IMG/VR virus record: IMGVR_UViG_3300030330_001255
Source: an uncultured virus (IMG/VR IMGVR_UViG_3300030330_001255)
Taxonomy: Duplodnaviria > Heunggongvirae > Uroviricota > Caudoviricetes
Strand: one strand, 5' to 3'
DNA length: 64,000 bases
Shown here: positions 1-64,000 of the stretch, one piece after another
Layout: every line of letters begins with the position of its first letter
How positions within the stretch are numbered: position 1 is the first letter of the stretch
Notes under the pieces: generated by a model
What the model was told of the DNA's origin: nothing
What the model saw: only the letters and a program-made list of their open reading frames with translations
The model's database searches: none
Position numbers and translations under genes: made by a program

Positions 1-310
1 ACTTCAGTTTACTGCTGAAAGACTTATGAAGTCTGCAAATAGAACTGGATCTGCTGACAATGATATCAATGCAATTGGTTCAATGGGTATGATCCCACAA
101 GGTTATGTTATTAATAACTTTTTAACTGACCCAGATGCGTTTTTCATCAAAACAGACATACCAAATGGTATGAAAATGTTTGTCAGAGCACCAATCAAAA
201 CTGCTATGGAAGGAGATTTCGATACTGGTAATGTTAGATACAAAGCTAGAGAGAGATATTCTTTTGGATTCTCAGACCCTAGAGGTATCTTTGGATCACC
301 AGGTGCGTAA
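1..310 (+). CDS. Major capsid protein, 3' fragment (copy 1)
   Basis: Near-identical to the C-terminus of 57801-58706 (MEGDFDTGNVRYKARERYSFGFSDPRG); truncated by the window start. Confidence 0.9.
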   Translation, partial: LQFTAERLMKSANRTGSADNDINAIGSMGMIPQGYVINNFLTDPDAFFIKTDIPNGMKMFVRAPIKTAMEGDFDTGNVRYKARERYSFGFSDPRGIFGSPGA

Positions 311-330
311 TAATTAACCGAACTAAACAA

Positions 331-357
331 AAGGGGGCTTTCGAGCCCCCTTTTTTT
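331..357 (+). terminator. Intrinsic terminator after MCP
   Basis: GGGGGCT-TTCG-AGCCCCC followed by a T-run. Confidence 0.9.
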
Positions 358-368
358 GTCTCAAAATT

Positions 369-638
369 ATGGAAAAAAAGTTTCACGTCAAAATATTCGC
401 CTACGGCTATTTCATGCAATTTAACGTATTTTGCAGAGATTCCGCAATTAGCATAGAAAATGCTATAGTTGACAAAATCAGAAAAAATGATATAAAAATG
501 GAGTATAACACATTTTATGATAATAAATCATTGCGTGTAACATACGAGGAGATACAGGATGGCGGAACTTCAGACGAAGATAGACAATCTTTACGAGAAG
601 AAAAGATCTCTGAATCAGAAATGGGACGAAGAGCATAG
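369..638 (+). CDS. Hypothetical protein
   Basis: ORF conserved in the second copy (58766-59038). Confidence 0.65.
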   Translation: MEKKFHVKIFAYGYFMQFNVFCRDSAISIENAIVDKIRKNDIKMEYNTFYDNKSLRVTYEEIQDGGTSDEDRQSLREEKISESEMGRRA

Positions 639-741
639 CAAAGAAAATAAATATACTTTGAATATGGTCAGAATTGATAGAGAGATCCAAAATCTTATTG
701 GAAAAATTAAGGCTGCTGAGACAGAACTAGCAAGAGCATAA
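559..741 (+). CDS. Small coiled-coil hypothetical protein
   Basis: Conserved in the second copy (58956-59141); GGAG-like RBS upstream. Confidence 0.7.
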   Translation: MAELQTKIDNLYEKKRSLNQKWDEEHSKENKYTLNMVRIDREIQNLIGKIKAAETELARA

Positions 742-781
742 ACCTTAATTTTAAAAACTTAATTTTATTCCCAAGGATTCC

Positions 782-810
782 TTGCGCTTTTCAAAAAATT
801 TATATATATT
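782..810 (+). promoter_or_regulatory. Sigma70-like promoter
   Basis: TTGCGC-17-TATATT; identical at 59182-59210. Confidence 0.6.
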
Positions 811-815
811 TAACT

Positions 816-886
816 TATCATACAACTAATCAGAACATAGACTAGTATGATAGACGACCTAGAGACTATGTTCGTTAATTACTAGG
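816..886 (+). ncRNA. Candidate pseudoknotted leader RNA
   Basis: TATCATAC(816-823)/GTATGATA(845-852) and GAACATAG(833-840)/CTATGTTC(866-873) are interleaved helices; conserved in copy 2. Confidence 0.5.
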
Positions 887-897
887 AGTAAAATAAA

Positions 898-1176
898 ATG
901 GCAAATACTACATTTAAAGGCCCAGTGACATCTCTTAATGGATTCATTGGCGGCCCAAACAAGAATGCAGGTGATACTCAACAAGGTGGAAAAAACACTT
1001 ATTCATTTGCAAGCACTTCGACAGTTACAGATGGAACTAATACTTTAGATGCATCTGAAAACGAAGGTGTTTTAATCTATGTTGACAATGGAGCAGCAGG
1101 TGCTGCTATCTATGCTTTTTCAGATGGAACAAACTGGAAAAGAGTTGACACAGGCGGAAACATAGCAAGTTCATAA
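898..1176 (+). CDS. Small virion structural protein (putative)
   Basis: AGGAG RBS; G/T/N-rich; lies in the structural operon; conserved in copy 2. Confidence 0.7.
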   Translation: MANTTFKGPVTSLNGFIGGPNKNAGDTQQGGKNTYSFASTSTVTDGTNTLDASENEGVLIYVDNGAAGAAIYAFSDGTNWKRVDTGGNIASS

Positions 1177-1223
1177 TTAATTTATTGTGGGGCTATAGCC
1201 CCACATAATCTAAGGAGAAAATT

Positions 1224-1535
1224 ATGGCTGGCGGAGGTTCATTTGCAAGTGATCAAAAATTTACAACAGCAACAGCTGATGGCGTATTAAAAACTAAATC
1301 AGGTGGTTCAGTAAATATTGGCCCATGCAGAGTTACATATATACTAGCAACAGGTTTTACTAATGTGAAACTTTATGATGCAACAGGTGTAGACGCAACT
1401 AAATTAGAATTTGATTCAACATTTGGAAGTGAGGGTTTGGATGTTTTCGTACCAGGTAGTGGTATAAGATTTCAAACAACAGTTTTTGCAGATGTAACTG
1501 GAACAGGATCATTAACAATAGGATATACAGGATAA
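1224..1535 (+). CDS. Small virion structural protein (putative)
   Basis: AAGGAG RBS; homolog at 59621-59935. Confidence 0.7.
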   Translation: MAGGGSFASDQKFTTATADGVLKTKSGGSVNIGPCRVTYILATGFTNVKLYDATGVDATKLEFDSTFGSEGLDVFVPGSGIRFQTTVFADVTGTGSLTIGYTG

Positions 1536-1804
1536 TGAAAAGTGATGTAAAAGCAGTAAGAAAAACATCTACAGGTTCTGTGTTTGCAGGAAGAACTAGA
1601 TTAAGAGGAATTATTTTATCTTCTACAGGTTCTGCAGGTTCAGTTACTTTACAAGATGGAAATTCAGTAACACAATTTCAAGTAGATGTTCCAGCAGGAG
1701 ATGTATTTGCATATAATCTTGCAGAAGATGGAATTGTATTTGAAGGTGGAATGACTATTTCTGCCCTTTCAGCTGCTACGGTAACTGTTATTATAGATAA
1801 GTAG
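1535..1804 (+). CDS. Small virion structural protein (putative)
   Basis: TAATG coupling; homolog at 59935-60204. Confidence 0.7.
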   Translation: MKSDVKAVRKTSTGSVFAGRTRLRGIILSSTGSAGSVTLQDGNSVTQFQVDVPAGDVFAYNLAEDGIVFEGGMTISALSAATVTVIIDK

Positions 1805-1812
1805 GAGGTTAA

Positions 1813-2751
1813 ATGGCAAACACTACCTCTGGCACAAATACTTTTGAAAAAGGTTTTTCTATTGCGGATATAGTAGAGGAATCTTACGAAAGAATAGGAA
1901 TACAAGGTGTCTCTGGTTATCAATTAAAAAGTGCTAGACGTTCTTTAAATATAATGTTTCAAGAATGGGGCAACAGAGGTTTGCACTATTGGGAAGTAAA
2001 CAATACATCATTTACTTTAGCAACTAATCAAAAAGAATATGAGATTTTTAGATCTTCTTCCGAAGGAGATTCTAGCGGTGTTACTACAACTTTAACAACA
2101 GCAATTACAAGCAATGCTACAACAACAATACCAGTTGCTTCAGTAGCTAATATGCCTACATCTGGTAAAATAAAAATCGATAACGAAATAATTTCATATA
2201 CTGGAATATCTGGTTTAAATTTAACAGGTGGGACAAGAGGAGCAGATGGAACCACAATTACAAATCATTTAAATACAAGTGTAGTTACAAATTTTGTAAA
2301 TGGTGCAGACGATATATTAGAAGCTGTGTACAGAAATGCATCTAATGTTGATGTGTCTTTAACAAAAATATCTAGATCAGAATACCAAGCACTATCAAAT
2401 AAAGGCTCAACAGGTCAACCAACACAATATTATGTTCAAAGATTTATAGATAGAATTAGAATAACTTTATATCTAACACCAGGAACATCTGAAAATGGAA
2501 AGTTTTTAAATTTCTATTATGTAAAAAGAATACAAGATGCAGGAGCATATACTAACGATGCAGACGTACCTTATCGTTTTGTTCCTTGTATGATAGCAGG
2601 ATTATCTTATTACTTATCACAAAAGTATGCACCAGATAGAATACAAGCTATGAAATTATTATATGAAGATGAATTAAATAGAGCGTTGTCTGAAGATGGT
2701 TCTTCTACTAGTTCTTATATAACACCAAAAGTTTATTACCCAGGAACATAA
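1813..2751 (+). CDS. Head-tail adaptor-like protein with inserted beta-rich domain
   Basis: SARRSLN...W and GQPTQYY/DVPYRF motifs typical of podovirus adaptors; homolog at 60213. Confidence 0.65.
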   Translation: MANTTSGTNTFEKGFSIADIVEESYERIGIQGVSGYQLKSARRSLNIMFQEWGNRGLHYWEVNNTSFTLATNQKEYEIFRSSSEGDSSGVTTTLTTAITSNATTTIPVASVANMPTSGKIKIDNEIISYTGISGLNLTGGTRGADGTTITNHLNTSVVTNFVNGADDILEAVYRNASNVDVSLTKISRSEYQALSNKGSTGQPTQYYVQRFIDRIRITLYLTPGTSENGKFLNFYYVKRIQDAGAYTNDADVPYRFVPCMIAGLSYYLSQKYAPDRIQAMKLLYEDELNRALSEDGSSTSSYITPKVYYPGT

Positions 2752-3245
2752 TGGCAAATAGAGCATCAGGAAAATTTTCAAAAGCAATATCAGATAGATC
2801 AGGTATGGAATTTCCATATAGAGAAATGGTGAAAGAATGGAATGGATCTTTTGTTCATATATCTGAATTTGAATCTAAACACCCACAACTAGAAATCAAA
2901 CCACATACCTCTGACCCTCAAGGCCTAAGAGATGCAAGACCTGATAGAACAGAGACTGCAGTTCCAACTTTATTACCATTAAATCCATTTGAGATAACTA
3001 ATGGTAGTGCAACAATTGTGGTTAGTGAACCAAATCACGGTAGATCCACGGGTGATACTGTCAGGTTTAGAAACACTACTAATGTAGGAAATGTTACATC
3101 TGCAACAATTACTCAAAATGCAGGGTATACAATAACTAAAGTTAATGATAACACTTATAATTTTACAACTGGAACAACAGCTTCTAGTACATTAAAAGGA
3201 GGAGGTGGACTTGCTTCAGCAGGCCCAGTTACAGTTACAGCATAA
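2751..3245 (+). CDS. Virion structural protein
   Basis: Coupled ORF with a T/G-rich beta domain; homolog at 61160. Confidence 0.65.
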   Translation: MANRASGKFSKAISDRSGMEFPYREMVKEWNGSFVHISEFESKHPQLEIKPHTSDPQGLRDARPDRTETAVPTLLPLNPFEITNGSATIVVSEPNHGRSTGDTVRFRNTTNVGNVTSATITQNAGYTITKVNDNTYNFTTGTTASSTLKGGGGLASAGPVTVTA

Positions 3246-3934
3246 TGGCATACACTTTAACAAATTTACAAGATGATATTAGAAATTATACAGAGGTAGA
3301 TAGTTCTGTATTATCCACTGCTATCTTAAATACAATAATAAAAAATGCTGAAAACAGAATATATAGACAGGTTGATTCTGATGATAATAGATTTTACGCT
3401 ACATCAAATCTAGCTGTTGGTAATAGGTATGTAACGATACCATCCGATCTAAGAATTATAAGATACGTTCAATTAAAGAATACAAACGTAACACCTAATA
3501 CACAAACATTTCTAGAAAAAAGAGATACTAGTTTTATGTCAGAATATTATGATACACCAAACACTGCTAATGGATTACCTAAGTATTATGCTAATTGGGA
3601 TGCTAACTTTTGGGTTGTTGCTCCCACACCTGATGCTACTTATGAGATAACTTTAGCATATGTAAAGCAACCCACCAGCTTAACAGACGCTTCTGTCAGT
3701 GGATCTGGAACATATATTTCTAATAAATATCAAGATTTACTTTTATATGCTGCTTTGGTAGAAGCATATGGATACTTGAAAGGCCCCGTAGATATGTTAC
3801 AATACTACGAACAGTCTTTTCAAAGAGCAATACAATCGTACGCGGTTGAACAACAAGGCCGTAGACGCAGAGACGAATATAATGATGGTGTTATTCGTAC
3901 TCCACTTAAATCAGAATCACCATCTAAATACTAA
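3245..3934 (+). CDS. Adaptor / tail tubular protein A-like
   Basis: GLPKYYA...APTPD...DLLLYAALVEA motifs; homolog at 61654. Confidence 0.65.
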   Translation: MAYTLTNLQDDIRNYTEVDSSVLSTAILNTIIKNAENRIYRQVDSDDNRFYATSNLAVGNRYVTIPSDLRIIRYVQLKNTNVTPNTQTFLEKRDTSFMSEYYDTPNTANGLPKYYANWDANFWVVAPTPDATYEITLAYVKQPTSLTDASVSGSGTYISNKYQDLLLYAALVEAYGYLKGPVDMLQYYEQSFQRAIQSYAVEQQGRRRRDEYNDGVIRTPLKSESPSKY

Positions 3935-3946
3935 GGAGATAGTAAT

Positions 3947-4390
3947 ATGGCAAATATAGTACCTGATTCATTCAAAACTGGATTGTTAAAAGGAACGTTT
4001 AATTTTGATACTTCTGGTAATGGAGGAAACTCTTTTAAACTTGCCTTGTATACTAGCATAGCAGGATATAACACAGCTTCGACAGTTTTTTCAGCAACTA
4101 ACCAAGTTAGTTCAAGCGGAACAAACTATACAGCAGGTGGAAATACTTTAACAAACAGTGGAGTAGCGATATCATCAAATATTGCTTTTATAGACTTCGC
4201 TGATTTGACTTTTTCATCTGTTACTTTAACAGCTGCTGGTGCCGCGATATACAAGACAACTGGTGGTGGAAATGAACTGGTTCTAGTATTAGACTTTGGT
4301 GGAAATAAAACGGCAACTAATGGTGATTTCGTCATTCAGTTTCCTACAAACAATTCATCAAGTGCGATTATTAGAATTGGTGACGCATAA
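3947..4390 (+). CDS. Tail structural protein
   Basis: FKLALYT...YTAGG...LDFGG motifs of a phage tail/fibre-attachment family. Confidence 0.65.
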   Translation: MANIVPDSFKTGLLKGTFNFDTSGNGGNSFKLALYTSIAGYNTASTVFSATNQVSSSGTNYTAGGNTLTNSGVAISSNIAFIDFADLTFSSVTLTAAGAAIYKTTGGGNELVLVLDFGGNKTATNGDFVIQFPTNNSSSAIIRIGDA

Positions 4391-4407
4391 TATTAAGGAT
4401 TTTATAA

Positions 4408-4863
4408 ATGGCTTTTGTATTAAATGACAGAGTTAAGCAAACTAGTACAACTACTGGTACAGGAACATTTAGTTTAACAGGAACCGAAGTAGGTTTCGAA
4501 ACTTTTGTTGCTGGTATTGGTACAACCAATAATACATTTTACGCTATATCTAACGATGGAACCGCTGAATTTGAAGTCGGTATTGGAACTGTAACAGATG
4601 CAACACCTGATACACTTTCTAGAGATACCGTTATCTCTTCTTCTAATTCAGACAACAAAGTAGATTTTAGTGCTGGAACTAAAACTGTATTTTGTACTTA
4701 TCCTGCAAAACGTGCTCCGTCTGCAGCTATGACAGCTACAACTTACATTAATACACACGCTTCAACTATTTCTGATGTTCAAACAATGGACTCAGGAGTT
4801 TTAGCAGGCCCAGTAACAGTATCTAATACTGTTACGGTAACAGGAACATTGGTAATTTTATAA
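4408..4863 (+). CDS. Tail fibre-associated protein
   Basis: DRVKQTSTTTGTG...VFCTYPA N-terminal domain. Confidence 0.65.
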   Translation: MAFVLNDRVKQTSTTTGTGTFSLTGTEVGFETFVAGIGTTNNTFYAISNDGTAEFEVGIGTVTDATPDTLSRDTVISSSNSDNKVDFSAGTKTVFCTYPAKRAPSAAMTATTYINTHASTISDVQTMDSGVLAGPVTVSNTVTVTGTLVIL

Positions 4864-5279
4864 TGAGCCAAATAGAAGTAGATAAAGTAATACCTCAATC
4901 AGGAACTAATTTACAAATTGGTGAAGCTGGTGATACTATTAATTTAACTACTGCAACTGTAAACTTACCAACAGGTGTTGGTGGAACTTCTTGGCAAGCA
5001 GTAAAAACTGCTAATTTTACTGCGGTAGCAGGTGAAGGATATTTTGTAAATACAACAAGTGGAGTTATTACAGCAACCTTACCATCATCTGCAACAATTG
5101 GAAATGAGGTTTCAATAATAGATTACGCTGGAACAGCAGATACAAATAATATAACAATAGGTAGAAATGGACATAACATTCAAGGTGCAGCATCAGATTT
5201 AGTAGTATCAACTGAAAGGGCAGGTTTTACTTTGGTTTATGTTGATTCAACACAAGGATGGTTACTAAAGGACAAATAA
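4863..5279 (+). CDS. Short tail-fibre-like protein
   Basis: GEGYFVNT...TLP...LVYVDSTQGW domain shared with the C-terminus of 14260-14979. Confidence 0.65.
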   Translation: MSQIEVDKVIPQSGTNLQIGEAGDTINLTTATVNLPTGVGGTSWQAVKTANFTAVAGEGYFVNTTSGVITATLPSSATIGNEVSIIDYAGTADTNNITIGRNGHNIQGAASDLVVSTERAGFTLVYVDSTQGWLLKDK

Positions 5280-5280
5280 T

Positions 5281-6552
5281 ATGGCTAATTATAAAGATTT
5301 AAAATATGTATTTCCTGCAAGTTCCATAACATCAGGAACATTTAACGATGCACGTATAGCAGCATCTAATGTATCCCAACATGCAACAAGTTTTGATGAC
5401 AATAAAATCGTCAATGATATTTCTACATTGGGGTTAAGAGTACATACACAAGAAAATCTTAATGCCTCTAATACAAACTCGGCTTCTTTTGATGTATTCC
5501 AAGATAGTTCAGCAGTATCTAATTTAACTAATGTTGCAAGAGATGCTAATGAATTTATGTCAGCACAAACTTTTGCAGATAGCACATTAACAATAAATAA
5601 TTCAAATTACACAACATATATAGATAGTGTTAAAGGTGTTCAAGCATCAAATACATTAAGACCCACAGGTTCTAATGAATTTACAGCAATATCAAATTTT
5701 GATACTGTTACTGACAACACGACTTATGATGGAACTAATGCTGGAACAGGATCAGCACACTTAGGTACAAAAGGAGCATATCTTTTTGGAAATAATGGAG
5801 ATAGCGATAGTTCTTATTGGAGAGTAAATAATAATGTAGCGGGAGCCGCAGCAAATAATTATTATTTTCATACAATACTTTTAAAATTAAATTTAACGCC
5901 TTTTAATCCAGCATCTCAAGGAATAGCTTTAAGAGATTATTCTTTAAAATGGAGAAATGGTTCAGGTAATTTTTGGTGGAATCAAATGTATGGTTCAATT
6001 GATATTACAGGAATAAATACATCAAATGAAGACCATGCTTCTTTAGTATTAAAAAGTGGTAGTGGTATTAATAATGGTACAAGTTACACAGCATCTACAG
6101 ACGGAACAGCACAATCTTCAAATACAGTTAAAGCTAAACTTATAATTATTGACCAATTTCATTTTAATGGAACAAATAGTTATATGTTTGATAACTTAAC
6201 TATTACTGGATTAGCTTCACTTGGTACACTTAACTCATCAGGCTCATTTACAGGAACCAACATTACGGCTTCATCAACTAACAAAATGGGTGCAGTAATT
6301 ACTTACCAAGACAATGCAGGAACAAACGCATTAAACACAGATATAGTTTTACAATTATCAGCGGATGGAGGAAGCAATTTTTCTACAGCTACACTTACAG
6401 CTTTACCAGATTTTGCTACTGGTATTAAGATGGCAAAAGTAAATGACCTCTCGGTCACAGCAGGTACTTCGTTAACTTATAAAATATCTTTTGCTAATCA
6501 AGCTAGTGGATCAAAAGAAGCTAGAATAAGAGGAGTTTCGTTACAATATTAA
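5281..6552 (+). CDS. Putative tail fibre / receptor-binding protein
   Basis: 423 aa, S/T/N/G-rich, located in the tail module. Confidence 0.6.
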   Translation: MANYKDLKYVFPASSITSGTFNDARIAASNVSQHATSFDDNKIVNDISTLGLRVHTQENLNASNTNSASFDVFQDSSAVSNLTNVARDANEFMSAQTFADSTLTINNSNYTTYIDSVKGVQASNTLRPTGSNEFTAISNFDTVTDNTTYDGTNAGTGSAHLGTKGAYLFGNNGDSDSSYWRVNNNVAGAAANNYYFHTILLKLNLTPFNPASQGIALRDYSLKWRNGSGNFWWNQMYGSIDITGINTSNEDHASLVLKSGSGINNGTSYTASTDGTAQSSNTVKAKLIIIDQFHFNGTNSYMFDNLTITGLASLGTLNSSGSFTGTNITASSTNKMGAVITYQDNAGTNALNTDIVLQLSADGGSNFSTATLTALPDFATGIKMAKVNDLSVTAGTSLTYKISFANQASGSKEARIRGVSLQY

Positions 6553-6553
6553 T

Positions 6554-7345
6554 ATGAGTGAAGTAAAAGTAAATAAAGTAAGTCCAAGATCAGGGACAGG
6601 TGTACAACTAGGAGACAGTGGTGATACTATAACTGTGCCTAGTGGTGCAAGTATTGCTTTACCAAATACTTCTGTTGCAAACGCAGCATTACAAGGTTCA
6701 GGACAGATTACAATCAACGGCCAAGCAGTAGCACTTGGTGGATCAGTAACAATTGCTACAGAAACAAGACCAACTTTTACATCTATCACACCATCAACAA
6801 TCGAGAACACACAGACATCTTGTGTCATAGCTGGTGGTAATTTTGTATCTGTACCTTTGGTTACAGCTATTAATAACTCCACAGGAGCAACTGTTTCAGC
6901 CGATGAGGTATCTTTTCAATCAGCAGCACAGATTACAGCCAAATTTACTTTACCTGTAGATGGCACATACAAACTATATATTGAAAACCCAGATGGTAAT
7001 GCAGTACAGACAAACGCTGTTCTTACAGTTTCTGATGCACCAGCCTGGCAAACATCAGCAGGATCATTAGGATCATTTGGTGCTGGAGATACTATTTCAA
7101 CAATTACAATTACGGCAACCAATGCTACATCTTTTGCAGTGCAATCAGGATCTTTACCAACAGGTCTATCATTGAACACTGGTTCAGGTTCTGCTACAAT
7201 AACAGGGACTGTATCAGCTGGAATCACTTCAGATACATTGTTTAGCTTTACAGTTCGAGCAACAGATGCGGAAGCACAAACTGCTGATCGAGCGTTTACT
7301 ATACAAGTAACAGTGGGAGCAAATAACTCAGGACAGTTTAACTAG
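6554..7345 (+). CDS. Tail fibre protein with Ig-like domains (cassette 1, gene A)
   Basis: GSLPTGLSL...FTVRATDAE Ig-like motif; paralog of 9774-10959. Confidence 0.65.
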   Translation: MSEVKVNKVSPRSGTGVQLGDSGDTITVPSGASIALPNTSVANAALQGSGQITINGQAVALGGSVTIATETRPTFTSITPSTIENTQTSCVIAGGNFVSVPLVTAINNSTGATVSADEVSFQSAAQITAKFTLPVDGTYKLYIENPDGNAVQTNAVLTVSDAPAWQTSAGSLGSFGAGDTISTITITATNATSFAVQSGSLPTGLSLNTGSGSATITGTVSAGITSDTLFSFTVRATDAEAQTADRAFTIQVTVGANNSGQFN

Positions 7346-7354
7346 GATAATATT

Positions 7355-8710
7355 ATGGCAAATAGTAGTTTACAAAGATCAAGAACAGCAGGAAGCACTA
7401 AAACTAAATTTACCGTTTCTATGTGGGTAAAAAGATCTGCTAATAATGCAAAATATTTAATGGTAAATTATACTGATGACAGTAACAGAGGTCTTATACA
7501 ATTTGGTGGAAGTAATGAATTTTTATTTCAAAGCAGATATTCAAATTCTGTAAATGCTAGTATACAAACTAACAGAAAATTTAGAGACACTTCAGGATGG
7601 TATCATTTTGTTTTAATCGGTGACAGTACATTAGCAACAGCAGCTGACAGATTAAAATTATATGTAAACGGTGTTAGAGAAACTTCTTTTGCATCAGAAA
7701 CACAGATTTCTCAAAATGGTAATTTTTACCTTAATGAAGCAACAACAAATGGTTTTCGTGTTGGAGAAAAAGGTGATGGTAGTGATTTTTTTGATGGCTA
7801 CATAAGTCATTTTGTATTTTTAGATGGAGTGGCAGCAGCGTATACAGATTTTGGTCAAACAGATTCTACATCTGGTATTTGGAAATTTAAGGTACCTAGT
7901 GGTCTTACATTTGGCACAAATGGTGTGCATTTAAAATTTGAAAACTCTGGTAACTTAGGTTTAGATAGTTCAGGTAACACAAACAATATGTCAGTTAATG
8001 GAAATCTAAAACAAGCACTTGATACACCATCAAATACTTATTGTACTATGAACCCATTAGATAATTATTATCCTGCATCAACTTTTACAACTGGTAATAA
8101 TTCTATTGGAACAGCAGGTAGTAGAAGAAGTTATAATACTGGAACTTTAGGTGTATCATCTGGCAAATGGTATTGGGAGGTAAAAGCTGTATCTAGTGTA
8201 ACTGCTTCAAATGGTTGTTGGATTGGAATTGCATCTACAAATGCTACTAATGATGGTGTGTCATCACAACAAACTTTAGGTTACAAACAATATGATTATG
8301 GTTTTTCTTCATCAACTGGAAATATAAACACTAATAATTCACAATCTTCTTATGGAAGTGGTTATGGAGATAATGATATTGTTGGTGTAGCGATGGATTT
8401 AGATAATAATAAACTATACTTTCATGTAAATGGAACTTATGAAAACTCTGGTGTTCCAACATCAGGCTCTACAGGAACAGGATCAGTTTCTATTCAAGCA
8501 CCAAGTGGAACACTGAATGGCGTATATACACCAGGATTAGGAGATTGGTGGACTTCTGGTTTTAATGTTGCTTTTAATTTTGGTAATGGATTTTTTGGTA
8601 CAACAGCTATAACTTCTGCAGGTTCAAATGGTAATGGAAGTTTATTTGAATATGATGTTCCAAACGGCTATTATGCATTAAACACAAAAAATATTAACAC
8701 TTATGGATAA
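7355..8710 (+). CDS. LamG/ConA-like plus SPRY-like receptor-binding protein (cassette 1, gene B)
   Basis: FRDTSGWYH, KLYVNG, SSGKWYWE and GVAMDLDN motifs. Confidence 0.7.
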   Translation: MANSSLQRSRTAGSTKTKFTVSMWVKRSANNAKYLMVNYTDDSNRGLIQFGGSNEFLFQSRYSNSVNASIQTNRKFRDTSGWYHFVLIGDSTLATAADRLKLYVNGVRETSFASETQISQNGNFYLNEATTNGFRVGEKGDGSDFFDGYISHFVFLDGVAAAYTDFGQTDSTSGIWKFKVPSGLTFGTNGVHLKFENSGNLGLDSSGNTNNMSVNGNLKQALDTPSNTYCTMNPLDNYYPASTFTTGNNSIGTAGSRRSYNTGTLGVSSGKWYWEVKAVSSVTASNGCWIGIASTNATNDGVSSQQTLGYKQYDYGFSSSTGNINTNNSQSSYGSGYGDNDIVGVAMDLDNNKLYFHVNGTYENSGVPTSGSTGTGSVSIQAPSGTLNGVYTPGLGDWWTSGFNVAFNFGNGFFGTTAITSAGSNGNGSLFEYDVPNGYYALNTKNINTYG

Positions 8711-8715
8711 AAATT

Positions 8716-9771
8716 ATGGCATACACAACAATTAATAAATCTACAGATCACTTCGATGGAAAAATATATTTAGGAAGTTCAAATGCAGTAACTGTTTCAG
8801 GACTAGGATTTCAACCAGATTGGGTTTGGGTTAAGGATAGAGATAATGGAAATAATCATTGTTGGGTAGATGCTGTTAGAGGTGTAGGAAAATATATTCA
8901 ATCTAATTTGAATAATGCTCAAGTAAATAATTCAAGTCAATCAATCTCAGCTTTTACTTCTGATGGTTTTACAACAGGTACAGCTAATCCTGCGAATGAA
9001 AGTGCTTCCACAACAAAAGGATTTATGAGTTGGAACTGGAAAGCAGGTGGTGGTCAAGGTTCAGCTAATAATGATGGCTCTATAAACACTACATACACAT
9101 CAGCTAATACAACAGCAGGATTTTCAATATCTCAATATACTGCTAATGGTACTTCTGGTGCTACAGTTGGTCATGGTTTAGGTGTTGTTCCTAAAATGAT
9201 AATAGTTAAAGCTCTAAATACTACTGATAACTGGGAAGTATATCACGGCAGTTTAGGAGCTGAAAAATATTTAGAATTAAATAGACAAGATGCTGTAGCT
9301 GATAGCGCTCAAATATGGAATGATACTGAACCAACTTCATCTGTATTTTCTATCGGTAATAATAGTGGAGTAAATACAAATGGAAACCCTTATATAGCTT
9401 ACTGCTTCGCAGAAAAAAAAGGCTACAGCAAGTTTGGAAAATATAATGGTAATAGTAATGCTGATGGAACATTTGTTTATACTGGATTTAAACCTGCTTT
9501 TATTAATATTAAAGCATCATCAAGACAAGAAAGTTGGTATATGTTTGACAATAAAAGAATAGGAAGAAATCCTGATAATGAACAATTATATTCTGATGCA
9601 AATAGTACAGAAGCAACACAAGATTATTTAGACATTTTATCTAATGGATTTAAACTTCGACTAAATAATGTTGGTTTAAATGGAAGTGGAGAAACTTATG
9701 TCTATATGGCATTTGCAGAAGAACCTCTTGTGGCTAATGTATCAAATGGAGTACCAGCAACGGCAAGATAA
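8716..9771 (+). CDS. Tail fibre accessory protein (cassette 1, gene C)
   Basis: GFQPDWVWVK and TVGHGLG motifs; paralog of 12319-13362. Confidence 0.65.
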   Translation: MAYTTINKSTDHFDGKIYLGSSNAVTVSGLGFQPDWVWVKDRDNGNNHCWVDAVRGVGKYIQSNLNNAQVNNSSQSISAFTSDGFTTGTANPANESASTTKGFMSWNWKAGGGQGSANNDGSINTTYTSANTTAGFSISQYTANGTSGATVGHGLGVVPKMIIVKALNTTDNWEVYHGSLGAEKYLELNRQDAVADSAQIWNDTEPTSSVFSIGNNSGVNTNGNPYIAYCFAEKKGYSKFGKYNGNSNADGTFVYTGFKPAFINIKASSRQESWYMFDNKRIGRNPDNEQLYSDANSTEATQDYLDILSNGFKLRLNNVGLNGSGETYVYMAFAEEPLVANVSNGVPATAR

Positions 9772-9773
9772 TT

Positions 9774-10959
9774 ATGAGTAGTATATTAAAAGTAGATACG
9801 ATACAGGATCAAGACGGTAATCTGATCATCAGTAAAGATTNNNNNNNNNNCTGGTGGTGCGGGTTTCCAGGGCAAGTATTATTCCTCTACTGCTCCACTT
9901 GTATACGAGGTGAAGGTTGCAGCAAAGACAGCCGACTCACCATACTTTGGTGTTGGTAGTTCTCTTGGATATTATATCAATGGTATACAGACACCTATAA
10001 TAGAATTAAAAGGACAGGATACTTCTAAACCATATTACTATAGATTTGATCAGAGTGATTCATCAAACAGTGGTCACCCATTAAGATTTTATGTTGATGC
10101 TGCAAAAACCACAGAATACACAACTGGAGTAACCAACACAGGTAGTTCACCTGCACCAGGAAACTCAGGAGCATACACACAGATAGCTGTCGATAAGACA
10201 ACACCAAATGTTTTATTCTATCAATGTTCCAATCACGGTAACATGGGTAACTATGTATTACATAATTCAACACATCTAAACACAGGTGTCTTTTTAAAGA
10301 TGCCAGCAACTGATGGCACAAATGGACAGGCTTTAACTACCAATGGTTCGGGTGTTTTAAGTTTTGCTGATGGTGTTACTTTTCCAACAATTACTGGTAT
10401 TAGTCCAAGTGTTATTGATAATAATGCTGCTAACGTGGTCATTACTGGTACAAATTTCAAAGACAGTTCGACACCACCTTTTGTTGATGCGATCAATTCA
10501 TCAACTGGTGCGATCGTGACTGCAAACTCTGTAACATTCACAAGTGCAACTTCTGTAACCGCAAACTTTACATTACCAGTTGACGGCACATACTTTTTAA
10601 GATTAGAAAATAACGATGGTATCGCATGTAGATCAGGAACAGCTTTACTTACTGTATCTGATGCACCTGCATGGACAACTGGAGCAGGAAATTTAGGAAC
10701 AGTTTCAAGTGGCGGAACTATTAACTTTACAGTAGCTGCAACAAATGCTACAAGTTTTGCTGTGCAATCTGGATCAATGCCAGGTGGTGCAAGTTTAAAT
10801 GCAAGTACAGGTGCAATTACTGGTACTGAATCAGGATCAACGCAAACAACAACGTTTACGTTTACTATACGAGCAACAGATGCAGAGGGCCAAACAGCTG
10901 ATCGTCAGTTTAATATTATTGTATCTCATGGATCAAGTGGAGGAGCACAGTTTAACTAA
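9774..10959 (+). CDS. Tail fibre protein with Ig-like domains (cassette 2, gene A), spanning an N gap
   Basis: Removing the 10 Ns gives a continuous frame (...ISKD-SGGAGFQGKYY...EVKVAAK); C-terminal half paralogous to 6554-7345. Confidence 0.65.
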
Positions 10960-12317
10960 TGGCTAGTACATATTTAACAAGAAGTATATCATCAACAGGT
11001 AACAGAAAAAAATGGACTTGGAGTGGTTGGCTTAAAAGAGGAAATTTAGGTTCAAATTATATTATGACGTCTAACAATGGTAGTAATCAATACTCTATGC
11101 TTCAATTTGATAGTGCAGATATTTTAAGATATTATGATTATACAAGTGATTATCAAACTCATTTAAAAACAACTAGAGTTTTTAGAGATACTAGTGCTTG
11201 GTATCATATTGTTTTTGCTTACGATTCTGCACAATCCACAGCAGCAGATAGAGTAAAAGTTTATGTTAATGGTACTCAAGAAACAAGTTTTGGTACATCT
11301 TCTTATCCAAGTCAAAACTATGATAGTTTTATGAACCTTTCAGGAATATCACATTATATAGGTAGAGAAACTGGAACTAGCAATTTGTATGATGGAATTA
11401 TGACCCACGTGCATTTTTGCGATGGTCAAGCATACGCTGCATCAGATTTTGGTTTAACCGATGCTACAACTGGAGAGTGGAAAATAAAAACTGCTCCTAG
11501 TGTTTCTTATGGAACAAATGGTTATTTTATGTTTAAAGATGATAACTCTGTAAATGATGATAGTGGTAATGGTAATAATTTTACTTTAACAGCAGGTACA
11601 TTAACTCCTACACTTGATAACCCAAGCAATAATTTTGCAACACTTAATACTTTATTTAAAGCTGGAGCAGGAACAACAACGTTTAGTAATGGTGCTACTA
11701 CTGGTCAATCGCCTAACTCGCAAGGTAGTGCTGGTGTATCTACATTAGGTGTAAGTTCAGGAAAATTTTATGCAGAATTTAAACAAAGTGCAGAAAGCAC
11801 AGCCAATGAGGGAGCAATAGCCATAGTTGATAGTCATTATATAAATCAAAATTTAGGATTAAGTTCTAGTGGATATTATGAATATTGCGTTGCTACTTGG
11901 GGATTAAGAGATTATAATGGTGGCAATTTTTATTCAAGTAACGGATCAAGATATACAGCCACTGGTCAACACGCAAACTGGTCTAATGGAGATATATTAA
12001 TGGTAGCTTTAGATGCTGATAATAACAGAGTTTATTTTGGAAAAAATGGTCAATGGTCTGCTAGTAATACTTGGTCATCTGCTACTCCATCACAATATAT
12101 GACTATAGACCCAACTGGTTTTGAAGGAGTTTATCACTTTGCAGTAGGTGATAGCAGTAGTGGAAATAATGTTACTTGGCAAGCAAACTTTGGTAACGGT
12201 TATTTTGGATCAACGGCAGTATCTAGTGCAGGAACTAATGCATCAAATCTTGGGACTTTTGAGTACGATGTCCCAGCGGGCTATACTGCGTTATGTACAA
12301 AGGGGTTAAACGAATAA
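10959..12317 (+). CDS. LamG/SPRY-like receptor-binding protein (cassette 2, gene B)
   Basis: Paralog of 7355-8710. Confidence 0.7.
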   Translation: MASTYLTRSISSTGNRKKWTWSGWLKRGNLGSNYIMTSNNGSNQYSMLQFDSADILRYYDYTSDYQTHLKTTRVFRDTSAWYHIVFAYDSAQSTAADRVKVYVNGTQETSFGTSSYPSQNYDSFMNLSGISHYIGRETGTSNLYDGIMTHVHFCDGQAYAASDFGLTDATTGEWKIKTAPSVSYGTNGYFMFKDDNSVNDDSGNGNNFTLTAGTLTPTLDNPSNNFATLNTLFKAGAGTTTFSNGATTGQSPNSQGSAGVSTLGVSSGKFYAEFKQSAESTANEGAIAIVDSHYINQNLGLSSSGYYEYCVATWGLRDYNGGNFYSSNGSRYTATGQHANWSNGDILMVALDADNNRVYFGKNGQWSASNTWSSATPSQYMTIDPTGFEGVYHFAVGDSSSGNNVTWQANFGNGYFGSTAVSSAGTNASNLGTFEYDVPAGYTALCTKGLNE

Positions 12318-12318
12318 T

Positions 12319-13362
12319 ATGGCTTATTCAACAATTAGTAGATCTACAGATCATTTTAGAACAAAACTTTATGCTGGTAATTCAACAGCATCAAGAGGAA
12401 TAACTTTTGATGAAAGTGCAAATATGAAACCAGATTGGGTATGGATAAAAGAAAGAGATGATACCATAAACCACTATGGTTTTGATGCTGTAAGAGGAGC
12501 AACAAAAGGATTATCTCAAAATATAACTAACGCAGAAGTTACAAGAGATAGCACATGGTTTAATTCTTTTGATACAAATGGATTTACCATAGGAGCCGAA
12601 GATAATATTAACGATACTGGTGATAATTATGTTGCATGGTGTTGGAAAGCAGCAAACTCTTCAGGTTCATCTAATTCAGATGGTTCTGTGACATCAACTG
12701 TATCTGCAAATACAACAGCAGGATTTAGCATTGTAAAATTTAATGTAGGAAACAGTGGTGGTAATATTACTGTAGGTCATGGTTTAGGGGCTGCACCTAA
12801 AATGATAATAATTAAAAGTTTAGCTGACAATTATAATTGGGATGTTTATGTAGAAAATGTAGGAAATAATAAAAGATTAATATTAAATGACACTACTACA
12901 GAAAGTTCAAGCACATTTATGAATAATACATCACCAACAAGTTCAGTTTTTACTTTTAAACAAACTCATTATGGTAATAATGCTGATGCTATAGCTTATT
13001 GTTTTAAAAATATTACTGGATATCAAAAAATAGGACAATATTATGGCAATGGAGTAGCTGGAGATCCTTATGTTTATTTAGGATTTAAACCAACTTTTCT
13101 ATTAATTAAAAATGTAGCTGCAACTCAAAGTTGGAGATTAGTTGATATCAAAAGGAATGGTTTTAATCCTAATAATCACATGCTTTATCCAAATCTTAGT
13201 AACGCAGAAAGTACAAGTGAATATGTTATAGATATACTTTCACATGGATTTAGAGTTGTATCAACTGATGCTGGAGTAAATGGTAGTAGTAATAGACACA
13301 TTTATTTAGCTATAGGACAAACAGCTGTAGGAAATAATAATATAGCTTGTACCGCGAGGTAA
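12319..13362 (+). CDS. Tail fibre accessory protein (cassette 2, gene C)
   Basis: Paralog of 8716-9771. Confidence 0.65.
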   Translation: MAYSTISRSTDHFRTKLYAGNSTASRGITFDESANMKPDWVWIKERDDTINHYGFDAVRGATKGLSQNITNAEVTRDSTWFNSFDTNGFTIGAEDNINDTGDNYVAWCWKAANSSGSSNSDGSVTSTVSANTTAGFSIVKFNVGNSGGNITVGHGLGAAPKMIIIKSLADNYNWDVYVENVGNNKRLILNDTTTESSSTFMNNTSPTSSVFTFKQTHYGNNADAIAYCFKNITGYQKIGQYYGNGVAGDPYVYLGFKPTFLLIKNVAATQSWRLVDIKRNGFNPNNHMLYPNLSNAESTSEYVIDILSHGFRVVSTDAGVNGSSNRHIYLAIGQTAVGNNNIACTAR

Positions 13363-13368
13363 TCTCGC

Positions 13369-14007
13369 ATGTACTTCGGTGCTACCCCCTTTTCGGCAGC
13401 AGCCTTCTCTGATGTAGGCTTTAATCCTAATGCATTTGTTAGTATAACAGGTCAAAGAATAAATGTATCAATTGGAAATGTAACACAAACAGCAGATGCT
13501 AATTTTTCAATTACTGGTCAACGATTAAATATATCAACAGGTGATTCAACTATCGTAGGAAAAGCATTAGTTGCATTAACAGGCAATCAGTTAAAACTAA
13601 CAATTAGTAGTGTTCAGGCCTCTATACCAAATACTGCTGCTGTATTTGGTAATCAATTTGAAGTATCAATAAATAGTGTTACAACAAAAGCGGGTGCTTC
13701 TCCTACCATAATTGGCAATAGATCTAATATTAGCGTTGGAAATATAACTACTATAGGAAAAGCAAATGTTAGTGTTGTAGGAGGTAGATTAAATATATCA
13801 CTTGGCACTGCTGTAGCTAAAGCTAATGCAGTTGCTGTTATAACAGGTAATAGATTAAATATTAGTACAACTGAAGTTAGTATTCTTGCTAAAGCTAAGG
13901 TATTACCAAATAGTAATAGATTAAACGTAGCTGATTCTGATATTACATTAAGAATGTGGGAAAGTGTTCCTACAAATGCAACACAAACCTGGACGGAGAT
14001 ACCATAA
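13369..14007 (+). CDS. Repetitive tail/fibre protein
   Basis: ~22-aa repeats GxRLNISxG; N-terminal FGATPF. Confidence 0.6.
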   Translation: MYFGATPFSAAAFSDVGFNPNAFVSITGQRINVSIGNVTQTADANFSITGQRLNISTGDSTIVGKALVALTGNQLKLTISSVQASIPNTAAVFGNQFEVSINSVTTKAGASPTIIGNRSNISVGNITTIGKANVSVVGGRLNISLGTAVAKANAVAVITGNRLNISTTEVSILAKAKVLPNSNRLNVADSDITLRMWESVPTNATQTWTEIP

Positions 14008-14252
14008 TGTTATTTGGAGCAACACCTTTCGCATCAACAACTTTTGCTGGAGTAGGTATACAAAATGTGGTAGTATCTGTTAACGGCAAAAGAGTCAATA
14101 TAAACATAGGAAATACATTAGTTGGATTTGGAGCCAATGTTACAGGCAATAGATTTAATGTTGCAAGTGGTAGTGTTTCTGTGATATCATGGAATGAAAT
14201 AGATCCAAACGCAACAGGGACATGGGTTCCAATAGACCCATTAAACCCATAG
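14007..14252 (+). CDS. Short paralog of 13369-14007
   Basis: MLFGATPF start coupled by TAATG; shared W..I..NAT.TW C-terminus. Confidence 0.65.
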   Translation: MLFGATPFASTTFAGVGIQNVVVSVNGKRVNINIGNTLVGFGANVTGNRFNVASGSVSVISWNEIDPNATGTWVPIDPLNP

Positions 14253-14259
14253 GAGAATT

Positions 14260-14979
14260 ATGGCATCGAGTACATCAAGTGATTTAAAACTAGAACTAAT
14301 TACAACAGGTGAGAAGTCAGGTACCTGGGGTACAATTACAAACACAAATTTACAGATATTAGAGCAAGCAGCATCAGGTTATATATCATTGGCAGTAGGA
14401 TCTGGTGATGTTGCCTTATCTTTAGCAAATCACGCTACAGCAAATGGTAAGAATCTATACTACAAATTAACTGGCACATTAAATGCAAACAGAACAGTTA
14501 CCATGCCAGACTCTTCAGAAAGAGTATTCATAGTAGAGGATGCTACAGCTAGATCATCTAGCAATTACACATTAACTGTTAAAACTGTATCGGGAACAGG
14601 TTTAGCTTTACCTATAGGATCAACAACTATTTTATATTCTGATGGCACAAATATTACAGGTAAATTACAGACAAAAGGTTATTATACAGTTCCTGGTGCT
14701 TACACAGCTGTTAATAATGATCAATTATTAATTGATACCTCTGGTGGTGGTATAAGTAGTTCAGTAACCGTAACTTTACCCGCATCACCTGCTATTGGTA
14801 ATGAAGTTACGTTTATAGATAGTGGTAATAATTTTGCTTCTAATAACTTAACTATTGCTAGAAATGGATCTAATATCTTAGGTGCAGCTTCTAATCTAGT
14901 AGTCAGTGCAAATGGCTCCGCTTTTACTTTGGTATATGTAAATGCAACTAGAGGTTGGGTATACAAAGACAAAATATAG
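14260..14979 (+). CDS. Tail protein
   Basis: TGEKSGTWGTITNTNL N-terminal motif; AGGAG RBS. Confidence 0.65.
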   Translation: MASSTSSDLKLELITTGEKSGTWGTITNTNLQILEQAASGYISLAVGSGDVALSLANHATANGKNLYYKLTGTLNANRTVTMPDSSERVFIVEDATARSSSNYTLTVKTVSGTGLALPIGSTTILYSDGTNITGKLQTKGYYTVPGAYTAVNNDQLLIDTSGGGISSSVTVTLPASPAIGNEVTFIDSGNNFASNNLTIARNGSNILGAASNLVVSANGSAFTLVYVNATRGWVYKDKI

Positions 14980-14989
14980 GGTCTAACGT

Positions 14990-16894
14990 ATGGCTCTAAT
15001 TGATTTTAAATTCAAACCTGGAATTGACAAACAAAATACATCTGTAGGTGCTGAAAATAGTTGGGTAGATTCCGACAATGTAAGATTTAGATATGGTCTT
15101 CCAGAAAAGGTTGGTGGTTGGTCATCTCTTGTAACAGATACAATAGTGGGAGTATCTAGAGCACAACACGCTTTTGTAGATTTAGATGGTAATAGATATG
15201 TTGCTATAGGTACAGATAAATTTTTACTTATTTATTTTGAAGGTCAGTTACATGACATTACACCACTTAAAACAACTTTAACATCTGCAACTATCGCAAC
15301 CACAAATAATTCAGCTACATGCACAATTACTAAAGCTGCACATGGTTTATCTATTGGAGATATCGTACAATTAGATAATGTTACTTTACCAGGTGGTACA
15401 GGTTATCAAAACTCTGACTTTGAAGATAAGAATTTTCAAGTTATCACAGTGCCCACTACAGGAACATTTACAATCACACAATCTAGTAATGCAACCGCAA
15501 CTGTATCTACAGGCGGTAGTTTAAGCATAAAACCTTTTGAACCTGTAGGCCCAAGAGCACAATCATATGGTTATGGTTGGGGTATTGATACATGGGGCAC
15601 AGGTAACTGGGGTGAGGCAGCTTCTGCATCAAGTGTATCACTAGAACCTGGATTATGGTCGTTAAGTAATTTTGGAGAAGTATTAATTGCAACAGTTGCA
15701 AATGGTAAAACTTTTACATGGAATGCTGGAGCAGGGTCGCCTTTAACAACAAGAGCATCTACAACAACATCTAATTTTCAAACAGGTAATAATCCCACAG
15801 CTAGTAGAGTTACTTTAATATCTCCAACAACAAGACACTTGATACATTTAGGTACAGAAACAACTATTGGAACTACATCAACACAAGATGATATGTTTAT
15901 AAGATTTTCTGACAGAGAAGATATCAACACTTATACACCAACTGCTACTAACACAGCAGGTTCTCAAAGATTACAAGATGGTACAAAAATTTTAGCTGCA
16001 ACAAAAGCCAAAGAAAGTATTTTGATATGGACAGATAACGCTCTATATACAATGAAATTTGTAGGAGCACCGTTTACATTTGGTTTTGAACAGGTTGGTA
16101 CAAACTGTGGTATCATAGGTAAGAATGCTGCAGTTGAAATAGATGGTGCCGCTTTTTGGATGTCAGCAAAAGGTTTCTTTTTATTTGATGGTACGGTTAA
16201 ATCTCTTCCTTGTTCTGTAGAGGATTTTGTATATGATAATTTTGATACAACAAAAGGCCAACAAGTATATGCTGGTTTAAACAATTTGTATACAGAAGTT
16301 ATTTGGTATTATCCTTCAAGTGGTGCAGATTATAATGATAAATATGTTGTTTATAATTATGGTGAAAATACTTGGTATACGGGAACAGAGGCTAGAACTT
16401 CTTGGATAGATGCAACAGTATATCAAAATCCTTTTGCTACAAAATATGATTCTTCTGCATCAGGAACTTTTCCTGTAATCGTGGGTGAGTCAGGTCTAGG
16501 ACAAACAACCTATTTTGAACATGAGGTGGGAACCGATCAGGTTAATCCAAATGGAACTACAACAACTGTTACCTCTTTCATACAATCTTTTGATTTTGAT
16601 ATAGCTAACCCACAGATGGGAGAAGGAGAATTTTTCTTAGCTGTTAGAAGATTTATACCAGACTTTAAAAATCTACAGGGAAATGCAAAAGTTACAATGG
16701 CGGTGAAAAGGTTTCCTCAACAATCTCAAACAACTACCTCATTAAGTCCGTTTACAATCACCTCTTCAACGAATAAAAAAGACACACGTGCTAGAGGTAG
16801 ATATGTAAATATTAAAATCGAGAATGATGCGGCTAGTGAATCATGGAGATTTGGCACATTTAAGATAGATATACAACCAGATGGTAGAAGATAA
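14990..16894 (+). CDS. Tail nozzle / DNA stabilisation protein (tubular B or P22 gp10-like)
   Basis: 634 aa, beta-propeller-like (IRFSD.ED, WTD, EVIWYYPS); typical position before the ejection proteins. Confidence 0.7.
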   Translation: MALIDFKFKPGIDKQNTSVGAENSWVDSDNVRFRYGLPEKVGGWSSLVTDTIVGVSRAQHAFVDLDGNRYVAIGTDKFLLIYFEGQLHDITPLKTTLTSATIATTNNSATCTITKAAHGLSIGDIVQLDNVTLPGGTGYQNSDFEDKNFQVITVPTTGTFTITQSSNATATVSTGGSLSIKPFEPVGPRAQSYGYGWGIDTWGTGNWGEAASASSVSLEPGLWSLSNFGEVLIATVANGKTFTWNAGAGSPLTTRASTTTSNFQTGNNPTASRVTLISPTTRHLIHLGTETTIGTTSTQDDMFIRFSDREDINTYTPTATNTAGSQRLQDGTKILAATKAKESILIWTDNALYTMKFVGAPFTFGFEQVGTNCGIIGKNAAVEIDGAAFWMSAKGFFLFDGTVKSLPCSVEDFVYDNFDTTKGQQVYAGLNNLYTEVIWYYPSSGADYNDKYVVYNYGENTWYTGTEARTSWIDATVYQNPFATKYDSSASGTFPVIVGESGLGQTTYFEHEVGTDQVNPNGTTTTVTSFIQSFDFDIANPQMGEGEFFLAVRRFIPDFKNLQGNAKVTMAVKRFPQQSQTTTSLSPFTITSSTNKKDTRARGRYVNIKIENDAASESWRFGTFKIDIQPDGRR

Positions 16895-17061
16895 TGGCTA
16901 AGATTACAATAAGAGTACCAGAACCAAAACAACAATATGATGTATCAAACCAGAAACAGATCAATAGATCATTGGCTAGTATTGTAGAACAACTAAATTC
17001 TACTTATTTAAATGAATTAAAAGAGGAGCAGGAGCGATTTACCTGGTTTTTAGGTGGCTAA
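16894..17061 (+). CDS. Small hypothetical protein (not in ORF track)
   Basis: MAKITIRVPEPKQQYDVSNQKQINR...; coupled to genes on both sides. Confidence 0.65.
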   Translation: MAKITIRVPEPKQQYDVSNQKQINRSLASIVEQLNSTYLNELKEEQERFTWFLGG

Positions 17062-17383
17062 TATATATACAAACGTAAAAGCAGATTTGACAACTAGTGG
17101 AAATACTAGTATTTTTACCGTTCCAGCGGCTACAACTGCTATTATCAAGTCTTTTATAGTGTCAAATGACTCAGGATCTGCTGATGCTATACAGGTTGAA
17201 GTGCTCAACACAACAGGAAATGTGTTTAGTCTATTTAAAAGCAAGGCTGTTGGAGCAAATACTACTATAGATTTGTTAACAAATCCGTTAATATTAACGG
17301 AAAATGAGCAAATAAAAGTACAGGCAACCACTGCAGATAGATTGCATGTAATTTTATCTATGTTACAATTGAATAGGGATTAG
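17054..17383 (+). CDS. Virion structural protein (putative)
   Basis: GTG start; FTVPAATTAIIKS beta-sandwich-like sequence. Confidence 0.6.
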   Translation: MANIYTNVKADLTTSGNTSIFTVPAATTAIIKSFIVSNDSGSADAIQVEVLNTTGNVFSLFKSKAVGANTTIDLLTNPLILTENEQIKVQATTADRLHVILSMLQLNRD

Positions 17384-17386
17384 ATT

Positions 17387-17632
17387 ATGGCATTTAAAGA
17401 ACCAGGCTCAGTTCGCTACGAAACAATAAACGGCAAAAAAGTGCCTGTTGTTGAATGTGAGGCTGAGATAGTTTTAAGAAATACAAAAACAAATTATGAG
17501 TATTCTTCTGACAAAGAGGCAGAAGATGATATTGCAAACCCAGAAACAGATACAGTAAGAGAAGATGTTACTAGATCGGTTAAAATTAAAGTAGCGGAGA
17601 TGCCACCACTAGGTGCTGCATCAGATGAATAA
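17387..17632 (+). CDS. Hypothetical protein
   Basis: ORF within the operon. Confidence 0.6.
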   Translation: MAFKEPGSVRYETINGKKVPVVECEAEIVLRNTKTNYEYSSDKEAEDDIANPETDTVREDVTRSVKIKVAEMPPLGAASDE

Positions 17633-17634
17633 TT

Positions 17635-18852
17635 ATGGCAATCAATAGAACAATGATGAAAAGACAACTATACGAGGACGGAGGTCTGGGGTTAGTGCCT
17701 AGAGAACAATATGGCCTTGGTAGTTTTCTTAAAAAAACTTTTAGAAAAGTTACAAAACCTTTTGTAAAGGTAGCACAAAAATTAGTACCAAAAGAAATAG
17801 CTAAACCTTTAATGGTAGCTGCTCCTTTCCTAGGCCCATATGCTCCACTAATCTATGCAGCAGGTTCAGCAAAAGCAACAGGTAGAATAGATCCAGTAAA
17901 GTTAGCACTAACAGCTGCACCTTATGTTAAGTTTGAGGGTATCAAACCAGTTGGTTATGGTGGATCTAAGTATGGAATATTTGGTGGAGACGAAATTGGA
18001 TTTGGTAAAAAAGTTGGATTACCTGAAGGTACAGGTGTAGGTGAAGATTTAAGAGGAACTAGTATAGCAGATAGAGTAGATAAAGGTGCTAGCAAACAAT
18101 TTGAGGCATTAGCTAAAGGTGAGGGTAAAACAGCAAGTATAAAAGAAGTTGGAGCAGAAATATTAACTGATCCTAAAACCATAGTATCAGGTGGTGTATC
18201 ACTTGCTACATACATAGATGAACAGAAAAAACTAAAAGAAGATCAAGGCTTAGAATTTACAGAAGAAGATTACAATAATGCAGTTAATGAATTTTATTCT
18301 AAATATTCAGAATCATTTGAAAGAGGCTTTGGTCAAACAGGTGGCATAGCACAGACCCGTAAAAATTTTGCTTTAGGTGGAGATGACGATGAGTTACCCG
18401 AAGATCCAACAAAACCTGTTAATCCTTTTCAACCTAAACCCATAGGCCCTGTATTACCTGATAAGATGGCAGAGAGTCGTCCATCACAATTATTCAAACT
18501 TCTAGAAGAGGCAGAAGCTGCAGGAGATGATGATAAAGTCAAAGAGATTAAATCAGATCTATTTAGAGAGTTTGGAATAAAACTAGCAAAAGGTGGTAGA
18601 GTAAAACTAGAAGACGGCACTACTATTACACCTATGAAAAAACCAGAACAGACAGAAGAGAATACTATAATCCCTATGGATACATTTGAATCAAAAATCA
18701 ATAATGCTGTTATGGGTATCAGAGGTGGTATAGATAAAGATCTCATGGTTGAAATGTTGGAAAATCAAAGAGTAGAATTAGGTATACCTGAAGATGATGC
18801 CAAGATGGCAGTTCAAAATTTTATGCTTCGTTTTCGAAGAGGGATTAAGTAA
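17635..18852 (+). CDS. Putative internal virion / ejection protein
   Basis: Amphipathic YGLGSFLKKTFRKV segment; xxGG motifs; position. Confidence 0.55.
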   Translation: MAINRTMMKRQLYEDGGLGLVPREQYGLGSFLKKTFRKVTKPFVKVAQKLVPKEIAKPLMVAAPFLGPYAPLIYAAGSAKATGRIDPVKLALTAAPYVKFEGIKPVGYGGSKYGIFGGDEIGFGKKVGLPEGTGVGEDLRGTSIADRVDKGASKQFEALAKGEGKTASIKEVGAEILTDPKTIVSGGVSLATYIDEQKKLKEDQGLEFTEEDYNNAVNEFYSKYSESFERGFGQTGGIAQTRKNFALGGDDDELPEDPTKPVNPFQPKPIGPVLPDKMAESRPSQLFKLLEEAEAAGDDDKVKEIKSDLFREFGIKLAKGGRVKLEDGTTITPMKKPEQTEENTIIPMDTFESKINNAVMGIRGGIDKDLMVEMLENQRVELGIPEDDAKMAVQNFMLRFRRGIK

Positions 18853-19904
18853 TGCCTACTTCTAATCAAATTCCAATAGAAGAGTTAAATAATATTCTAG
18901 AAGCTAATCAAGAAATATCTCCTGGAATGAAAAATGCTTTAGACAATTTAAAGGAAGAATATAATCAAGCATATAAGTTATTAATGATATATCCAGATCA
19001 GGAAATACCAGATGAATTTGTAGAGGAATTGTTAGGTGCGAGAGAAAAATTAATGGATTATAATTATCTATCTGATGAAGAAAGACAATATCATCAAGAT
19101 ATATTAGAAGGTGCCCAGAAAATGAATAAAAGATTACAAGAAGATCCTACGTTTACAATTGAACGATCAGACGCTGCAAAGGGTGGTTTGATAAAACGTG
19201 TAGGACTTAGAGGTGGTAAGGATGCTGCTCAATCTGATTTTGGTGCAGGGCCAGGTGAAACAAGTTCTGATGCAGGATTTGCTAATACTAGTCCATCAAG
19301 AGTATCAACAATAAATGTTACAGATAGACCAGTATTTGATATTACCAAAGTTGGTGATCCGTCACAAAACCCTAGATCAATAAATGTTAGAGGTGATGAT
19401 AGATTCTCTGGATACACTCCATCATTTGCTCCTAAACCTAGTTTTAAAGATAAGGTGATCAGTAAAGGCAAGAGTTTTGTAAAGTTTGCAACACCATTCT
19501 TAACAAATATAGCTTTTGCTAATTTACCTTCTAATGTTAGAAAAGGAATTGGTCTACTTAATCTAGCAAAAAATTTAGATAAAATAGCTGACATGACTGC
19601 AGAAGAAACCATAGACGAAAGCATGTCACTTGACGAAGATAGACAAGAATTTAAAGGTGGGGGTATTAAAAAAATCCCTATACGAAGCAATAAATATGGT
19701 GTAAAAGAGTTAGATTACAGGAAATCTGGTGGCTTTGTGCCTATTGGTGTCAAAGAAAAAGCAGATGATGTCCCTGCCATGCTATCCAAAAATGAGTTTG
19801 TTTTCACAGCTGACGCTGTCAGAGGTGCAGGAAATGGTAGCATAAACAAAGGTGCACAGAAAATGTACAACTTAATGAAAAATTTAGAATCTAGGAGAGT
19901 ATAA
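18852..19904 (+). CDS. Putative internal virion protein
   Basis: C-terminal ADDVPAMLSKNEFVFTADAV motif. Confidence 0.55.
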   Translation: MPTSNQIPIEELNNILEANQEISPGMKNALDNLKEEYNQAYKLLMIYPDQEIPDEFVEELLGAREKLMDYNYLSDEERQYHQDILEGAQKMNKRLQEDPTFTIERSDAAKGGLIKRVGLRGGKDAAQSDFGAGPGETSSDAGFANTSPSRVSTINVTDRPVFDITKVGDPSQNPRSINVRGDDRFSGYTPSFAPKPSFKDKVISKGKSFVKFATPFLTNIAFANLPSNVRKGIGLLNLAKNLDKIADMTAEETIDESMSLDEDRQEFKGGGIKKIPIRSNKYGVKELDYRKSGGFVPIGVKEKADDVPAMLSKNEFVFTADAVRGAGNGSINKGAQKMYNLMKNLESRRV

Positions 19905-20767
19905 TGGCAGAAACAACTACAACAGTATCTAGACCATCGCCATATGTAGAGGCGTTTGGTAAATCACTTACAGAACAGGTTTTAAAACAGATAGAGAAAC
20001 CAGTAGATACGTCAAAATTTGCACCTCAAGTAGTTGATGTAGATCCATTTACACAACAAGCCATACAGAGAAGAGCCACAGCAGGTGGTCTTGGTCAAGT
20101 AACATTTGATCCTACAACAGGTGCTGCAACAGGAGTTGGTGCAGGTACGGGGATCGCGGCTTTTGAACCTTTTATAGATAAAGCCCAAGAGATGACAGGG
20201 CCTGATGCTTTCAAACAATTCTTATCACCATATCAACAAGAGGTAATAGATAAAACATTAGAGGGTTTTGATAGACAACAATCCATACAAAGAGGTCAGA
20301 TAGGACAAGCTGCAATAGCATCAGGTGCTTTTGGTGGTGGCAGGGAAGGTGTTGCATTAGCAGAGTTTGATAAAGAATCATTATTTAATAGAGCAATGTT
20401 AGAGGCAGGTCTAAGACAACAAAACTTTCAACAGGCACAAGCATTAGCTTCTCAAGGTTTTGAACAACAGACAAATTTAGCTCAAATGGTTCCAGGTCTA
20501 GAATCAGCAACGGCTGCAGAGATAGGTAGATTAGGTTCTGAAGGTTTTGCATTTAGACAAGCAATACAGGATGCTTCTCAAGAAGGTGAGAGACTAGCAG
20601 CCTTTGAACCATTCCAAAGATTAGGTTTTGCACAGGATGTGTTATCTGCACAATATGGTGGTGGATATGGAACAAGATTCCAAGAACAACCAACACAAAG
20701 TCCTCTACAACAGGCTTTAGGAGCAGGTATCGCTAGTGCAGGTATCATAGGAGCAATAAGAGGATAA
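19904..20767 (+). CDS. Putative DNA ejection / pilot protein
   Basis: Q/A/G-rich; SPYQQEVI and GAFGGGR motifs. Confidence 0.6.
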   Translation: MAETTTTVSRPSPYVEAFGKSLTEQVLKQIEKPVDTSKFAPQVVDVDPFTQQAIQRRATAGGLGQVTFDPTTGAATGVGAGTGIAAFEPFIDKAQEMTGPDAFKQFLSPYQQEVIDKTLEGFDRQQSIQRGQIGQAAIASGAFGGGREGVALAEFDKESLFNRAMLEAGLRQQNFQQAQALASQGFEQQTNLAQMVPGLESATAAEIGRLGSEGFAFRQAIQDASQEGERLAAFEPFQRLGFAQDVLSAQYGGGYGTRFQEQPTQSPLQQALGAGIASAGIIGAIRG

Positions 20768-22299
20768 TGTTTTTCAAGAGACCCAGTTTTAAATACGGTG
20801 GCGAGGCCGAAGGTATCAAGCAGACAGTTAGAAGAAAATTCGAAGCAGGCTCTAATCCTAATAGATCAGGTAACGCTTTTGTCAAAGATATATTTGAAAC
20901 ACAACCAGCAACTAATTTTAATGTAATGAATGAAGGCATAGGTCAGGGTCTACAAATGAAAAATCCTAGTGCTGCTATGGGTATGGCTGAGTTTGACGAT
21001 TCGTATTTAAAATCTGTTTTAGAACCTAAAGATCAAGGTGTAACTGCTGATGCAGGTTTTGAAGAAATGGGTTTAGGTCAGACAAAAGAGAAAGTAACTT
21101 CTGCAGATGTTCAAAGTGGTGAAAAAGAACCTCCTGGATTTTTTGGATTTACATTTGATAAACCTCGTACTATAGGTGAGATTTTTAAAGGTAGAGTAGC
21201 AATAGAAAATGAAAGGGAGATAAAGGATGAAGAAGAAAGACTACAAAAAGCTATTGCGGCAGATGTAGAGAGAGAAGAGAAAACATTTAATCCTGATGAT
21301 ATTGTATTTAGTAAAAATAGAATACAAGAAATACAAAAGAAAAATCAAGATACAAAACCTGAAGTTAATATTGCTGATGAATTTGCAGATATTACATTAG
21401 GATCAAAACAAGATGAAGACACTGCTAATAAACTATTAGCGGGTGAATTAAAAGCAAAAGCAGACGATGATCCTGCTAAGGCATTAGATGGTGAAGAATT
21501 AAATCTAGCAAACAAAGAAGCTGAGAGTGGTTTAACAGGTAAATTTATACCTATGTTTGAAAAGTATTTATCTCCAGAAGCAGCTGAAATAAAAAGAGAT
21601 GCGTTTTTAGCTGTAGCCAAAGCAGGTTTTAGATTGATGAATAAATCTGTAGCTGAGGCAGGCTTAGAATCAGTGGACGACTTTGAGAAAATTGCAAAAG
21701 AAAAACGTCAATTAAGAGCATTAGCTGCAATGAAAGGATTAGACTTTGAAAAAGACATTATGATTGCAGATAAAAAATTAAAAATAGCTGCAATCAAAGC
21801 AGGTAAATTAGATAGTTATGATAAAAAATCATTAGAACTTAAAAATGGTTTACAAGCATTATATCCTGAAGTCTCTTCCACTTTTATAGATGGTGTTGCT
21901 GCCCAGGTTAGAGTTAAAGGTGGCACTTACAATTTTAGTTTAGATAAAGAATTATATAATGATGCTTCAACTTTAATGGCTTTTTCTACAGGAGGAGCAA
22001 AAACTCCTGGTTTAGTTCCTAAAAATTATCATTATGAAATAGCTAAATTTGCTTATATAGATCCAAATTTAGATGTTAATAGTAATTTAATTGAGATACC
22101 TACAAAACCTGGAAAGAATAATCAAAGAACATTAGACCAAGCGTTTGAATTACAACCAGGTAATTTTTATTTTAGTGAAGGATTAAACAACGGTAAGAAA
22201 ATTTTCCAATATACAGGAGATGAAAATCTAACGCTTGCTGATGGACAAAATTTATTTAAAGAATATGTTTCTCCAGTAAAAGGCCATGTATTAAAATAG
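20767..22299 (+). CDS. Putative internal virion protein
   Basis: 510 aa helical ORF in the ejection cluster. Confidence 0.5.
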   Translation: MFFKRPSFKYGGEAEGIKQTVRRKFEAGSNPNRSGNAFVKDIFETQPATNFNVMNEGIGQGLQMKNPSAAMGMAEFDDSYLKSVLEPKDQGVTADAGFEEMGLGQTKEKVTSADVQSGEKEPPGFFGFTFDKPRTIGEIFKGRVAIENEREIKDEEERLQKAIAADVEREEKTFNPDDIVFSKNRIQEIQKKNQDTKPEVNIADEFADITLGSKQDEDTANKLLAGELKAKADDDPAKALDGEELNLANKEAESGLTGKFIPMFEKYLSPEAAEIKRDAFLAVAKAGFRLMNKSVAEAGLESVDDFEKIAKEKRQLRALAAMKGLDFEKDIMIADKKLKIAAIKAGKLDSYDKKSLELKNGLQALYPEVSSTFIDGVAAQVRVKGGTYNFSLDKELYNDASTLMAFSTGGAKTPGLVPKNYHYEIAKFAYIDPNLDVNSNLIEIPTKPGKNNQRTLDQAFELQPGNFYFSEGLNNGKKIFQYTGDENLTLADGQNLFKEYVSPVKGHVLK

Positions 22300-22302
22300 G
22301 AG

Positions 22303-25300
22303 TTGACTATGGTCAATATTTTAAAACTTAATGCAGAGCAGACAGGTGCTTACAACAACATACCACTAAACTCAGCTGAAGAAGAAAATGATGTAGCAAC
22401 ATGGGAATCTGTATTAAATGGTATAGGTTCTGGTCTAATTAAAGCTGTTGGTAATACTGTATCGTTGGGTGCAGAACTAATAGATCTTGGTGCTGACACA
22501 AACAAAGCAGCTGAGGTAGAAGCATACTTTGATAAGATAAATCCATTTGATGAAAAAGCAGAGGCAACAACTGCAGGTAAAGTAACAGAGGTATTATCTC
22601 AATTGGCAATACCTGGAACAGCAGGTTTTAAATTAGCGAGTGCAGGGGTCAAAGGTTCAAAGATGGCTAGTAAAGCTATCAAAGCAAAAAAGAATAATAA
22701 ATATTTAGAGAAAGCAAACGGTAAAAAAGCATTAGAAGAATTACAAAAAGTACAAAAACAATATAATAGGAAAAGTTTTTTTGCAGGCGTGGCTGGTGGT
22801 ACGGCAGCAGAGGTAGCTGTATTTGATGAAGATATAGGGACTTTTGGATCTACGTTTGATTTTGGTATAACTAAATTAAATACTGATGATGACTTAGAGG
22901 GTAGAGAGAATGCTTTACAATCATTAATAAATAGAAGTAAGTTTGGTTTAGAAAGTATATTTCTAACAGGTATTATAGGTGGTGTAGGTACAACTGCAAA
23001 ACTATTGGCTAATCATGGTCAACAACTAAGCCTATCTAACAATAGGTTTTTTCAATTTATAAATAAATATATAAGAGAACCTTTTGTATCTACTGGTAAA
23101 AAAACACCTGAACAATTTGAGTTAGAAAGACAGGCGATAGGTAAAGCATCTAGATCAAGACAAGAGGCTAGTAGAGCAGTTTCTAATTTAAACAGAGGTA
23201 TAGATTTATTATTTGGCAGATGGAGATTTACTTTATCTGCAGCAGAAAAAGAAAAAAGAGCAGATATAATAAAACAAGTTGGTAGAACTATTATGTCAGG
23301 TGAATCTAAATTAGTTAAAGATGAAACTGGTAAAAGTATATTAGAGTTTGGTGGTAGTATAAAAAAACCTTTAGCAGGATTTGATAAAAAAGAAGTTACA
23401 AAATTAAAAGGATTATTAAAAGGTTTACCAGGTGAAGATTATTTTGATCAATTATATGGTAGTATGTATTATACTAGACTGGTAGCTGATGATGTTAGAA
23501 ATACATTTTATAATACTGACTTAGTGCAAAAAGCGGCAGGCCCAGAATATAAAAAATTAGTTGAGAGTAAAATAGGATCGTTTTTTGAAACAGCTTTTCC
23601 ATTAATACAAACAAAAAACCTACCTAGATTTTTACAATATAAACCAACAAGAGAAACTATTGATTCTGTAAGAAAAGAATTAATAGAGGTTAGTAAAACT
23701 AATCCTAATTTAAGATTAGCTTACGATGGTGGAATGACAGTAGGACAAGCAGATGCAATAATAGATGACATATTAAGTGCAAAAGATTTAACATTAGGTA
23801 GATTTAAAACACAACCTAAAGTAAAACCAGATGGTAAATTAGAAGATGATATAATAACTAAATTATCTAAAACAGTTGAATCACAGACAGATCCAACAAA
23901 AGCAAAAACTATTGCTAAAGGTATGGATCCAATAGAATTTAGAAGAGTAAGACCTTTTGAAGATGCAGAGATATTAACAGCTAATTTCAGAGCACCCACT
24001 GCATTGTCTAAAGCTACATTACAAAAAGAATTTATAGGTAATAAAAATTTAAGAAAAATATTAGGAGATGAAGGAGATATTAGAATTAGATTCTTCAACA
24101 CTTTAGAAACATTAACTAATTACAATACTAAATTAAACTTAGGAAAAAGTTTAATGAATGCCGTAAAAAAAGCAGAGGAACAGTTCGGTATTGTTGGTGA
24201 TAACGTATCAAATATTTTAAAACCTAACAGAAATTTACCATTAGGTTTTTCAAGTATAAAGAATGCAAGAGCAATATTAGGAGATGAAGTTGCATTAGAC
24301 TACATTAATGTTCCTTCGTTTGGTGATACTGGATTACAAAATTTATTAGGTGTAGCTAAAAAAGCAAAAAAAGGTGAAGAGGCTTTTGATCCTTTTTATA
24401 ATATGGTCTTTAGAAGAGAGGTAGCTGAAGAATTAGCAGGCACACAAAAATGGTATATGAAAGATGGAGTTACTTTAAGTTTATATAGAAACATGTTATT
24501 GTTTCCAAAAGCAACATCACAGATAGCTAAAACAGTTTTATCACCAATTACTCACGCTAGAAATTTAATTAGTGCAGGTGCATTTTCTGCAGCAAATGGC
24601 GTATTACCTCTAATACCTGTAAGACCAGGTGATTACGCTATCTTTGCTAAATCATTAAAAGATTCTTTGGGCCCATTAGTTGGTAAAAATAAACTAAGAG
24701 CAAAACAAGTTTATGATGAATTATTAGAACTAGGTGTCGTAAACTCAAACGTAAGATTAGGAGATTTATCAGGTCTTTTACAAGATTTACAAATTGGTAA
24801 AGGGATATTAACAGACAGAGGCTTTGGTAGAGCACTTAATCCTTTTAAAAAGTTTTATAAAAAAATGGAAAATTTATATGTGGCAGAGGATGATATATGG
24901 AAAATGGTAAACTTTGCATCTGAAAGAGCAAAATTATTAAAAGCATATAAAGGTAATACGTCTTCATTTAGAAATCCATTTACAGGTGCAGCTGAAACAT
25001 TAAATGAAAGAGCAGCAAGAATTGTTAGAAACACAGTTCCTAATTACGATTATGTATCTAGTTTTGTAAGAGGTTTAAGAGGATTACCATTTGGTAACTT
25101 TGTATCTTTTCCTGCTGAGATAATTAGAACAGGTGGTAACATAATAAAACAAGGTATTGATGAGATGATAGATCCTGCAACAGGTAAAATATCAGTTAAG
25201 TCTCCTACTTTTAGTATAGGTTTTAGTAGAATATTAAATTCTTCAATGGTGTTTGCAGGTGTTCCGTACGGATTATACGAAGGAATGAAAGCACTGCACA

Positions 25301-26502
25301 ACGTAACAGAAGATGAGATGAACGCTCTTAGAAAAATAGTTCCTGATTGGTCTAAAAATTCTGTTCTCTTACCTATGGGTAGAGATAAAAATGGTAAATT
25401 AAAATATATAGATTTTAGTCATGCAAACGCATACGATACTTTAATAAGACCAATACAAACAGTTAGAAATGCTGTAATTTCTGGTGAAGAAGATGCTGAA
25501 AAGGTAACAACATCTTTGACAAAAGGATTGTTAGAAGCTATGTCTGAGGTGGCTCAACCATTTGTAAGTGAATCTATATTTTTTGAAGCAGCAAATGATA
25601 TTATATCCAGAGGTGGACGAACTAGAACAGGTAAAATTATATTTGATCCAGACGAAAGTTTAGGTAATAAAGTAAGAAAAGTAACTATGCATACTTTAGC
25701 AACACAAGCACCAGGTAGTGTTGCTGCTTTAGAAAGAATATTACGGGCTACAGCAGATGGTGAAAGAGATATATTAAAACAATTTGATAAATATGGAAAT
25801 GAATATTTTTTAAGAGATGAACTACCAGGTATAGCAGGATTTAGAGTTGTTACTGCTGATACAAACAGAGCCCTTCCATACATAGTAACCGCATACAGAA
25901 AAACAATTGACAGAGCAAAAGGCCCAATAAATACTTTAGTTTACAGGGGTGGTGAGATAGATCCAATAGATTTAACAGAAGCAGTAATAGAAGCCAATAA
26001 AAGAAAATTTAAATTAGACAGAGAGTTCTATCAAAAGTTAGAAGCCTTAAAAACTTTAGGTGTAGATACAGTTAAATTTGAAAAACAATTTAATAGAATA
26101 AGAGGTGAAGGACAAAAATCATTTTTAAGAACAGGTTTATATAATCCTGTAAAATTAACTGCTCAAGATATTACAGCCATAGTTACAAATGCAAATGAAA
26201 AAGGTTTTAAAAATCCATTGCCTACATCTTTAACACAAATAAATAGATTTATTGGTGATATTACTGCAATACCATTATTAGAGGCTCCGTTAGAAGAAGC
26301 AACAGATGTAGATGATTTTATAAATGATGTTAGATCAAGAAATGCAAGAGAAAGTTCTTTGATACCTAACGTATTTAAACAAGATTTGAACACTGCAATG
26401 CCTGCAAACATAGGAAATACAGTAACAAATATGAATGTACCTTACAATCAAATGACTATTGCACAGAAGATAGAATACGATAATATGGTAAGAGGTAGAT
26501 AA
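22303..26502 (+). CDS. Large internal virion / ejection protein
   Basis: 1399 aa; PFGNFVSFPAEIIR motif; last gene of the ejection cluster. Confidence 0.6.
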   Translation: MTMVNILKLNAEQTGAYNNIPLNSAEEENDVATWESVLNGIGSGLIKAVGNTVSLGAELIDLGADTNKAAEVEAYFDKINPFDEKAEATTAGKVTEVLSQLAIPGTAGFKLASAGVKGSKMASKAIKAKKNNKYLEKANGKKALEELQKVQKQYNRKSFFAGVAGGTAAEVAVFDEDIGTFGSTFDFGITKLNTDDDLEGRENALQSLINRSKFGLESIFLTGIIGGVGTTAKLLANHGQQLSLSNNRFFQFINKYIREPFVSTGKKTPEQFELERQAIGKASRSRQEASRAVSNLNRGIDLLFGRWRFTLSAAEKEKRADIIKQVGRTIMSGESKLVKDETGKSILEFGGSIKKPLAGFDKKEVTKLKGLLKGLPGEDYFDQLYGSMYYTRLVADDVRNTFYNTDLVQKAAGPEYKKLVESKIGSFFETAFPLIQTKNLPRFLQYKPTRETIDSVRKELIEVSKTNPNLRLAYDGGMTVGQADAIIDDILSAKDLTLGRFKTQPKVKPDGKLEDDIITKLSKTVESQTDPTKAKTIAKGMDPIEFRRVRPFEDAEILTANFRAPTALSKATLQKEFIGNKNLRKILGDEGDIRIRFFNTLETLTNYNTKLNLGKSLMNAVKKAEEQFGIVGDNVSNILKPNRNLPLGFSSIKNARAILGDEVALDYINVPSFGDTGLQNLLGVAKKAKKGEEAFDPFYNMVFRREVAEELAGTQKWYMKDGVTLSLYRNMLLFPKATSQIAKTVLSPITHARNLISAGAFSAANGVLPLIPVRPGDYAIFAKSLKDSLGPLVGKNKLRAKQVYDELLELGVVNSNVRLGDLSGLLQDLQIGKGILTDRGFGRALNPFKKFYKKMENLYVAEDDIWKMVNFASERAKLLKAYKGNTSSFRNPFTGAAETLNERAARIVRNTVPNYDYVSSFVRGLRGLPFGNFVSFPAEIIRTGGNIIKQGIDEMIDPATGKISVKSPTFSIGFSRILNSSMVFAGVPYGLYEGMKALHNVTEDEMNALRKIVPDWSKNSVLLPMGRDKNGKLKYIDFSHANAYDTLIRPIQTVRNAVISGEEDAEKVTTSLTKGLLEAMSEVAQPFVSESIFFEAANDIISRGGRTRTGKIIFDPDESLGNKVRKVTMHTLATQAPGSVAALERILRATADGERDILKQFDKYGNEYFLRDELPGIAGFRVVTADTNRALPYIVTAYRKTIDRAKGPINTLVYRGGEIDPIDLTEAVIEANKRKFKLDREFYQKLEALKTLGVDTVKFEKQFNRIRGEGQKSFLRTGLYNPVKLTAQDITAIVTNANEKGFKNPLPTSLTQINRFIGDITAIPLLEAPLEEATDVDDFINDVRSRNARESSLIPNVFKQDLNTAMPANIGNTVTNMNVPYNQMTIAQKIEYDNMVRGR

Positions 26503-26504
26503 TT

Positions 26505-26723
26505 ATGGCAATAGAACCGAAAACAACAAGAGAACACATAGTGGCGTTATATGGTTATATAACGGGTGTAAGAAAAGATATTACTACAATTAAGAATAAT
26601 CATCTCAAACACATACATGCAGATGTCGAGAAGTTGGGTGGTAAGATAGACAAGATCTATTGGGTTCTCTTAGCAGCAGCGGGATCTGCAGCACTTTTTG
26701 CATTAGGACTATTATTTCAATAA
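26505..26723 (+). CDS. Small membrane-anchored protein (lysis-associated?)
   Basis: IKNNHLKH coiled coil plus C-terminal TM helix; precedes the endolysin. Confidence 0.55.
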   Translation: MAIEPKTTREHIVALYGYITGVRKDITTIKNNHLKHIHADVEKLGGKIDKIYWVLLAAAGSAALFALGLLFQ

Positions 26724-27199
26724 TGAATCTTTCACGTAATTTTACTCTCTCAGAGTTAACTAAATCAGACACTGCAATACGTAGGGGTATAAACAATAAC
26801 CCTAACGCAGAACAAGTAGAAAAATTAAAAGCATTGTGTGAGAATATCTTACAACCAGTGCGTGATCATTTTGGCAGGGTTAAGATTACTAGCGGATATC
26901 GTAGCCCAGAATTATGCACAGCGATAGGTAGTTCTGTAAATTCACAGCACGCCAAAGCTGAGGCGGCAGACTTTGAATGTGTTGGTGTAGATAACGCTGA
27001 ACTTTTTGATTGGATCAAATTAAATCTTGAGCCAGATCAGCTGATTCTTGAGTTCTATACTCCAGGTGAACCTAACAGCGGATGGATACATTGTAGTTGG
27101 ATACCTGAAGGTAGACGTGCATCGTTTTTACATGCGTATAAGTCGGAAGGTAAAACTAAATATAAACCTGTATTAGGTAAAGCAAAAGATTTATTTTAA
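26723..27199 (+). CDS. Peptidase M15 family endolysin
   Basis: SGYR...SQH...AAD...WIH motifs; true start is probably ATG 26723. Confidence 0.85.
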   Translation: MNLSRNFTLSELTKSDTAIRRGINNNPNAEQVEKLKALCENILQPVRDHFGRVKITSGYRSPELCTAIGSSVNSQHAKAEAADFECVGVDNAELFDWIKLNLEPDQLILEFYTPGEPNSGWIHCSWIPEGRRASFLHAYKSEGKTKYKPVLGKAKDLF

Positions 27200-27402
27200 C
27201 GACACATACAACCTATCATACTACCACTCCCATCATTCATTATATGTAGATTTAAAGTGTCAACATAGCCTGTGAGTTTTAGTCTTAGGATATCACAGAG
27301 ATCAAAACAATCAATCTCGCCCGTTAATACAATACCCTCCATCATTTTTTTTGTTACGGGTATTAATTGATATAATCCATCGTTTAGTATTATTAAATCC
27401 AT
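27196..27402 (-). CDS. Hypothetical protein
   Basis: Overlaps the helicase stop codon. Confidence 0.55.
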   Translation of the reverse strand: MDLIILNDGLYQLIPVTKKMMEGIVLTGEIDCFDLCDILRLKLTGYVDTLNLHIMNDGSGSMIGCMCR

Positions 27403-28853
27403 TCTCTTAAATCTTCACCCATTATCTCAGTGGCTATATTAACCTTATTTCTTAATGACTCGACAATCTTCTCATCCACTGTATCATCAGCCATCATATC
27501 TATATAAGTAACTTTATTTTTTTGACCTATCCTGTGGGCTCTATCTTCTGATTGTAATCTCTTTTCTAAATCATAACTATTTGAATAATATATAACAGCT
27601 TTTGCCTCTGTTAGCGTAATACCATAACCACCTGTCTGCGGATTACCTATAAAAAATCTAACTTTAGAATTAGGGTCTTGAAATTTTTTAATGTTCTCTT
27701 GTCTTTGGTCAGCGTTTATTGCACCATAATAGGTAACAATAGCCTCTGTTCCATATTTTAGATTACCCTCTTCGTCTTTCATATGAGAGATGGCTTTTAT
27801 AATACTCTTAATATCATGGACATAGTTAGCCCAAATGATTACCTTACCATCGACCTCTTCGATTAGATTAAGTAAGTCTTTAATTCTATTATTTTTTAAC
27901 TCTATTACCTCATCATTATCGGTTTTCATATGACCACAGGTTATCTGATGTAGTCGCATTAACTGTGTTAATACTGTGCTCGTTGACATAACCTTAGAGT
28001 TTAGTTCTGCGAGGGCCGTGGTTCGCATTTGATCGTAAAGCTGTCTCTGTTCTTTGGTTAATTCTACTCTATGTTTTATAAATAATTTTTTAGGTAAGTC
28101 CAAGCAATCCTCCTTTAATACTCTAAATGAAAATGGTTTAATGTTTTTTTCTAGTTCTTCTATTCTTTGATAACCAGCAACTAGCTGGATTGATCTACCA
28201 TTAATTAACACTCTACGCATAATGGCGTATCTATTTCTAAAAGAAACGTAAGAAAAATAGTTAAGTAAAAATGGATCTAAGAAATAACACTGACTAAATA
28301 AATCCAAAGGTGATTTAGTTACTGGTGATCCAGTAAGTATTCTACGATAAATAGCACCATCTGCTATCTTAATTATATTTTTTGTTCTAGCTGCACCTGG
28401 ATTTTTTATTGTAGTGCTTTCGTCTACGGCTAACATAGCTTTATGTGTTCTTAAAAATTTCTGTGCAGCATCTACACCTTTTTGTGTAGACAATGCTTCA
28501 ACATTCATAATAAATATATGAAGATCATCATCAACTTTTAATAAACTTTCAAATTGTTTTTTAAATTTTTTTGTATGATTAGCTTGCCACATTACCATTT
28601 TATGTTTAACGTGATCAGGCATATGTGTAGGTATCTCTTCAGAAAACCAATTTTTATAAACACCTTTTGGTGCTATAATTAGAGCACCATCTATCTTTCC
28701 GTTGTCATATAATATGGCTATGTTATCTATTAATACTTTAGATTTACCTGTACCCATCTCCATAAACAATGCAAAATTTTTTTCAAATGCACTTCTTTCA
28801 AGCGCAATTGATTGATGTTGAAACGGTTTCGTTTTAAATTTATATTTAAACAT
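27393..28853 (-). CDS. SNF2-like SF2 helicase
   Basis: MEMGTGKS, DEST, LTGSP and QSEDRAHRIGQ motifs. Confidence 0.9.
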   Translation of the reverse strand: MFKYKFKTKPFQHQSIALERSAFEKNFALFMEMGTGKSKVLIDNIAILYDNGKIDGALIIAPKGVYKNWFSEEIPTHMPDHVKHKMVMWQANHTKKFKKQFESLLKVDDDLHIFIMNVEALSTQKGVDAAQKFLRTHKAMLAVDESTTIKNPGAARTKNIIKIADGAIYRRILTGSPVTKSPLDLFSQCYFLDPFLLNYFSYVSFRNRYAIMRRVLINGRSIQLVAGYQRIEELEKNIKPFSFRVLKEDCLDLPKKLFIKHRVELTKEQRQLYDQMRTTALAELNSKVMSTSTVLTQLMRLHQITCGHMKTDNDEVIELKNNRIKDLLNLIEEVDGKVIIWANYVHDIKSIIKAISHMKDEEGNLKYGTEAIVTYYGAINADQRQENIKKFQDPNSKVRFFIGNPQTGGYGITLTEAKAVIYYSNSYDLEKRLQSEDRAHRIGQKNKVTYIDMMADDTVDEKIVESLRNKVNIATEIMGEDLREWI

Positions 28854-28867
28854 TTTTACTTTCTTAT

Positions 28868-28902
28868 CTTGACATATAATTTATGATGTATTATATGTCA
28901 AG
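28868..28902. promoter_or_regulatory. Palindromic divergent promoter pair
   Basis: CTTGACATATAAT-N9-ATTATATGTCAAG between divergent replication genes. Confidence 0.7.
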
Positions 28903-28907
28903 TAGAA

Positions 28908-29303
28908 ATGACAGAAAGTATAGCAAAAGCATTAAACGATAAATTTAATAACAAATCTATTGTTTATGTTATTCAAGCAGTACCTGGTACACGTGATGGT
29001 GCACCAAAAATAAATATTGTTGGAGCACAAGAATTTGGCGAAATTAAGGTATTGTTAGATGAGGACAAACAAATAATGTTTAGTCCTGCACCTATGATCA
29101 GAAAAATGAAAAGGATGTTAAAAGACTTTTCAGATAATGATTACTTGTTATTAACAGGTGATCCTGCTATGATCGGTGTTGCGTGTTCTGTTGTTTCTGA
29201 AGTAAACAATGGTAAATATAAACTTTTGAAGTGGGACAGGCAAGAAAGACAATACTATCCTATTTCAATTAATATACATGAAAGAGGTAATACTGATGAG
29301 TAA
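28908..29303 (+). CDS. Hypothetical protein
   Basis: DYLLLTGDP and LLKWDRQ motifs; first gene of the replication operon. Confidence 0.7.
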   Translation: MTESIAKALNDKFNNKSIVYVIQAVPGTRDGAPKINIVGAQEFGEIKVLLDEDKQIMFSPAPMIRKMKRMLKDFSDNDYLLLTGDPAMIGVACSVVSEVNNGKYKLLKWDRQERQYYPISINIHERGNTDE

Positions 29304-29883
29304 AGAAAGTAATATGGAAAAACTTTGGGAACAAGACCAAGGTAGCACTCTGCAAGAAGGCGGTGGCGATCTAGCGGAGTTAAATAAGAAAGTAAAAAAG
29401 TTAGAAGGACATCAAGATCAACTGGAAAAACTTGAAGAAGAAGTTGATAAAGTAAAAGCAGAAATAAAAAAGATTTCTTACGAAGAGATACCAGACCTTC
29501 TGGCTGAAAAAGGTATTGAGAAACTTACACTACATGATGGAACCGTAGTGGAAGTTAAAAAAGTAATTAACGCATATCTACCAAAAGCGGATAGAGATCC
29601 CGAAGGTAGAGAAAAAGCGTTTAAATGGCTTCGAGATAACGGCCATGGTGATATTATTCAAAATAACATCATAGTTTCCTTTGGTCGTGGCGAAGATAAC
29701 AAGGCGGTGGAATACGCTAGCCTTGCACAGCAAAAAGGTTATTTACCTACTCAAAAGGTAGATGTACATAACCGAGTCCTTGTTGCTGCACTAAGGGAGC
29801 GTCTCGAAAAAGGACTAGAGATGCCTTCCGAACTATTTAACATGTTTGTAGGAAACCAAACCAAAATAAAGAGGAGTAAATAA
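29296..29883 (+). CDS. Hypothetical replication-module protein
   Basis: AFKWLRDNGHGDII motif; start placed after the GAGG RBS. Confidence 0.7.
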   Translation: MSKESNMEKLWEQDQGSTLQEGGGDLAELNKKVKKLEGHQDQLEKLEEEVDKVKAEIKKISYEEIPDLLAEKGIEKLTLHDGTVVEVKKVINAYLPKADRDPEGREKAFKWLRDNGHGDIIQNNIIVSFGRGEDNKAVEYASLAQQKGYLPTQKVDVHNRVLVAALRERLEKGLEMPSELFNMFVGNQTKIKRSK

Positions 29884-29885
29884 CA

Positions 29886-30698
29886 ATGAGTCAAGAAGCA
29901 ATGACCGATGCTAGTGGAAAGAAACTAGAGAAGAAAGAAGCAAATCTGCCTAGTGAACTTACTGCAATGTTTGAAGCAGATGCAGGAATGGGCATGGAGA
30001 ATGTTGGATCAGAAGATGTTAAGATTCCGTTTTTAAGAATCTTACAGGATCTATCTCCGCAGGTAAAGGAGGGTAAAGGTGAATATATACAAGGTGCAAA
30101 ACCTGGTATGATTATTAACTCTGTATCCAAAAAACTTTACGATGGCAGAAAAGGTATCAATGTTCTACGATGCTATTATAAAAGAGAGTTCGTAGAGTGG
30201 CAAGATAGAGGTAAGGGTGATAGTGCACCTGTTGCTACATATCCTGCTAACAGCGATATCATAACAAAAACAACTAGAGATCAGTTAGGAAAAGATAGAT
30301 TACCTAGTGGTAATTATCTATCTAATACTGCTAATCACTATGTGTTGATGTTAGATGGTAATATGGTTACTGAAAGTGCCTTGATAGCAATGTCATTTTC
30401 ACAGCTTGTAAAAAGTAGAGAGTGGAACACCATGATCACAAGTAACAAGCATATGAAAAAAGATGGCAGTATCATAAAGCCGCCTGCTTTTAGCCATGTT
30501 TACAATTTAAAAACTGTCTTACAATCAAATAGTAAGGGTGAGTTTTATAATTGGAACATCACAAAAGTTGGGCCATTGACAGATCCAAATGCTTACAAAA
30601 CTGCAAAAGAGTTCTCAGAGGGTGTCTCTAAGGGCGCAGTAAGTGCTAAGTATGATGAGGATAAAGTCAATGATTCATCATCTGATTCGCCATATTAA
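29886..30698 (+). CDS. Putative single-stranded DNA-binding protein
   Basis: IPFLRILQDLSP motif; acidic tail ending in an aromatic residue (DSSSDSPY). Confidence 0.6.
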   Translation: MSQEAMTDASGKKLEKKEANLPSELTAMFEADAGMGMENVGSEDVKIPFLRILQDLSPQVKEGKGEYIQGAKPGMIINSVSKKLYDGRKGINVLRCYYKREFVEWQDRGKGDSAPVATYPANSDIITKTTRDQLGKDRLPSGNYLSNTANHYVLMLDGNMVTESALIAMSFSQLVKSREWNTMITSNKHMKKDGSIIKPPAFSHVYNLKTVLQSNSKGEFYNWNITKVGPLTDPNAYKTAKEFSEGVSKGAVSAKYDEDKVNDSSSDSPY

Positions 30699-30755
30699 AC
30701 GAATCCTAGGTAGTGGGCGATAAAGCGAGAGTGGAGTCGCCCACGTTGCATATGT

Positions 30756-32276
30756 ATGGTAGAGAAGTTTATAGAGATATTTCAAGGTCTACGTCTAGGT
30801 TATGGTTTAACAAAACGAGGTAATGTATCAGAGCAAGGTAAAGTCGAGTCAAGTCATCGTTGGGTTGAAAAAGAATTAACCAAAGAGATCGTACAAGGTC
30901 ATTTAGATGGGACAGGTGACAATTTAGGTATCGTACCAATTAACGAAAATAATAAATGTAAATGGGGTGCGATTGATATAGACGAATATACTTTTAATCA
31001 TAAAGAATTTACGCAGACGATGAGAGAATCAAAGATACCTCTTATTGTTTGTAGATCAACAAGTGGTGGTGCACACCTATATTTATTTACAAAAGATTTT
31101 GTAGAGGCAAAAGACATGAGACAGACTCTATTGAGTCTTACAGCATCTCTTGGACTCGTAACTAGAAAAGATAAAATATTTCCGCAACAAACTAAAATAA
31201 ACGTAGAGACAAACGATAGAGGTAACTTCTGTAGTTTGCCATATTATAAACATAAAACAGGCACAAAATACGCCATAAATGACGATGGTTCTGCTGCTAG
31301 TCTAGAATCATTTTATTCTATGTATGATAGATATTCTGTAGATCCATCGAAATTATCTGAAATAAAAGTTGAATTAAATGAGAAAGCTAAAGCAGTATCA
31401 AATGGCCCACCTTGTTTAGAGGTTCTTTGCTCACAAGGATTTCCTAAAGGCACAAGAAATAATGGATTATATAATATTGGAGTTTACTTAAAAAAATCTT
31501 TACCCGATGAGTGGGAAACTTTAATAGAAGATTACAATAGAAAATATTTAAATCCACCACTTAGTAATGCAGAGGTAGAAAATGTAAAAAAATCTTTGCG
31601 TAAAAAAGATTACAATTATAGTTGTAATGAGCAACCAATAAATTCTTTTTGTAATAGAGAACTATGTAGAACTAGGAAGCATGGTATAGGTCTTGCCAAT
31701 ACAGCTTTACCCGAAATTAGTAACTTAACTAAAATAAATCATAAACCGCAACCACAATGGTTTGTTAATGTAGACGGAGAAAGATTAGAATTAGAAACAG
31801 ACGATTTACAAATACAAGCTAGATTTAAAAAAGCATGTATGGAACAACTAAACACAATCATACCAAGAGTTGCAGATAGACAATGGGATACCTTACTTAG
31901 AGTTTTATTTTCAGCAATACAGATTATTGAACCACCAGAAAGTTTATTAATTAAAAATCAATTAGAAGATTTGATAGAGGACTTTGCAGTAAGACGAGCA
32001 CAGGGTAGACAGAAGAGTGATATACTTAGAGGTGTTCCTTACACAGCAGATGGAGAGACAATGTTTAGATGGAAAGATCTAAAAAAATTTTTAGAAAGAC
32101 AGAAATGGTCATTTGATATTAGAAAAACTGGTGCCATGATAGAGGATATATTTAACACAACAGAAAAAACATTAAACATAGATGGTAAGAGAGTAAGGGT
32201 TTGGGTTATGAAAGCTATGGAAAAACAAAATACATCTTTTGAAAAACCAAAATATAAAGAGGAGGATGCGTTTTGA
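30756..32276 (+). CDS. Primase (AEP/PrimPol-like with PriCT domain)
   Basis: WGAIDID, RSTSGGAHLY and GTRNNGL motifs; Cys cluster. Confidence 0.8.
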   Translation: MVEKFIEIFQGLRLGYGLTKRGNVSEQGKVESSHRWVEKELTKEIVQGHLDGTGDNLGIVPINENNKCKWGAIDIDEYTFNHKEFTQTMRESKIPLIVCRSTSGGAHLYLFTKDFVEAKDMRQTLLSLTASLGLVTRKDKIFPQQTKINVETNDRGNFCSLPYYKHKTGTKYAINDDGSAASLESFYSMYDRYSVDPSKLSEIKVELNEKAKAVSNGPPCLEVLCSQGFPKGTRNNGLYNIGVYLKKSLPDEWETLIEDYNRKYLNPPLSNAEVENVKKSLRKKDYNYSCNEQPINSFCNRELCRTRKHGIGLANTALPEISNLTKINHKPQPQWFVNVDGERLELETDDLQIQARFKKACMEQLNTIIPRVADRQWDTLLRVLFSAIQIIEPPESLLIKNQLEDLIEDFAVRRAQGRQKSDILRGVPYTADGETMFRWKDLKKFLERQKWSFDIRKTGAMIEDIFNTTEKTLNIDGKRVRVWVMKAMEKQNTSFEKPKYKEEDAF

Positions 32277-33775
32277 TTACAATCATACTTGGCCCACCTG
32301 GAACTGGTAAGACAGAAAAACTTTTATCTTTGGTTGAAGAATACTTATCAAAAAAAATACATCCAAGTCGTATAGGTTACTTTGCATTTACAAAGAAAGC
32401 TGCCAATGAAGCCCTATCAAGAGCCATGCATAAATTTAATTTATCAGAGGATGATCTGCCATACTTTAGAACACTACACTCACTTGCATTTAGAAGACTA
32501 TCTATAAATAAAAATCAAGTTATGAAAAAATTTCACTATCAAGACCTTGGAAAAAAGCTAGGTTTTTCAGTGGCTTACGCATCATATCAAGATGACTTTG
32601 GTGGGTACTTCTCATCTGATAGTGATTATCTAAATCTAATATCTCTTGCTAGAGTCAGAGGTATACCTGTAGAGGAGCAGTTTGATTTAAATGAACATGA
32701 GGCAGATATAGAGAGAGATAAACTTATAATCATAGCCAATGAACTTGAGAGATATAAAAAAGAAATAGGTTTGATTGATTACACAGACATGATTTTAAAA
32801 TTTACACAAAAAGATGTAGCACCAAAACTAGATGTAATGTTTATTGATGAGGCACAGGATCTTAGTTTACTACAATGGAAAATGGTAAAACAAATGTGGC
32901 AAAAATGTGACCAAGTATTTGTTGCGGGTGATGATGATCAAGCAATATTTAGATGGGCGGGAGCAGATGTTGATTCGTTTATAGCTTTAGAAGGTAAGAC
33001 AATAGTATTAGATCAATCTTATCGTGTGCCATCAGGAGACATACATAACCTGTCAATCAACCTAGCAAACAGAATATCAAATAGAAGAGATAAGATATGG
33101 CGACCTAAAACATCAGAGGGTGTTTTAAGATACCACGGAGATATACATCAAGTTGACATGTCATCTGGCGAGTGGTTGGTGCTAGCTAGAACCAAATATC
33201 TATTAGAAGATACCAAAGATTTTTGCGAGGAGCGTGGTTGGTACTATAATTTTAAAAATGAAAAGTCAATAAACGAAGATACCTTCAAAGCTATCACAGA
33301 TTGGGAACATTGGCGTAAGGGTCAAGAATTAAATTATGATGCTGTAAAAAATATTTATGGACACATGAGTTCTAAAAAAGTTAATCAAGCACATAAGTTA
33401 GGTAAAACATTATTAAAAGATCAAACTTACATCATGGAAGATTGTATGAAAGATTATGGATTAAACACAAATGATGTTTGGTACGAATCACTAGATGAGA
33501 TTGATTTTCGTACAAAAGAGTATATAAGAGCAATGAGAAGAAATGGAGAATTATTGAAACAAGAACCTAGAATAAAATTATCAACCATACATGGTATGAA
33601 GGGAGGTGAATGTGATAATGTTGTATTGTTGAGTGATCTTACAGAAAATACGATGCGTAACTTTGAGAAAACTCCAGACGATGAAAACAGATTATTTTAC
33701 GTTGGAGCAACAAGAACTAAAAAACAATTACATATCGTGGAACCTAAATCATTTGACATGAGTTATCCGCTATGA
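32273..33775 (+). CDS. UvrD/Rep-like SF1 helicase
   Basis: GPPGTGKT, IDEAQD, GDDDQAI, STIHGMKGGE and YVGATR motifs. Confidence 0.92.
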   Translation: MITIILGPPGTGKTEKLLSLVEEYLSKKIHPSRIGYFAFTKKAANEALSRAMHKFNLSEDDLPYFRTLHSLAFRRLSINKNQVMKKFHYQDLGKKLGFSVAYASYQDDFGGYFSSDSDYLNLISLARVRGIPVEEQFDLNEHEADIERDKLIIIANELERYKKEIGLIDYTDMILKFTQKDVAPKLDVMFIDEAQDLSLLQWKMVKQMWQKCDQVFVAGDDDQAIFRWAGADVDSFIALEGKTIVLDQSYRVPSGDIHNLSINLANRISNRRDKIWRPKTSEGVLRYHGDIHQVDMSSGEWLVLARTKYLLEDTKDFCEERGWYYNFKNEKSINEDTFKAITDWEHWRKGQELNYDAVKNIYGHMSSKKVNQAHKLGKTLLKDQTYIMEDCMKDYGLNTNDVWYESLDEIDFRTKEYIRAMRRNGELLKQEPRIKLSTIHGMKGGECDNVVLLSDLTENTMRNFEKTPDDENRLFYVGATRTKKQLHIVEPKSFDMSYPL

Positions 33776-34011
33776 CAGATAAAGATATGTTTAAATCAAC
33801 CACATATGATTCATTAGATAAGCAGGTCGATGGAAATCATTATAAATCTATGAAGATACAACCCGCAGAGTTTATAAATGAAAATAAACTTTTGTTCGCG
33901 GAAGGGAACGCTATAAAATATATTTGCAGACATCGGTCTAAGGGAAAAGAAAAAGATATTAAAAAAGCTATTCACTATCTTGAGATGATTTTAGAGAGAG
34001 ATTACTCATGA
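33772..34011 (+). CDS. DUF3310-like protein
   Basis: QVDGNHY...GNAIKYICR...DIKKAIHYL. Confidence 0.8.
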   Translation: MTDKDMFKSTTYDSLDKQVDGNHYKSMKIQPAEFINENKLLFAEGNAIKYICRHRSKGKEKDIKKAIHYLEMILERDYS

Positions 34012-34172
34012 AATGTTTCTATTGTGGTAATGAAGTAAGATGGAATAATGATTTTGATGCAGAAGATATTAGTCCTGACTCTGAATATTTAATTATAAGT
34101 ATGTATAGCTGTGATAAATGTGATGCTTGGTATGAAGTATCTCATTCAAAAAAGGATAAAAAGAAAAAATGA
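34008..34172 (+). CDS. Small Zn-ribbon protein (not in ORF track)
   Basis: CFYC...CDKC; ATGA overlaps on both sides. Confidence 0.65.
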   Translation: MKCFYCGNEVRWNNDFDAEDISPDSEYLIISMYSCDKCDAWYEVSHSKKDKKKK

Positions 34173-36037
34173 GAGGATTACAACAACCATTGTTCTCACC
34201 ACAGACTGAGTGGGTACCACCATCAGAGTTTAGAGATTTAAGTAACTATGATGAGATAGCCATTGACCTAGAGACCTGCGATCCAAACATCAAGACGCGT
34301 GGTTCGGGGTCAGTGGTTGGTGATGGTAAGGTTGTAGGTGTAGCAGTGGCAACGATTGATTGGAGCGCATACTTTCCTTTTGATCACTTAGGTGGCGGTA
34401 ACTTAGATAAGAACAGAGTTATATCCTGGTTTAAAGATGTATTAAAAACACCTGCTACTAAAATATTTCATAATGCAATGTATGATGTGTGTTGGATAAG
34501 AGCCATGGGCCTACAGATAAATGGTGAGATTGTAGACACAATGATAGCTGCTAGTCTGATTGATGAGAATAGATATACATATAATCTAAATGCAATCTCA
34601 TATGAATTTTTAAAAGAAAGAAAAAGTGAAACAGAATTAAACAATGCTGCAAAGGAGTGGAGTCTAGATCCAAAGGCAGAGATGTGGAAACTACCTGCAA
34701 TGTATGTTGGTAAGTATGCAGAGAAAGATGCAGAGTTAACATTTAAACTTTGGAATAGATTCAAACATGAGATCAGAGAACAGGATCTACAAAATGTATT
34801 TGATTTAGAGAAAGAGATATTCCCTTGTCTTGTTGATATGAAGTTTAAGGGAGTTCGCGTAGACGTTGAAAAAGCGAATCAAACCAAGAATGAACTAGCA
34901 ACGAAAGAAAAACAGATATTACAAAACCTAAAAAAAGAAACAGGTATTGATGTAGAGATATGGGCGGCAGCCTCTATTGCAAAATTATTTGATAAATTAA
35001 AATTGCCGTATGATAGAACTGAAAAATCTAAAGCACCATCTTTTACTAAAAATTTTTTACAGAATCATTCTAATCCTCTAGTCAAACAGATAGCACAGGC
35101 TAGAGAGATAAACAAAGCACATACAACTTTCATAGATACTATTTTGAAACATGAACATAAGGGTAGAATACATGCTGATATTAATCAGCTTAGATCAGAT
35201 CAAGGAGGGACGGTTACAGGTAGATTCAGTTATTCTAATCCTAATCTACAACAGATACCTGCTAGAAACAAAGATCTAGGGCCATTGATTCGATCATTAT
35301 TTATACCTGAGAAGGGTCATAAATGGGGTTGTTTTGACTACTCGCAACAAGAGCCGAGGTTGGTGGTTCACTACGCATCACTACAAAAATTGTTAGGAGT
35401 TGAGGATGTATTGGAGGCATATAATAAGGGTGATGCAGACTTTCATACTATCGTTGCTGAGATGGCAGAGATACCTAGAACACAGGCTAAGACTATAAAT
35501 CTTGGTCTATTTTATGGTATGGGTAAAAACAAACTTCAAGCAGAATTAGGTGTGAGTAAATCTAGAGCAGAGGAATTGTTTCAACAATATCATAACAAAG
35601 TTCCTTTTGTTAAAGAACTAATGGATGCTGTATCCAGAAGAGCGCAAGAATCTGGTAAGATTAGAACCTTACTTGGCAGAAGATGTAGGTTTCATTTATG
35701 GGAACCAAATCATTTTGGTTTACATAAACCCCTACCGCACGATGAGGCACAAAGAGAATATGGCCCAGGAATTAAAAGAGCAATGACATATAAGGCATTA
35801 AATAGATTAATACAGGGTTCCGCTGCTGACATGACTAAAAAATCTATGATTGATTTATATAAGGAGGGAATCATACCACATATACAGATACATGATGAAT
35901 TAGATGTCTCAGTAGAATCAGAAGAACAGGCAAAAAAGATAATTGAAATTATGGAGAATGCTGTTAATCTTGAAGTTCCCAATAAAGTCGACTATGAATA
36001 TGGAAAGACTTGGGGAGATATTTATGATAAAGGATAA
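34169..36037 (+). CDS. polA: DNA polymerase family A with 3'-5' exonuclease
   Basis: DLET exonuclease motif, TGRFS, DYSQQEPR, KTINLGLFYG, IHDE. Confidence 0.95.
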   Translation: MRGLQQPLFSPQTEWVPPSEFRDLSNYDEIAIDLETCDPNIKTRGSGSVVGDGKVVGVAVATIDWSAYFPFDHLGGGNLDKNRVISWFKDVLKTPATKIFHNAMYDVCWIRAMGLQINGEIVDTMIAASLIDENRYTYNLNAISYEFLKERKSETELNNAAKEWSLDPKAEMWKLPAMYVGKYAEKDAELTFKLWNRFKHEIREQDLQNVFDLEKEIFPCLVDMKFKGVRVDVEKANQTKNELATKEKQILQNLKKETGIDVEIWAAASIAKLFDKLKLPYDRTEKSKAPSFTKNFLQNHSNPLVKQIAQAREINKAHTTFIDTILKHEHKGRIHADINQLRSDQGGTVTGRFSYSNPNLQQIPARNKDLGPLIRSLFIPEKGHKWGCFDYSQQEPRLVVHYASLQKLLGVEDVLEAYNKGDADFHTIVAEMAEIPRTQAKTINLGLFYGMGKNKLQAELGVSKSRAEELFQQYHNKVPFVKELMDAVSRRAQESGKIRTLLGRRCRFHLWEPNHFGLHKPLPHDEAQREYGPGIKRAMTYKALNRLIQGSAADMTKKSMIDLYKEGIIPHIQIHDELDVSVESEEQAKKIIEIMENAVNLEVPNKVDYEYGKTWGDIYDKG

Positions 36038-36039
36038 TT

Positions 36040-36687
36040 ATGGCTTATCTAAATGCAAACATACCACCAGTATATGCTCAAATAAAAAGAGAGTATCTCT
36101 ATGATTTACAAAAACATCATGGCGAAGTTGAGGATTGTATTATCTTTGGTTTATCAGCGATTACTGGACGTAGTATATTATGGCACTGTATTATGGAAAA
36201 CGGTGCAATATTTTATCGCCTACCAATTAGCGCGTTTATTCAAAAGGGATTTAAGCCATCCAGAGTGCCCACAAGACGACTTGATGAATTACAGCTTTGG
36301 AATTGTTTTTCTTATTATCCTTCTGTCCATTCTTTTGATATCTTAGCAGGACAAGCAGGTAAGTATATAGGTAAAGATAAGAAATGGCACCCAGGTAAAT
36401 ACTTATTTACAGTTGACTTTGCACACCCTGAAAGTAATATATTAGATACAGATCATTCTGAGATACCGCACGAACATAAGTGCGCACACATAATTGCCTT
36501 AGATGATGGCAATTTTGCAGCACAACCAAACAATAGATGTATATGGGATATACCTTCTTTCACTGTAAAAGATAATATTCCTGATTGGAAAGTGCAAACT
36601 AATGAATGGAATGTGGAAGATAGTAGGGCTTGGCGTACAGAAGATACGGACAAGTTCTTCTATGAAATAGAGGAGAAGAAAAAATGA
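36040..36687 (+). CDS. Conserved hypothetical protein
   Basis: 215 aa; LWNCFS, EHKCAH and QPNNR motifs. Confidence 0.75.
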   Translation: MAYLNANIPPVYAQIKREYLYDLQKHHGEVEDCIIFGLSAITGRSILWHCIMENGAIFYRLPISAFIQKGFKPSRVPTRRLDELQLWNCFSYYPSVHSFDILAGQAGKYIGKDKKWHPGKYLFTVDFAHPESNILDTDHSEIPHEHKCAHIIALDDGNFAAQPNNRCIWDIPSFTVKDNIPDWKVQTNEWNVEDSRAWRTEDTDKFFYEIEEKKK

Positions 36688-36779
36688 TGGAAAAATGTAA
36701 AAGAATTTGTTGCAGGATTTGGGAAATAATCTGTTGGCCTTTTAAAAAAGTCAAGGATTGGCTTTGGTCAAGATAGTTT

Positions 36780-37217
36780 ATGAGTAAAAAACCCTTAACC
36801 ATATCGGAGTCGGCAGCCGTGCAGATGCCTATGAAGACGGTTGCCTCTCTGATAATTATTNNNNNNNNNNTTGTGGCACTCGGCACCATGGGATATTTTC
36901 AGATCGTAGAACGTCTAAACATTGCAGACACTAGACTTCAGTTAATGGAAAAAGATCTAGAAGAGAATACAGAGTTTAGAATAAAATGGCCACGGGGTCA
37001 GATGGGATCGCTTCCCGCAGATTCTGAACAATTTATGATGATCGAGGATTTATATAAGACCACTGATAAATTAAATAAACATATAGAGTCAATGGCTTTA
37101 AATAAAGTGAACATCGAGTTTCTAACAAAACAGATGGACAAAGTTTTGAATGATATCGAAAAATTAAAAGACGCAAACAGAGATATTAAATACAATGGCA
37201 ACGGGACGAATAACTAA
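36780..37217 (+). CDS. Membrane-anchored coiled-coil protein (spans an N gap)
   Basis: N-terminal TM segment; WPRG motif. Confidence 0.6.
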   Translation: MSKKPLTISESAAVQMPMKTVASLIIIXXXXVALGTMGYFQIVERLNIADTRLQLMEKDLEENTEFRIKWPRGQMGSLPADSEQFMMIEDLYKTTDKLNKHIESMALNKVNIEFLTKQMDKVLNDIEKLKDANRDIKYNGNGTNN

Positions 37218-37365
37218 AAAGGTTTTAGATTACATTGCTGACATGAATAAGCAAGCAAAGCAAATGAGATTTGTCAAAGATCTAAAAAAAGAAGTAGAAA
37301 TCGGCAAACATGGTACACAAAAATATGTTGTCAAACAAGGAGAAAATAAAGGTAAGATTTTATGA
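37195..37365 (+). CDS. Small basic hypothetical protein (not in ORF track)
   Basis: MATGRITKKVLDY...; ATGA coupling to the next gene. Confidence 0.55.
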   Translation: MATGRITKKVLDYIADMNKQAKQMRFVKDLKKEVEIGKHGTQKYVVKQGENKGKIL

Positions 37366-37571
37366 TCGAGTCTGTGGTAGCCCTGCTTATGTTTATAAAC
37401 GGAGAGATCAAGGAACACCGTATTCAAGATAATATGGCTGCGTGTCTTCGAGGTAAACGTGAGGCTGAGAGAACTTATTCTGAATCCGTCACCTATAAAT
37501 GTTATAAAGGTAAAGCAAAAACAGAAATATATATGGGAGAGAAGTCAATTAAGGCTTTGATATTAGATTAA
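37362..37571 (+). CDS. Hypothetical protein
   Basis: Coupled ORF. Confidence 0.6.
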   Translation: MIESVVALLMFINGEIKEHRIQDNMAACLRGKREAERTYSESVTYKCYKGKAKTEIYMGEKSIKALILD

Positions 37572-37780
37572 TGTTTGGTAAATTAGGATTTTATATTGAT
37601 ACTGCAGCTGGCGTATGCCCACACTGTGAAGAGAGCACTTTGTTAATTGCTGTTGTTAGTGAATATTATCGTTGCACAACCTGTGGCGAGGATACTAAAC
37701 AACATATCAATGGCGAAATTAAATATTTAAAGTTAACAAAGGACGATCAGGAATGGCTAAAAAACCGAAGTTTGGAGTAA
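37571..37780 (+). CDS. Zn-ribbon protein
   Basis: CPHC...CTTC. Confidence 0.65.
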   Translation: MFGKLGFYIDTAAGVCPHCEESTLLIAVVSEYYRCTTCGEDTKQHINGEIKYLKLTKDDQEWLKNRSLE

Positions 37781-37881
37781 ATAATTATAAGGGCTCTACC
37801 AAAAGAAAAAGACCTGGTAGACACGCAAAGAAACCAAATAAAAAATTCTCAAGAAAAATATACAGAGGCCAAGGTAGGTAA
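37753..37881 (+). CDS. Small basic protein ending YRGQGR (not in ORF track)
   Basis: 42 aa, K/R-rich; coupled to the next ATG. Confidence 0.55.
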   Translation: MAKKPKFGVNNYKGSTKRKRPGRHAKKPNKKFSRKIYRGQGR

Positions 37882-38132
37882 TGAAAATATTTACCCTAGT
37901 TCTATATATGTGTTCGGCTGCAGCAAATACATGCCTTGATCCTTTCGTGTGGCACGACACTTTTAATTCATCCTATGATTGTATGCTCCAAGGATACGAG
38001 GAAGGTAGAAATAAAATAATAGAGATGGGGCCTGATGATGTCAATAAATATGACATCTATATCAAATTTGATTGTATACCTGAAAAGATTATTATACCTG
38101 AAAAGAAACCAGTAAAAGGATTAGCGACTTAA
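37881..38132 (+). CDS. Hypothetical Cys-containing, possibly exported protein
   Basis: Hydrophobic N-terminus; four Cys. Confidence 0.6.
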   Translation: MKIFTLVLYMCSAAANTCLDPFVWHDTFNSSYDCMLQGYEEGRNKIIEMGPDDVNKYDIYIKFDCIPEKIIIPEKKPVKGLAT

Positions 38133-38210
38133 ACCACCCCCGCATCTGATGAGAGAGGGAACTAAAATAAACAGCGAGGGTGGAACTAAAATATTCCTAT
38201 GAGGGAGATT
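38132..38210 (-). ncRNA. Candidate anti-SD small RNA
   Basis: Own promoter (TTGACT-17-CATTGT, minus strand, 38241-38213); G-U-compatible hairpin 38134-38183; UCUCCCUCAUA and GUUCCCUCUCUC tracts. Confidence 0.5.
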
Positions 38211-38302
38211 ACACAATGCCATAATTTAAACATAAAGTCAAAATAAAACTTGACCACATGTTATAATATGGTAATTTAAAGTAAAATTATGAGGGAGAAA
38301 GT

Positions 38303-38473
38303 ATGGCAAGAAAAAATTTTAAAAGTGTAACAATACCAAAAGTAGCGTACGAAGAGATAAAAACATTAGGAGAGAGTAAGATATTTGAGGTTCCTCTGTC
38401 TGTATCAAAGACCATAGTTTGGTTGCTTGAGAAACAGAAAGAACATCACAATAGAAAAAATAGGATGAACTGA
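38303..38473 (+). CDS. Ribbon-helix-helix-like DNA-binding protein (not in ORF track)
   Basis: KSVTIPKVAYEEIKTL...SVSKTIVWLL pattern; GAGGGAG RBS; TTGACC promoter at 38250. Confidence 0.6.
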   Translation: MARKNFKSVTIPKVAYEEIKTLGESKIFEVPLSVSKTIVWLLEKQKEHHNRKNRMN

Positions 38474-38661
38474 TGTTAAAGATAATCTGTCCAAAATGTG
38501 GCGGCAACGGATATCTTGGTGGTTCGAGAGATACAGACATACAGACAGATTGTGATTATTGTGATAGTCAAGGAGAGGTTGACATTACGGAAGAAACAGT
38601 AAATTATGGACACGATACAATTGATAAGGGAAAAAAATCGTGCCCAAAAACGTTAGATTAA
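38473..38661 (+). CDS. DnaJ-type Zn-finger small protein
   Basis: CPKCGGNG...CDYCDSQG. Confidence 0.65.
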   Translation: MLKIICPKCGGNGYLGGSRDTDIQTDCDYCDSQGEVDITEETVNYGHDTIDKGKKSCPKTLD

Positions 38662-38951
38662 AAGGTGACTATAGTGAGAATTCTGCTGTATTATATTTTC
38701 AAAAGCGTGACTATTACGTATTCAAGTGTTGTCAAAATCACGGAGCCGTGGATATTATCACTATTGATAGTGATAACAAACGTCTTGAATTGTGGGATGT
38801 TAAAACACAAAGTTATAGAAAGGATGGAACGAAAATATCCAGACTCCCCAGAAGAAAAAGAGTTGGGAATAGGATCATAAATATTATCTATTATGATATC
38901 GAAAAAGAGGTTTGTTTTATACCAATAAAAAGAAAAAGGAGAAAGAAATGA
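38640..38951 (+). CDS. PD-(D/E)XK nuclease / resolvase-like protein
   Basis: KGDYSE...VDII...DVKT. Confidence 0.6.
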   Translation: MPKNVRLKGDYSENSAVLYFQKRDYYVFKCCQNHGAVDIITIDSDNKRLELWDVKTQSYRKDGTKISRLPRRKRVGNRIINIIYYDIEKEVCFIPIKRKRRKK

Positions 38952-39088
38952 AATACATATTATCAGTAACAGTAGTATGCTCATTGCTGACAATCATGGT
39001 TGTTCTAAGTGGCTGTAGTGCTAAGTTTGATAGCTATGACCCATCGACAGCCATGTTTAGATGGATATTGACTAGCAGTAATAAATGA
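38948..39088 (+). CDS. Small putative lipoprotein (not in ORF track)
   Basis: Signal peptide with LSGC lipobox; ATGA overlaps on both sides. Confidence 0.55.
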   Translation: MKYILSVTVVCSLLTIMVVLSGCSAKFDSYDPSTAMFRWILTSSNK

Positions 39089-39480
39089 GAGACGATCTGA
39101 TGGTTCAGCAACAGGTCAAAAGTATATGGCAGCATATGGTCGGTGTCATCTGTCTGAATCAGACGGGTCGTAAAAAAGTAAAAAAGATTCTACCAAAATT
39201 TTTTGAGGAGTTTCCAACAGCGATACATCTATTACAATCAGACAAGGATACTATCGCAGATATGTTAGAAGATCTCGGTATGAAACATGTTAGAGCCAAT
39301 AGGCTATGGAGAATGTCAGAGGATTATCTCGGTTGGGATGGTGAGGATGCAACACAATTATTTGGTATCGGTAAGTATGGCAGTGACAGCTATAGGATAT
39401 TCTATAAGAATGAGATACCAAAAAACGTGCAGGATAAAGAATTAAAACGATACATAAGAGAGGAGTTAAATGAAAACTAG
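39085..39480 (+). CDS. HhH-GPD DNA glycosylase (MBD4-like)
   Basis: ICLNQT and LFGIGKYGSDSYRIF helix-hairpin-helix; D.EL. Confidence 0.8.
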   Translation: MRDDLMVQQQVKSIWQHMVGVICLNQTGRKKVKKILPKFFEEFPTAIHLLQSDKDTIADMLEDLGMKHVRANRLWRMSEDYLGWDGEDATQLFGIGKYGSDSYRIFYKNEIPKNVQDKELKRYIREELNEN

Positions 39481-40168
39481 ATGGAATGAAAAATACAGAT
39501 ACCCAAGAAGTACACGATCTTTAGTCATGGGTCAAAGACACTACGATATAAACGATAGTAAGCTACCATCTGTAACCACTATTATAGCACAGACTCAATC
39601 AGAAGAAAAGAAAGCAAGTCTGGCAAGATGGCGGCAGAATGTTGGCGAAAAAGAGGCAGACTCTATAATGAACGATGCCTCCAAACGTGGGACTGCTATG
39701 CACAACTACCTAGAACACTATCTTATTAGCCTTAAAACAGGCCTTAAACACGAAAATCTGACCGATGTAGGGGTACAGGCCAAGAAAATGGCCTTGGAGA
39801 TTATAAAGCATGGATTTGAGGATCTACATGAGGTATGGGGCTGTGAGGCAACGCTATATTATCCCGAAAAATATGCAGGAACCACGGATGTCTGCGGTAG
39901 ATACATGGGTGAGGATAGTATAATAGACTTCAAACAGACCAACAAACCCAAGAGAGAGGAGTGGATAGACGATTACTTTGTGCAACTTGCAGCATATGCC
40001 CTAGCACATAACAAGATCTATGATACAAAGATCAACCAAGGAGTGATACTAATGTGTTCAAAAGATGGCATGTATCAACGTTTCACGATCAGCGGACAGA
40101 GGTTTATGGACTTTAAAGACAGATGGCAACGGAGATTGGAGCAGTATCATGGCGAAAAGAAGGAGTGA
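39470..40168 (+). CDS. PD-(D/E)XK exonuclease
   Basis: LPSVTTI, RGTAMH, YAGTTD, IIDFK and QLAAY motifs. Confidence 0.85.
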   Translation: MKTRWNEKYRYPRSTRSLVMGQRHYDINDSKLPSVTTIIAQTQSEEKKASLARWRQNVGEKEADSIMNDASKRGTAMHNYLEHYLISLKTGLKHENLTDVGVQAKKMALEIIKHGFEDLHEVWGCEATLYYPEKYAGTTDVCGRYMGEDSIIDFKQTNKPKREEWIDDYFVQLAAYALAHNKIYDTKINQGVILMCSKDGMYQRFTISGQRFMDFKDRWQRRLEQYHGEKKE

Positions 40169-40183
40169 TAGTGGTTCGGGGAC

Positions 40184-40416
40184 ATATAGTGGGAAATCCT
40201 GAGTGATATTTTTTTTGAAAAAAAATTTGAAATATTTTGTGTTACCTTTGTTACCATGGCACAAAAAATGTAATAAAATCAATAGTTTAAGTACAAAAAT
40301 ATGGTATTTTTTTGGTAGATTCATGGTAGATTTGGTAACAAAAAAGGACAAAGTCCGTCACGCGCGTGAGGTTTTTTTTATATAAAATTTGGGTTAGTCA
40401 AATATTCCCACTATAT
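40184..40416. other. Putative replication origin
   Basis: AT-rich segment bounded by the inverted repeat TATAGTGGGAA/TTCCCACTATA, with TGTTACC x2 facing TGGTA x4. Confidence 0.4.
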
Positions 40417-40445
40417 AGATCGAGCATTGTGTGCTAGTTTAGGGT

Positions 40446-40736
40446 ATGGCTGCAAAACGTAAGAAATCTAAATATCGACATGTTGTTATCAAGAACAAGA
40501 AGTATTACTTCTATTCTATAACCTGGGTCGACATCACGGGTGATTCGGGGCATTGTACATCAGAAGAGTTTATGAAGTTTAAACCAAGTATAATGGTCAC
40601 CCAAGCATATCTATTTAACAAAGATAAGAAAAACGTTAGAACCTTTGCTTCGTATGAACAGGGTGATGAATTATTTTCTGATCGTAATGTATTTCCAAGA
40701 GGTTGTATTTTAAAAATGGAAAAGGTTAATCTTTAG
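40446..40736 (+). CDS. Hypothetical protein
   Basis: ITWVDITGDSG...RNVFPRGCI motifs. Confidence 0.7.
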   Translation: MAAKRKKSKYRHVVIKNKKYYFYSITWVDITGDSGHCTSEEFMKFKPSIMVTQAYLFNKDKKNVRTFASYEQGDELFSDRNVFPRGCILKMEKVNL

Positions 40737-41265
40737 ATTTATCTGTATCTTCTAGGTTTTGTTTGATCTGTTTTACATCTACCTCACCAATTAATGTAGA
40801 GTGATCTGATACTAACTTCATAAATTTGTCCTCTAGTTGTTTGGCATCTAAGTTTTCTATCTTGCCCGTCAACGATAATATCTTTTTCTGATCAACATAC
40901 AGCCCGCCAACTTTACCCCTTGCTACCTCTGCATTCACAGCAGATGAGAATGACCTCCTGACCAGTGCCTGATCCCTAATTTTAGCAAGTTCTGCCAGAT
41001 GCCCGTCCATAGATATGTCGTATTTCTTTCTTGCTTCTTCTCGTAGTTCTGCAATGTAATTATAAACCACAGGAAAATATTTTGGACTTTGTAGTTGAGA
41101 TGCTTTTACCCGCGCTGTATCCTTCGGGTAGCCCGCCTCTATAGCACATTCAGTGCCCGTCATCTTACCAGCTTGTGAGACCAGTAGTTCTGCAAACTTT
41201 CGCTGTTTCTCGGTGAGATGTCTAGAGATCCCTCTTTTTGGTTTTGGTACTGGTACTTTTTCCAT
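40726..41265 (-). CDS. Terminase small subunit-like HTH protein
   Basis: LTEKQRKFA...AIEAGY...ASQL and SAVNAEVARGK motifs; start probably 41265. Confidence 0.7.
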   Translation of the reverse strand: MEKVPVPKPKRGISRHLTEKQRKFAELLVSQAGKMTGTECAIEAGYPKDTARVKASQLQSPKYFPVVYNYIAELREEARKKYDISMDGHLAELAKIRDQALVRRSFSSAVNAEVARGKVGGLYVDQKKILSLTGKIENLDAKQLEDKFMKLVSDHSTLIGEVDVKQIKQNLEDTDKSKD

Positions 41266-41298
41266 AATTATGTTACATGTAATTAAAGTTAATTTAAT

Positions 41299-41526
41299 AT
41301 GTTTGTTAAGCATTTGCAAGAGTATTTAGACAAGTTCACAGACGGCAAGAAGGGTAATGCCGTCAGCAACGCCCGTATATTTATGGAATCTGAAGACGGA
41401 CATCTTGAAGAGATCAGACGTATTGAAGTCCAAGAATCTACAATCATTGGGCAACCCTCAATTAGAGTGGTCTTGAAAGGAACATCTAACAAGAAAATTA
41501 TATCTAAAACTTTTAAACAGACGTAG
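41299..41526 (+). CDS. Hypothetical protein
   Basis: ORF divergent from terS. Confidence 0.55.
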   Translation: MFVKHLQEYLDKFTDGKKGNAVSNARIFMESEDGHLEEIRRIEVQESTIIGQPSIRVVLKGTSNKKIISKTFKQT

Positions 41527-41854
41527 ATTTTTTTAAGTTATCTATTATACTTTCAAAATCAGATAAATCATCACTCACAATATAATGCTTGTTATTATCT
41601 TTCCATGTTATTAAATCATTTAAATCAAGTTTTAATGATTTATAATTGTTAATTAATTTTGAAATAGCTTTACAATCTTTATCATCTTCATCTGTCCAAG
41701 TTGATTTATTGCTTTCATAGGCATCATACTGCCAACTATTCCATTTATCCACTAGCCTCTGTGCCTGCTCCCTCTTCTCTTTTTTCTTTTTTTCGTATTG
41801 TTCTTGCTTATTCTTGCTATCTCTGTAGTCGTGTCCATCATCTCTTTGTGTCAT
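41513..41854 (-). CDS. Hypothetical protein
   Basis: GGAGG RBS before MTQRDD. Confidence 0.6.
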   Translation of the reverse strand: MTQRDDGHDYRDSKNKQEQYEKKKKEKREQAQRLVDKWNSWQYDAYESNKSTWTDEDDKDCKAISKLINNYKSLKLDLNDLITWKDNNKHYIVSDDLSDFESIIDNLKKSTSV

Positions 41855-42062
41855 TTTTAACCTCCACTCCATCTCCCTCTATGTTCTCTAATAAGTTTAA
41901 ACTTCTCGCTATATCTTTTGCTGTTTCTTTACAAATACAATAGGCAATAATATTTGTTTTACCATTTTGATAGTCAACATTTACTGCTGTTTCATCAGAA
42001 AAATATCTACCTTCAAAATATTCTTTATCTATCATATCTTCAGTTATGTATTTATCGCTCAT
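41838..42062 (-). CDS. Hypothetical protein
   Basis: GGAG RBS; part of the leftward operon. Confidence 0.6.
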   Translation of the reverse strand: MSDKYITEDMIDKEYFEGRYFSDETAVNVDYQNGKTNIIAYCICKETAKDIARSLNLLENIEGDGVEVKNDTKR

Positions 42063-42211
42063 ATTATTCTTTCTCCGTTTTAATTTAATCCGATAGGCGC
42101 GAGGTCATAACAACCTCTCCACGCCTATCTTAGGAGGCCTTTAGCCCAAAGTTATTAATTACTAACTTTGATACAGGTTCTACCTTACCTATTCTACGTC
42201 TAGAATTCATA

Positions 42212-42481
42212 TTATTCTTTCTGCTCGCTCGCTTGTTGATTATAATAATGCTCGTACCCTGCATAATTTTCAATAACTTTGCCCGTGTTTACATCTTCTC
42301 TATACACTTCCATATATTTACAATCTTTACATTCAAAAATATATCCTTCCTCGCTATCTTTAAAATCTTCATAACAAGCATTATCACTTTTACACTTGCT
42401 ACACTTCCAATCTTTTACAAAACTACTCATATTATTCTCTCGGCAAGTTCTTTCGTAAAAATTCTTCAATCTCACGTCCAT
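42212..42481 (-). CDS. Zn-ribbon protein
   Basis: CSKC...CKDC; start uncertain. Confidence 0.6.
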   Translation of the reverse strand: MDVRLKNFYERTCRENNMSSFVKDWKCSKCKSDNACYEDFKDSEEGYIFECKDCKYMEVYREDVNTGKVIENYAGYEHYYNQQASEQKE

Positions 42482-42617
42482 TCTTGCATTTTTTTAAACC
42501 CTCTTCCCACTCCCTATCTTTTATGAGCCTGTTCACTACAAAAAATATAATGATACTAGCCACACTTATTGCTAGGATACCAACGAAAAGCATTCCAAAA
42601 CCATATTCTACTGTCAT
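42432..42617 (-). CDS. Small membrane protein
   Basis: N-terminal TM helix. Confidence 0.55.
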   Translation of the reverse strand: MTVEYGFGMLFVGILAISVASIIIFFVVNRLIKDREWEEGLKKCKNGREIEEFLRKNLPRE

Positions 42618-42826
42618 CTCGTACCTATATATTTCTTTGCGTCCTTCTCATTTGGAAAGAATTGAGAAGAGAACGAATTATTATTTACGGCCTTCAGTAA
42701 TCTATTTAATTTAATCTTCTTAGGTCTTCTTGATCCTGCCTTGACCTGCCAAACATACAAATCTTTTTTCATTGTCATATAGCGAAGTCCTTCTCTAGTT
42801 GTGGGAAAGGATATTTCTCTCTCCAA
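42614..42826 (-). CDS. Hypothetical protein
   Basis: Coupled ORF; real start may be ~42778. Confidence 0.5.
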   Translation of the reverse strand: MEREISFPTTREGLRYMTMKKDLYVWQVKAGSRRPKKIKLNRLLKAVNNNSFSSQFFPNEKDAKKYIGTR

Positions 42827-43071
42827 AATCTTCCGTTGTATGAGAAGTATCCAACATATTTATCATTCTTGTACACTTTAGGCGGAATAAAATTGCCACC
42901 GCCTAAATCATTCTCGTCTCTGTATATCGTCACCATATCACGTAGTATTGATAATTTTTTATGACCTATATTTTTGATTTCCTCTGTACCCCAAACCCGT
43001 TGTGTAGGGTCTTGTTTAAAATCGGGATTACCAACATTGGTTAATAGTTTAATAAAAAATTTATCTTTCAT
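42775..43071 (-). CDS. Hypothetical early protein
   Basis: GNPD...LGGGNF...SYNGRFW motifs. Confidence 0.7.
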   Translation of the reverse strand: MKDKFFIKLLTNVGNPDFKQDPTQRVWGTEEIKNIGHKKLSILRDMVTIYRDENDLGGGNFIPPKVYKNDKYVGYFSYNGRFWREKYPFPQLEKDFAI

Positions 43072-43464
43072 TTAACACTCTGCCGTAAATTGACACTCGC
43101 CATTTTTTTGAACGCAATTTCTGATCTTAATACCTAATTTAAGTCTTGCGTAAGTAGCGTAGTATCTATTAAATTTATCAGATGGCATATCTTCGTTATA
43201 TGTTTCCTTAAACCAATCTTTGACAATCTCATCATTATATCCGTTTGTAGCCTTGAAGAAATAGTTTAGCTTGTCTTTGTATTCACCAAGTTCCTCTTCA
43301 CATAATTTAATACCCTCGTTGATGTCCTCTAGATTAGTCTCATCAAAATAGTATTCAAGAACTGACGGCTCTGTGCCTATCACTCCAAAATTGTCAGCGT
43401 CATTGCTAGGTTGTACTGCGAAAGCAAACTTACCTTCAATATCGCCATTATAGTATCTACCCAT
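43072..43464 (-). CDS. Hypothetical early protein
   Basis: MGRYYNGDIEGKF start; AAGGAG RBS. Confidence 0.75.
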   Translation of the reverse strand: MGRYYNGDIEGKFAFAVQPSNDADNFGVIGTEPSVLEYYFDETNLEDINEGIKLCEEELGEYKDKLNYFFKATNGYNDEIVKDWFKETYNEDMPSDKFNRYYATYARLKLGIKIRNCVQKNGECQFTAEC

Positions 43465-43513
43465 TTTTTTTACTCCTTGTATTGTGGGGGTAGTTGCCCA
43501 CCCCCTTTGGGAA

Positions 43514-44077
43514 CTAATTAGTTTTGTCCTTTGGTCTCGCTCCCTGCATGATCAATGAACCGCTATCTCCTACCGCTTGTTTCAATGCTTTGCCTATTTT
43601 ACCAAGCATATCAACCTCTGACATAGAAGGCTTATTATTTTTATAGTCTTTGTGATCTACAACTCTCTCAAAGTTTGACCAATAGACTAGGCCAATATCA
43701 TAAGCATTATTACCTAACATACTCTTAGGAATATAATTGCTCTCCGATACGTGCCACTCTCCACCTTTATAGATGTAGATGTATTCAATCATAGTCGCAC
43801 CGCTATTCTCATACATCAAACAATATTCGTTGTTGTATGTTGCGGTATCATTGTGATTATCTCTGTCCCAATCTCTTTTATAGAAACTACACTCGTTTGT
43901 AGTTTTGCCAAGATATGAACAATCTCCATAATCAAATAACTTGATTGCTTTGTCATATGTTGCGTAATGCTCGACAAGTAATTTGCCGTTGCCCTCAACA
44001 TATCCATCTGAATGAACATAAATAGATTTAACATCTCTATTTGGTAGTTCAATCGCCACTAATGATCTAGTCGACAT
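43514..44077 (-). CDS. Hypothetical early protein (YxHxDGY family)
   Basis: MSTRS...IYVHSDGY; AAGGAG RBS; TTGACT promoter at ~44140. Confidence 0.75.
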   Translation of the reverse strand: MSTRSLVAIELPNRDVKSIYVHSDGYVEGNGKLLVEHYATYDKAIKLFDYGDCSYLGKTTNECSFYKRDWDRDNHNDTATYNNEYCLMYENSGATMIEYIYIYKGGEWHVSESNYIPKSMLGNNAYDIGLVYWSNFERVVDHKDYKNNKPSMSEVDMLGKIGKALKQAVGDSGSLIMQGARPKDKTN

Positions 44078-44186
44078 TTTTGTACTCCTTTATTTCTTTC
44101 ATTAATTATGTGGTATAATACCTTAAAATTAATAAGTCAAGAAATAATTTGAAATAATTTTACCGCTATGTTAATTCAATTATTAG

Positions 44187-44552
44187 ATGAAAAAAGAGAA
44201 GGATTTGATCAAAAAATTAAAGTCATCTACTCCTCAAATAGTGTGGGATAGGATAGAGAATTTGGCGGTTTCAGGCGTTCCTGATCTGTTGGGATACAAC
44301 AAAAATAATAAATTTTTTACCATTGAAACTAAATTAGCAAAAGTTAATTCAGTGACGTTTAGACCTCATCAAATTGCGTGGCATGTACGTCATCCTGTCA
44401 ATGCTTTCATCCTGCTTTTTTCACAGAGACACCGAACCGCGAAACTTTTTAAAAGTACATCGATCCACGATCTGCGGAAGCTAGGACACAAGGCCACCGA
44501 CCACGTTGCGCTGTCATTTGACGAAATAAACAAATATCTATTGTCGTTGTAA
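44187..44552 (+). CDS. VRR-NUC / Holliday junction resolvase-like nuclease
   Basis: E...RIE...GVPDL...IETK...HQIAW motifs. Confidence 0.75.
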   Translation: MKKEKDLIKKLKSSTPQIVWDRIENLAVSGVPDLLGYNKNNKFFTIETKLAKVNSVTFRPHQIAWHVRHPVNAFILLFSQRHRTAKLFKSTSIHDLRKLGHKATDHVALSFDEINKYLLSL

Positions 44553-44590
44553 TGGGGTGGGGAGCCCGTCTACCGACCCCCACCCCCCAT
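44552..44590. repeat. GC-rich element copy 1
   Basis: GGGTGGGG-AGCCCG-...-CCCCACCC. Confidence 0.85.
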
Positions 44591-44605
44591 GTTTCACGTG
44601 AAACA
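44590..44605. promoter_or_regulatory. parS: parS site (perfect consensus)
   Basis: TGTTTCACGTGAAACA. Confidence 0.8.
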
Positions 44606-44655
44606 ACGAACCACTGCTCGACCCAAAATGAACATATACAACTAAAAAGTGATTG

Positions 44656-44671
44656 ACACCATATCTTGTGT
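44656..44671. promoter_or_regulatory. NrdR-box-like palindrome
   Basis: ACACCATATCTTGTGT versus consensus acaCwAtATaTwGtgt. Confidence 0.6.
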
Positions 44672-44704
44672 GCGACAATCTGCGCATTTACATGGCCGTG
44701 GCTA

Positions 44705-44743
44705 GGTGTAGGGAGGGGAGCCCGTGCCCCACCCCCACCCAAT
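44705..44743. repeat. GC-rich element copy 2
   Basis: GGTGTAGGGAGGGGAGCCCGTGCCCCACCCCCACCCAAT. Confidence 0.85.
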
Positions 44744-44789
44744 ATATATCCCCCCTATTATCATCAGCCTTGCCTAAATAGGGGAGAAA

Positions 44790-45077
44790 GACCAGCTACA
44801 ATAGGTCTAATCTAGAATACTACAACGTTGTAGCTGATCTAAGATCAGTGGTGAGAACTCGCATTTCTGCATCATCTATACTCACTTTGCGGATCACTGA
44901 CCTAAGATCAGTAGACGTCAGTTTAAAACATCTTTCAATTCACCAGAACAATCTGGCCGCCTCTTCTACTGATCAGGGAAGAACTGACATCGATCTCTAA
45001 AGCGCATCGCAATTACTTGCATACGTCAGTCCTTCCCAGATCAGGGGGCGATTGTTCTCCTTTCATCGCCCCACTGA
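44790..45077 (-). ncRNA. Candidate five-domain tandem hairpin RNA
   Basis: Five adjacent stems joined at GATC/CTGA junctions; G-U pairs and GNRA loops favour the minus strand. Confidence 0.6.
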
Positions 45078-45082
45078 ATAGT

Positions 45083-45466
45083 TTAAGCACTCTTCTTAGT
45101 GTACCTCTTTAGCAAATCGTTAAGGTATCCTTGATCCTTTATCGTATCCTTGTTTCCGCCATAACCTACATCGTAGATTGTAACGTGAAGATCTTTGTCG
45201 TTTGACCGACAACGAACCTCGTAACGATAATCAAGGTCGCCATGCCTGTTGTAGTGTGAAGTAAGTCTTATGTCTCCCTCACCATTTTTGTTGGCTGCCA
45301 CGAAACTAGCGGCAAACTCATCTGCCTCGTATCGTGGTAACTTCCAAGCTCTGTCCTTTGCGAAAGAAATGTACTGAAGAGCGTTCTCAGGATAGCCGTC
45401 CCAATGTTTGTAAACGTGGTACGTTTCTCTACCATCTGAGAAGCTATATACTGCTCTTGTTCCCAT
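45083..45466 (-). CDS. Hypothetical early protein (YxHxDGYP family)
   Basis: MGTRA...VYKHWDGYP; related to 43514-44077. Confidence 0.75.
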   Translation of the reverse strand: MGTRAVYSFSDGRETYHVYKHWDGYPENALQYISFAKDRAWKLPRYEADEFAASFVAANKNGEGDIRLTSHYNRHGDLDYRYEVRCRSNDKDLHVTIYDVGYGGNKDTIKDQGYLNDLLKRYTKKSA

Positions 45467-45578
45467 AACTTTTCAACCTTTTTTCATTTTCCTTTCTTAC
45501 CGCATAAAACCATACAAATATGGCAACAATATGACGAACATAAAAAAATATTTTTTATTTTTTTCTTGACATACTGCA

Positions 45579-45623
45579 GGGTGTAGAGTTGGGGAGGGGA
45601 GCCCGTGGCCTACCCCCACCCAT
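45579..45623. repeat. GC-rich element copy 3
   Basis: GGGAGGGGAGCCCGTGGCCTACCCCCACCCAT. Confidence 0.85.
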
Positions 45624-45635
45624 ATAAAAAAATTT

Positions 45636-45672
45636 AAAAAAAATACTCACAACCAAAGGTTGTGAGTATTTT
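45636..45672 (-). terminator. Intrinsic terminator
   Basis: AAAATACTCACAACC-AAA-GGTTGTGAGTATTTT with an A-run on the plus strand. Confidence 0.75.
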
Positions 45673-45702
45673 GGCGGTGCCTATTTGTAGGTACTTGTTA
45701 AT

Positions 45703-46689
45703 TTAAGCCGCCATCTGTTGCCACGGCTGACTAATCAGCATCTGAGCAACTTTTATCTCACGGTCTCTATTCACATTATGAGACCCCGCATTTTTTCTGA
45801 TATCAGACATTTCATAATCTAATTCAGATTTTCTACTTCCAGGATTTACTTTTTTTAATCTTAATTCCTGGTTGTGTGTCGACCAATGCGTAGCCGCGTT
45901 ATACACGTCCCAAACTGAAGGTTGTTGCGCTGATCTAACTTGACCATCACATAGTCTAGCTGATTCACGCATTACATATTCAAGAACGGGCTCTGAGTGT
46001 GTAGCGTCTTGACCTAATGCTTTTTGTTTAAATGACTTAGGCTTAGACGCAATTGTTTTTTTAATGACATCTTCAACTTCAATCCATGAGACTTTTTTCT
46101 TAGTCCATTTTTTGAATTTCTCAATATCATTATTAAACATTTGAGACGCATTTTTAATTTTTGCAATTTCAGAAGAAATTGAAAAACCTGTCGTATGTTT
46201 TTTAGAAATGACCATAGCAAATTGACCACTTACTAATCCATTCATACAAACAAAATTCAACGCGCCAAACGCTGAGAACCACGGCCATGAACCATCAAAA
46301 GAGTTATATAGATCTAACTTCAACGCGATCTTTTCACCCTCTGATACTTCAAATTGGTAGTTGTTGAAAATAATTGATCTTCTAGCTTTTCTACCACCGT
46401 CTAAAATCTGATCAGTAATAGAAACATTAGAACAATCTATATTTTCAGTTAAAACCTCATTGTACTTTTCAAGAATTTCAAAAGTTGACTGAGGTTTATA
46501 TTTTTCAGAGTGTACACCTACAATAGATGAAGACTCACCCTGTTTGCCTTTTCTTACTAGTACTAACTTGTTCATGGCATTGTTACAAAATTCACCTTTG
46601 TTCACTGGGTCTCTAACTTCCAATGGCATTGGTACAACTTCGTAATCAAACGCTGACAAGTCAGTTATATTTTTATGTTTATTTTCCAT
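45703..46689 (-). CDS. DUF932-family protein
   Basis: GVHSEKYKP, NSFDGS, FVCMNGL, KHT and WDVYNAATHW motifs. Confidence 0.8.
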   Translation of the reverse strand: MENKHKNITDLSAFDYEVVPMPLEVRDPVNKGEFCNNAMNKLVLVRKGKQGESSSIVGVHSEKYKPQSTFEILEKYNEVLTENIDCSNVSITDQILDGGRKARRSIIFNNYQFEVSEGEKIALKLDLYNSFDGSWPWFSAFGALNFVCMNGLVSGQFAMVISKKHTTGFSISSEIAKIKNASQMFNNDIEKFKKWTKKKVSWIEVEDVIKKTIASKPKSFKQKALGQDATHSEPVLEYVMRESARLCDGQVRSAQQPSVWDVYNAATHWSTHNQELRLKKVNPGSRKSELDYEMSDIRKNAGSHNVNRDREIKVAQMLISQPWQQMAA

Positions 46690-46818
46690 AATATATCTTT
46701 CTAGTACCTACAAAATAGGCAAATAATGTATACACCAAATAACAAATAAAAAAAACATTTATTTGTTATTTAATAAAAAAAATTTAGTGTTGCATCTTTA
46801 CTACATTCCGAAATTGCA

Positions 46819-46931
46819 TAACTACATCTTGTGTGTACCCCGTACCCCCGACCACTATATGTTGATATAGGTCAACATTGCTGCCACTACATATTGTGTT
46901 GTAATTTTACCACACACACAACATATGGTGT
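46819..46931. promoter_or_regulatory. Four tandem NrdR-box-like palindromes
   Basis: Boxes start at 46819, 46852, 46884 and 46916 (spacing 33/32/32 bp). Confidence 0.7.
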
Positions 46932-46946
46932 TGCAAAAATATCACA

Positions 46947-46991
46947 GGTGCGTGAGGAGGGTGGGGAAGCCCGCGTCCCGCCCCCACCCAC
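46947..46991. repeat. GC-rich element copy 4
   Basis: GGGTGGGGAAGCCCGCGTCCCGCCCCCACCCA. Confidence 0.85.
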
Positions 46992-47008
46992 AAAAATAAA
47001 AAAATAAC

Positions 47009-47043
47009 AAAAAAAATGGAGGCGATCTTTAAACCGCCTCCAT
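47009..47043 (-). terminator. Intrinsic terminator
   Basis: ATGGAGGCG...CGCCTCCAT with an A-run; near-duplicate at 47597-47629. Confidence 0.8.
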
Positions 47044-47065
47044 CTGAAAGGATTCTGTAATCCCT

Positions 47066-47431
47066 TTATAGTGCTGATTTTTCTTGGGCTTTTCTTTCAA
47101 TAATCCCAAGTTTACGATTCATCCATCGTTTTCTAGTAAGTGAAGTTATCCAACCTCTGTTTGTAACTTCAATTTTTAGTCCAAGATTTCTTTCGAATAA
47201 TTGAACTAACTCACCGTTACTTGGGTTATTTTTAAGAAATGGCACTTGATAGATAAGATCTAAAAATCTAATTCTGAATAATATTTCAGGCATAGTCTTT
47301 CTAGAAATTTCATCTACACAAAGTGCCATTAGTACATGACCCACTGAATCAGCTTCTGCTCTTGCAGAAACTTTCTTAAACTCTACTTCGTTGTAGTGTT
47401 TAAGACCTGTATAGTGTATATATAACGCCAT
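47066..47431 (-). CDS. Hypothetical early protein
   Basis: GAAAGGA RBS before MALYIHY; has its own promoter. Confidence 0.7.
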   Translation of the reverse strand: MALYIHYTGLKHYNEVEFKKVSARAEADSVGHVLMALCVDEISRKTMPEILFRIRFLDLIYQVPFLKNNPSNGELVQLFERNLGLKIEVTNRGWITSLTRKRWMNRKLGIIERKAQEKSAL

Positions 47432-47450
47432 AGTTTTTTTCCTTTCTGTC

Positions 47451-47490
47451 TGGTACAATACCACACACAAATCTACTTTCAACAACTATT
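47451..47490 (-). promoter_or_regulatory. Putative early promoter with TGGTA-N3-TACCA palindrome
   Basis: TTGAAA-16-TATTGT; duplicated at 48370-48410. Confidence 0.65.
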
Positions 47491-47500
47491 TTAAGAAATG

Positions 47501-47530
47501 TGTCCATTTTGGGTTTGTCCATTTTGGGTT
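47501..47530. repeat. Tandem 15-bp repeat TGTCCATTTTGGGTT x2
   Basis: Direct repeat; related inverted copies at 44620 and 48419. Confidence 0.8.
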
Positions 47531-47544
47531 TATTAGCGAGACTA

Positions 47545-47584
47545 GGTGTGAGGGCGGGGAAGCCCGCCCCCTAACCCCACCAAT
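47545..47584. repeat. GC-rich element copy 5
   Basis: GGTGTGAGGGCGGGGAAGCCCGCCCCCTAACCCCACCAAT. Confidence 0.85.
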
Positions 47585-47596
47585 ATTTTTTTTATT

Positions 47597-47629
47597 AAAA
47601 AAATGGAGGCGACTTTTACATCGCCTCCA
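47597..47629 (-). terminator. Intrinsic terminator
   Basis: TGGAGGCGA...TCGCCTCCA with an A-run. Confidence 0.8.
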
Positions 47630-47656
47630 CTGGTCGGACAAGACCCGCGCGTCTTG

Positions 47657-48091
47657 CTACATCTTCGGAAAGTGTTCTTTCCAAAGTTGGTCTGCTCTCT
47701 TATGGATCGCTGGCCAATCAGGTTTGTTATTCCAGGTTCTATAGTTAGGTTGAACCGCTTTAACAAACTGGCTGATGATCCATTCTTTAGTAACAGGTCG
47801 AGTCATTAAATTATTAATGATCTTTTCCCATTTTTCTAAAGTTTTGTATCTAGGATATAATCTTACAATTCCTAGACCAGTAAATGGATCTACAAGTTCT
47901 ACCTTTTTGTAACCCGTTGGGATCAAAATTAATTCGCTTGTCCCGCCAGTTATTCTGGTAATCTTGTAACCAGATCCTCTTAACATCTTATTAAGCTGCC
48001 ATATACACAACCCGTGATCTGTCACACGTCTTTCGTGATATCTCGGTCTTGTCTTATACGGACGGTCTTCTTTGTCTGTTAAGTTTACCAT
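47657..48091 (-). CDS. Hypothetical early protein
   Basis: GAAAGG RBS before MVNLTDK. Confidence 0.65.
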   Translation of the reverse strand: MVNLTDKEDRPYKTRPRYHERRVTDHGLCIWQLNKMLRGSGYKITRITGGTSELILIPTGYKKVELVDPFTGLGIVRLYPRYKTLEKWEKIINNLMTRPVTKEWIISQFVKAVQPNYRTWNNKPDWPAIHKRADQLWKEHFPKM

Positions 48092-48133
48092 CTCTACCTT
48101 TCTGCGGGGGAATCTCACCCCCGCTATTTTTTG

Positions 48134-48346
48134 TTATGATTGCATTACAATCATGTGACTTGGTACTTCAATGGACGTAACAGAATAATATTTTGTCTTG
48201 TCCGTACTACCATCTTCTTTATTCAACGCATCAGCGATAGCTTTTGCCGTTGACTCATGTTCGAAACATTTGTGATCGAACACGGTTGTCATAGGTCGAC
48301 CGATGTGTCTTTTATCAGCGACTATAACCATATAAAGTTTTTCCAT
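48134..48346 (-). CDS. Hypothetical early protein
   Basis: AAGGAGG RBS. Confidence 0.75.
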   Translation of the reverse strand: MEKLYMVIVADKRHIGRPMTTVFDHKCFEHESTAKAIADALNKEDGSTDKTKYYSVTSIEVPSHMIVMQS

Positions 48347-48369
48347 ATATATTTCCTCCTTTCTTAATA

Positions 48370-48410
48370 TGGTACAATACCACAGCTAAATCTATATTCA
48401 ACAACTATTT
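48370..48410 (-). promoter_or_regulatory. Putative early promoter with TGGTA-N3-TACCA palindrome
   Basis: TTGAAT-16-TATTGT. Confidence 0.65.
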
Positions 48411-48434
48411 ACATAAACGACCCATTATGGACAC

Positions 48435-48450
48435 ATACTATATATGGTAT
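48435..48450. promoter_or_regulatory. NrdR-box-like palindrome
   Basis: ATACTATATATGGTAT. Confidence 0.5.
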
Positions 48451-48479
48451 ATGCACAGAACGCATAGCTAACCGACACA

Positions 48480-48520
48480 GGGTGGAGGGCGGGGCAAGCA
48501 CGCCCCCTAACCCCACCAAT
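48480..48520. repeat. GC-rich element copy 6
   Basis: GGGTGGAGGGCGGGGCAAGCACGCCCCCTAACCCCACCAAT. Confidence 0.85.
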
Positions 48521-48654
48521 AGAGGTACCAACACGATTTAAAAAATTGAACTTTTTTAAAATATAAATTATACATACTACAAAAGGGATCCTAATATTCT
48601 GTATATAGTGTAAGTTTTAGTTATAAACACAGGGGAAAAACTTTTTGGTTCCAT

Positions 48655-50124
48655 ATGACAATAGACATAGAGAAATTTGATAAATTACCAGACCCTGTCA
48701 AAAAAGAGTTTCAAAAAACATTATTACAGTGGCAAGAAAAATTAAAAGTAGAAAAGTGTCAAAAAAATTTTCTATCTTTTGTAAAACATGTCTGGCCTGA
48801 TTTTATTGAAGGCTATCATCATAAAGAAGTTGCAAAAAAATTTAATGAGATAGCAGAGGGCAAATTAAAAAGATTAATTATTAATATGCCACCTAGACAT
48901 ACGAAGTCTGAGTTTGCATCCGTATATCTTCCTGCATTCATGGTTGGTGTAAATCCAAAATTAAAAATTATACAAACGACCCACACTTCTGAACTCGCTA
49001 TCTTATTCGGTAGAAAAGCAAAGAACGTTATTGATTCACCTGAGTACAATGAAATATTTCAAACAAGACTACAAGAAGACTCAAAGGCCGCTGGTAAATG
49101 GCAGACAGCACAAGGCGGTGAATATTATGCTGCTGGTGTAGGTGGTGCGATTACAGGTCGTGGTGCAGATTTATTAATTATTGATGACCCACACTCAGAG
49201 CAAACTGTTCTATCTAAAGATTCTTTTGAACGTGCATACGAGTGGTATACATCAGGCCCCCGACAACGTTTACAACCAGGTGGTTCGATAATCGTGGTTA
49301 TGACACGTTGGTCTAAAAATGATTTGACTGGAGAACTATTAAAAGCACAATCTAATAAAAATTCTGACAAATGGGAGGTAATAGAGTTCCCTGCAATCAT
49401 GCCATCGGGTCGTGCTCTGTGGCCAGGTTATTGGAAGAAAGAAGAGTTAGATAAAGTTAAATCATCATTAAGTTTAAAAAAATGGAATGCACAATGGATG
49501 CAAAACCCTACATCAGAAGAAGGTGCAATATTAAAACGTGAGTGGTGGAAAAATTGGGAGAAGGAAGAATTACCACCGTTAGAACATGTCATACAATCAT
49601 ATGATACAGCTTTTTTAAAAAAAGAAACTGCTGATTACAGTGCAATAACAACATGGGGTGTGTTTACTTTAGAAGATAAAGGTAAACAATTAATATTAGT
49701 AGATAGTGTAAAAGGTCGATATGAGTTTCCAGAACTACGTAGATTGGCATTAGAACAATATAAATATTGGTCTCCAGAGACCGTTGTGATAGAATCAAAA
49801 GCATCAGGATTACCCCTGACTTTTGAACTTAGAAGGATGGGAATACCAGTTGTTACCTTTACACCAAGCAAAGGAAATGATAAACATGCGAGAGTAAACT
49901 CAGTTGCACCCCTTTTTGAGAGTGGTTGTATCTGGGCTCCAAAAAGAGAAGAATGGGCTCAAGAAGTTATAGAAGAATGCGCAGCTTTTCCTTTTGGTGA
50001 AAATGATGATTTGGTAGATAGTACAACACAAGCTGTCAAACGATTTAGGGAAGGGGGTCTTATAAATCACCCTGAAGATTATCAAGATAGTGCTTTACCT
50101 TCGTCAAAACATATTTATTATTGA
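48655..50124 (+). CDS. terL: Terminase large subunit
   Basis: MPPRHTKS, LLIIDDP, SYDTA, IESKASG and DDLVDS motifs. Confidence 0.95.
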   Translation: MTIDIEKFDKLPDPVKKEFQKTLLQWQEKLKVEKCQKNFLSFVKHVWPDFIEGYHHKEVAKKFNEIAEGKLKRLIINMPPRHTKSEFASVYLPAFMVGVNPKLKIIQTTHTSELAILFGRKAKNVIDSPEYNEIFQTRLQEDSKAAGKWQTAQGGEYYAAGVGGAITGRGADLLIIDDPHSEQTVLSKDSFERAYEWYTSGPRQRLQPGGSIIVVMTRWSKNDLTGELLKAQSNKNSDKWEVIEFPAIMPSGRALWPGYWKKEELDKVKSSLSLKKWNAQWMQNPTSEEGAILKREWWKNWEKEELPPLEHVIQSYDTAFLKKETADYSAITTWGVFTLEDKGKQLILVDSVKGRYEFPELRRLALEQYKYWSPETVVIESKASGLPLTFELRRMGIPVVTFTPSKGNDKHARVNSVAPLFESGCIWAPKREEWAQEVIEECAAFPFGENDDLVDSTTQAVKRFREGGLINHPEDYQDSALPSSKHIYY

Positions 50125-50279
50125 TGGTTAAAAAATTAACAAAAACGGTACCACCCAAATCAGGGCCAACACCACAAGGGTTGAATGTTCCACTAAAACA
50201 AGTTAAAACTGTAAGATTGGAGAAAATTAATGGCAGAAATAGACAAAGCACTTCCAAACGAAGTAACCAAAACTATTGA
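50124..50279 (+). CDS. Small hypothetical protein (not in ORF track)
   Basis: TVPPKSGPTPQGL; TGATG coupling. Confidence 0.5.
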   Translation: MVKKLTKTVPPKSGPTPQGLNVPLKQVKTVRLEKINGRNRQSTSKRSNQNY

Positions 50280-52635
50280 GATAGAGAAACCAGAGGAAGC
50301 AGCTGTAGAGGTTGTACAAGAACAAGAATCAATTCCTAACCCTGGAGAGGTTTCTGTCACTGAAAAAGAAGATGGTGGAGCCGAAGTAAATTTTGAACCA
50401 GGTGCCGTTAATCAACCAAACTCACAAGATCACTTTGATAACCTAGCAGAGATTTTACCAGAAGAAGTTTTACAACCATTAGGATCAGAATTAAATAAAC
50501 AATATTCAGACTATAGAGCATCAAGACAGGATTGGGAAAAATCTTATATTGAAGGTTTAGATCTTTTAGGATTTAAATATAACAATAGAAGTGAACCTTT
50601 CAAAGGTGCATCGGGAGTAACTCACCCCGTACTTGCAGAAGCAGTTACACAATTTCAAGCACAAGCATATAAAGAATTATTACCAGCTGATGGCCCAGTT
50701 AGAACTAGAATTATTGGTGCCATAACTACACAACGTGAAGAACAATCACAACGTGTTCAGGAATTTATGAATTATCAACTCATGTACAAGATGAAAGAAT
50801 ATGAACCTGAGTTTGATCAAATGCTGTTCTACCTACCGCTAAGTGGATCAGCATTTAAAAAAGTTTACTATGATGATTTATTAGGCAGAGCCGTTTCTAA
50901 ATTTGTACCTGCAGATGATTTAGTGGTGCCATATTCTGCTACATCATTAGATGATGCAGATGCTGTTATGCATGTAATTAAAGTTTCTGAAAACGATTTA
51001 CGTAAACAACAAGTTGCAGGTTTTTATAGAGATGTAGAATTACCAGATACTTACAATCAAGAATCAGAAGTTGATAAAAAAGAAAAAGAACTTGCAGGTG
51101 AAAAGAGAACTGTAAATGAAAATATTTATACTTTGATCGAGTGCCATGTTAATTTAGACCTAGAAGGTTTTGAAGATAGATTAGATGATGGAACACTGAC
51201 AGGAATTAAACTTCCATATATTGTAACTATAGAAGAAGCATCAAGACAGGTTTTATCTATTAGAAGAAACTATCAACCGAACGATAATCTTAAAAAGAAG
51301 ATATCTTACTTTGTACATTTTAAATTTTTACCAGGTTTAGGATTTTATGGTTTTGGATTAATTCACATGATAGGTGGTTTATCAAGAACAGCGACCACTG
51401 CCCTTCGACAATTGTTAGATGCAGGAACTTTATCAAACTTACCTGCAGGGTTTAAGATGCGTGGTATAAGAATCAGAGATGATGCGCAATCAATACAACC
51501 AGGTGAGTTTAGAGATGTAGATGCACCAGGTGGTAATCTGAGAGAAGCGTTTATGACTTTACCATTTAAGGAACCATCAACCACGCTCCTTCAACTAATG
51601 GGAGTTGTAGTTCAAGCAGGTCAACGATTCGCGAGTATTGCTGATATGCAAGTGGGCGATGGTAATCAAAGAAGTGCAGTGGGTACAACTATGGCATTAT
51701 TGGAACGTGGTTCGAGGGTTATGTCAGCGATCCACAAAAGAATGTACGTTGGTCTAAAACAAGAGTTTGAGTTATTAGGTAAATGTTTTGCAACATACCT
51801 ACCTGCTGCTTATCCGTATGACGTGGTCGGTGGTTCGAGGTTTATTAAGATACAAGATTTTAACGAGAACATAGATATACTTCCTGTTGCAGATCCAAAC
51901 ATATTTTCACAAACACAAAGAATCACATTAGCACAGACAGAATTACAGTTAGCGAGTTCGCAACCTAAAATGCATAATCTATACAATGCATATCGTCAGA
52001 TGTATGAGGCGTTAGGTGTAAAAAATATAGATCGTATTCTACCAAGACCTGCACCACAGGGGCCAAAAGATCCAGCGTTAGAACACATTGATGCGTTATC
52101 TGGTAAACCTTTCAAAGCAATGCGTGGTCAGGATCATAGAGCACACATGACAGCACACTTAACTTTTATGTCAACTAATATTGCAAGAAATAATCCTATG
52201 GTTATGGCAGCATTAGATAAAAATATCTTAGAACATATCAGTCTGATGGCACAGGAACAGACAGAATTAGAATATGCGGATAGATTACAGATGTTACAAA
52301 AAGATCCTGCATTAATGCAGAAGTTTGAGGCAGACAAAGCTAAGGTTGTGGCTGAGATCATGGAGGATTTTGCTAAAGAGGAGAAGAAAATCACATCACA
52401 ATTCGATAATGACCCTATTGCGAAGTTAAGATCCAGAGAATTAGACATCAGACAGATGGAAAACTTTAGAAGAGGTCAGGAAGATAAGGATAGATTAGAG
52501 TTAGATCGATTAAAAACCCTATTGAATCAGATGAATCAAGAGGAGAAACGTGAGCAGAACGAAGATTTAGCTAATTTACGTGCAGATACCTCTATTCAAA
52601 AGACGATATTAACTAAAACAATACCTAGTAATTAA
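50230..52635 (+). CDS. Portal protein
   Basis: 801 aa after terL; GSAFKKVYYD and PGLGFYGFGLIH motifs. Confidence 0.88.
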   Translation: MAEIDKALPNEVTKTIEIEKPEEAAVEVVQEQESIPNPGEVSVTEKEDGGAEVNFEPGAVNQPNSQDHFDNLAEILPEEVLQPLGSELNKQYSDYRASRQDWEKSYIEGLDLLGFKYNNRSEPFKGASGVTHPVLAEAVTQFQAQAYKELLPADGPVRTRIIGAITTQREEQSQRVQEFMNYQLMYKMKEYEPEFDQMLFYLPLSGSAFKKVYYDDLLGRAVSKFVPADDLVVPYSATSLDDADAVMHVIKVSENDLRKQQVAGFYRDVELPDTYNQESEVDKKEKELAGEKRTVNENIYTLIECHVNLDLEGFEDRLDDGTLTGIKLPYIVTIEEASRQVLSIRRNYQPNDNLKKKISYFVHFKFLPGLGFYGFGLIHMIGGLSRTATTALRQLLDAGTLSNLPAGFKMRGIRIRDDAQSIQPGEFRDVDAPGGNLREAFMTLPFKEPSTTLLQLMGVVVQAGQRFASIADMQVGDGNQRSAVGTTMALLERGSRVMSAIHKRMYVGLKQEFELLGKCFATYLPAAYPYDVVGGSRFIKIQDFNENIDILPVADPNIFSQTQRITLAQTELQLASSQPKMHNLYNAYRQMYEALGVKNIDRILPRPAPQGPKDPALEHIDALSGKPFKAMRGQDHRAHMTAHLTFMSTNIARNNPMVMAALDKNILEHISLMAQEQTELEYADRLQMLQKDPALMQKFEADKAKVVAEIMEDFAKEEKKITSQFDNDPIAKLRSRELDIRQMENFRRGQEDKDRLELDRLKTLLNQMNQEEKREQNEDLANLRADTSIQKTILTKTIPSN

Positions 52636-52642
52636 GATTTAG

Positions 52643-52801
52643 ATGACAAAAGGCGAAAAAAAGATTAAAAAGGTCATGAAGGAGTTCAAAAAAGGTAAGT
52701 TGAACATTGGTAAGTCAGATAAGAAGGTAAAATCTAGAAAACAAGCACTAGCGATTGCACTTTCTGAGGCTGGTAAAAATAAAAAACGGAGAAAAACATG
52801 A
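52643..52801 (+). CDS. Small basic protein (DUF6496-like; not in ORF track)
   Basis: KVMKEFKKGKL...KQALAIALSEA. Confidence 0.7.
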   Translation: MTKGEKKIKKVMKEFKKGKLNIGKSDKKVKSRKQALAIALSEAGKNKKRRKT

Positions 52802-52980
52802 AAAAAGAAAAAGATGGTGGAAAAGTAGAGGTAAATCACTCTAAATTCATCAACAAAGACGGTTATAAAACTGGTGGTGTTGAGATAGAGATGACTAATC
52901 CACAAGAAACACAGACTTTTGCGGTCAGAGGCCAAAAAGGTATGTTAGCAGAGAAAAAAAGAAACGCTAAATTGTTTTAA
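52798..52980 (+). CDS. Small hypothetical protein
   Basis: ATGA coupling. Confidence 0.6.
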   Translation: MKKEKDGGKVEVNHSKFINKDGYKTGGVEIEMTNPQETQTFAVRGQKGMLAEKKRNAKLF

Positions 52981-52982
52981 TT

Positions 52983-53369
52983 ATGTGGTTATCAGCTATT
53001 AAATTAGCGATGTCTGCGGGTAGTAAGATATACGCTAATCGACAACGTACAAAGATGGCTATGTCAGAAGCCCAGCTAATGCATGCACAGAAAATGGCTC
53101 AGGGTGAGGAGGCTTATCAGGGAAAACTGCTAGAGGCTCGGCAATCAGACTGGAAGGACGAGGCAGTTTTGATAATTCTCAGTTTGCCCGTGTTGGTGCT
53201 TGCCTACGCAGTTATATCAGATGACCCAAGTGCGATGGATAAGGTAAAATTGTTTTTTGAGATGTTCTCACAACTACCGTCATGGTTCACAAATTTATGG
53301 ATCCTTGTAGTCGCGAGCATATATGGTATAAAGGGAACACAAATATTCAGAAACGGAGGAAAAAAATGA
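52983..53369 (+). CDS. Holin-like membrane protein
   Basis: SDWKDE followed by two TM helices. Confidence 0.55.
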   Translation: MWLSAIKLAMSAGSKIYANRQRTKMAMSEAQLMHAQKMAQGEEAYQGKLLEARQSDWKDEAVLIILSLPVLVLAYAVISDDPSAMDKVKLFFEMFSQLPSWFTNLWILVVASIYGIKGTQIFRNGGKK

Positions 53370-53545
53370 ATAAATTAAAAATGGTAAATAAAGGTGGAAA
53401 GAAAGTTCCTTTCTTTGCTGCTGACGGAAAAGGTGCAAAAGATCTTGGAAGAGTAGAAGCAAGAAAAGGTGGGAAGATTCCGCCACAATTAAAAAAGTTT
53501 GTAATGGCTAAAAAGAAAAAAGCTAAAATGAAGAAGAAAAAATAA
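53366..53545 (+). CDS. Small basic protein
   Basis: KVPFFAADGKG; GGAGG RBS. Confidence 0.6.
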   Translation: MNKLKMVNKGGKKVPFFAADGKGAKDLGRVEARKGGKIPPQLKKFVMAKKKKAKMKKKK

Positions 53546-53781
53546 TGGCAAAACTCTGTCCAAAAGGTAAAGCAGCAGCAAAACGTAAATTTAAAGTTTA
53601 CCCGTCTGCATATGCTAACATGTATGCTTCTGGAGTATGCTCTGGAAAAATTACACCAGGTGGTAAAAAAGGTAGCCGTAAAAAAGCTATGGGTGGTGGA
53701 ATGATGCGTAATATGTATGGCAAAGGCGGTGGCGTTTGTATTAGAGGAATGAATAAGGACGCTTACGGAAAAAATTCGTAA
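53545..53781 (+). CDS. Small basic protein
   Basis: AKRKFKVYPSAYAN. Confidence 0.7.
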   Translation: MAKLCPKGKAAAKRKFKVYPSAYANMYASGVCSGKITPGGKKGSRKKAMGGGMMRNMYGKGGGVCIRGMNKDAYGKNS

Positions 53782-54083
53782 TGGCTAAAAAAGGTTTACG
53801 TGCATGGGTAAAAGAGAATTGGGTCGATATTGCAAACAGGCGATCCGATGGTTCGTACCCAAAGTGTGGGCGCAGTGGTGGAGAAAAAAGAAAAAATTAT
53901 CCAAAATGCGTGCCCATTGCAAAAGCAAGAGCGATGTCCAAAGGGCAGCGTGCGGGTGCCGTAAGAAGAAAACAAGCAAAATCGAATACAGGCCCTACAC
54001 CTAGTAGAGCAGCAACATTTGCTAAAAGAACTAAAAGAGCAACTGGTGGCATAGTTGATATGACAAGGATAACCTACTTCTAA
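53781..54083 (+). CDS. Small basic protein (DUF5872-like)
   Basis: GLRAWVKENWVD...YPKCVP. Confidence 0.7.
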   Translation: MAKKGLRAWVKENWVDIANRRSDGSYPKCGRSGGEKRKNYPKCVPIAKARAMSKGQRAGAVRRKQAKSNTGPTPSRAATFAKRTKRATGGIVDMTRITYF

Positions 54084-54376
54084 TGATGAGAGTTGAATAT
54101 TCCAAAGGCACTATGCCAGCAAGAAATAAAAAAAATTTTCGTTCGACAAAATCGGGCGCAGGCATGACACAAGCTGGGGTCAAAGCCTATAGAAGATTAA
54201 ATCCTGGCTCTAAACTAAAAACAGCGGTGACTGGTAAAGTCAAACCAGGATCTAAAGCTGCCAAAAGACGTAAGTCTTTTTGTGCGCGAAGCGCAGGCCA
54301 AATGAAAAAATTTCCAAAAGCTGCGAGAGATCCTAACTCAAGACTAAGACAGGCTCGTAGAAGATGGAAATGTTAG
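54083..54376 (+). CDS. Small basic protein (DUF6321-like)
   Basis: RRKSFCARS...DPNSR...RWKC. Confidence 0.7.
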   Translation: MMRVEYSKGTMPARNKKNFRSTKSGAGMTQAGVKAYRRLNPGSKLKTAVTGKVKPGSKAAKRRKSFCARSAGQMKKFPKAARDPNSRLRQARRRWKC

Positions 54377-54586
54377 ATGGCAGATTTTAGAAGAGCAATT
54401 CTACAAGCACTGGAAGATAGATATAACGCAGAAATATCTGAGGCCGATGCAACTATGAAAATATATTTGGAAAAACCTGTTGCAATTGGAGAGCATCCAC
54501 AACATATTGATGAATGTGATAAATTAATAAAAAAAATATCTTCTGCTGAGGATAAATTAAAAATACTACAGGAGTTTAAAGTATGA
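54377..54586 (+). CDS. Hypothetical protein
   Basis: PVAIGEHP motif. Confidence 0.65.
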   Translation: MADFRRAILQALEDRYNAEISEADATMKIYLEKPVAIGEHPQHIDECDKLIKKISSAEDKLKILQEFKV

Positions 54587-54720
54587 AAAAAGCAAAAGCA
54601 AAAATAAAAAAGGTAGTTAAAGGTTTACAAAAAGCCTCTAAATTACATGCCAAACAAGCTAAAACATTAAAAGGAGTCATAGGTGGCGGATCCAAAAAAG
54701 GGAACGGGAAAAAAGCCTAA
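54583..54720 (+). CDS. Small basic protein (not in ORF track)
   Basis: KVVKGLQKASKLHAKQA; AGGAG RBS. Confidence 0.55.
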   Translation: MKKAKAKIKKVVKGLQKASKLHAKQAKTLKGVIGGGSKKGNGKKA

Positions 54721-54961
54721 AGGCTCAGGTAGGAGGCTCTACACTGATGAGAATCCTAAAGATACTGTTAGAATTAAGTTTGCGACTCCTACTGATGCTC
54801 GTAAAACTGTTGCGAAGGTTAAGAAGATATCTAAACCGTTTGCGAGAAAGATACAGATATTAACTGTTGGAGAACAGCGTGCCAAAGTTATGGGCAAATC
54901 ACAAGTCGCTGCAATTTTTAAAAGAGGCAAAGAGTCTATTAGAAGGAGCAGGAAAGCATGA
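54683..54961 (+). CDS. Small basic protein
   Basis: GSGRRLYTDENPKDT; AAGGAG RBS with GTG start. Confidence 0.7.
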   Translation: MADPKKGTGKKPKGSGRRLYTDENPKDTVRIKFATPTDARKTVAKVKKISKPFARKIQILTVGEQRAKVMGKSQVAAIFKRGKESIRRSRKA

Positions 54962-55197
54962 ATGATATAGAATTAATACCTAAAATACAGAAATTTATAA
55001 AAACAAATCATACTAACATTGCTGATGCAATGGTGGCGGGTGGTGTTGACAACATGGAAAAATATAAGTATATGTTAGGACAGGCACATGCCTACCAAAT
55101 AGTATTACAGGAAATCTCTAACCTGCTAGAACCAAAGGAGCAAAAAGTAGAACATGACAACATTATCGAACTCGGAAAAGGAAGTTCCAAAACATAG
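54958..55197 (+). CDS. Hypothetical protein
   Basis: Helical ORF immediately before GroES. Confidence 0.65.
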   Translation: MNDIELIPKIQKFIKTNHTNIADAMVAGGVDNMEKYKYMLGQAHAYQIVLQEISNLLEPKEQKVEHDNIIELGKGSSKT

Positions 55198-55621
55198 GAA
55201 CGCTTTACAAGAGAAATACGACAAAGAAAAAAAGAGTACACCAGAGGAAAAAGAACCTTTATCCCCTGATAACATACAAGATTTAATATCAAAATTACCT
55301 CAACCATCTGGTTGGAGAATATTAGTATTACCTTTTACACCAAAAGAAAAAACAAAAGGTGGTATTATCATTGCACAAGAGTCCTTAGAAAAATTAAGAA
55401 CTGCAACCAATTGCGGTTATGTAATTAAAATGGGGCCACTATGTTACAATGATTCTGATAAATTTCCAACAGGACAATGGTGTAAAGAAGGTGATTGGGT
55501 TATCTTTGCTAGATATGCAGGCTCTAGATTACCTATTGAAGGTGGTGAAGTTAGACTACTAAATGATGATGAAGTGTTAGGAACTATTTCTGACCCAGAA
55601 TCTGTATTGCATTATATTTAA
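55154..55621 (+). CDS. groES: Co-chaperonin GroES-like protein
   Basis: PSGWRILV, KTKGGII, GDWVIFARYAG and LLNDDEVLG motifs. Confidence 0.88.
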   Translation: MTTLSNSEKEVPKHRNALQEKYDKEKKSTPEEKEPLSPDNIQDLISKLPQPSGWRILVLPFTPKEKTKGGIIIAQESLEKLRTATNCGYVIKMGPLCYNDSDKFPTGQWCKEGDWVIFARYAGSRLPIEGGEVRLLNDDEVLGTISDPESVLHYI

Positions 55622-55630
55622 GGAGGAGTA

Positions 55631-56668
55631 ATGGCAGACGAAGAAAAAACAGTTGATATAGATACTTCTGGCCCAGGTGCAGAGGTAGAATTACCTATCG
55701 AAGAATCTACAACTGATAAACAAGAAGATAAAACACCAGCGGAGGATAAGTCACATGAAAACGAACGTGAGACAAAACTTGAAGACGGTGGTAGCACCGA
55801 TGACACATCTTCGGAATCTGATCAGCAATCTGATGTTCCAGTTCAAGAAGATAAACGTGAAACTAAAGAACAAAAAGATAAAAGATTTTCTGAAGAAGAA
55901 ATAAAAAAATATGGTTTTAACGTAAAACGAAGAATCAATAAAGAAGTCGCCAAGAGAAGAGAAGCCGAAAGACAACGAGATGAGGTTTCTGAGTATACAA
56001 AAATAATTATGGCGGAAAGAGATAAGTTAAAAGGTAGACTTGAAAAATTAGATACCAACTACGTCTCTGAAGTTGAAACTAGAATCAAAGCTGGTGTACA
56101 AGCTGCAACAGCTAAATTAGCTAAAGCTAGAGAAGATAACGATATTAAATCTGAGATAGAAGCACAAAAAGAAATATCTAGATTAGGATATGAAGAGGCT
56201 AGACTAGCTGATTTAAAAGCATCACAAGCTAAAAAGGAATCAGAAGTTAAAAAGTCAGAAGAACAACCTGTACCACAACAAAGACCCCCTATTGATGAGA
56301 AAACTCAAGAGTGGATAGATAACAATAAGTCTTGGTTTGGTAAGGTAAAAGGTATGACAGCAACGGCTTATGATATTCACGATGATCTTATGAGTGAAGG
56401 ATATGAAGGTTCAAGCGATGATTATTTTAGTGAATTAGATCGCAGATTAAGACTTGAATTCCCTTCTAAATTTGATAAAGTCGATGATTCAACTACAGAA
56501 AAAGCAAAACCTGCTCAAACTGTAGCTTCAGCTAAACGTCCAGCTGCAACAGGACGCAACAAAACTGTGTCACTCACACCCACAGAGGTAGCAATTGCTA
56601 GAAGAATTGGTGTGTCACTAGAAGATTATGCAAGAGAAAAATACGCGAAGGAGGGCAGAAGCATATGA
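55631..56668 (+). CDS. Putative scaffolding protein
   Basis: Acidic coiled coil; C-terminal LT..E..IA..IGVS.EDYA; upstream of MCP. Confidence 0.65.
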   Translation: MADEEKTVDIDTSGPGAEVELPIEESTTDKQEDKTPAEDKSHENERETKLEDGGSTDDTSSESDQQSDVPVQEDKRETKEQKDKRFSEEEIKKYGFNVKRRINKEVAKRREAERQRDEVSEYTKIIMAERDKLKGRLEKLDTNYVSEVETRIKAGVQAATAKLAKAREDNDIKSEIEAQKEISRLGYEEARLADLKASQAKKESEVKKSEEQPVPQQRPPIDEKTQEWIDNNKSWFGKVKGMTATAYDIHDDLMSEGYEGSSDDYFSELDRRLRLEFPSKFDKVDDSTTEKAKPAQTVASAKRPAATGRNKTVSLTPTEVAIARRIGVSLEDYAREKYAKEGRSI

Positions 56669-57123
56669 CAGATAAGGATATAAAAACCTCTCGCGCAAGC
56701 CAAAGTAGGCAAGCGGAAGAAAAACCAAAAGTTTGGACTCCACCCAACGCTCTGGAAGCACCACCTGCGCCAGACGGTTATAGACAGAGATGGCTGGCAA
56801 CTGAAATAAGAGGCCAAGACAACTCTAATAATATAACTAACAAGTTAAGGGCTGGTTGGTCACTGGTTAGAGCAGATGCTTATCCAGGACAACATTATAA
56901 CAGCCATACTGAAGGAAAATACGCAGGTATGATCGGAAGCGGAGGCCTTGTGCTGGCAAGGATACCAGAAGAGATTGCAAAACAGCGTGATGAGTATTAT
57001 GCACGTATGGCTCGCGAAAAAGACGAAGCAGTAAACAACGATCTTTTGAAGGAACAGCACCCAAGTATGCCTATTAACCAAGATAGGCAGACACGTGTAA
57101 CCTTCGGTGGTACAAAGAAATAG
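56665..57123 (+). CDS. Head-module hypothetical protein
   Basis: W.PP..L.AP..PDGYR.RW and GGLVLARIP motifs. Confidence 0.65.
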   Translation: MTDKDIKTSRASQSRQAEEKPKVWTPPNALEAPPAPDGYRQRWLATEIRGQDNSNNITNKLRAGWSLVRADAYPGQHYNSHTEGKYAGMIGSGGLVLARIPEEIAKQRDEYYARMAREKDEAVNNDLLKEQHPSMPINQDRQTRVTFGGTKK

Positions 57124-57170
57124 TTCTTTTAACAATTTCTAGACCAACGAAATAAATATAGGAAAACAAA

Positions 57171-57788
57171 ATGGCAAACAAAAACAGTCAAGGGTTTGGT
57201 CTAAAGGCGGCAATGAGAGTAGGTAATACACCTGCTATTCAAGGTCAGTCTAAATACCAAATAGATGCTGGTCATGGTGCTAATATATTTCAAGGTGAAC
57301 CTGTAAAAGTAAACATCCATGCTTCAACTGGTGGTTATATAACTACCGCTGCTGCTGGAACTGCTATGGTTGGTGTGTTAAATGGTGTGACATTCACAGA
57401 TGCAACATCTAAAAAACCAACTTTTAGTAACTTCTTTCCAACAGGAACAACACCTGCGAATAGTGAAGACGTGACAGCATTCGTCAATGATGACCCTTTT
57501 CAAGAATACATCATTGCAACGGACGCTACGTTAGGTGGTTCAGTTGCTGCAAGACAAGCCAAAGTTGGGCAAACTTATGCAACAACAGCCGCTGCAGGTA
57601 GTACATCAACAGGATTATCATCTGTTCGACTAGGAATCTCAACAGCAGCAACAACTGCTAAACAATTGAGAGTAGTTAGAATAGCTGAAGATCCAGAAAA
57701 CGAAGATCAAACAGCTGCAAATTGTTCAGTTATCGTAAAAGTTAACTTACATCAGTATCTAGTTGGATCTTTGGCAACAGGTATATAA
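57171..57788 (+). CDS. Capsid decoration / minor capsid protein (putative)
   Basis: A/T/G-rich; directly before MCP. Confidence 0.6.
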   Translation: MANKNSQGFGLKAAMRVGNTPAIQGQSKYQIDAGHGANIFQGEPVKVNIHASTGGYITTAAAGTAMVGVLNGVTFTDATSKKPTFSNFFPTGTTPANSEDVTAFVNDDPFQEYIIATDATLGGSVAARQAKVGQTYATTAAAGSTSTGLSSVRLGISTAATTAKQLRVVRIAEDPENEDQTAANCSVIVKVNLHQYLVGSLATGI

Positions 57789-57800
57789 GGAGAATAAATT

Positions 57801-58706
57801 ATGGCTATATCACGATCACAGCTAGTTAAAGAACTAGAGCCAGGTTTAAATGCTTTATTCGGCCTGGAATACAAAAGATACGAGAATCAACACGCTGATA
57901 TTTACGACATTGAAAATTCAGACAGAGCGTTCGAAGAAGAAGTAATGCTTTCTGGATTTGCTAATGCGCAAGTCAAAGCAGAAGGTCAAGGTGTATCATT
58001 CGATGATGCTCAAGAGACTTTCACTTCTCGTTATAACCACGAAACCATAGCACTTGGATTCGCAATCACTGAAGAAGCGATTGAGGATAACTTGTATGAC
58101 AGACTTGCGTCTAGATATACAAAGGCTTTAGCAAGATCTATGGCAAACACTAAGCAGGTAAAAGCTGCCGCTGTGTTGAACAACGCATTTAATGCTGCAA
58201 ACGCAGGTGGAGATGGTAAGGAGTTATGCGCTACTGATCACCCAACTGTTGCAGGTACATTTTCAAATGAGTTGGCAACTTCAGCAGATCTTAATGAAAC
58301 ATCATTGGAACAGGCGTTAATTGATATTAATGCAATGACCGATGAAAGAGGAATGAAGATCGCGGCTAGAGGAGTGAAAATGATCATTCCAAGTGAACTT
58401 CAGTTTACTGCAGAAAGACTTATGAAGTCTGCAAATAGAACTGGAACTGCTGACAATGATATCAATGCAATTGGTTCAATGGGTATGATCCCACAAGGTT
58501 ATGTTATTAATAACTTTTTAACTGACCCAGATGCGTTTTTCATTAAAACAGACATACCAAATGGTATGAAAATGTTTGTCAGAGCACCAATCAAAACTGC
58601 GATGGAAGGTGATTTCGACACTGGTAATGTTAGATACAAAGCTAGAGAGAGATATTCTTTTGGATTCTCAGACCCTAGAGGTATTTTTGGCTCACCAGGT
58701 GCGTAA
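57801..58706 (+). CDS. Major capsid protein
   Basis: MAISRSQLVKELEPGLNALFG, ITEEAIEDNLY; strong RBS and downstream terminator. Confidence 0.9.
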   Translation: MAISRSQLVKELEPGLNALFGLEYKRYENQHADIYDIENSDRAFEEEVMLSGFANAQVKAEGQGVSFDDAQETFTSRYNHETIALGFAITEEAIEDNLYDRLASRYTKALARSMANTKQVKAAAVLNNAFNAANAGGDGKELCATDHPTVAGTFSNELATSADLNETSLEQALIDINAMTDERGMKIAARGVKMIIPSELQFTAERLMKSANRTGTADNDINAIGSMGMIPQGYVINNFLTDPDAFFIKTDIPNGMKMFVRAPIKTAMEGDFDTGNVRYKARERYSFGFSDPRGIFGSPGA

Positions 58707-58725
58707 TATCTGATAACCATATATT

Positions 58726-58755
58726 TAGGGGGCGAGCAATCGCCCCCTTTTTTTG
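58726..58755 (+). terminator. Intrinsic terminator after MCP (copy 2)
   Basis: GGGGGCGA-GCAA-TCGCCCCC followed by a T-run. Confidence 0.9.
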
Positions 58756-58765
58756 TCTTAAAATT

Positions 58766-59038
58766 ATGGAAAAAAAGTTTAAAGTCAAAATATTTGCCTA
58801 CGGCTATTTTATGCAATTTAATGTATTTTGCAGAGATTCAGCAATTAGTATAGAAAATGCTATTATTGACAAAATCCGAAAAAATGATATAAAAATTGAG
58901 TATAACACATTTTACGATAATAAATCGTTACGTGTAACATACGAGGAGGTATATCATGGTGGCAATGCTTCAAACGAAGATAGACAACCTTTACCAAAAA
59001 AAGAAATCTCTAGATCAGAAATGGGACGAAGAACATAA
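58766..59038 (+). CDS. Homolog of 369-638
   Basis: High amino-acid identity. Confidence 0.65.
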   Translation: MEKKFKVKIFAYGYFMQFNVFCRDSAISIENAIIDKIRKNDIKIEYNTFYDNKSLRVTYEEVYHGGNASNEDRQPLPKKEISRSEMGRRT

Positions 59039-59141
59039 TAAAGAAAATAAATACACTTTAAATATGGTCAAAATTGATAGAGAGATTCAAATTTTAATTG
59101 GAAAAATTAAATCTGCAGAAACAGAACTAGCAAAATTTTAG
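58956..59141 (+). CDS. Homolog of 559-741
   Basis: High amino-acid identity. Confidence 0.7.
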   Translation: MVAMLQTKIDNLYQKKKSLDQKWDEEHNKENKYTLNMVKIDREIQILIGKIKSAETELAKF

Positions 59142-59215
59142 TTCTTAACTTTAAAAATTTAATTTTATTCCCAAGGATTTCTTGCGCTTTTCAAAAAATT
59201 TATATATATTTAACT

Positions 59216-59286
59216 TATCATACAACTAACCAGAACATAGACTAGTATGATAGACGACCTAGAGACTATGTTCGTTAATTACTAGG
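59216..59286 (+). ncRNA. Candidate pseudoknotted leader RNA (copy 2)
   Basis: One substitution relative to 816-886. Confidence 0.5.
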
Positions 59287-59296
59287 AGTATATAAA

Positions 59297-59572
59297 ATGG
59301 CAAATACTACATTCAAAGGCCCAGTAACATCGATCAACGGATTTATTGGTGGCCCAAATAAAAATGCAGGTGACACGCAACAAGGTGGAAAAAACACTTA
59401 TTCAATTGGTGCGAACTCAACTGAAGTAACAGATGGTACAAATACATTAACTGCAGCAGGAAACGAAGGCGTTTTAATTTATGTGGATAATGGTGCTGCT
59501 GGTGCAAAAGTATATGCTTTTTCAGATGGAACAAACTGGAAAAGAGTAGATACGCTTGCTAATATTTCATAA
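59297..59572 (+). CDS. Homolog of 898-1176
   Basis: Amino-acid similarity. Confidence 0.7.
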   Translation: MANTTFKGPVTSINGFIGGPNKNAGDTQQGGKNTYSIGANSTEVTDGTNTLTAAGNEGVLIYVDNGAAGAKVYAFSDGTNWKRVDTLANIS

Positions 59573-59620
59573 TTTTTATAGGAGCCTTTCGAGGCTCCTT
59601 AAAATTTAAAGGAGAAAAAA

Positions 59621-59935
59621 ATGGCAGGTGGTGGATCGTTTTCAAGTGATCAAAAGTTTACAACTTTAACAGCAGATGGTAATTTTAAAACTATCACTGG
59701 TGGTGGAACTAATTTAGGCCCTTGTAGAGTTACATACATAACGGCACATGGAGTGGCAAACTCTGTTGTAAAATTACATGATGGAACTTCAAATGCAGGA
59801 TCATTAGAATTTCAAGCTAAATTTAGCACGGAAGGATTAGATGTTTTTGTACCTGGTTCAGGAATTAGATTCAAAGAAGGAGTCTTTTTAGATTTAACTA
59901 ACACAGATTCCGTAACAATAGGATACACAGGATAA
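59621..59935 (+). CDS. Homolog of 1224-1535
   Basis: Amino-acid similarity. Confidence 0.7.
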   Translation: MAGGGSFSSDQKFTTLTADGNFKTITGGGTNLGPCRVTYITAHGVANSVVKLHDGTSNAGSLEFQAKFSTEGLDVFVPGSGIRFKEGVFLDLTNTDSVTIGYTG

Positions 59936-60204
59936 TGAAAAGTGATGTAAAAGCAGTAAGAAAAACATCAACAGGAAATGTTTTTGGTGGAAGAACAAGA
60001 CTTAGAGGAATTATTTTATCTTCTAATGGAGGTGCAGGATCTGTAACTTTACAAGATGGTAATTCAGTAACTCAGTTTCAAGCTGATGTTCCAAACGGAG
60101 ATGTTTTTTCATATAACTTAGCAGAGGATGGAATTGTATTTGAAGGTGGCATGACTATATCGGCTATGTCAAATGCAATTGTTACTGTTATAATAGATAA
60201 ATAG
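59935..60204 (+). CDS. Homolog of 1535-1804
   Basis: Amino-acid similarity. Confidence 0.7.
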   Translation: MKSDVKAVRKTSTGNVFGGRTRLRGIILSSNGGAGSVTLQDGNSVTQFQADVPNGDVFSYNLAEDGIVFEGGMTISAMSNAIVTVIIDK

Positions 60205-60212
60205 GAGGTTAA

Positions 60213-61160
60213 ATGGCAAACACTACCTCTGGTACAAATGTTTTTGAAAAAGGTTTTTCTATTGCTGACATAGTTGAAGAATCCTATGAAAGAATAGGAA
60301 TGCAAGGTGTTTCTGGTTATCAATTAAAAAGTGCCAGACGTTCTTTAAATATCATGTTTCAAGAGTGGGGTAATAGAGGGCTTCACTACTGGGAAGTTAA
60401 TAATACATCACTAACTTTAGCAACAAATCAAAAAGAATATGAAATATTTAGATCTTCATCTGAAGGTGATTCCAATGGTGTTACTACAACCATAACATCA
60501 AACATTGCAAATAATGTTACAACCATACCAGTTGCTTCAGTAAACAATATGCCAACATCTGGTAAAATAAAAATTAATAATGAAATAATTTCATACACAG
60601 GAATATCTTCTTTAAATTTAACAGGTGCAACAAGAGGAGTGGATGGAACTACAGCGCAAGCACATTTAAGTTCAGGCCCAGTAACTAATTTTGTTAATGG
60701 TGCCGATGATATTTTAGAAGCTGTTTATAGAAATGTGTCATCTGGATCAGATGATATAGATGTATCTTTAAATAAAATTTCTAGATCAGAGTATCAAGCG
60801 TTATCTAATAAAAGTTCTACAGGACAACCAACACAATATTATGTTCAAAGATTTATAGATAGAATTAAAATAACTTTATACCTAACACCAGGAACTTCTG
60901 AAAATGGAAAATTTTTAAATTTTTATTATGTAAAAAGAATACAAGATGCAGGTGGTTATACAAACGATGCAGACGTGCCTTATAGATTTGTCCCTTGTAT
61001 GATTGCAGGTTTATCTTACTACCTATCACAAAAATTTGCACCAGAGAGAATACAAAACATGAAATTATTATACGAAGATGAATTAAATAGAGCGCTATCA
61101 GAAGATGGATCTTCTACTAGTTCTTACATAACACCTAAAATTTATTACCCAGGAGCATAA
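60213..61160 (+). CDS. Adaptor-like protein, homolog of 1813-2751
   Basis: Amino-acid similarity. Confidence 0.7.
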   Translation: MANTTSGTNVFEKGFSIADIVEESYERIGMQGVSGYQLKSARRSLNIMFQEWGNRGLHYWEVNNTSLTLATNQKEYEIFRSSSEGDSNGVTTTITSNIANNVTTIPVASVNNMPTSGKIKINNEIISYTGISSLNLTGATRGVDGTTAQAHLSSGPVTNFVNGADDILEAVYRNVSSGSDDIDVSLNKISRSEYQALSNKSSTGQPTQYYVQRFIDRIKITLYLTPGTSENGKFLNFYYVKRIQDAGGYTNDADVPYRFVPCMIAGLSYYLSQKFAPERIQNMKLLYEDELNRALSEDGSSTSSYITPKIYYPGA

Positions 61161-61654
61161 TGGCAAATCAATCATCAGGAAAATACTCAAAAGCCATATC
61201 AGATAGATCAGGTATGGAGTTTCCATATAAAGAAATGGTTAAAGAATGGAACGGTTCCTTTGTGCATATATCTGAGTTTGAAGCTAAACACCCACAATTA
61301 GAAATAAAACCACATGCCTCTGACCCTCAAGGTTTAAGAGATGCTAGACCAGATAGAACAGAAACTGCAGTTCCAAATTTATTACCGTTGAATCCATTTA
61401 AAATAACAAATGGCAGCACAACTATTGTTGTTAGTGAACCAAATCATGGTAGATCTACAGGTAATACAGTTAGATTTAGAAACACAACTAATGTAGGAAA
61501 TGTTACATCTGCAACGATTACTCAAGCTGCAGGGTATACAATTACAAAAGTTAATGATAATACTTATAATTTTACAACTGGAACAACAGCTTCTAGTACG
61601 TTACAAGGAGGAGGTGGACTTGCTTCAGCAGGCCCAGTTAATATTACAGCATAA
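61160..61654 (+). CDS. Homolog of 2751-3245
   Basis: Amino-acid similarity. Confidence 0.7.
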   Translation: MANQSSGKYSKAISDRSGMEFPYKEMVKEWNGSFVHISEFEAKHPQLEIKPHASDPQGLRDARPDRTETAVPNLLPLNPFKITNGSTTIVVSEPNHGRSTGNTVRFRNTTNVGNVTSATITQAAGYTITKVNDNTYNFTTGTTASSTLQGGGGLASAGPVNITA

Positions 61655-62325
61655 TGGCATACACTTTAACAAACCTACAAGATGATATTAGAAATTATAC
61701 AGAAGTTGATAGTTCTGTATTGTCTACTACCATTTTAACTACAATTATTAAAAACGCTGAAAACAGAATTTATAGAGAAGTAGACTCTGATGATAATAGA
61801 TTTTATGCAACATCTAATTTAGCTGTTGGTAATAGATATGTAACAATACCCTCTGATCTAAGAATAATTAGATATGTGCAATTAAAAGATTCAAATAATA
61901 ATCAAGTATTTTTAGAAAAAAGAGATACTAGTTTTATGACAGAATATTATAATACTCCATCTACAGCTGATGGTTTACCTAAATATTATGCTAATTGGGA
62001 TGCTAATTTTTGGGTTGTAGCACCAACTCCTGATCAAACTTATCAGATAACATTGGCTTATGTAAAGCAACCAGAGAGTTTAACAACTAAAACATCTGGA
62101 ACATATGTTTCAAATAAATACCAAGATTTGCTTTTATATGCTGCCCTAGTAGAAGCGTATGGGTACTTGAAAGGCCCCTCAGATATGTTACAATACTACG
62201 AACAGTCTTATCAAAGAGCAATACAATCGTACGCGGTTGAGCAACAAGGCCGTAGACGCCGAGACGAATATAATGATGGTGTTATTCGTACTCCACTTAA
62301 ATCAGAATCACCGTCTAAATATTAA
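61654..62325 (+). CDS. Adaptor / tubular A-like protein, homolog of 3245-3934
   Basis: Amino-acid similarity. Confidence 0.7.
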   Translation: MAYTLTNLQDDIRNYTEVDSSVLSTTILTTIIKNAENRIYREVDSDDNRFYATSNLAVGNRYVTIPSDLRIIRYVQLKDSNNNQVFLEKRDTSFMTEYYNTPSTADGLPKYYANWDANFWVVAPTPDQTYQITLAYVKQPESLTTKTSGTYVSNKYQDLLLYAALVEAYGYLKGPSDMLQYYEQSYQRAIQSYAVEQQGRRRRDEYNDGVIRTPLKSESPSKY

Positions 62326-62336
62326 GGAGATATAAC

Positions 62337-62789
62337 ATGGCAAACATAGTACCTAATTCTTTCAAGTCTGGATTGTTAAAAGGAACTTTTAACTTCGACA
62401 CTTCAGGTAATGGAGGAAATGAGTTTAAGTGTGCCTTATATACAGCTATCACAGGATACAGTATAACTTCTACTACTTTTCAAGCTGGAGTTGGTAATAA
62501 TGAAGTAAACCCTTCAGGAACAGGTTATACTGCTGGTGGACTAGCTCTAACAAATACTGGAGTTGATGGAACAACCGCAACGTCTTTTACAGATTTTGGT
62601 GATTTAACTTTTCCATCAGTTTCATTAACTGCTAGAGGAGCTGCAATATATAAGTCAACTGGTGGCGGAAATGAATTAGTTCTAGTGTTAGACTTTGGTG
62701 GAAATAAAACGGCAACGAATGGTGATTTCGTCATTCAGTTTCCTTCAAATACTACATCAAGTGCTATTATTAGAATTGGCGACGCGTAA
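62337..62789 (+). CDS. Homolog of 3947-4390
   Basis: Amino-acid similarity. Confidence 0.7.
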   Translation: MANIVPNSFKSGLLKGTFNFDTSGNGGNEFKCALYTAITGYSITSTTFQAGVGNNEVNPSGTGYTAGGLALTNTGVDGTTATSFTDFGDLTFPSVSLTARGAAIYKSTGGGNELVLVLDFGGNKTATNGDFVIQFPSNTTSSAIIRIGDA

Positions 62790-62806
62790 TATTAAGGATT
62801 AAATAA

Positions 62807-63262
62807 ATGGCTTTTGTATTAAATGACAGAGTTAAACAGACAAGTACATCTACTGGAACTGCTACTATTAGTTTAACAGGAACAGAAGTTGGTTTCGAAA
62901 CTTTTGTTGCAGGTATTGGTGACACTAATAATACTTTCTATTGTATTTCACATGATGGTACAGCTGATTTTGAAGTCGGTATTGGTACAGTAACTGATTC
63001 AGCTACTGATACACTTTCTAGAGATACCGTTATCTCCTCTTCAAATTCAGATAACAAAGTGAATTTTCAAGCAGGAACTAAAACTGTGTTTTGTACTTAT
63101 CCTGCAAAGAGAGCTCCGTCTGCAGCTATGACAGCCACAACTTACGTAACAACACACTCTTCTACTATTTCTGATGTTCAAACAATGGACTCAGGAGTTT
63201 TAGCGGGCCCTGTAACCGTATCAGGTACAGTAACAGTAACAGGTAATTTAGTAATTATATAA
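62807..63262 (+). CDS. Homolog of 4408-4863
   Basis: Amino-acid similarity. Confidence 0.7.
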   Translation: MAFVLNDRVKQTSTSTGTATISLTGTEVGFETFVAGIGDTNNTFYCISHDGTADFEVGIGTVTDSATDTLSRDTVISSSNSDNKVNFQAGTKTVFCTYPAKRAPSAAMTATTYVTTHSSTISDVQTMDSGVLAGPVTVSGTVTVTGNLVII

Positions 63263-64000
63263 TGAGTACAATAGAAGTAGATAAGATACAGCCACAATCA
63301 GGAACTAATTTACAAATTGGTGAAGCTGGCGATAGTTTAACATTTCAAAATAGTGTTATTCCAAACTCTGCTTTAGCAAACGGTCAAATTACAATTAATG
63401 GTGTATCTGTAAATTTAGGTGGATCAGCTACGATACCAACTGAAACACAACCTGTTATATCTAGTTTTACACCTACAGTTATTGATGCAGACGTTGGTGG
63501 TACTATAACTATTACAGGACAAAATTTTGCATCTATACCAAAAGTAGAATTACAAAGAGCAAACGGTGCATTTCAATCTGCAACATCGGTTACATTTACA
63601 AGTGCAACAACAATAAGTTTTACAACTGGCACAGCTGGTTTAACAAATGGACAAAACGTTAGAATTTTAGTTACAAACCCAGATGGTAATGCAGCTAGAA
63701 GTTCATCAGATTTAACAGTATCTGATGGCCCTGCATTTACAACGACATCGCTTCCTGACGGTTCAGCAGGCACATCTTATTCACAAAATATAGATGTAAC
63801 TGGAGACAGTGCTGTAACTATTTCACAATCAGTTGTATCTGGATCTTTACCGCCAGGAATAACTATTGGAACAACATCAAATCCATCAGGATCAACATAC
63901 AGAGCAGTAATATCAGGGACTTTACCAAGTCCTGCTAGTGAAACAACATATAGTTTTACTGTTAGAGCAACAGACGCTCAAGGACAAACAACTGACCAAG
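63262..64000 (+). CDS. Ig-domain tail fibre protein, truncated by the window end
   Basis: MSTIEVDKIQPQSGTNLQIGEAGD start resembles 4863; body resembles 6554-7345 (GQITING, NPDGNA, FTVRATDA). Confidence 0.7.
   Translation, partial: MSTIEVDKIQPQSGTNLQIGEAGDSLTFQNSVIPNSALANGQITINGVSVNLGGSATIPTETQPVISSFTPTVIDADVGGTITITGQNFASIPKVELQRANGAFQSATSVTFTSATTISFTTGTAGLTNGQNVRILVTNPDGNAARSSSDLTVSDGPAFTTTSLPDGSAGTSYSQNIDVTGDSAVTISQSVVSGSLPPGITIGTTSNPSGSTYRAVISGTLPSPASETTYSFTVRATDAQGQTTDQ

Follow-up and report, generated by a model that had tools for sequence, protein, structure and literature searches.

The accessory region between p121 and terL

The window, that is the whole 64-kb stretch of viral DNA that was analysed, carries a large terminase gene (terL, 48655..50124, plus strand) as the first gene of a rightward structural block. 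This terL matched those of Pelagibacter phage HTVC027P and phage 023Pt_psg01, and the gene order exonuclease, terS (minus strand), small genes and terL (plus strand) is common to the window and these relatives. By sequence comparison, the window phage is a marine pelagiphage of the HTVC023P type, and therefore SAR11 is its likely host. Upstream of terL lies the conserved core gene p121 (44187..44552, plus strand), for which 73 homologues were found and in which D33, E47 and K49 are conserved. The best PDB matches of its structure model (pLDDT 88.8) were Hjc resolvases (2wcz_A, E 6.5e-4, TM 0.56), and the modelled protein is a PD-(D/E)xK nuclease with a Holliday junction resolvase (Hjc-like) fold. 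An extended -10 promoter of p121 was assigned by motif match at 44108-44122 (plus strand). Between p121, its left border, and terL, the segment 44552-48520 reads as a hyperplastic, variable region of accessory genes.

This region consists of four leftward cassettes. Each has a GC-rich element and operator-like boxes along with an extended -10 promoter for one or two ORFs, and is closed by a terminator. A repeated layout had been proposed in a first-pass annotation of the DNA and proved to be real. Cassette 1 (47657..48346, minus strand) contains o70 (48134-48346) and o144 (47657-48091) with a hairpin (48104-48124) between them, cassette 2 contains o121 (47066..47431, minus strand), cassette 3 an ORF for a DUF932/TIGR03299-like phage-plasmid protein (45703..46689, minus strand) and cassette 4 o127 (45083..45466, minus strand), a member of a viral ORFan family. 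A candidate structured hairpin array, rich in CTGATC arms, follows 3' of o127 (44756..45085). Its fold was significant on the minus (z -5.0) and the plus strand (z -6.1), and none of 100 shuffles folded as well, which upholds the structure previously claimed for it; no Rfam family reached its threshold, and a role as RNA is a candidate one.

A generic sigma-70 scan showed no enrichment in the window (8 sites found, 15.1 expected) and flagged only 47482-47455 in the region, and promoter calls are therefore based on a repeated extended -10 motif (TGTGGTAWWRT). This motif had 12 matches with 2.93 expected, four of them with no more than one mismatch (44108 on the plus strand; 46901, 47452 and 48371 on the minus strand), and the family is confined to 44.1-48.4 kb. 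Predicted promoter P2 (TTGAAA ... TGGTATTGT; 47452..47482, minus strand) was called from the repeat, the sigma-70 scan and the extended -10 motif, and its repeat P1 (48371..48450, minus strand) includes an inverted copy of box B (48420-48432), a motif described below, and a palindromic box (48435-48450). Cassette 3 has a conserved operator/promoter region (46800..46945, minus strand) in which an extended -10 occupies 46901-46915 and weaker repeats follow downstream, and another conserved promoter-like site (TTGACA ... GACAAT/CAATCT) is located at 44653..44681 (plus strand). Terminator-like sites were found 10 times with 2.9 expected, including, on the minus strand, predicted intrinsic terminators T2 (47602..47631), T3 (47014..47045), which is a repeat of T2, and one 3' of the DUF932 gene (45640..45672). 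The suspected duplication of promoters and terminators between cassettes was borne out by 83% identity over 48 nt (47451-47498 and 48370-48417, repeat family D6) and 88% identity over 33 nt (47010-47042 and 47597-47629, repeat family D4), respectively. Host RNA polymerase would transcribe the small ORFan genes leftward from the reused extended -10 promoter, with the reused intrinsic terminators closing them and a phage-specific GC-rich inverted-repeat element setting them apart.

Judged by position alone, the accessory region is probably early in infection. In HTVC027P, gp35 and gp38 just upstream of terL were classed as Early with very high TPM (PMC12753301, Tables S2 and S3), and this phage lacks an RNA polymerase of its own. 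The early genes of HTVC027P run rightward, whereas the cassette genes of the window run leftward, and no homologue of the cassette ORFs was found in HTVC027P or 023Pt_psg01.

Shared modules and the GC-rich element

Short non-coding modules are common to the cassettes and to the genomes of relatives, and gains, losses and swaps of ORFs in close relatives end on them. Two relatives (L003 and L004) lack exactly 47043-47596, which is the whole of cassette 2 and reaches from one terminator repeat to the other. L005-L007 have other ORFs where the window has o144 and o70, with terminator, inter-ORF hairpin and promoter retained; in L002, o70 alone is replaced and the linkers are kept. On the left, conservation stops at 44754-44758, just past GC-rich element 2, in L002, L005-L007, L009 and L012, and a contig from an RNA library diverges from the window sequence at 44759. 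Conservation among relatives resumes at about 48450. Such shared modules would supply homology for recombination that exchanges genes.

Scanning of the whole 64 kb for 30-nt windows with at least 80% G+C identified six GC-rich groups (at about 44555, 44711, 45592, 46959, 47552 and 48488), all inside 44552-48520, in one orientation and among repeat families D1-D3. Element 1 (44555..44588), an imperfect inverted repeat of a G-arm and a C-arm, abuts a parS site and is followed by elements 2 (44711..44741), 3 (45592..45622), 4 (46959..46989), 5 (47552..47582) and 6 (48488..48520), the last of which forms the right border of the region. An nhmmer search returned 44 matches, all on one strand. Six belong to the window and 38 to 10 close loci, and the remaining 152 of the 162 loci searched gave none; the element was likewise absent from all 61 SAR11-family genomes searched. 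Conservation takes the form of sequence blocks (GGGNGGGG, AGCCCG or AGCACG, CCCCACC). Swap junctions often lie at ORF edges and not on the element itself, and its role is therefore a candidate only.

The GC-rich elements might act in RNA or transcription and not in recombination, as hairpins that back up terminators, insulate cassettes or stabilise transcripts. All six form predicted hairpins (-18 to -26 kcal/mol) whichever strand is folded, elements 3, 4 and 5 follow an intrinsic terminator of the transcribed strand at a distance of 15-20 nt, and one RNA-library contig, in a library where DNA carry-over is possible, spans terminator T3 and element 4. However, the z-scores of these folds are modest (-0.8 to -3.1) and mostly within 2 sd of shuffles, and none of four predicted pairs covaries among 29 distinct copies (RNAalifold -0.03 kcal/mol, no compensatory pairs), where the sequence blocks are conserved instead. 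Furthermore, the hairpin lacks a trailing U-tract on the transcribed strand, and the elements keep a single orientation in the genome, even beside the oppositely transcribed p121. A function of this kind is considered unlikely.

The parS site and the palindromic boxes

The strongest result of the analysis is the parS site. The canonical sequence TGTTTCACGTGAAACA is matched at 16 of 16 positions at 44590..44605, with 2.2e-5 exact matches expected by chance, and the earlier report of a perfect parS was thereby confirmed. Allowing one mismatch, parS was present in 16 of 80 terL-relative loci (11 perfect; 0.011 expected) and occurred in two unrelated contexts, about 40 nt after p121 in the close clade and about 120 nt before terL in a clade at 66% TerL identity. 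It is invariant among relatives while its flanks vary. In a blind scan, 11 of 80 parS-bearing viral loci belonged to the TerL/portal family of the window, at a G+C of 0.37 to 0.55. The distribution within the family is patchy, as 10 of 22 loci with a p121 homologue lack parS at up to one mismatch and the complete genome of 023Pt_psg01 has none at up to two mismatches. HTVC027P has a single parS-like site (one mismatch), and this falls within the coding sequence of p121, in which a conserved peptide partly predisposes to such a site.

The window parS is identical to the single parS of the host chromosome. One ParB was found in each of five SAR11 genomes, with one parS about 1.5 kb away from it, and exactly one parS (up to one mismatch) was present in 40 of 61 SAR11-family genomes and two sites in none. 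A lack of parB, nrdR and nrd genes had been noted for the phage, and a Pfam scan of 84 window ORFs indeed detected no ParB, NrdR or ribonucleotide reductase. The ParB_N domain was also absent from five relatives tested, four of which are complete or nearly so. Since neither the window ORFs nor these relatives have a ParB_N domain, we infer that host ParB would bind the phage parS, as in Bacillus phage phi29, and the site suggests recruitment of a host DNA-binding protein. Binding could help to position or partition phage DNA that is not integrated, spreading ParB could silence or time adjacent promoters, or host segregation could be disturbed as a by-product.

NrdR-like boxes were scored against an assumed consensus. 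Seven matches at up to three mismatches were found (2.84 expected), five of them between 44656 and 48611 (binomial P 2e-5). The count therefore came to three good and two weak boxes instead of the six annotated before. The three boxes with two mismatches start at 44656, 46884 and 46916. The first (44656-44671) is a palindrome in the spacer of the promoter-like site at 44653..44681, the orthologue of which in L002 matches the assumed consensus at 16 of 16 positions; the other two (46884-46899 and 46916-46931) start 32 nt apart in the operator region of cassette 3. The boxes are conserved among relatives, show NrdR-type spacing and are located on promoters. The palindromic boxes are best read as operators that regulate the cassette promoters, to which host NrdR or a phage protein would bind. 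Binding by host NrdR, present in four of five SAR11 genomes, is possible; a matrix built from 30 SAR11 nrd box-B sites gave the boxes of the region 8.4, 3.9 and 3.9 bits, below matches elsewhere in the window.

A further motif family, here called box B (GTYCATWWTGGGT), was enriched as well, with four occurrences against 0.69 expected and none of 100 shuffles reaching four. One copy (GTTCATTTTGGGT) lies at 44621..44633 (minus strand) and two tandem copies at 47502..47529 (plus strand). In 41 SAR11-family genomes, box B occurred at about the control rate (16 versus 11 control matches).

The first-pass annotation took all these motifs for sites of host proteins. This is the best reading of parS and a possible one for the NrdR-like boxes, which have the expected spacing and a host NrdR but a low score with the host matrix. 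It is not supported for the GC-rich element and box B, which are without a host counterpart, and therefore nothing marks either as a host-protein site. It was further proposed that the parS and NrdR-like boxes of the replicating phage act as a decoy or landing pad, soaking up host ParB and NrdR, de-repressing ribonucleotide reductase and replacing auxiliary metabolic genes. The gene content of phage and host would allow this, and with one ParB and only a single parS in the host, any parS-bearing DNA that replicates would come to exceed the host site in number. In addition, infection with the cultured relative HTVC027P raises host nrdA 3.1-8.9 fold and nrdB 2.5-5.8 fold (PMC12753301). However, host nrdAB is induced although not one NrdR-consensus box occurs in the HTVC027P genome when two mismatches are allowed, so dNTP drain alone suffices as an explanation, and by the authors' account many phage infections elicit this response (PMC12753301). 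Moreover, the boxes lie in and beside promoters of phage genes, in the ordinary geometry of regulation and not of a sink. Positive evidence for titration was not found, and the proposal appears improbable.

It is very doubtful that the 16-bp palindrome serves a phage protein, for instance as part of a packaging signal read by the small terminase, with only incidental identity to parS: it does lie 3-120 nt upstream of terL in L058, L061, L065, L067, L068, L072, L077, L078, L093, L110, L120, L123 and L144, and L106 and L146 have five perfect copies shortly before a distant terL, with an Sf6-type terS on the far side of the array in L106, but the full match to the canonical sequence and to the only site of the host chromosome, its retention in phages with a G+C of 0.37 to 0.55 and presumably different hosts, its position in the clade of the window, which is 4 kb away from terL and 3.3 kb away from terS, and the many phi29-like contigs returned by the same blind scan, Spo0J binding being published for phi29 (PMC2731898), speak against it.

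Overall reading and comparison with known systems

An accessory region of leftward ORFan genes built from reused modules, with host ParB recruited at parS and the boxes acting as operators, is the preferred reading, to which we assign a probability of roughly 60%. Its parts have counterparts in known systems. In Bacillus phage phi29, host Spo0J has five parS sites on the genome, and Spo0A boxes are found at the promoters (PMC2731898). In both cases a virulent phage that lacks a ParB of its own has the parS of its host, and operator-like sites, possibly of a host regulator, are located at phage promoters. The phages are unrelated, and they differ in that phi29 uses its five sites to bring its genome into the spore (PMC2731898), whereas the window phage has one site and SAR11 is non-sporulating; the host regulator is Spo0A in phi29 and a candidate NrdR in the window. 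With the chromosomal ParABS centromere of SAR11, the window shares the 16-bp sequence, but on a phage genome without parA or parB.

The NrdR operators of bacterial nrd genes likewise consist of 16-bp palindromic boxes, with a tandem pair 32 nt apart and promoter overlap (PMC2892513). The window boxes are not upstream of an nrd gene, and they deviate from the operator type of SAR11 nrd genes (ACAAC...GTTGT).

In architecture the region matches the PeSL (promoter-early stem-loop) regulatory cassettes of T4-like phages (PMC2839356, PMC4122927). The window phage belongs to another family, as a podovirus-type pelagiphage with an SU10-like portal, its module sequences are unrelated and its promoter sequence, the extended -10, is different. 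It also has an additional sequence-conserved GC-rich inverted repeat, a feature not described for PeSLs. In both, nevertheless, core genes enclose a hyperplastic region in which small composite terminator/promoter sequences are found again and again between ORFan genes, and it is at these sequences that indels and replacements in close relatives have their ends (PMC4122927).

Phage identity and cassette layout

The large terminase gene (terL, 48655-50124, rightward on the plus strand) and the portal gene (50230-52635) of the window are closest, among deposited phages, to those of Pelagibacter phage HTVC027P and phage 023Pt_psg01, which have a common gene order of exonuclease, leftward small terminase, a run of small genes and rightward terL. 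On the basis of this terminase and portal similarity and the common gene order, the window was assigned to the HTVC023P-type pelagiphages, with SAR11 as the likely host. Positions 1-4942 and 58397-63340 are diverged copies of one structural-gene block, and their 84% identity indicates that the window is slightly longer than one unit of about 58.4 kb, with overlapping ends from different strains. It either joins two diverged strains or is a chimeric concatemer. Two N runs of 10 nt each were present (9841-9850 and 36861-36870), and no tRNA was found in the window. Two successive pairs of tail-fibre-like genes (7355-9771 and 10959-13362) share a domain order of Laminin_G_3, then DUF7483, which looks like a tandem duplication. 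The cassette region (44552-48520) is absent from the nearest virus record among those searched (G001). At least ten DNA runs contain half or more of its sampled words, so the region is not an assembly artefact.

The first-pass annotation had described a repeated layout in this region, and this was borne out by four minus-strand units between the conserved core gene p121 and terL, each with the same order of GC-rich element, short boxes, promoter, ribosome site with one or more ORFs, and hairpin with a T-run. The coding share of 44553-48654 is about 58%. Promoters and terminators are duplicated between cassettes, as had been claimed, the segments at 47451 and 48370 being 83% identical over 48 nt and those at 47010 and 47597 being 88% identical over 33 nt. 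A window scan returned 10 terminator-like sites versus 2.9 expected. A generic sigma-70 scan of the window gave no enrichment (8 versus 15.1 expected) and flagged one assigned promoter only; promoters were assigned by a shared extended -10 motif, whose best matches with 0-1 mismatch (44108 on the plus strand; 46901, 47452 and 48371 on the minus strand) each precede a gene. No ParB, NrdR or ribonucleotide reductase was identified by Pfam among the 84 window ORFs, in agreement with the earlier statement that parB, nrdR and nrd genes are lacking. In an NCBIfam scan of eight ORFs, seven had no match and the DUF932 ORF hit TIGR03299 below the cut-off, and a family search with o127 (45083-45466) matched unnamed viral clusters only. 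The ORFs o127 and o187 (43514-44077) have a common N-terminal motif (T-R-x-[VL] ... Y-x-H-x-D-G-Y) and seem to be paralogues within a single family of viral ORFans, o187 being assigned to phrog_1987. Taken as a whole, the observation was confirmed.

In HTVC027P, which uses host RNA polymerase, gp35 and gp38 just upstream of terL were classed as Early with very high TPM, and TerS and TerL as Late (PMC12753301). Since no homology was found between the cassette ORFs of the window and the HTVC027P early genes, the early status of the region is deduced from its position and promoter type; the extended -10 motif was not found in the HTVC027P locus. Parts of o127, the DUF932 gene, o121 and o144/o70 are represented in RNA-library contigs of three studies. 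Such contigs, which might stem from DNA carry-over and do not reveal strand, transcript ends or expression level, lend weak support to expression of the cassette ORFs. Non-coverage of 44100-44560 and 47488-47936 carries no meaning.

Cassette exchange and the GC-rich elements

Loci around TerL relatives were fetched for 80 of at least 598 relatives, of which 11 are close (87-98% TerL identity). Pairwise BLAST of the close relatives showed that differences in gene content stop at shared non-coding modules, and junctions were compared by eye in six relatives. The interval between the two terminator repeats (47043-47596) is exactly missing from L003 and L004. Other ORFs replace o144 and o70 in L005-L007, with terminator, hairpin (48104-48124) and promoter retained, and o70 alone is swapped in L002. 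The left conserved block ends at 44754-44758, right after the second GC-rich element (about 44711), in six of six spanning relatives, and the right conserved block restarts at about 48450, just before the sixth (about 48488). An RNA-library contig also departs from the window sequence at 44759 and then resembles the variant of L009, another relative.

Stretches of 30 nt with at least 80% G+C form six groups in 64 kb, all of them within 44555-48520 and in one orientation. An nhmmer profile of these six elements recovered 44 copies, all on one strand: 38 came from ten close loci and 6 from the window, and the other loci searched had none. Since its G-rich arm is followed by a C-rich one, every copy can fold into a hairpin (-18 to -26 kcal/mol). 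A conserved hairpin was rejected, with 0 compensatory pairs over 29 distinct copies. The conserved feature is a set of sequence blocks, which points to recognition of the element as DNA. On inspection, a G-quadruplex was also discarded, as four minus-strand G-runs occur in some copy classes only and the distant-clade version GTGGGCGGGACCCACCC has two. An origin as host sequence was rejected too, a loose pattern of the element matching 0 of 61 SAR11-family genomes. In more distant clades, other GC-rich inverted repeats occupy the same place, for example GTGGGCGGGACCCACCC adjoining parS, and further hairpins lie 180-240 nt upstream of terL.

The product of p121 (44187-44552) was modelled with a pLDDT of 88.8, and the model resembles Holliday-junction resolvases of the archaeal Hjc type. 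Conservation of its D, E and K residues, together with this likeness, makes a link to cruciform cutting conceivable. Hjc-like resolvases are also ordinary packaging helpers.

A parS site of the host type

The perfect parS reported in the first-pass annotation is the best-supported finding. It lies at 44590-44605 and matches the palindrome TGTTTCACGTGAAACA at 16 of 16 positions (chance expectation 2.2e-5). With up to one mismatch, parS is present in 16 of the 80 TerL-relative loci (11 perfect) versus 0.011 expected. Its two contexts have flanks unrelated to each other. In the clade of the window, parS follows p121 at a distance of about 40 nt; in a clade whose TerL is about 66% identical, it precedes terL by about 120 nt, with p121 some 3 kb off. 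The 16-mer is constant in the close clade except for one outer base in L009, and the flanks vary. The site is absent from 10 of 22 loci spanning p121 and was not found in 023Pt_psg01. The sole parS-like site of HTVC027P (1 mismatch; L081:4814-4829, record positions 16412-16427) is located inside an unannotated p121 homologue (L081:4663-4929), in the codons of a conserved PHQxAxHVxH motif. The ParB_N domain was found in none of the 84 window ORFs and in none of five phage relatives searched; in the ParB_N genome search, the control was positive in 11 of 14 genomes.

In the host, all five named SAR11 genomes reached by a 16S probe scan encode one ParB, about 1.5 kb from the sole parS of the genome, which is perfect in three of them and has one outer mismatch in two. 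Among 61 SAR11-family genomes, many of them partial, 40 have exactly one parS and none has two. Adjacency of ParA and ParB was reported to be conserved across Pelagibacter genomes in a preprint. The simplest reading of these sequences is that host ParB would bind the phage parS.

Viral contigs were also scanned blindly for exact copies of the parS 16-mer. At least 137 loci were found, of which 80 were fetched, and 11 of these 80 carry the terminase or portal of the window family at a G+C of 0.37-0.55. Among the matches listed (L083-L162), many parS-bearing contigs are phi29-like by Pfam, others have T7-like portals, and two are microviruses (L091 and L119). ParB_N was present in 2 of 50 parS-bearing viral records tested among the matches listed, which suggests that viral contigs commonly carry host-type parS and no phage ParB. 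The closeness of parS to terL recurs across contigs. Two loci from phages of about 51-53% G+C (L106:2501-3288 and L146:2501-3428) have five perfect parS within about 0.8 kb directly upstream of a distant terL, and in L106 an Sf6-type small terminase gene lies beyond the far side of the array. A complete genome of 59.7 kb and 44% G+C (G003, the genome of L141) has perfect parS at 3643, 3799 and 10943 and no ParB_N; it resembles the window in the small-terminase region only, by a weak tblastx match.

In the HTVC023P-type phage literature searched, parS is not mentioned, and no work combining parS, bacteriophage and "host ParB" was found in the literature searched, the phi29 precedent being found separately. 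In a preprint on persistent virulent phages, ParB occurs as a filter hit only.

Candidate host-factor sites and comparison with known systems

Six NrdR-like boxes had been counted in the region, and this number was lowered to five, out of seven window matches with up to 3 mismatches to an NrdR consensus. The best boxes (44656, 46884 and 46916) have 2 mismatches each to this consensus, and an orthologue in L002 matches it at 16 of 16 positions. The DUF932 gene is preceded by 270 nt with 84% conservation in seven genomes. Boxes 46884 and 46916 stand on either side of the extended -10, with a start-to-start distance of 32 nt, which fits the rule of 31-32 bp described for NrdR operators (PMC2892513). 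The gene downstream is DUF932, and the window has no ribonucleotide reductase. Box 44656 occupies the spacer of a promoter-like site that is conserved on the plus strand, and it varies among relatives at degenerate palindrome positions only.

NrdR was detected (TIGR00244, above cut-off) in four of five SAR11 genomes, the missing one being a partial genome of 0.9 Mb, and the SAR11 nrd promoter has two boxes of the type ACAAC...GTTGT 31 nt apart. Scored with a matrix from 30 SAR11 nrd box-B sites, the phage boxes reach only 3.9-8.4 bits. The matrix was dropped as a marker of the region, as its best window matches lie elsewhere, at 16927 and 1563; the first of these (minus strand, 19.1 bits, ATACATCATATTGTTGTTT) is at a gene junction of the structural block. 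In SAR11 loci L361-L394, a strongly conserved tandem ATGTTCT...ATGTTCTATTG motif occurs in the nrd promoter region in addition to the two NrdR-type boxes, 130 nt upstream of the gene for the large subunit of ribonucleotide reductase. Candidates for the binder of the phage boxes are NrdR or a phage protein.

Two further motif families and a structured RNA array had also been proposed. One such family, the operator-like box B, GTYCATWWTGGGT, has four copies versus 0.69 expected; it was rejected as a host regulon site, as 41 genomes gave 16 matches versus 11 for the control. The stretch following o127 (330 nt, 44756-45085) folds far better than shuffled sequence on the two strands (z -5.0 and -6.1). 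Equivalent stretches of L002, L005, L006 and L009 retain its long hairpin arms CTGATCAGGGAAGAACTGAC / GTCAGTYCTTCCCAGATCAG and also the hairpin GGGGCGA..TCGCCCC, and the loop between the long arms differs in length and sequence. Seven GATC sites fall in the 330 nt of the array versus 3.8 per kb in the window. Rfam gave 0 matches in the window, 44400-48700 having matches only at E 0.15-0.97, far below the gathering score.

The interpretation of these motifs as sites for host proteins is partly supported: parS is of a host site type, whereas the GC-rich element and box B have no host counterpart. The region had further been proposed as a decoy that titrates host repressors. Titration of NrdR would fit the 3- to 9-fold rise of host nrdAB in HTVC027P infection (PMC12753301), yet HTVC027P has no NrdR-consensus box, so this induction needs no decoy, and the boxes of the window are in ordinary operator geometry. 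The decoy was thus not borne out for NrdR. Titration of ParB would follow automatically if ParB binds, since the host has one parS.

A joint reading of parS, the GC-rich elements and p121 is possible but improbable, at a probability of roughly 15%. The most abundant known SAR11 phage group would have captured the only centromere sequence of its host, and host ParB would load on phage DNA. There, it might distribute unintegrated genomes to the daughters of slow-growing SAR11, which would amount to a carrier state independent of lysogeny genes, or it might serve as a clamp whose sensitivity to copy number sets the timing of the early and late promoters nearby. Cruciforms extruded by the GC-rich inverted repeats would be cleaved by the Hjc-like resolvase, and the elements would then be dedicated recombination sites for an integron-like but integrase-free exchange of cassettes. 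Integron gene cassettes themselves, which need integrase and attC, were rejected, as no integrase or recombinase family was found in the 84 ORFs and the GC-rich element has no conserved pairing.

The closest precedent for the parS site is phage phi29, in which five parS serve host Spo0J and the promoters bear Spo0A boxes (PMC2731898), and the conserved host parS of the window parallels the parS of phi29. The many phi29-like contigs among the parS-bearing viral loci are consistent with this precedent, which would be generalised if parS without a phage ParB is indeed widespread. The presence of a conserved centromere site of the host on these genomes offers a concrete, testable handle on the interaction of SAR11 with its phages and bears on how virulent phages persist in oligotrophic hosts that grow slowly.

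For the cassettes, the comparison is with the promoter-early stem-loop (PeSL) cassettes of T4-like phages, in which the same pattern of differences ending on repeated motifs has been described (PMC4122927). As in PeSLs, composites of terminator and early promoter are repeated between ORFan genes of a hyperplastic region, and end points of indels and replacements between close relatives fall on repeated motifs. The phage of the window, however, is HTVC023P-type and not a T4-like myovirus, and its motif sequences are unrelated to the T4-type promoter and stem-loop, which makes the region an analogue of PeSLs and not a member. The cassette region is hyperplastic and PeSL-like, in a new phage family, and its exchange of cassettes bounded by modules carries the PeSL principle over to a family that is unrelated and ecologically dominant.

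Follow-up and report, generated by a model that had tools for sequence, protein, structure and literature searches.

What does a chain of abutting hairpins do between two convergent genes of a marine phage, and does it act as RNA or as DNA? The question is raised by a 64,000-nucleotide stretch of DNA from an uncultured virus (IMG/VR IMGVR_UViG_3300030330_001255; the whole stretch is referred to as the window), in which an initial annotation described five hairpin domains at positions 44,790 to 45,077, with GATC junctions and unique interiors, lying 3' of a gene and matching no recognised family. The window holds the genome of a marine podophage, whose large terminase shares 70.2% identity with the Pelagibacter phage HTVC027P protein and 59% with the HTVC023P one; helicases, a family A DNA polymerase and a portal and adaptor of SU10 type are also encoded. 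Judged by sequence, the source appears to be an HTVC027P-like pelagiphage, kin of the very abundant SAR11 phages. Of the marine virus groups known, the HTVC023P-type pelagiphages are reported to be the most abundant, and the control of their early genes is little known; an infection RNA-seq time course of HTVC027P has been published, and that transcriptome paper describes its early genes as all of unknown function (PMC12753301). The stretch 58397-63340 of the window repeats positions 1-4942 at 84% identity, which puts the genome at ~58.4 kb and means that the window either wraps around or joins two strains. A Pfam scan of 73 window open-reading frames (E cut-offs of 0.01 for 11 of them and 0.001 for the other 62) found no RNA polymerase, integrase, reverse transcriptase, recombinase or transposase.

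Genomic setting and folding strand of the array

The array lies within a 530-nt gap that separates the convergent genes p121 (plus strand) and p127 (minus strand), and it begins 10 nt past the p127 stop codon, directly 3' of that gene as had been proposed (Table 1). p127 is a member of the sole long block of minus-strand genes, at about 41.5-48.3 kb. Its 261 homologues are every one annotated as hypothetical, it matched no Pfam or PHROG family, and its structure model (pLDDT 91) is without a clear fold match, with no Foldseek match at E up to 0.001 and a best VIA Z of 4.3; to p187 it shows a weak N-terminal likeness only (E 0.008). On the other side of the gap, p121 has Hjc, VRR_NUC and RecU as its nearest named clusters, a lead only, with no sequence match in the PDB, and is syntenic with the arrays of related phages. 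No open-reading frame above 50 aa overlaps the array, as first noted, and a coding reading of a 97-aa minus-strand frame at 44449-44742 was ruled out by indels of 1-4 nt among relatives. Positions 44500-45200 had no nucleotide match among 50,697 phage records, and the closest record (G001) is a 26-kb fragment from which the array region is absent.

Table 1. Features of the array and its flanks, in window coordinates, from p127 towards p121
Feature	Position	Strand	Basis
p127, upstream gene, 127 aa, unknown function	45083..45466	-	ORF list
H5, GC-rich 8-bp hairpin just after the stop codon	45045-45052 / 45065-45072	-	sequence and fold
H4, 20-bp carrier stem	44969-44988 / 45025-45044	-	repeat finder and fold, 90% complementary
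H4 insert, 36 nt, with a GUAA-capped hairpin inside	44989-45024	-	fold
H3, perfect 10-bp GAUCAG-type stem with a 49-nt interior	44906-44915 / 44965-44974	-	repeat finder and fold, 100%
H2, 17-bp stem, multi-tier interior ending in a GAAA tetraloop	44834-44850 / 44895-44911	-	repeat finder and fold, 88%
H1, 13-bp stem, interior exposes UUCUAGA	44789-44801 / 44828-44840	-	repeat finder, 92%
H0, sixth abutting hairpin	44749-44759 / 44777-44787	-	repeat finder
G-rich element with four G-runs, 3' of the array	44711..44740	-	sequence
Conserved sigma-70-like promoter, pointing at the array 3' end	44653..44680	+	by eye
p121, convergent gene, candidate small PD-(D/E)XK-type nuclease	44187..44552	+	likeness to named clusters

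Each of the five stems is present where it had been placed, H2 and H4 proving longer (17 and 20 bp) than first stated, and the four junction strings read exactly as written, neighbouring stems abutting via palindromic CUGAUCAG-type junctions. The repeat finder, which is strand-neutral, recovers four of these stems together with H0, and H5 was defined from sequence and fold; the initial annotation had missed H0, as it had the shuffling of cassettes and the wider family. The H4 stem contains a U-U mismatch and a G-U pair. H0 is part of an element spanning 44741..44787, in which a UCUCCCC.../...GGGGAGA base is kept, the interior is variable and an alternating A/U tract follows. GATC is ~6-fold denser in the array (7 in 288 nt) than in the rest of the window (241 in 64 kb); the idea of a restriction-site decoy was dropped, since GATC is not avoided window-wide (241 observed vs. 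263 expected).

Folded as the minus strand, a 306-nt stretch over the array reaches -111.7 kcal/mol (z -5.71, equalled by none of 100 shuffles), and folded as the plus strand it reaches -96.2 kcal/mol (z -5.35). Among 638 GC-corrected 300-nt minus-strand segments, 44801-45100 is the most structured (z -3.89), and on the plus strand it lies outside the top eight. Both GNRA-capped minus-strand hairpins proposed in the initial annotation were recovered, the GAAA-capped one in the minimum-energy fold and the GUAA-capped one in the centroid. In all ten array versions, that of the window and those of nine relatives, the minus strand has the lower folding energy, by 13-30 kcal/mol; these are not ten independent trials, because modules are common to several of them. 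Summed over the ten, the minus folds hold 108 G-U pairs and 4 A-C 1x1 mismatches, the plus folds 51 and 27. That stem mismatches become G-U pairs on the minus strand is thus borne out in the variants and, by counts given below, in the wider family. This G-U asymmetry marks the minus strand, which is also the coding sense of p127, as the RNA-sense strand. The array is a structured RNA in the 3' UTR or an intercistronic spacer of the minus-strand gene block, and it is probably co-transcribed with p127.

In the other gaps of the minus-strand block, a stop codon is followed by a hairpin with a U-run, an A/U-rich tract and a G-rich element with four G-runs; an element of this kind comes after the terminator in four other intergenic regions. 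In the gap behind p127, the terminator slot ahead of the G-rich element is filled by the array and H0 with its UAUAUAUU. A terminator scan called no minus-strand terminator within 44741-45077, H5 included, and the tail of H0 consists of UAUAUAUU only; H0 is probably a weak terminator. At related loci, hairpin and U-run terminators were seen by eye 3' of the array on the RNA-sense strand, and in two cases, locus L236 and HTVC027P, a TTGACA-N17-TATATA promoter (by eye) lies ahead of the element and a gene follows it. Phage 023Pt_psg01 has the order gene stop, H5-like hairpin, carrier hairpin and G-rich element, and the cargo of its carrier hairpin is also seen in L155.

In RNA libraries of two studies there are contigs that span p127 coding sequence, H5 and an arm of H4 (X17 record 7, X18 record 11), and variant arrays occur in others (X17 records 5 and 6, X18 record 10, X15 record 1); being contigs, these data hold no strand, end or level information and may derive from DNA. 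p127 is exactly covered at depths of 43-58 in one RNA run. The exact contigs of X15 and X16 end at 45063-45069, leaving most of the array uncovered in both runs, and p121 and 45482-45700 are uncovered in four RNA runs; such gaps prove nothing, as contigs break at strain variation and the filter may drop records.

Stems and interiors in close relatives

Loci of relatives were found via the flanking proteins and also via the junction pattern; a metagenome scan with a 17-nt junction pattern gave 119 stretches, mostly chance matches from unrelated habitats, and BLAST confirmed only ~8 of them as true relatives. The metagenome locus L169, at 99.8% identity, belongs to the same phage. In the relatives the first ~200 nt of the gap are 83-95% identical, stem bases and junctions are kept and the hairpin interiors are replaced, so that the initial description of conserved junctions with distinct interiors extends to other genomes. 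The 20-bp H4 stem is nearly invariant in all ten versions, and its constancy persists while p127 drops to about 63% identity: the U-U mismatch is kept in eight of the ten and is A-U or U-A in the other two, one G-U position is kept in eight, and the other changes are switches from G-C or A-U to G-U which preserve pairing. This stem comparison was tabulated by script, since the whole-array alignment is too mosaic for column-wise pair counts. At the H4 tip the insert lengths across the ten versions are 0, 0, 3, 30, 36, 36, 52, 58, 58 and 58 nt, and the 36-nt insert of the window is also present in one relative (L025). H5 keeps its stem, with the U-tract absent behind it; its loop, the first on the minus strand, does read GAAAGGAGAACA and is SD-like as claimed, but is not conserved, occurring in three versions among the ten variants.

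The hairpin interiors assort independently, in mosaic fashion. For example, the 58-nt insert is seen alongside three different neighbouring hairpins, and the hairpin adjoining it in L138 pairs with another insert in L018, whilst the H1 interior is housed in an H3-type stem in L023. Similarly, five other viral loci hold an exact 21-nt core of the H2 interior between different flanks, six hold an exact 20-nt core of the H1 interior within other carrier stems (one of the six shares a contig with L023), and an RNA-library contig (X17 record 6) holds 44846-44900 exactly between differing flanks. The interiors are therefore unique in the sense that none has a second copy in the window (best E 0.26), but not in the wider sense, the same interiors recurring, recombined, across relatives. 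As the genome has no recombinase, homologous exchange at the conserved stems would be the simplest cause. No comparable array lies downstream of the more distant p127 relatives, and p121 relatives at 45-55% identity mostly have no GATCAG strings within 600 nt downstream.

The carrier family and a pseudoknotted cargo

At the loci that hold the H1 and H2 cores, the array stems take the form CTGATCCCAG(G/A)TCC ... GGA(C/T)CAGGGATCAG, and these CTGATCCCAG-type stems are identical to the window stems in their outer six pairs and have a similar single mismatch. A scan for carrier arms, using regex definitions of our own and giving counts that are lower bounds, found at least 119 viral loci, with the partner arm within 160 nt in 76 of the 119 listed; in a control scan of bacterial and archaeal genomes the partner arm was present at none of the 120 loci listed. 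On this comparison the hairpins are a viral feature, and single arm matches can be chance. The pooled set comprises at least 129 distinct hairpins from at least 102 viral loci, and among the 129 listed the RNA-sense strand is the more stable one in 114 and the less stable one in 14, with one tie, and there are 308 G-U pairs vs. 140 on the other strand and 10 A-C mismatches vs. 53. Family carriers have a helix of 17-18 bp or more with a U-U mismatch, and the core helix with its mismatch is seen in both orientations relative to the loop, which is in keeping with a helix, not a strand, being recognised. The inserts (129 hairpins listed) are 20-129 nt long, with a median of 40, and fall into at least 114 sequence clusters, 100 of them singletons; UUCUAG occurs in 13 of the 129 listed, against 1.5 in shuffles. 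The cultured phage HTVC027P has one carrier hairpin (18050-18099 of MN698241.1) which, together with the existing infection RNA-seq, makes the element directly testable; HTVC023P has a single arm match, inside its terminase gene, and DSL-LC04 has no carrier arm.

In eight of the family loci listed the array lies just upstream of a same-strand p187 homologue, and a p121 homologue lies within 1.5 kb (about 1 kb) in 24 of the 130 family loci listed. These gene neighbourhoods fit a conserved gene order in which p121 would be an insertion in the clade of the window.

A 58-nt insert, located at the tip of H4 in three close relatives, recurs in 29 further viral loci, where it is mostly on the other carrier type; the window itself does not hold it. 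This cargo is a conserved folded RNA, an H-type pseudoknot with covariation support. Covariation in homologues, a check named in the initial annotation, was thus found for both carrier and cargo, in 22 distinct sequences over the carrier and two interleaved helices (26 pairs, 557 cells): 97.7% of cells are paired and 6 of the 26 pairs change on both sides. Examples of double changes are C-G 12 / G-C 10 and A-U to G-C, one from each cargo helix, and, in the carrier, A-U 16 / G-C 6. None of 500 column shuffles matches the observed pairing, double changes or covariation score, and sliding the partners by 1-3 columns lowers pairing to 20-40%; the structure was derived by eye from the same, related sequences, and the shuffle counts are to be read as supportive, not as probabilities. 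The loops of the pseudoknot cargo are invariant.

Known systems and competing readings

The initial annotation recognised no family here, and none reaches threshold in Rfam. Rfam 15 gave no match in the 64-kb window at gathering thresholds, and relaxing E to 10 over 44300-45400 gave four hits, which score 13-16 bits where the thresholds are 42-83. In the nine close relatives an E cut-off of 1 gave 11 hits, none at threshold, the sole ones on their arrays being to mir-641 (about 28 bits vs. 100), and eight wider-family loci gave three hits, none at threshold. Rfam lacks any conserved, strand-specific and covariation-supported RNA architecture with swappable inserts like this array. ARAGORN found no tRNA or tmRNA gene in the window, and Tandem Repeats Finder gave no rows for 44400-45300; a CRISPR array or type III antitoxin RNA was excluded, the direct repeats being limited to junction strings of 10-16 nt. 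Neither this architecture nor the carrier-arm strings were found in the literature searched, and the main texts of the pelagiphage genome and transcriptome papers searched are silent on such elements.

The RNase III hairpins of the T7 early genes are intercistronic processing sites that leave protective 3' hairpins on the mRNAs. Like the array, they are long, imperfect and mismatched hairpins of a podophage, placed in leaders or between small, early-type genes, and their recognition as a helix, free of orientation, fits the two carrier orientations seen here. H4 (20 bp with its U-U mismatch) and H2 (17 bp) have the shape of such sites, a helix of ~17-22 bp with a mismatch in a leader or intercistronic position. 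Unlike the T7 sites, the array hairpins, putative cleavage sites, abut with palindromic junctions, their carrier sequence is strictly conserved across many phages, and their tips hold large, diverse inserts, some conserved and pseudoknotted.

Integron attC sites are imperfect palindromes in which the base and some unpaired positions are conserved, folding is strand-specific and the tip varies, and they share with the array the arrayed, shuffled palindromes on a conserved base and the folding of one strand. However, the bases of the array hairpins differ from the attC core, no open-reading-frame cassettes lie between them, and the evidence points to RNA; an attC identity was rejected, as there is no integrase or recombinase among the 73 scanned open-reading frames, and a preprint on HTVC023P-type phages likewise reports no integrase. 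Among RNA elements, the array has tandem, duplicated and recombining modules, some of them pseudoknotted, in common with the 3' UTRs of flaviviruses. The latter carry exonuclease-resistant pseudoknots and duplicated stem-loops, but belong to an unrelated virus and host with another nuclease system, and no sequence or model match links the two.

PeSL cassettes of T4-like phages are described as intergenic regulatory hairpin motifs that act as crossover points (PMC4122927). In what that paper sets out, conserved hairpin motifs shuffle the intervening material among related phages, as here, with the difference that PeSL swaps genes and the array swaps non-coding hairpin interiors of 20-130 nt. 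The repeated terminator and G-rich element of the minus-strand block is a closer analogue of PeSL than is the array. REP/BIME elements form arrays of imperfect palindromes transcribed in 3' UTRs, including those of convergent genes, with proposed roles as terminators and mRNA stabilisers and a mosaic make-up like that of the array; in contrast, the array is one locus per genome rather than hundreds, and its hairpins are 45-160 nt with cargo, not 20-40. REP/BIME identity was rejected: no second copy of the array occurs in the window and HTVC027P has one hairpin, and no RAYT (Y1 HUH) transposase is present among the 73 scanned open-reading frames. A CCCWG-type carrier arm elsewhere in the window gave four one-mismatch hits vs. 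4.5 expected. By analogy, the array appears to work most like the intercistronic RNase III hairpins of phages and to evolve like PeSL crossover cassettes.

The reading we prefer, to which we give a little under even confidence, is that a double-strand-specific endoribonuclease, in the simplest case the host RNase III, acts on the long carriers and by cleaving there would process the operon transcript. The array is a chain of cassettes, each a carrier stem with an independently folding cargo, the carrier being a helix of 10-20 bp on a CUGAUC.../...GAUCAG base that in its longest version has the fixed U-U mismatch and G-U pairs. Host RNase III would probably recognise or cleave the long conserved helices, thereby separating cistrons, setting mRNA 3' ends and leaving protective hairpins in the manner of the T7 early genes, whilst the carrier stems would clamp and display the cargos, each folding alone. 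Conserved stems and junctions would serve as crossover points at which recombination between co-infecting relatives shuffles the cassettes. We infer both the nuclease processing and any function of the cargos. RNase III has no strict sequence requirement, and therefore does not by itself explain the strict conservation of carrier sequence. Nor are the conserved pseudoknotted cargo and the recurring UUCUAG motif needed for a role in processing or stability, and the former asks for a separate function. Should the carriers prove to be processing sites, they would offer a first handle on post-transcriptional control in SAR11 phages.

Reading the array from its cargo inverts these roles, making it a factory of small structured RNAs (aptamers, decoys, sponges or regulators) which the carriers only release or display, the extreme diversity reflecting an arms race or niche adaptation; we regard this as rather doubtful. 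It comes close to the initial annotation, in which an array cut at its junctions would yield unit-length guide, sponge or aptamer RNAs. The many clusters and singletons among the 129 listed hairpins speak for it, as do the exact H1 and H2 cores within different carriers, the enrichment of UUCUAG, the GNRA caps, and the one cargo kept in ~35 loci on two carrier types with invariant loops and covariation in both pseudoknot stems. Against this, most cargos are singletons, and the search for loop targets that had been suggested as a check gave no antisense target within the phage window (best E 0.26). A broader form, tentative but marginally easier to accept, is an uncatalogued carrier and cargo system that may release hypervariable, recombination-shuffled small folded RNAs acting on host or phage factors. 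If such release is real, the array would amount to a viral RNA arsenal and be more than just a 3'-end structure, and if the cargos are functional they would form a large untapped natural set of small structured RNAs on a natural scaffold that makes RNA domains fold independently. The features that suggest cargo function are also what makes it unlikely that the array is a passive, REP/BIME-like 3'-end module, a terminator, insulator and stabiliser separating two convergent transcription units, whose hairpins only stop or slow polymerase and 3' exonucleases around neutral filler: filler should neither keep invariant loops and covarying pseudoknot stems nor recur letter for letter within unrelated carriers. 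The carrier sequence is moreover conserved beyond pairing, mismatch included, and in L236 and HTVC027P the element stands in a gene leader, not at a 3' end. The position between convergent genes in a terminator slot does suit such a module, as does the free insert length, 0 to 58 nt at one apex, and REP325, a hairpin array in an E. coli 3' UTR, is reported to be both terminator and mRNA stabiliser and to raise the expression of convergent gene pairs (bioRxiv 10.64898/2026.03.23.713779).

Two further readings depart from a minus-strand RNA altogether. A DNA-level element, folded as single-stranded DNA or a cruciform for recombination, replication or packaging and perhaps cut by p121, would account for the conserved bases and mismatch beneath variable terminal structures, the shuffled cassettes and the density of GATC, and the nearby p121 homologues with their Hjc / VRR_NUC / RecU likeness offer a lead. 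We nevertheless judge it very improbable, since no recombinase, transposase or reverse transcriptase is among the 73 scanned open-reading frames, covarying pseudoknot stems and GNRA caps point to RNA, and on the folding strand the element has promoters and terminators around it; conserved gene order accounts for the p121 link, p121 being absent beside the arrays upstream of p187 homologues (the eight loci listed), and loops of 20-129 nt would make cruciform extrusion unlikely on general grounds. Hardest of all to credit is that the product of the locus is a plus-strand antisense RNA, made from the promoter at 44653-44680 and pairing with the array and p127 mRNA, as the folding asymmetry favours the minus strand throughout and the promoter is limited to the close clade, not being seen beside the arrays of L236, HTVC027P and 023Pt_psg01. 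Antisense transcription of the array may still matter, given a conserved plus-strand promoter pointing into it. A consensus promoter scan made no call at 44653-44680; by alignment, the -35 and extended -10 elements are conserved around a variable spacer in 11 of 11 relatives, with a CCCAAAATGAAC motif upstream at 44622-44633, and the same promoter architecture and upstream motif drive a minus-strand gene at 47.5 kb.

Repeated G-rich elements and a shared promoter architecture

In the block of minus-strand genes (window ~41.5-48.3 kb) a G-rich element of ~30 nt is repeated between genes in constant orientation, in most cases lying 15-25 nt beyond an intrinsic terminator, and the pattern describing it has five matches in the window against 0.02 expected. 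The element is capable of forming a quadruplex, because it carries four G-runs on the minus strand, and it is also hairpin-capable; a shorter form is present in relatives. Three sites share a promoter layout in which a CCCAAAATGRAC motif (three matches in the window vs. 0.57 expected) is followed by a TTGACA/TTGAAA -35 box and a spacer with TGTG. The single plus-strand copy points into the hairpin array from its 3' side, and an antisense transcript may therefore arise from it.

TTTCACGTGAAA, a perfect 12-bp palindrome kept in 11 of 11 aligned relatives, has the first G-rich element on one side and the promoter motif on the other. In related phages a 7-nt unit, GCTTGNN, which reads CAAGCNN on the RNA-sense strand, is found in runs directly upstream of promoters, a slot which is taken in the window by the G-rich element.

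Positions of the repeated and structured features
Feature	Locus	Position	Strand
G-rich element	window	44559-44581	-
G-rich element	window	44715-44737	-
G-rich element	window	45596-45618	-
G-rich element	window	46964-46986	-
G-rich element	window	47557-47579	-
G-rich element	window	about 48480-48520	-
Promoter architecture	window	44622-44680	+
Promoter architecture	window	47440-47528	-
Promoter architecture	window	about 48360-48420	-
Palindrome	window	44592-44603	
7-nt-unit run	L301	500-620	
7-nt-unit run	L301	1350-1440	
7-nt-unit run	L233		
7-nt-unit run	L236		
7-nt-unit run	L237		
7-nt-unit run	L506 (HTVC027P)	about 1160-1210	
Doubled H0	L016	655-1157	
Structured 300-nt windows	window	28801-29200	+
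Structured 300-nt windows	window	47101-47900	-

Genes around the hairpin array

The array and the p121 insertion are bracketed by p127 (45083-45466) and p187 (43514-44077), which show a weak N-terminal likeness (10/28 identical, E 0.008); from this likeness and their flanking position, the two may be distant paralogs. All 261 homologues of p127 are without annotation, and its predicted model is confident, with no clear fold match. The only plus-strand gene within the minus-strand block, p121 (44187-44552), exhibits by eye a PD-(D/E)XK-like D...E-x-K signature, and the named protein-atlas clusters closest to it, with scores of 0.93-0.94, are those of the resolvases Hjc, VRR_NUC and RecU, a likeness which we treat as a lead only.

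Window extent and further structured regions

Positions 1-4942 and 58397-63340 share 84% identity, the window therefore exceeds one genome length, about 58.4 kb, and either joins two related strains or contains a diverged terminal repeat.

One relative, L016, carries H0 (the array's sixth hairpin) twice, either side of an additional structured insert of ~100 nt, an arrangement that resembles the outcome of a duplication, or of an insertion, at the H0 stem. A GC-corrected scan of the window also found other strongly structured 300-nt windows, with z-scores of -3.9 on the plus strand and -3.0 to -3.5 on the minus strand.
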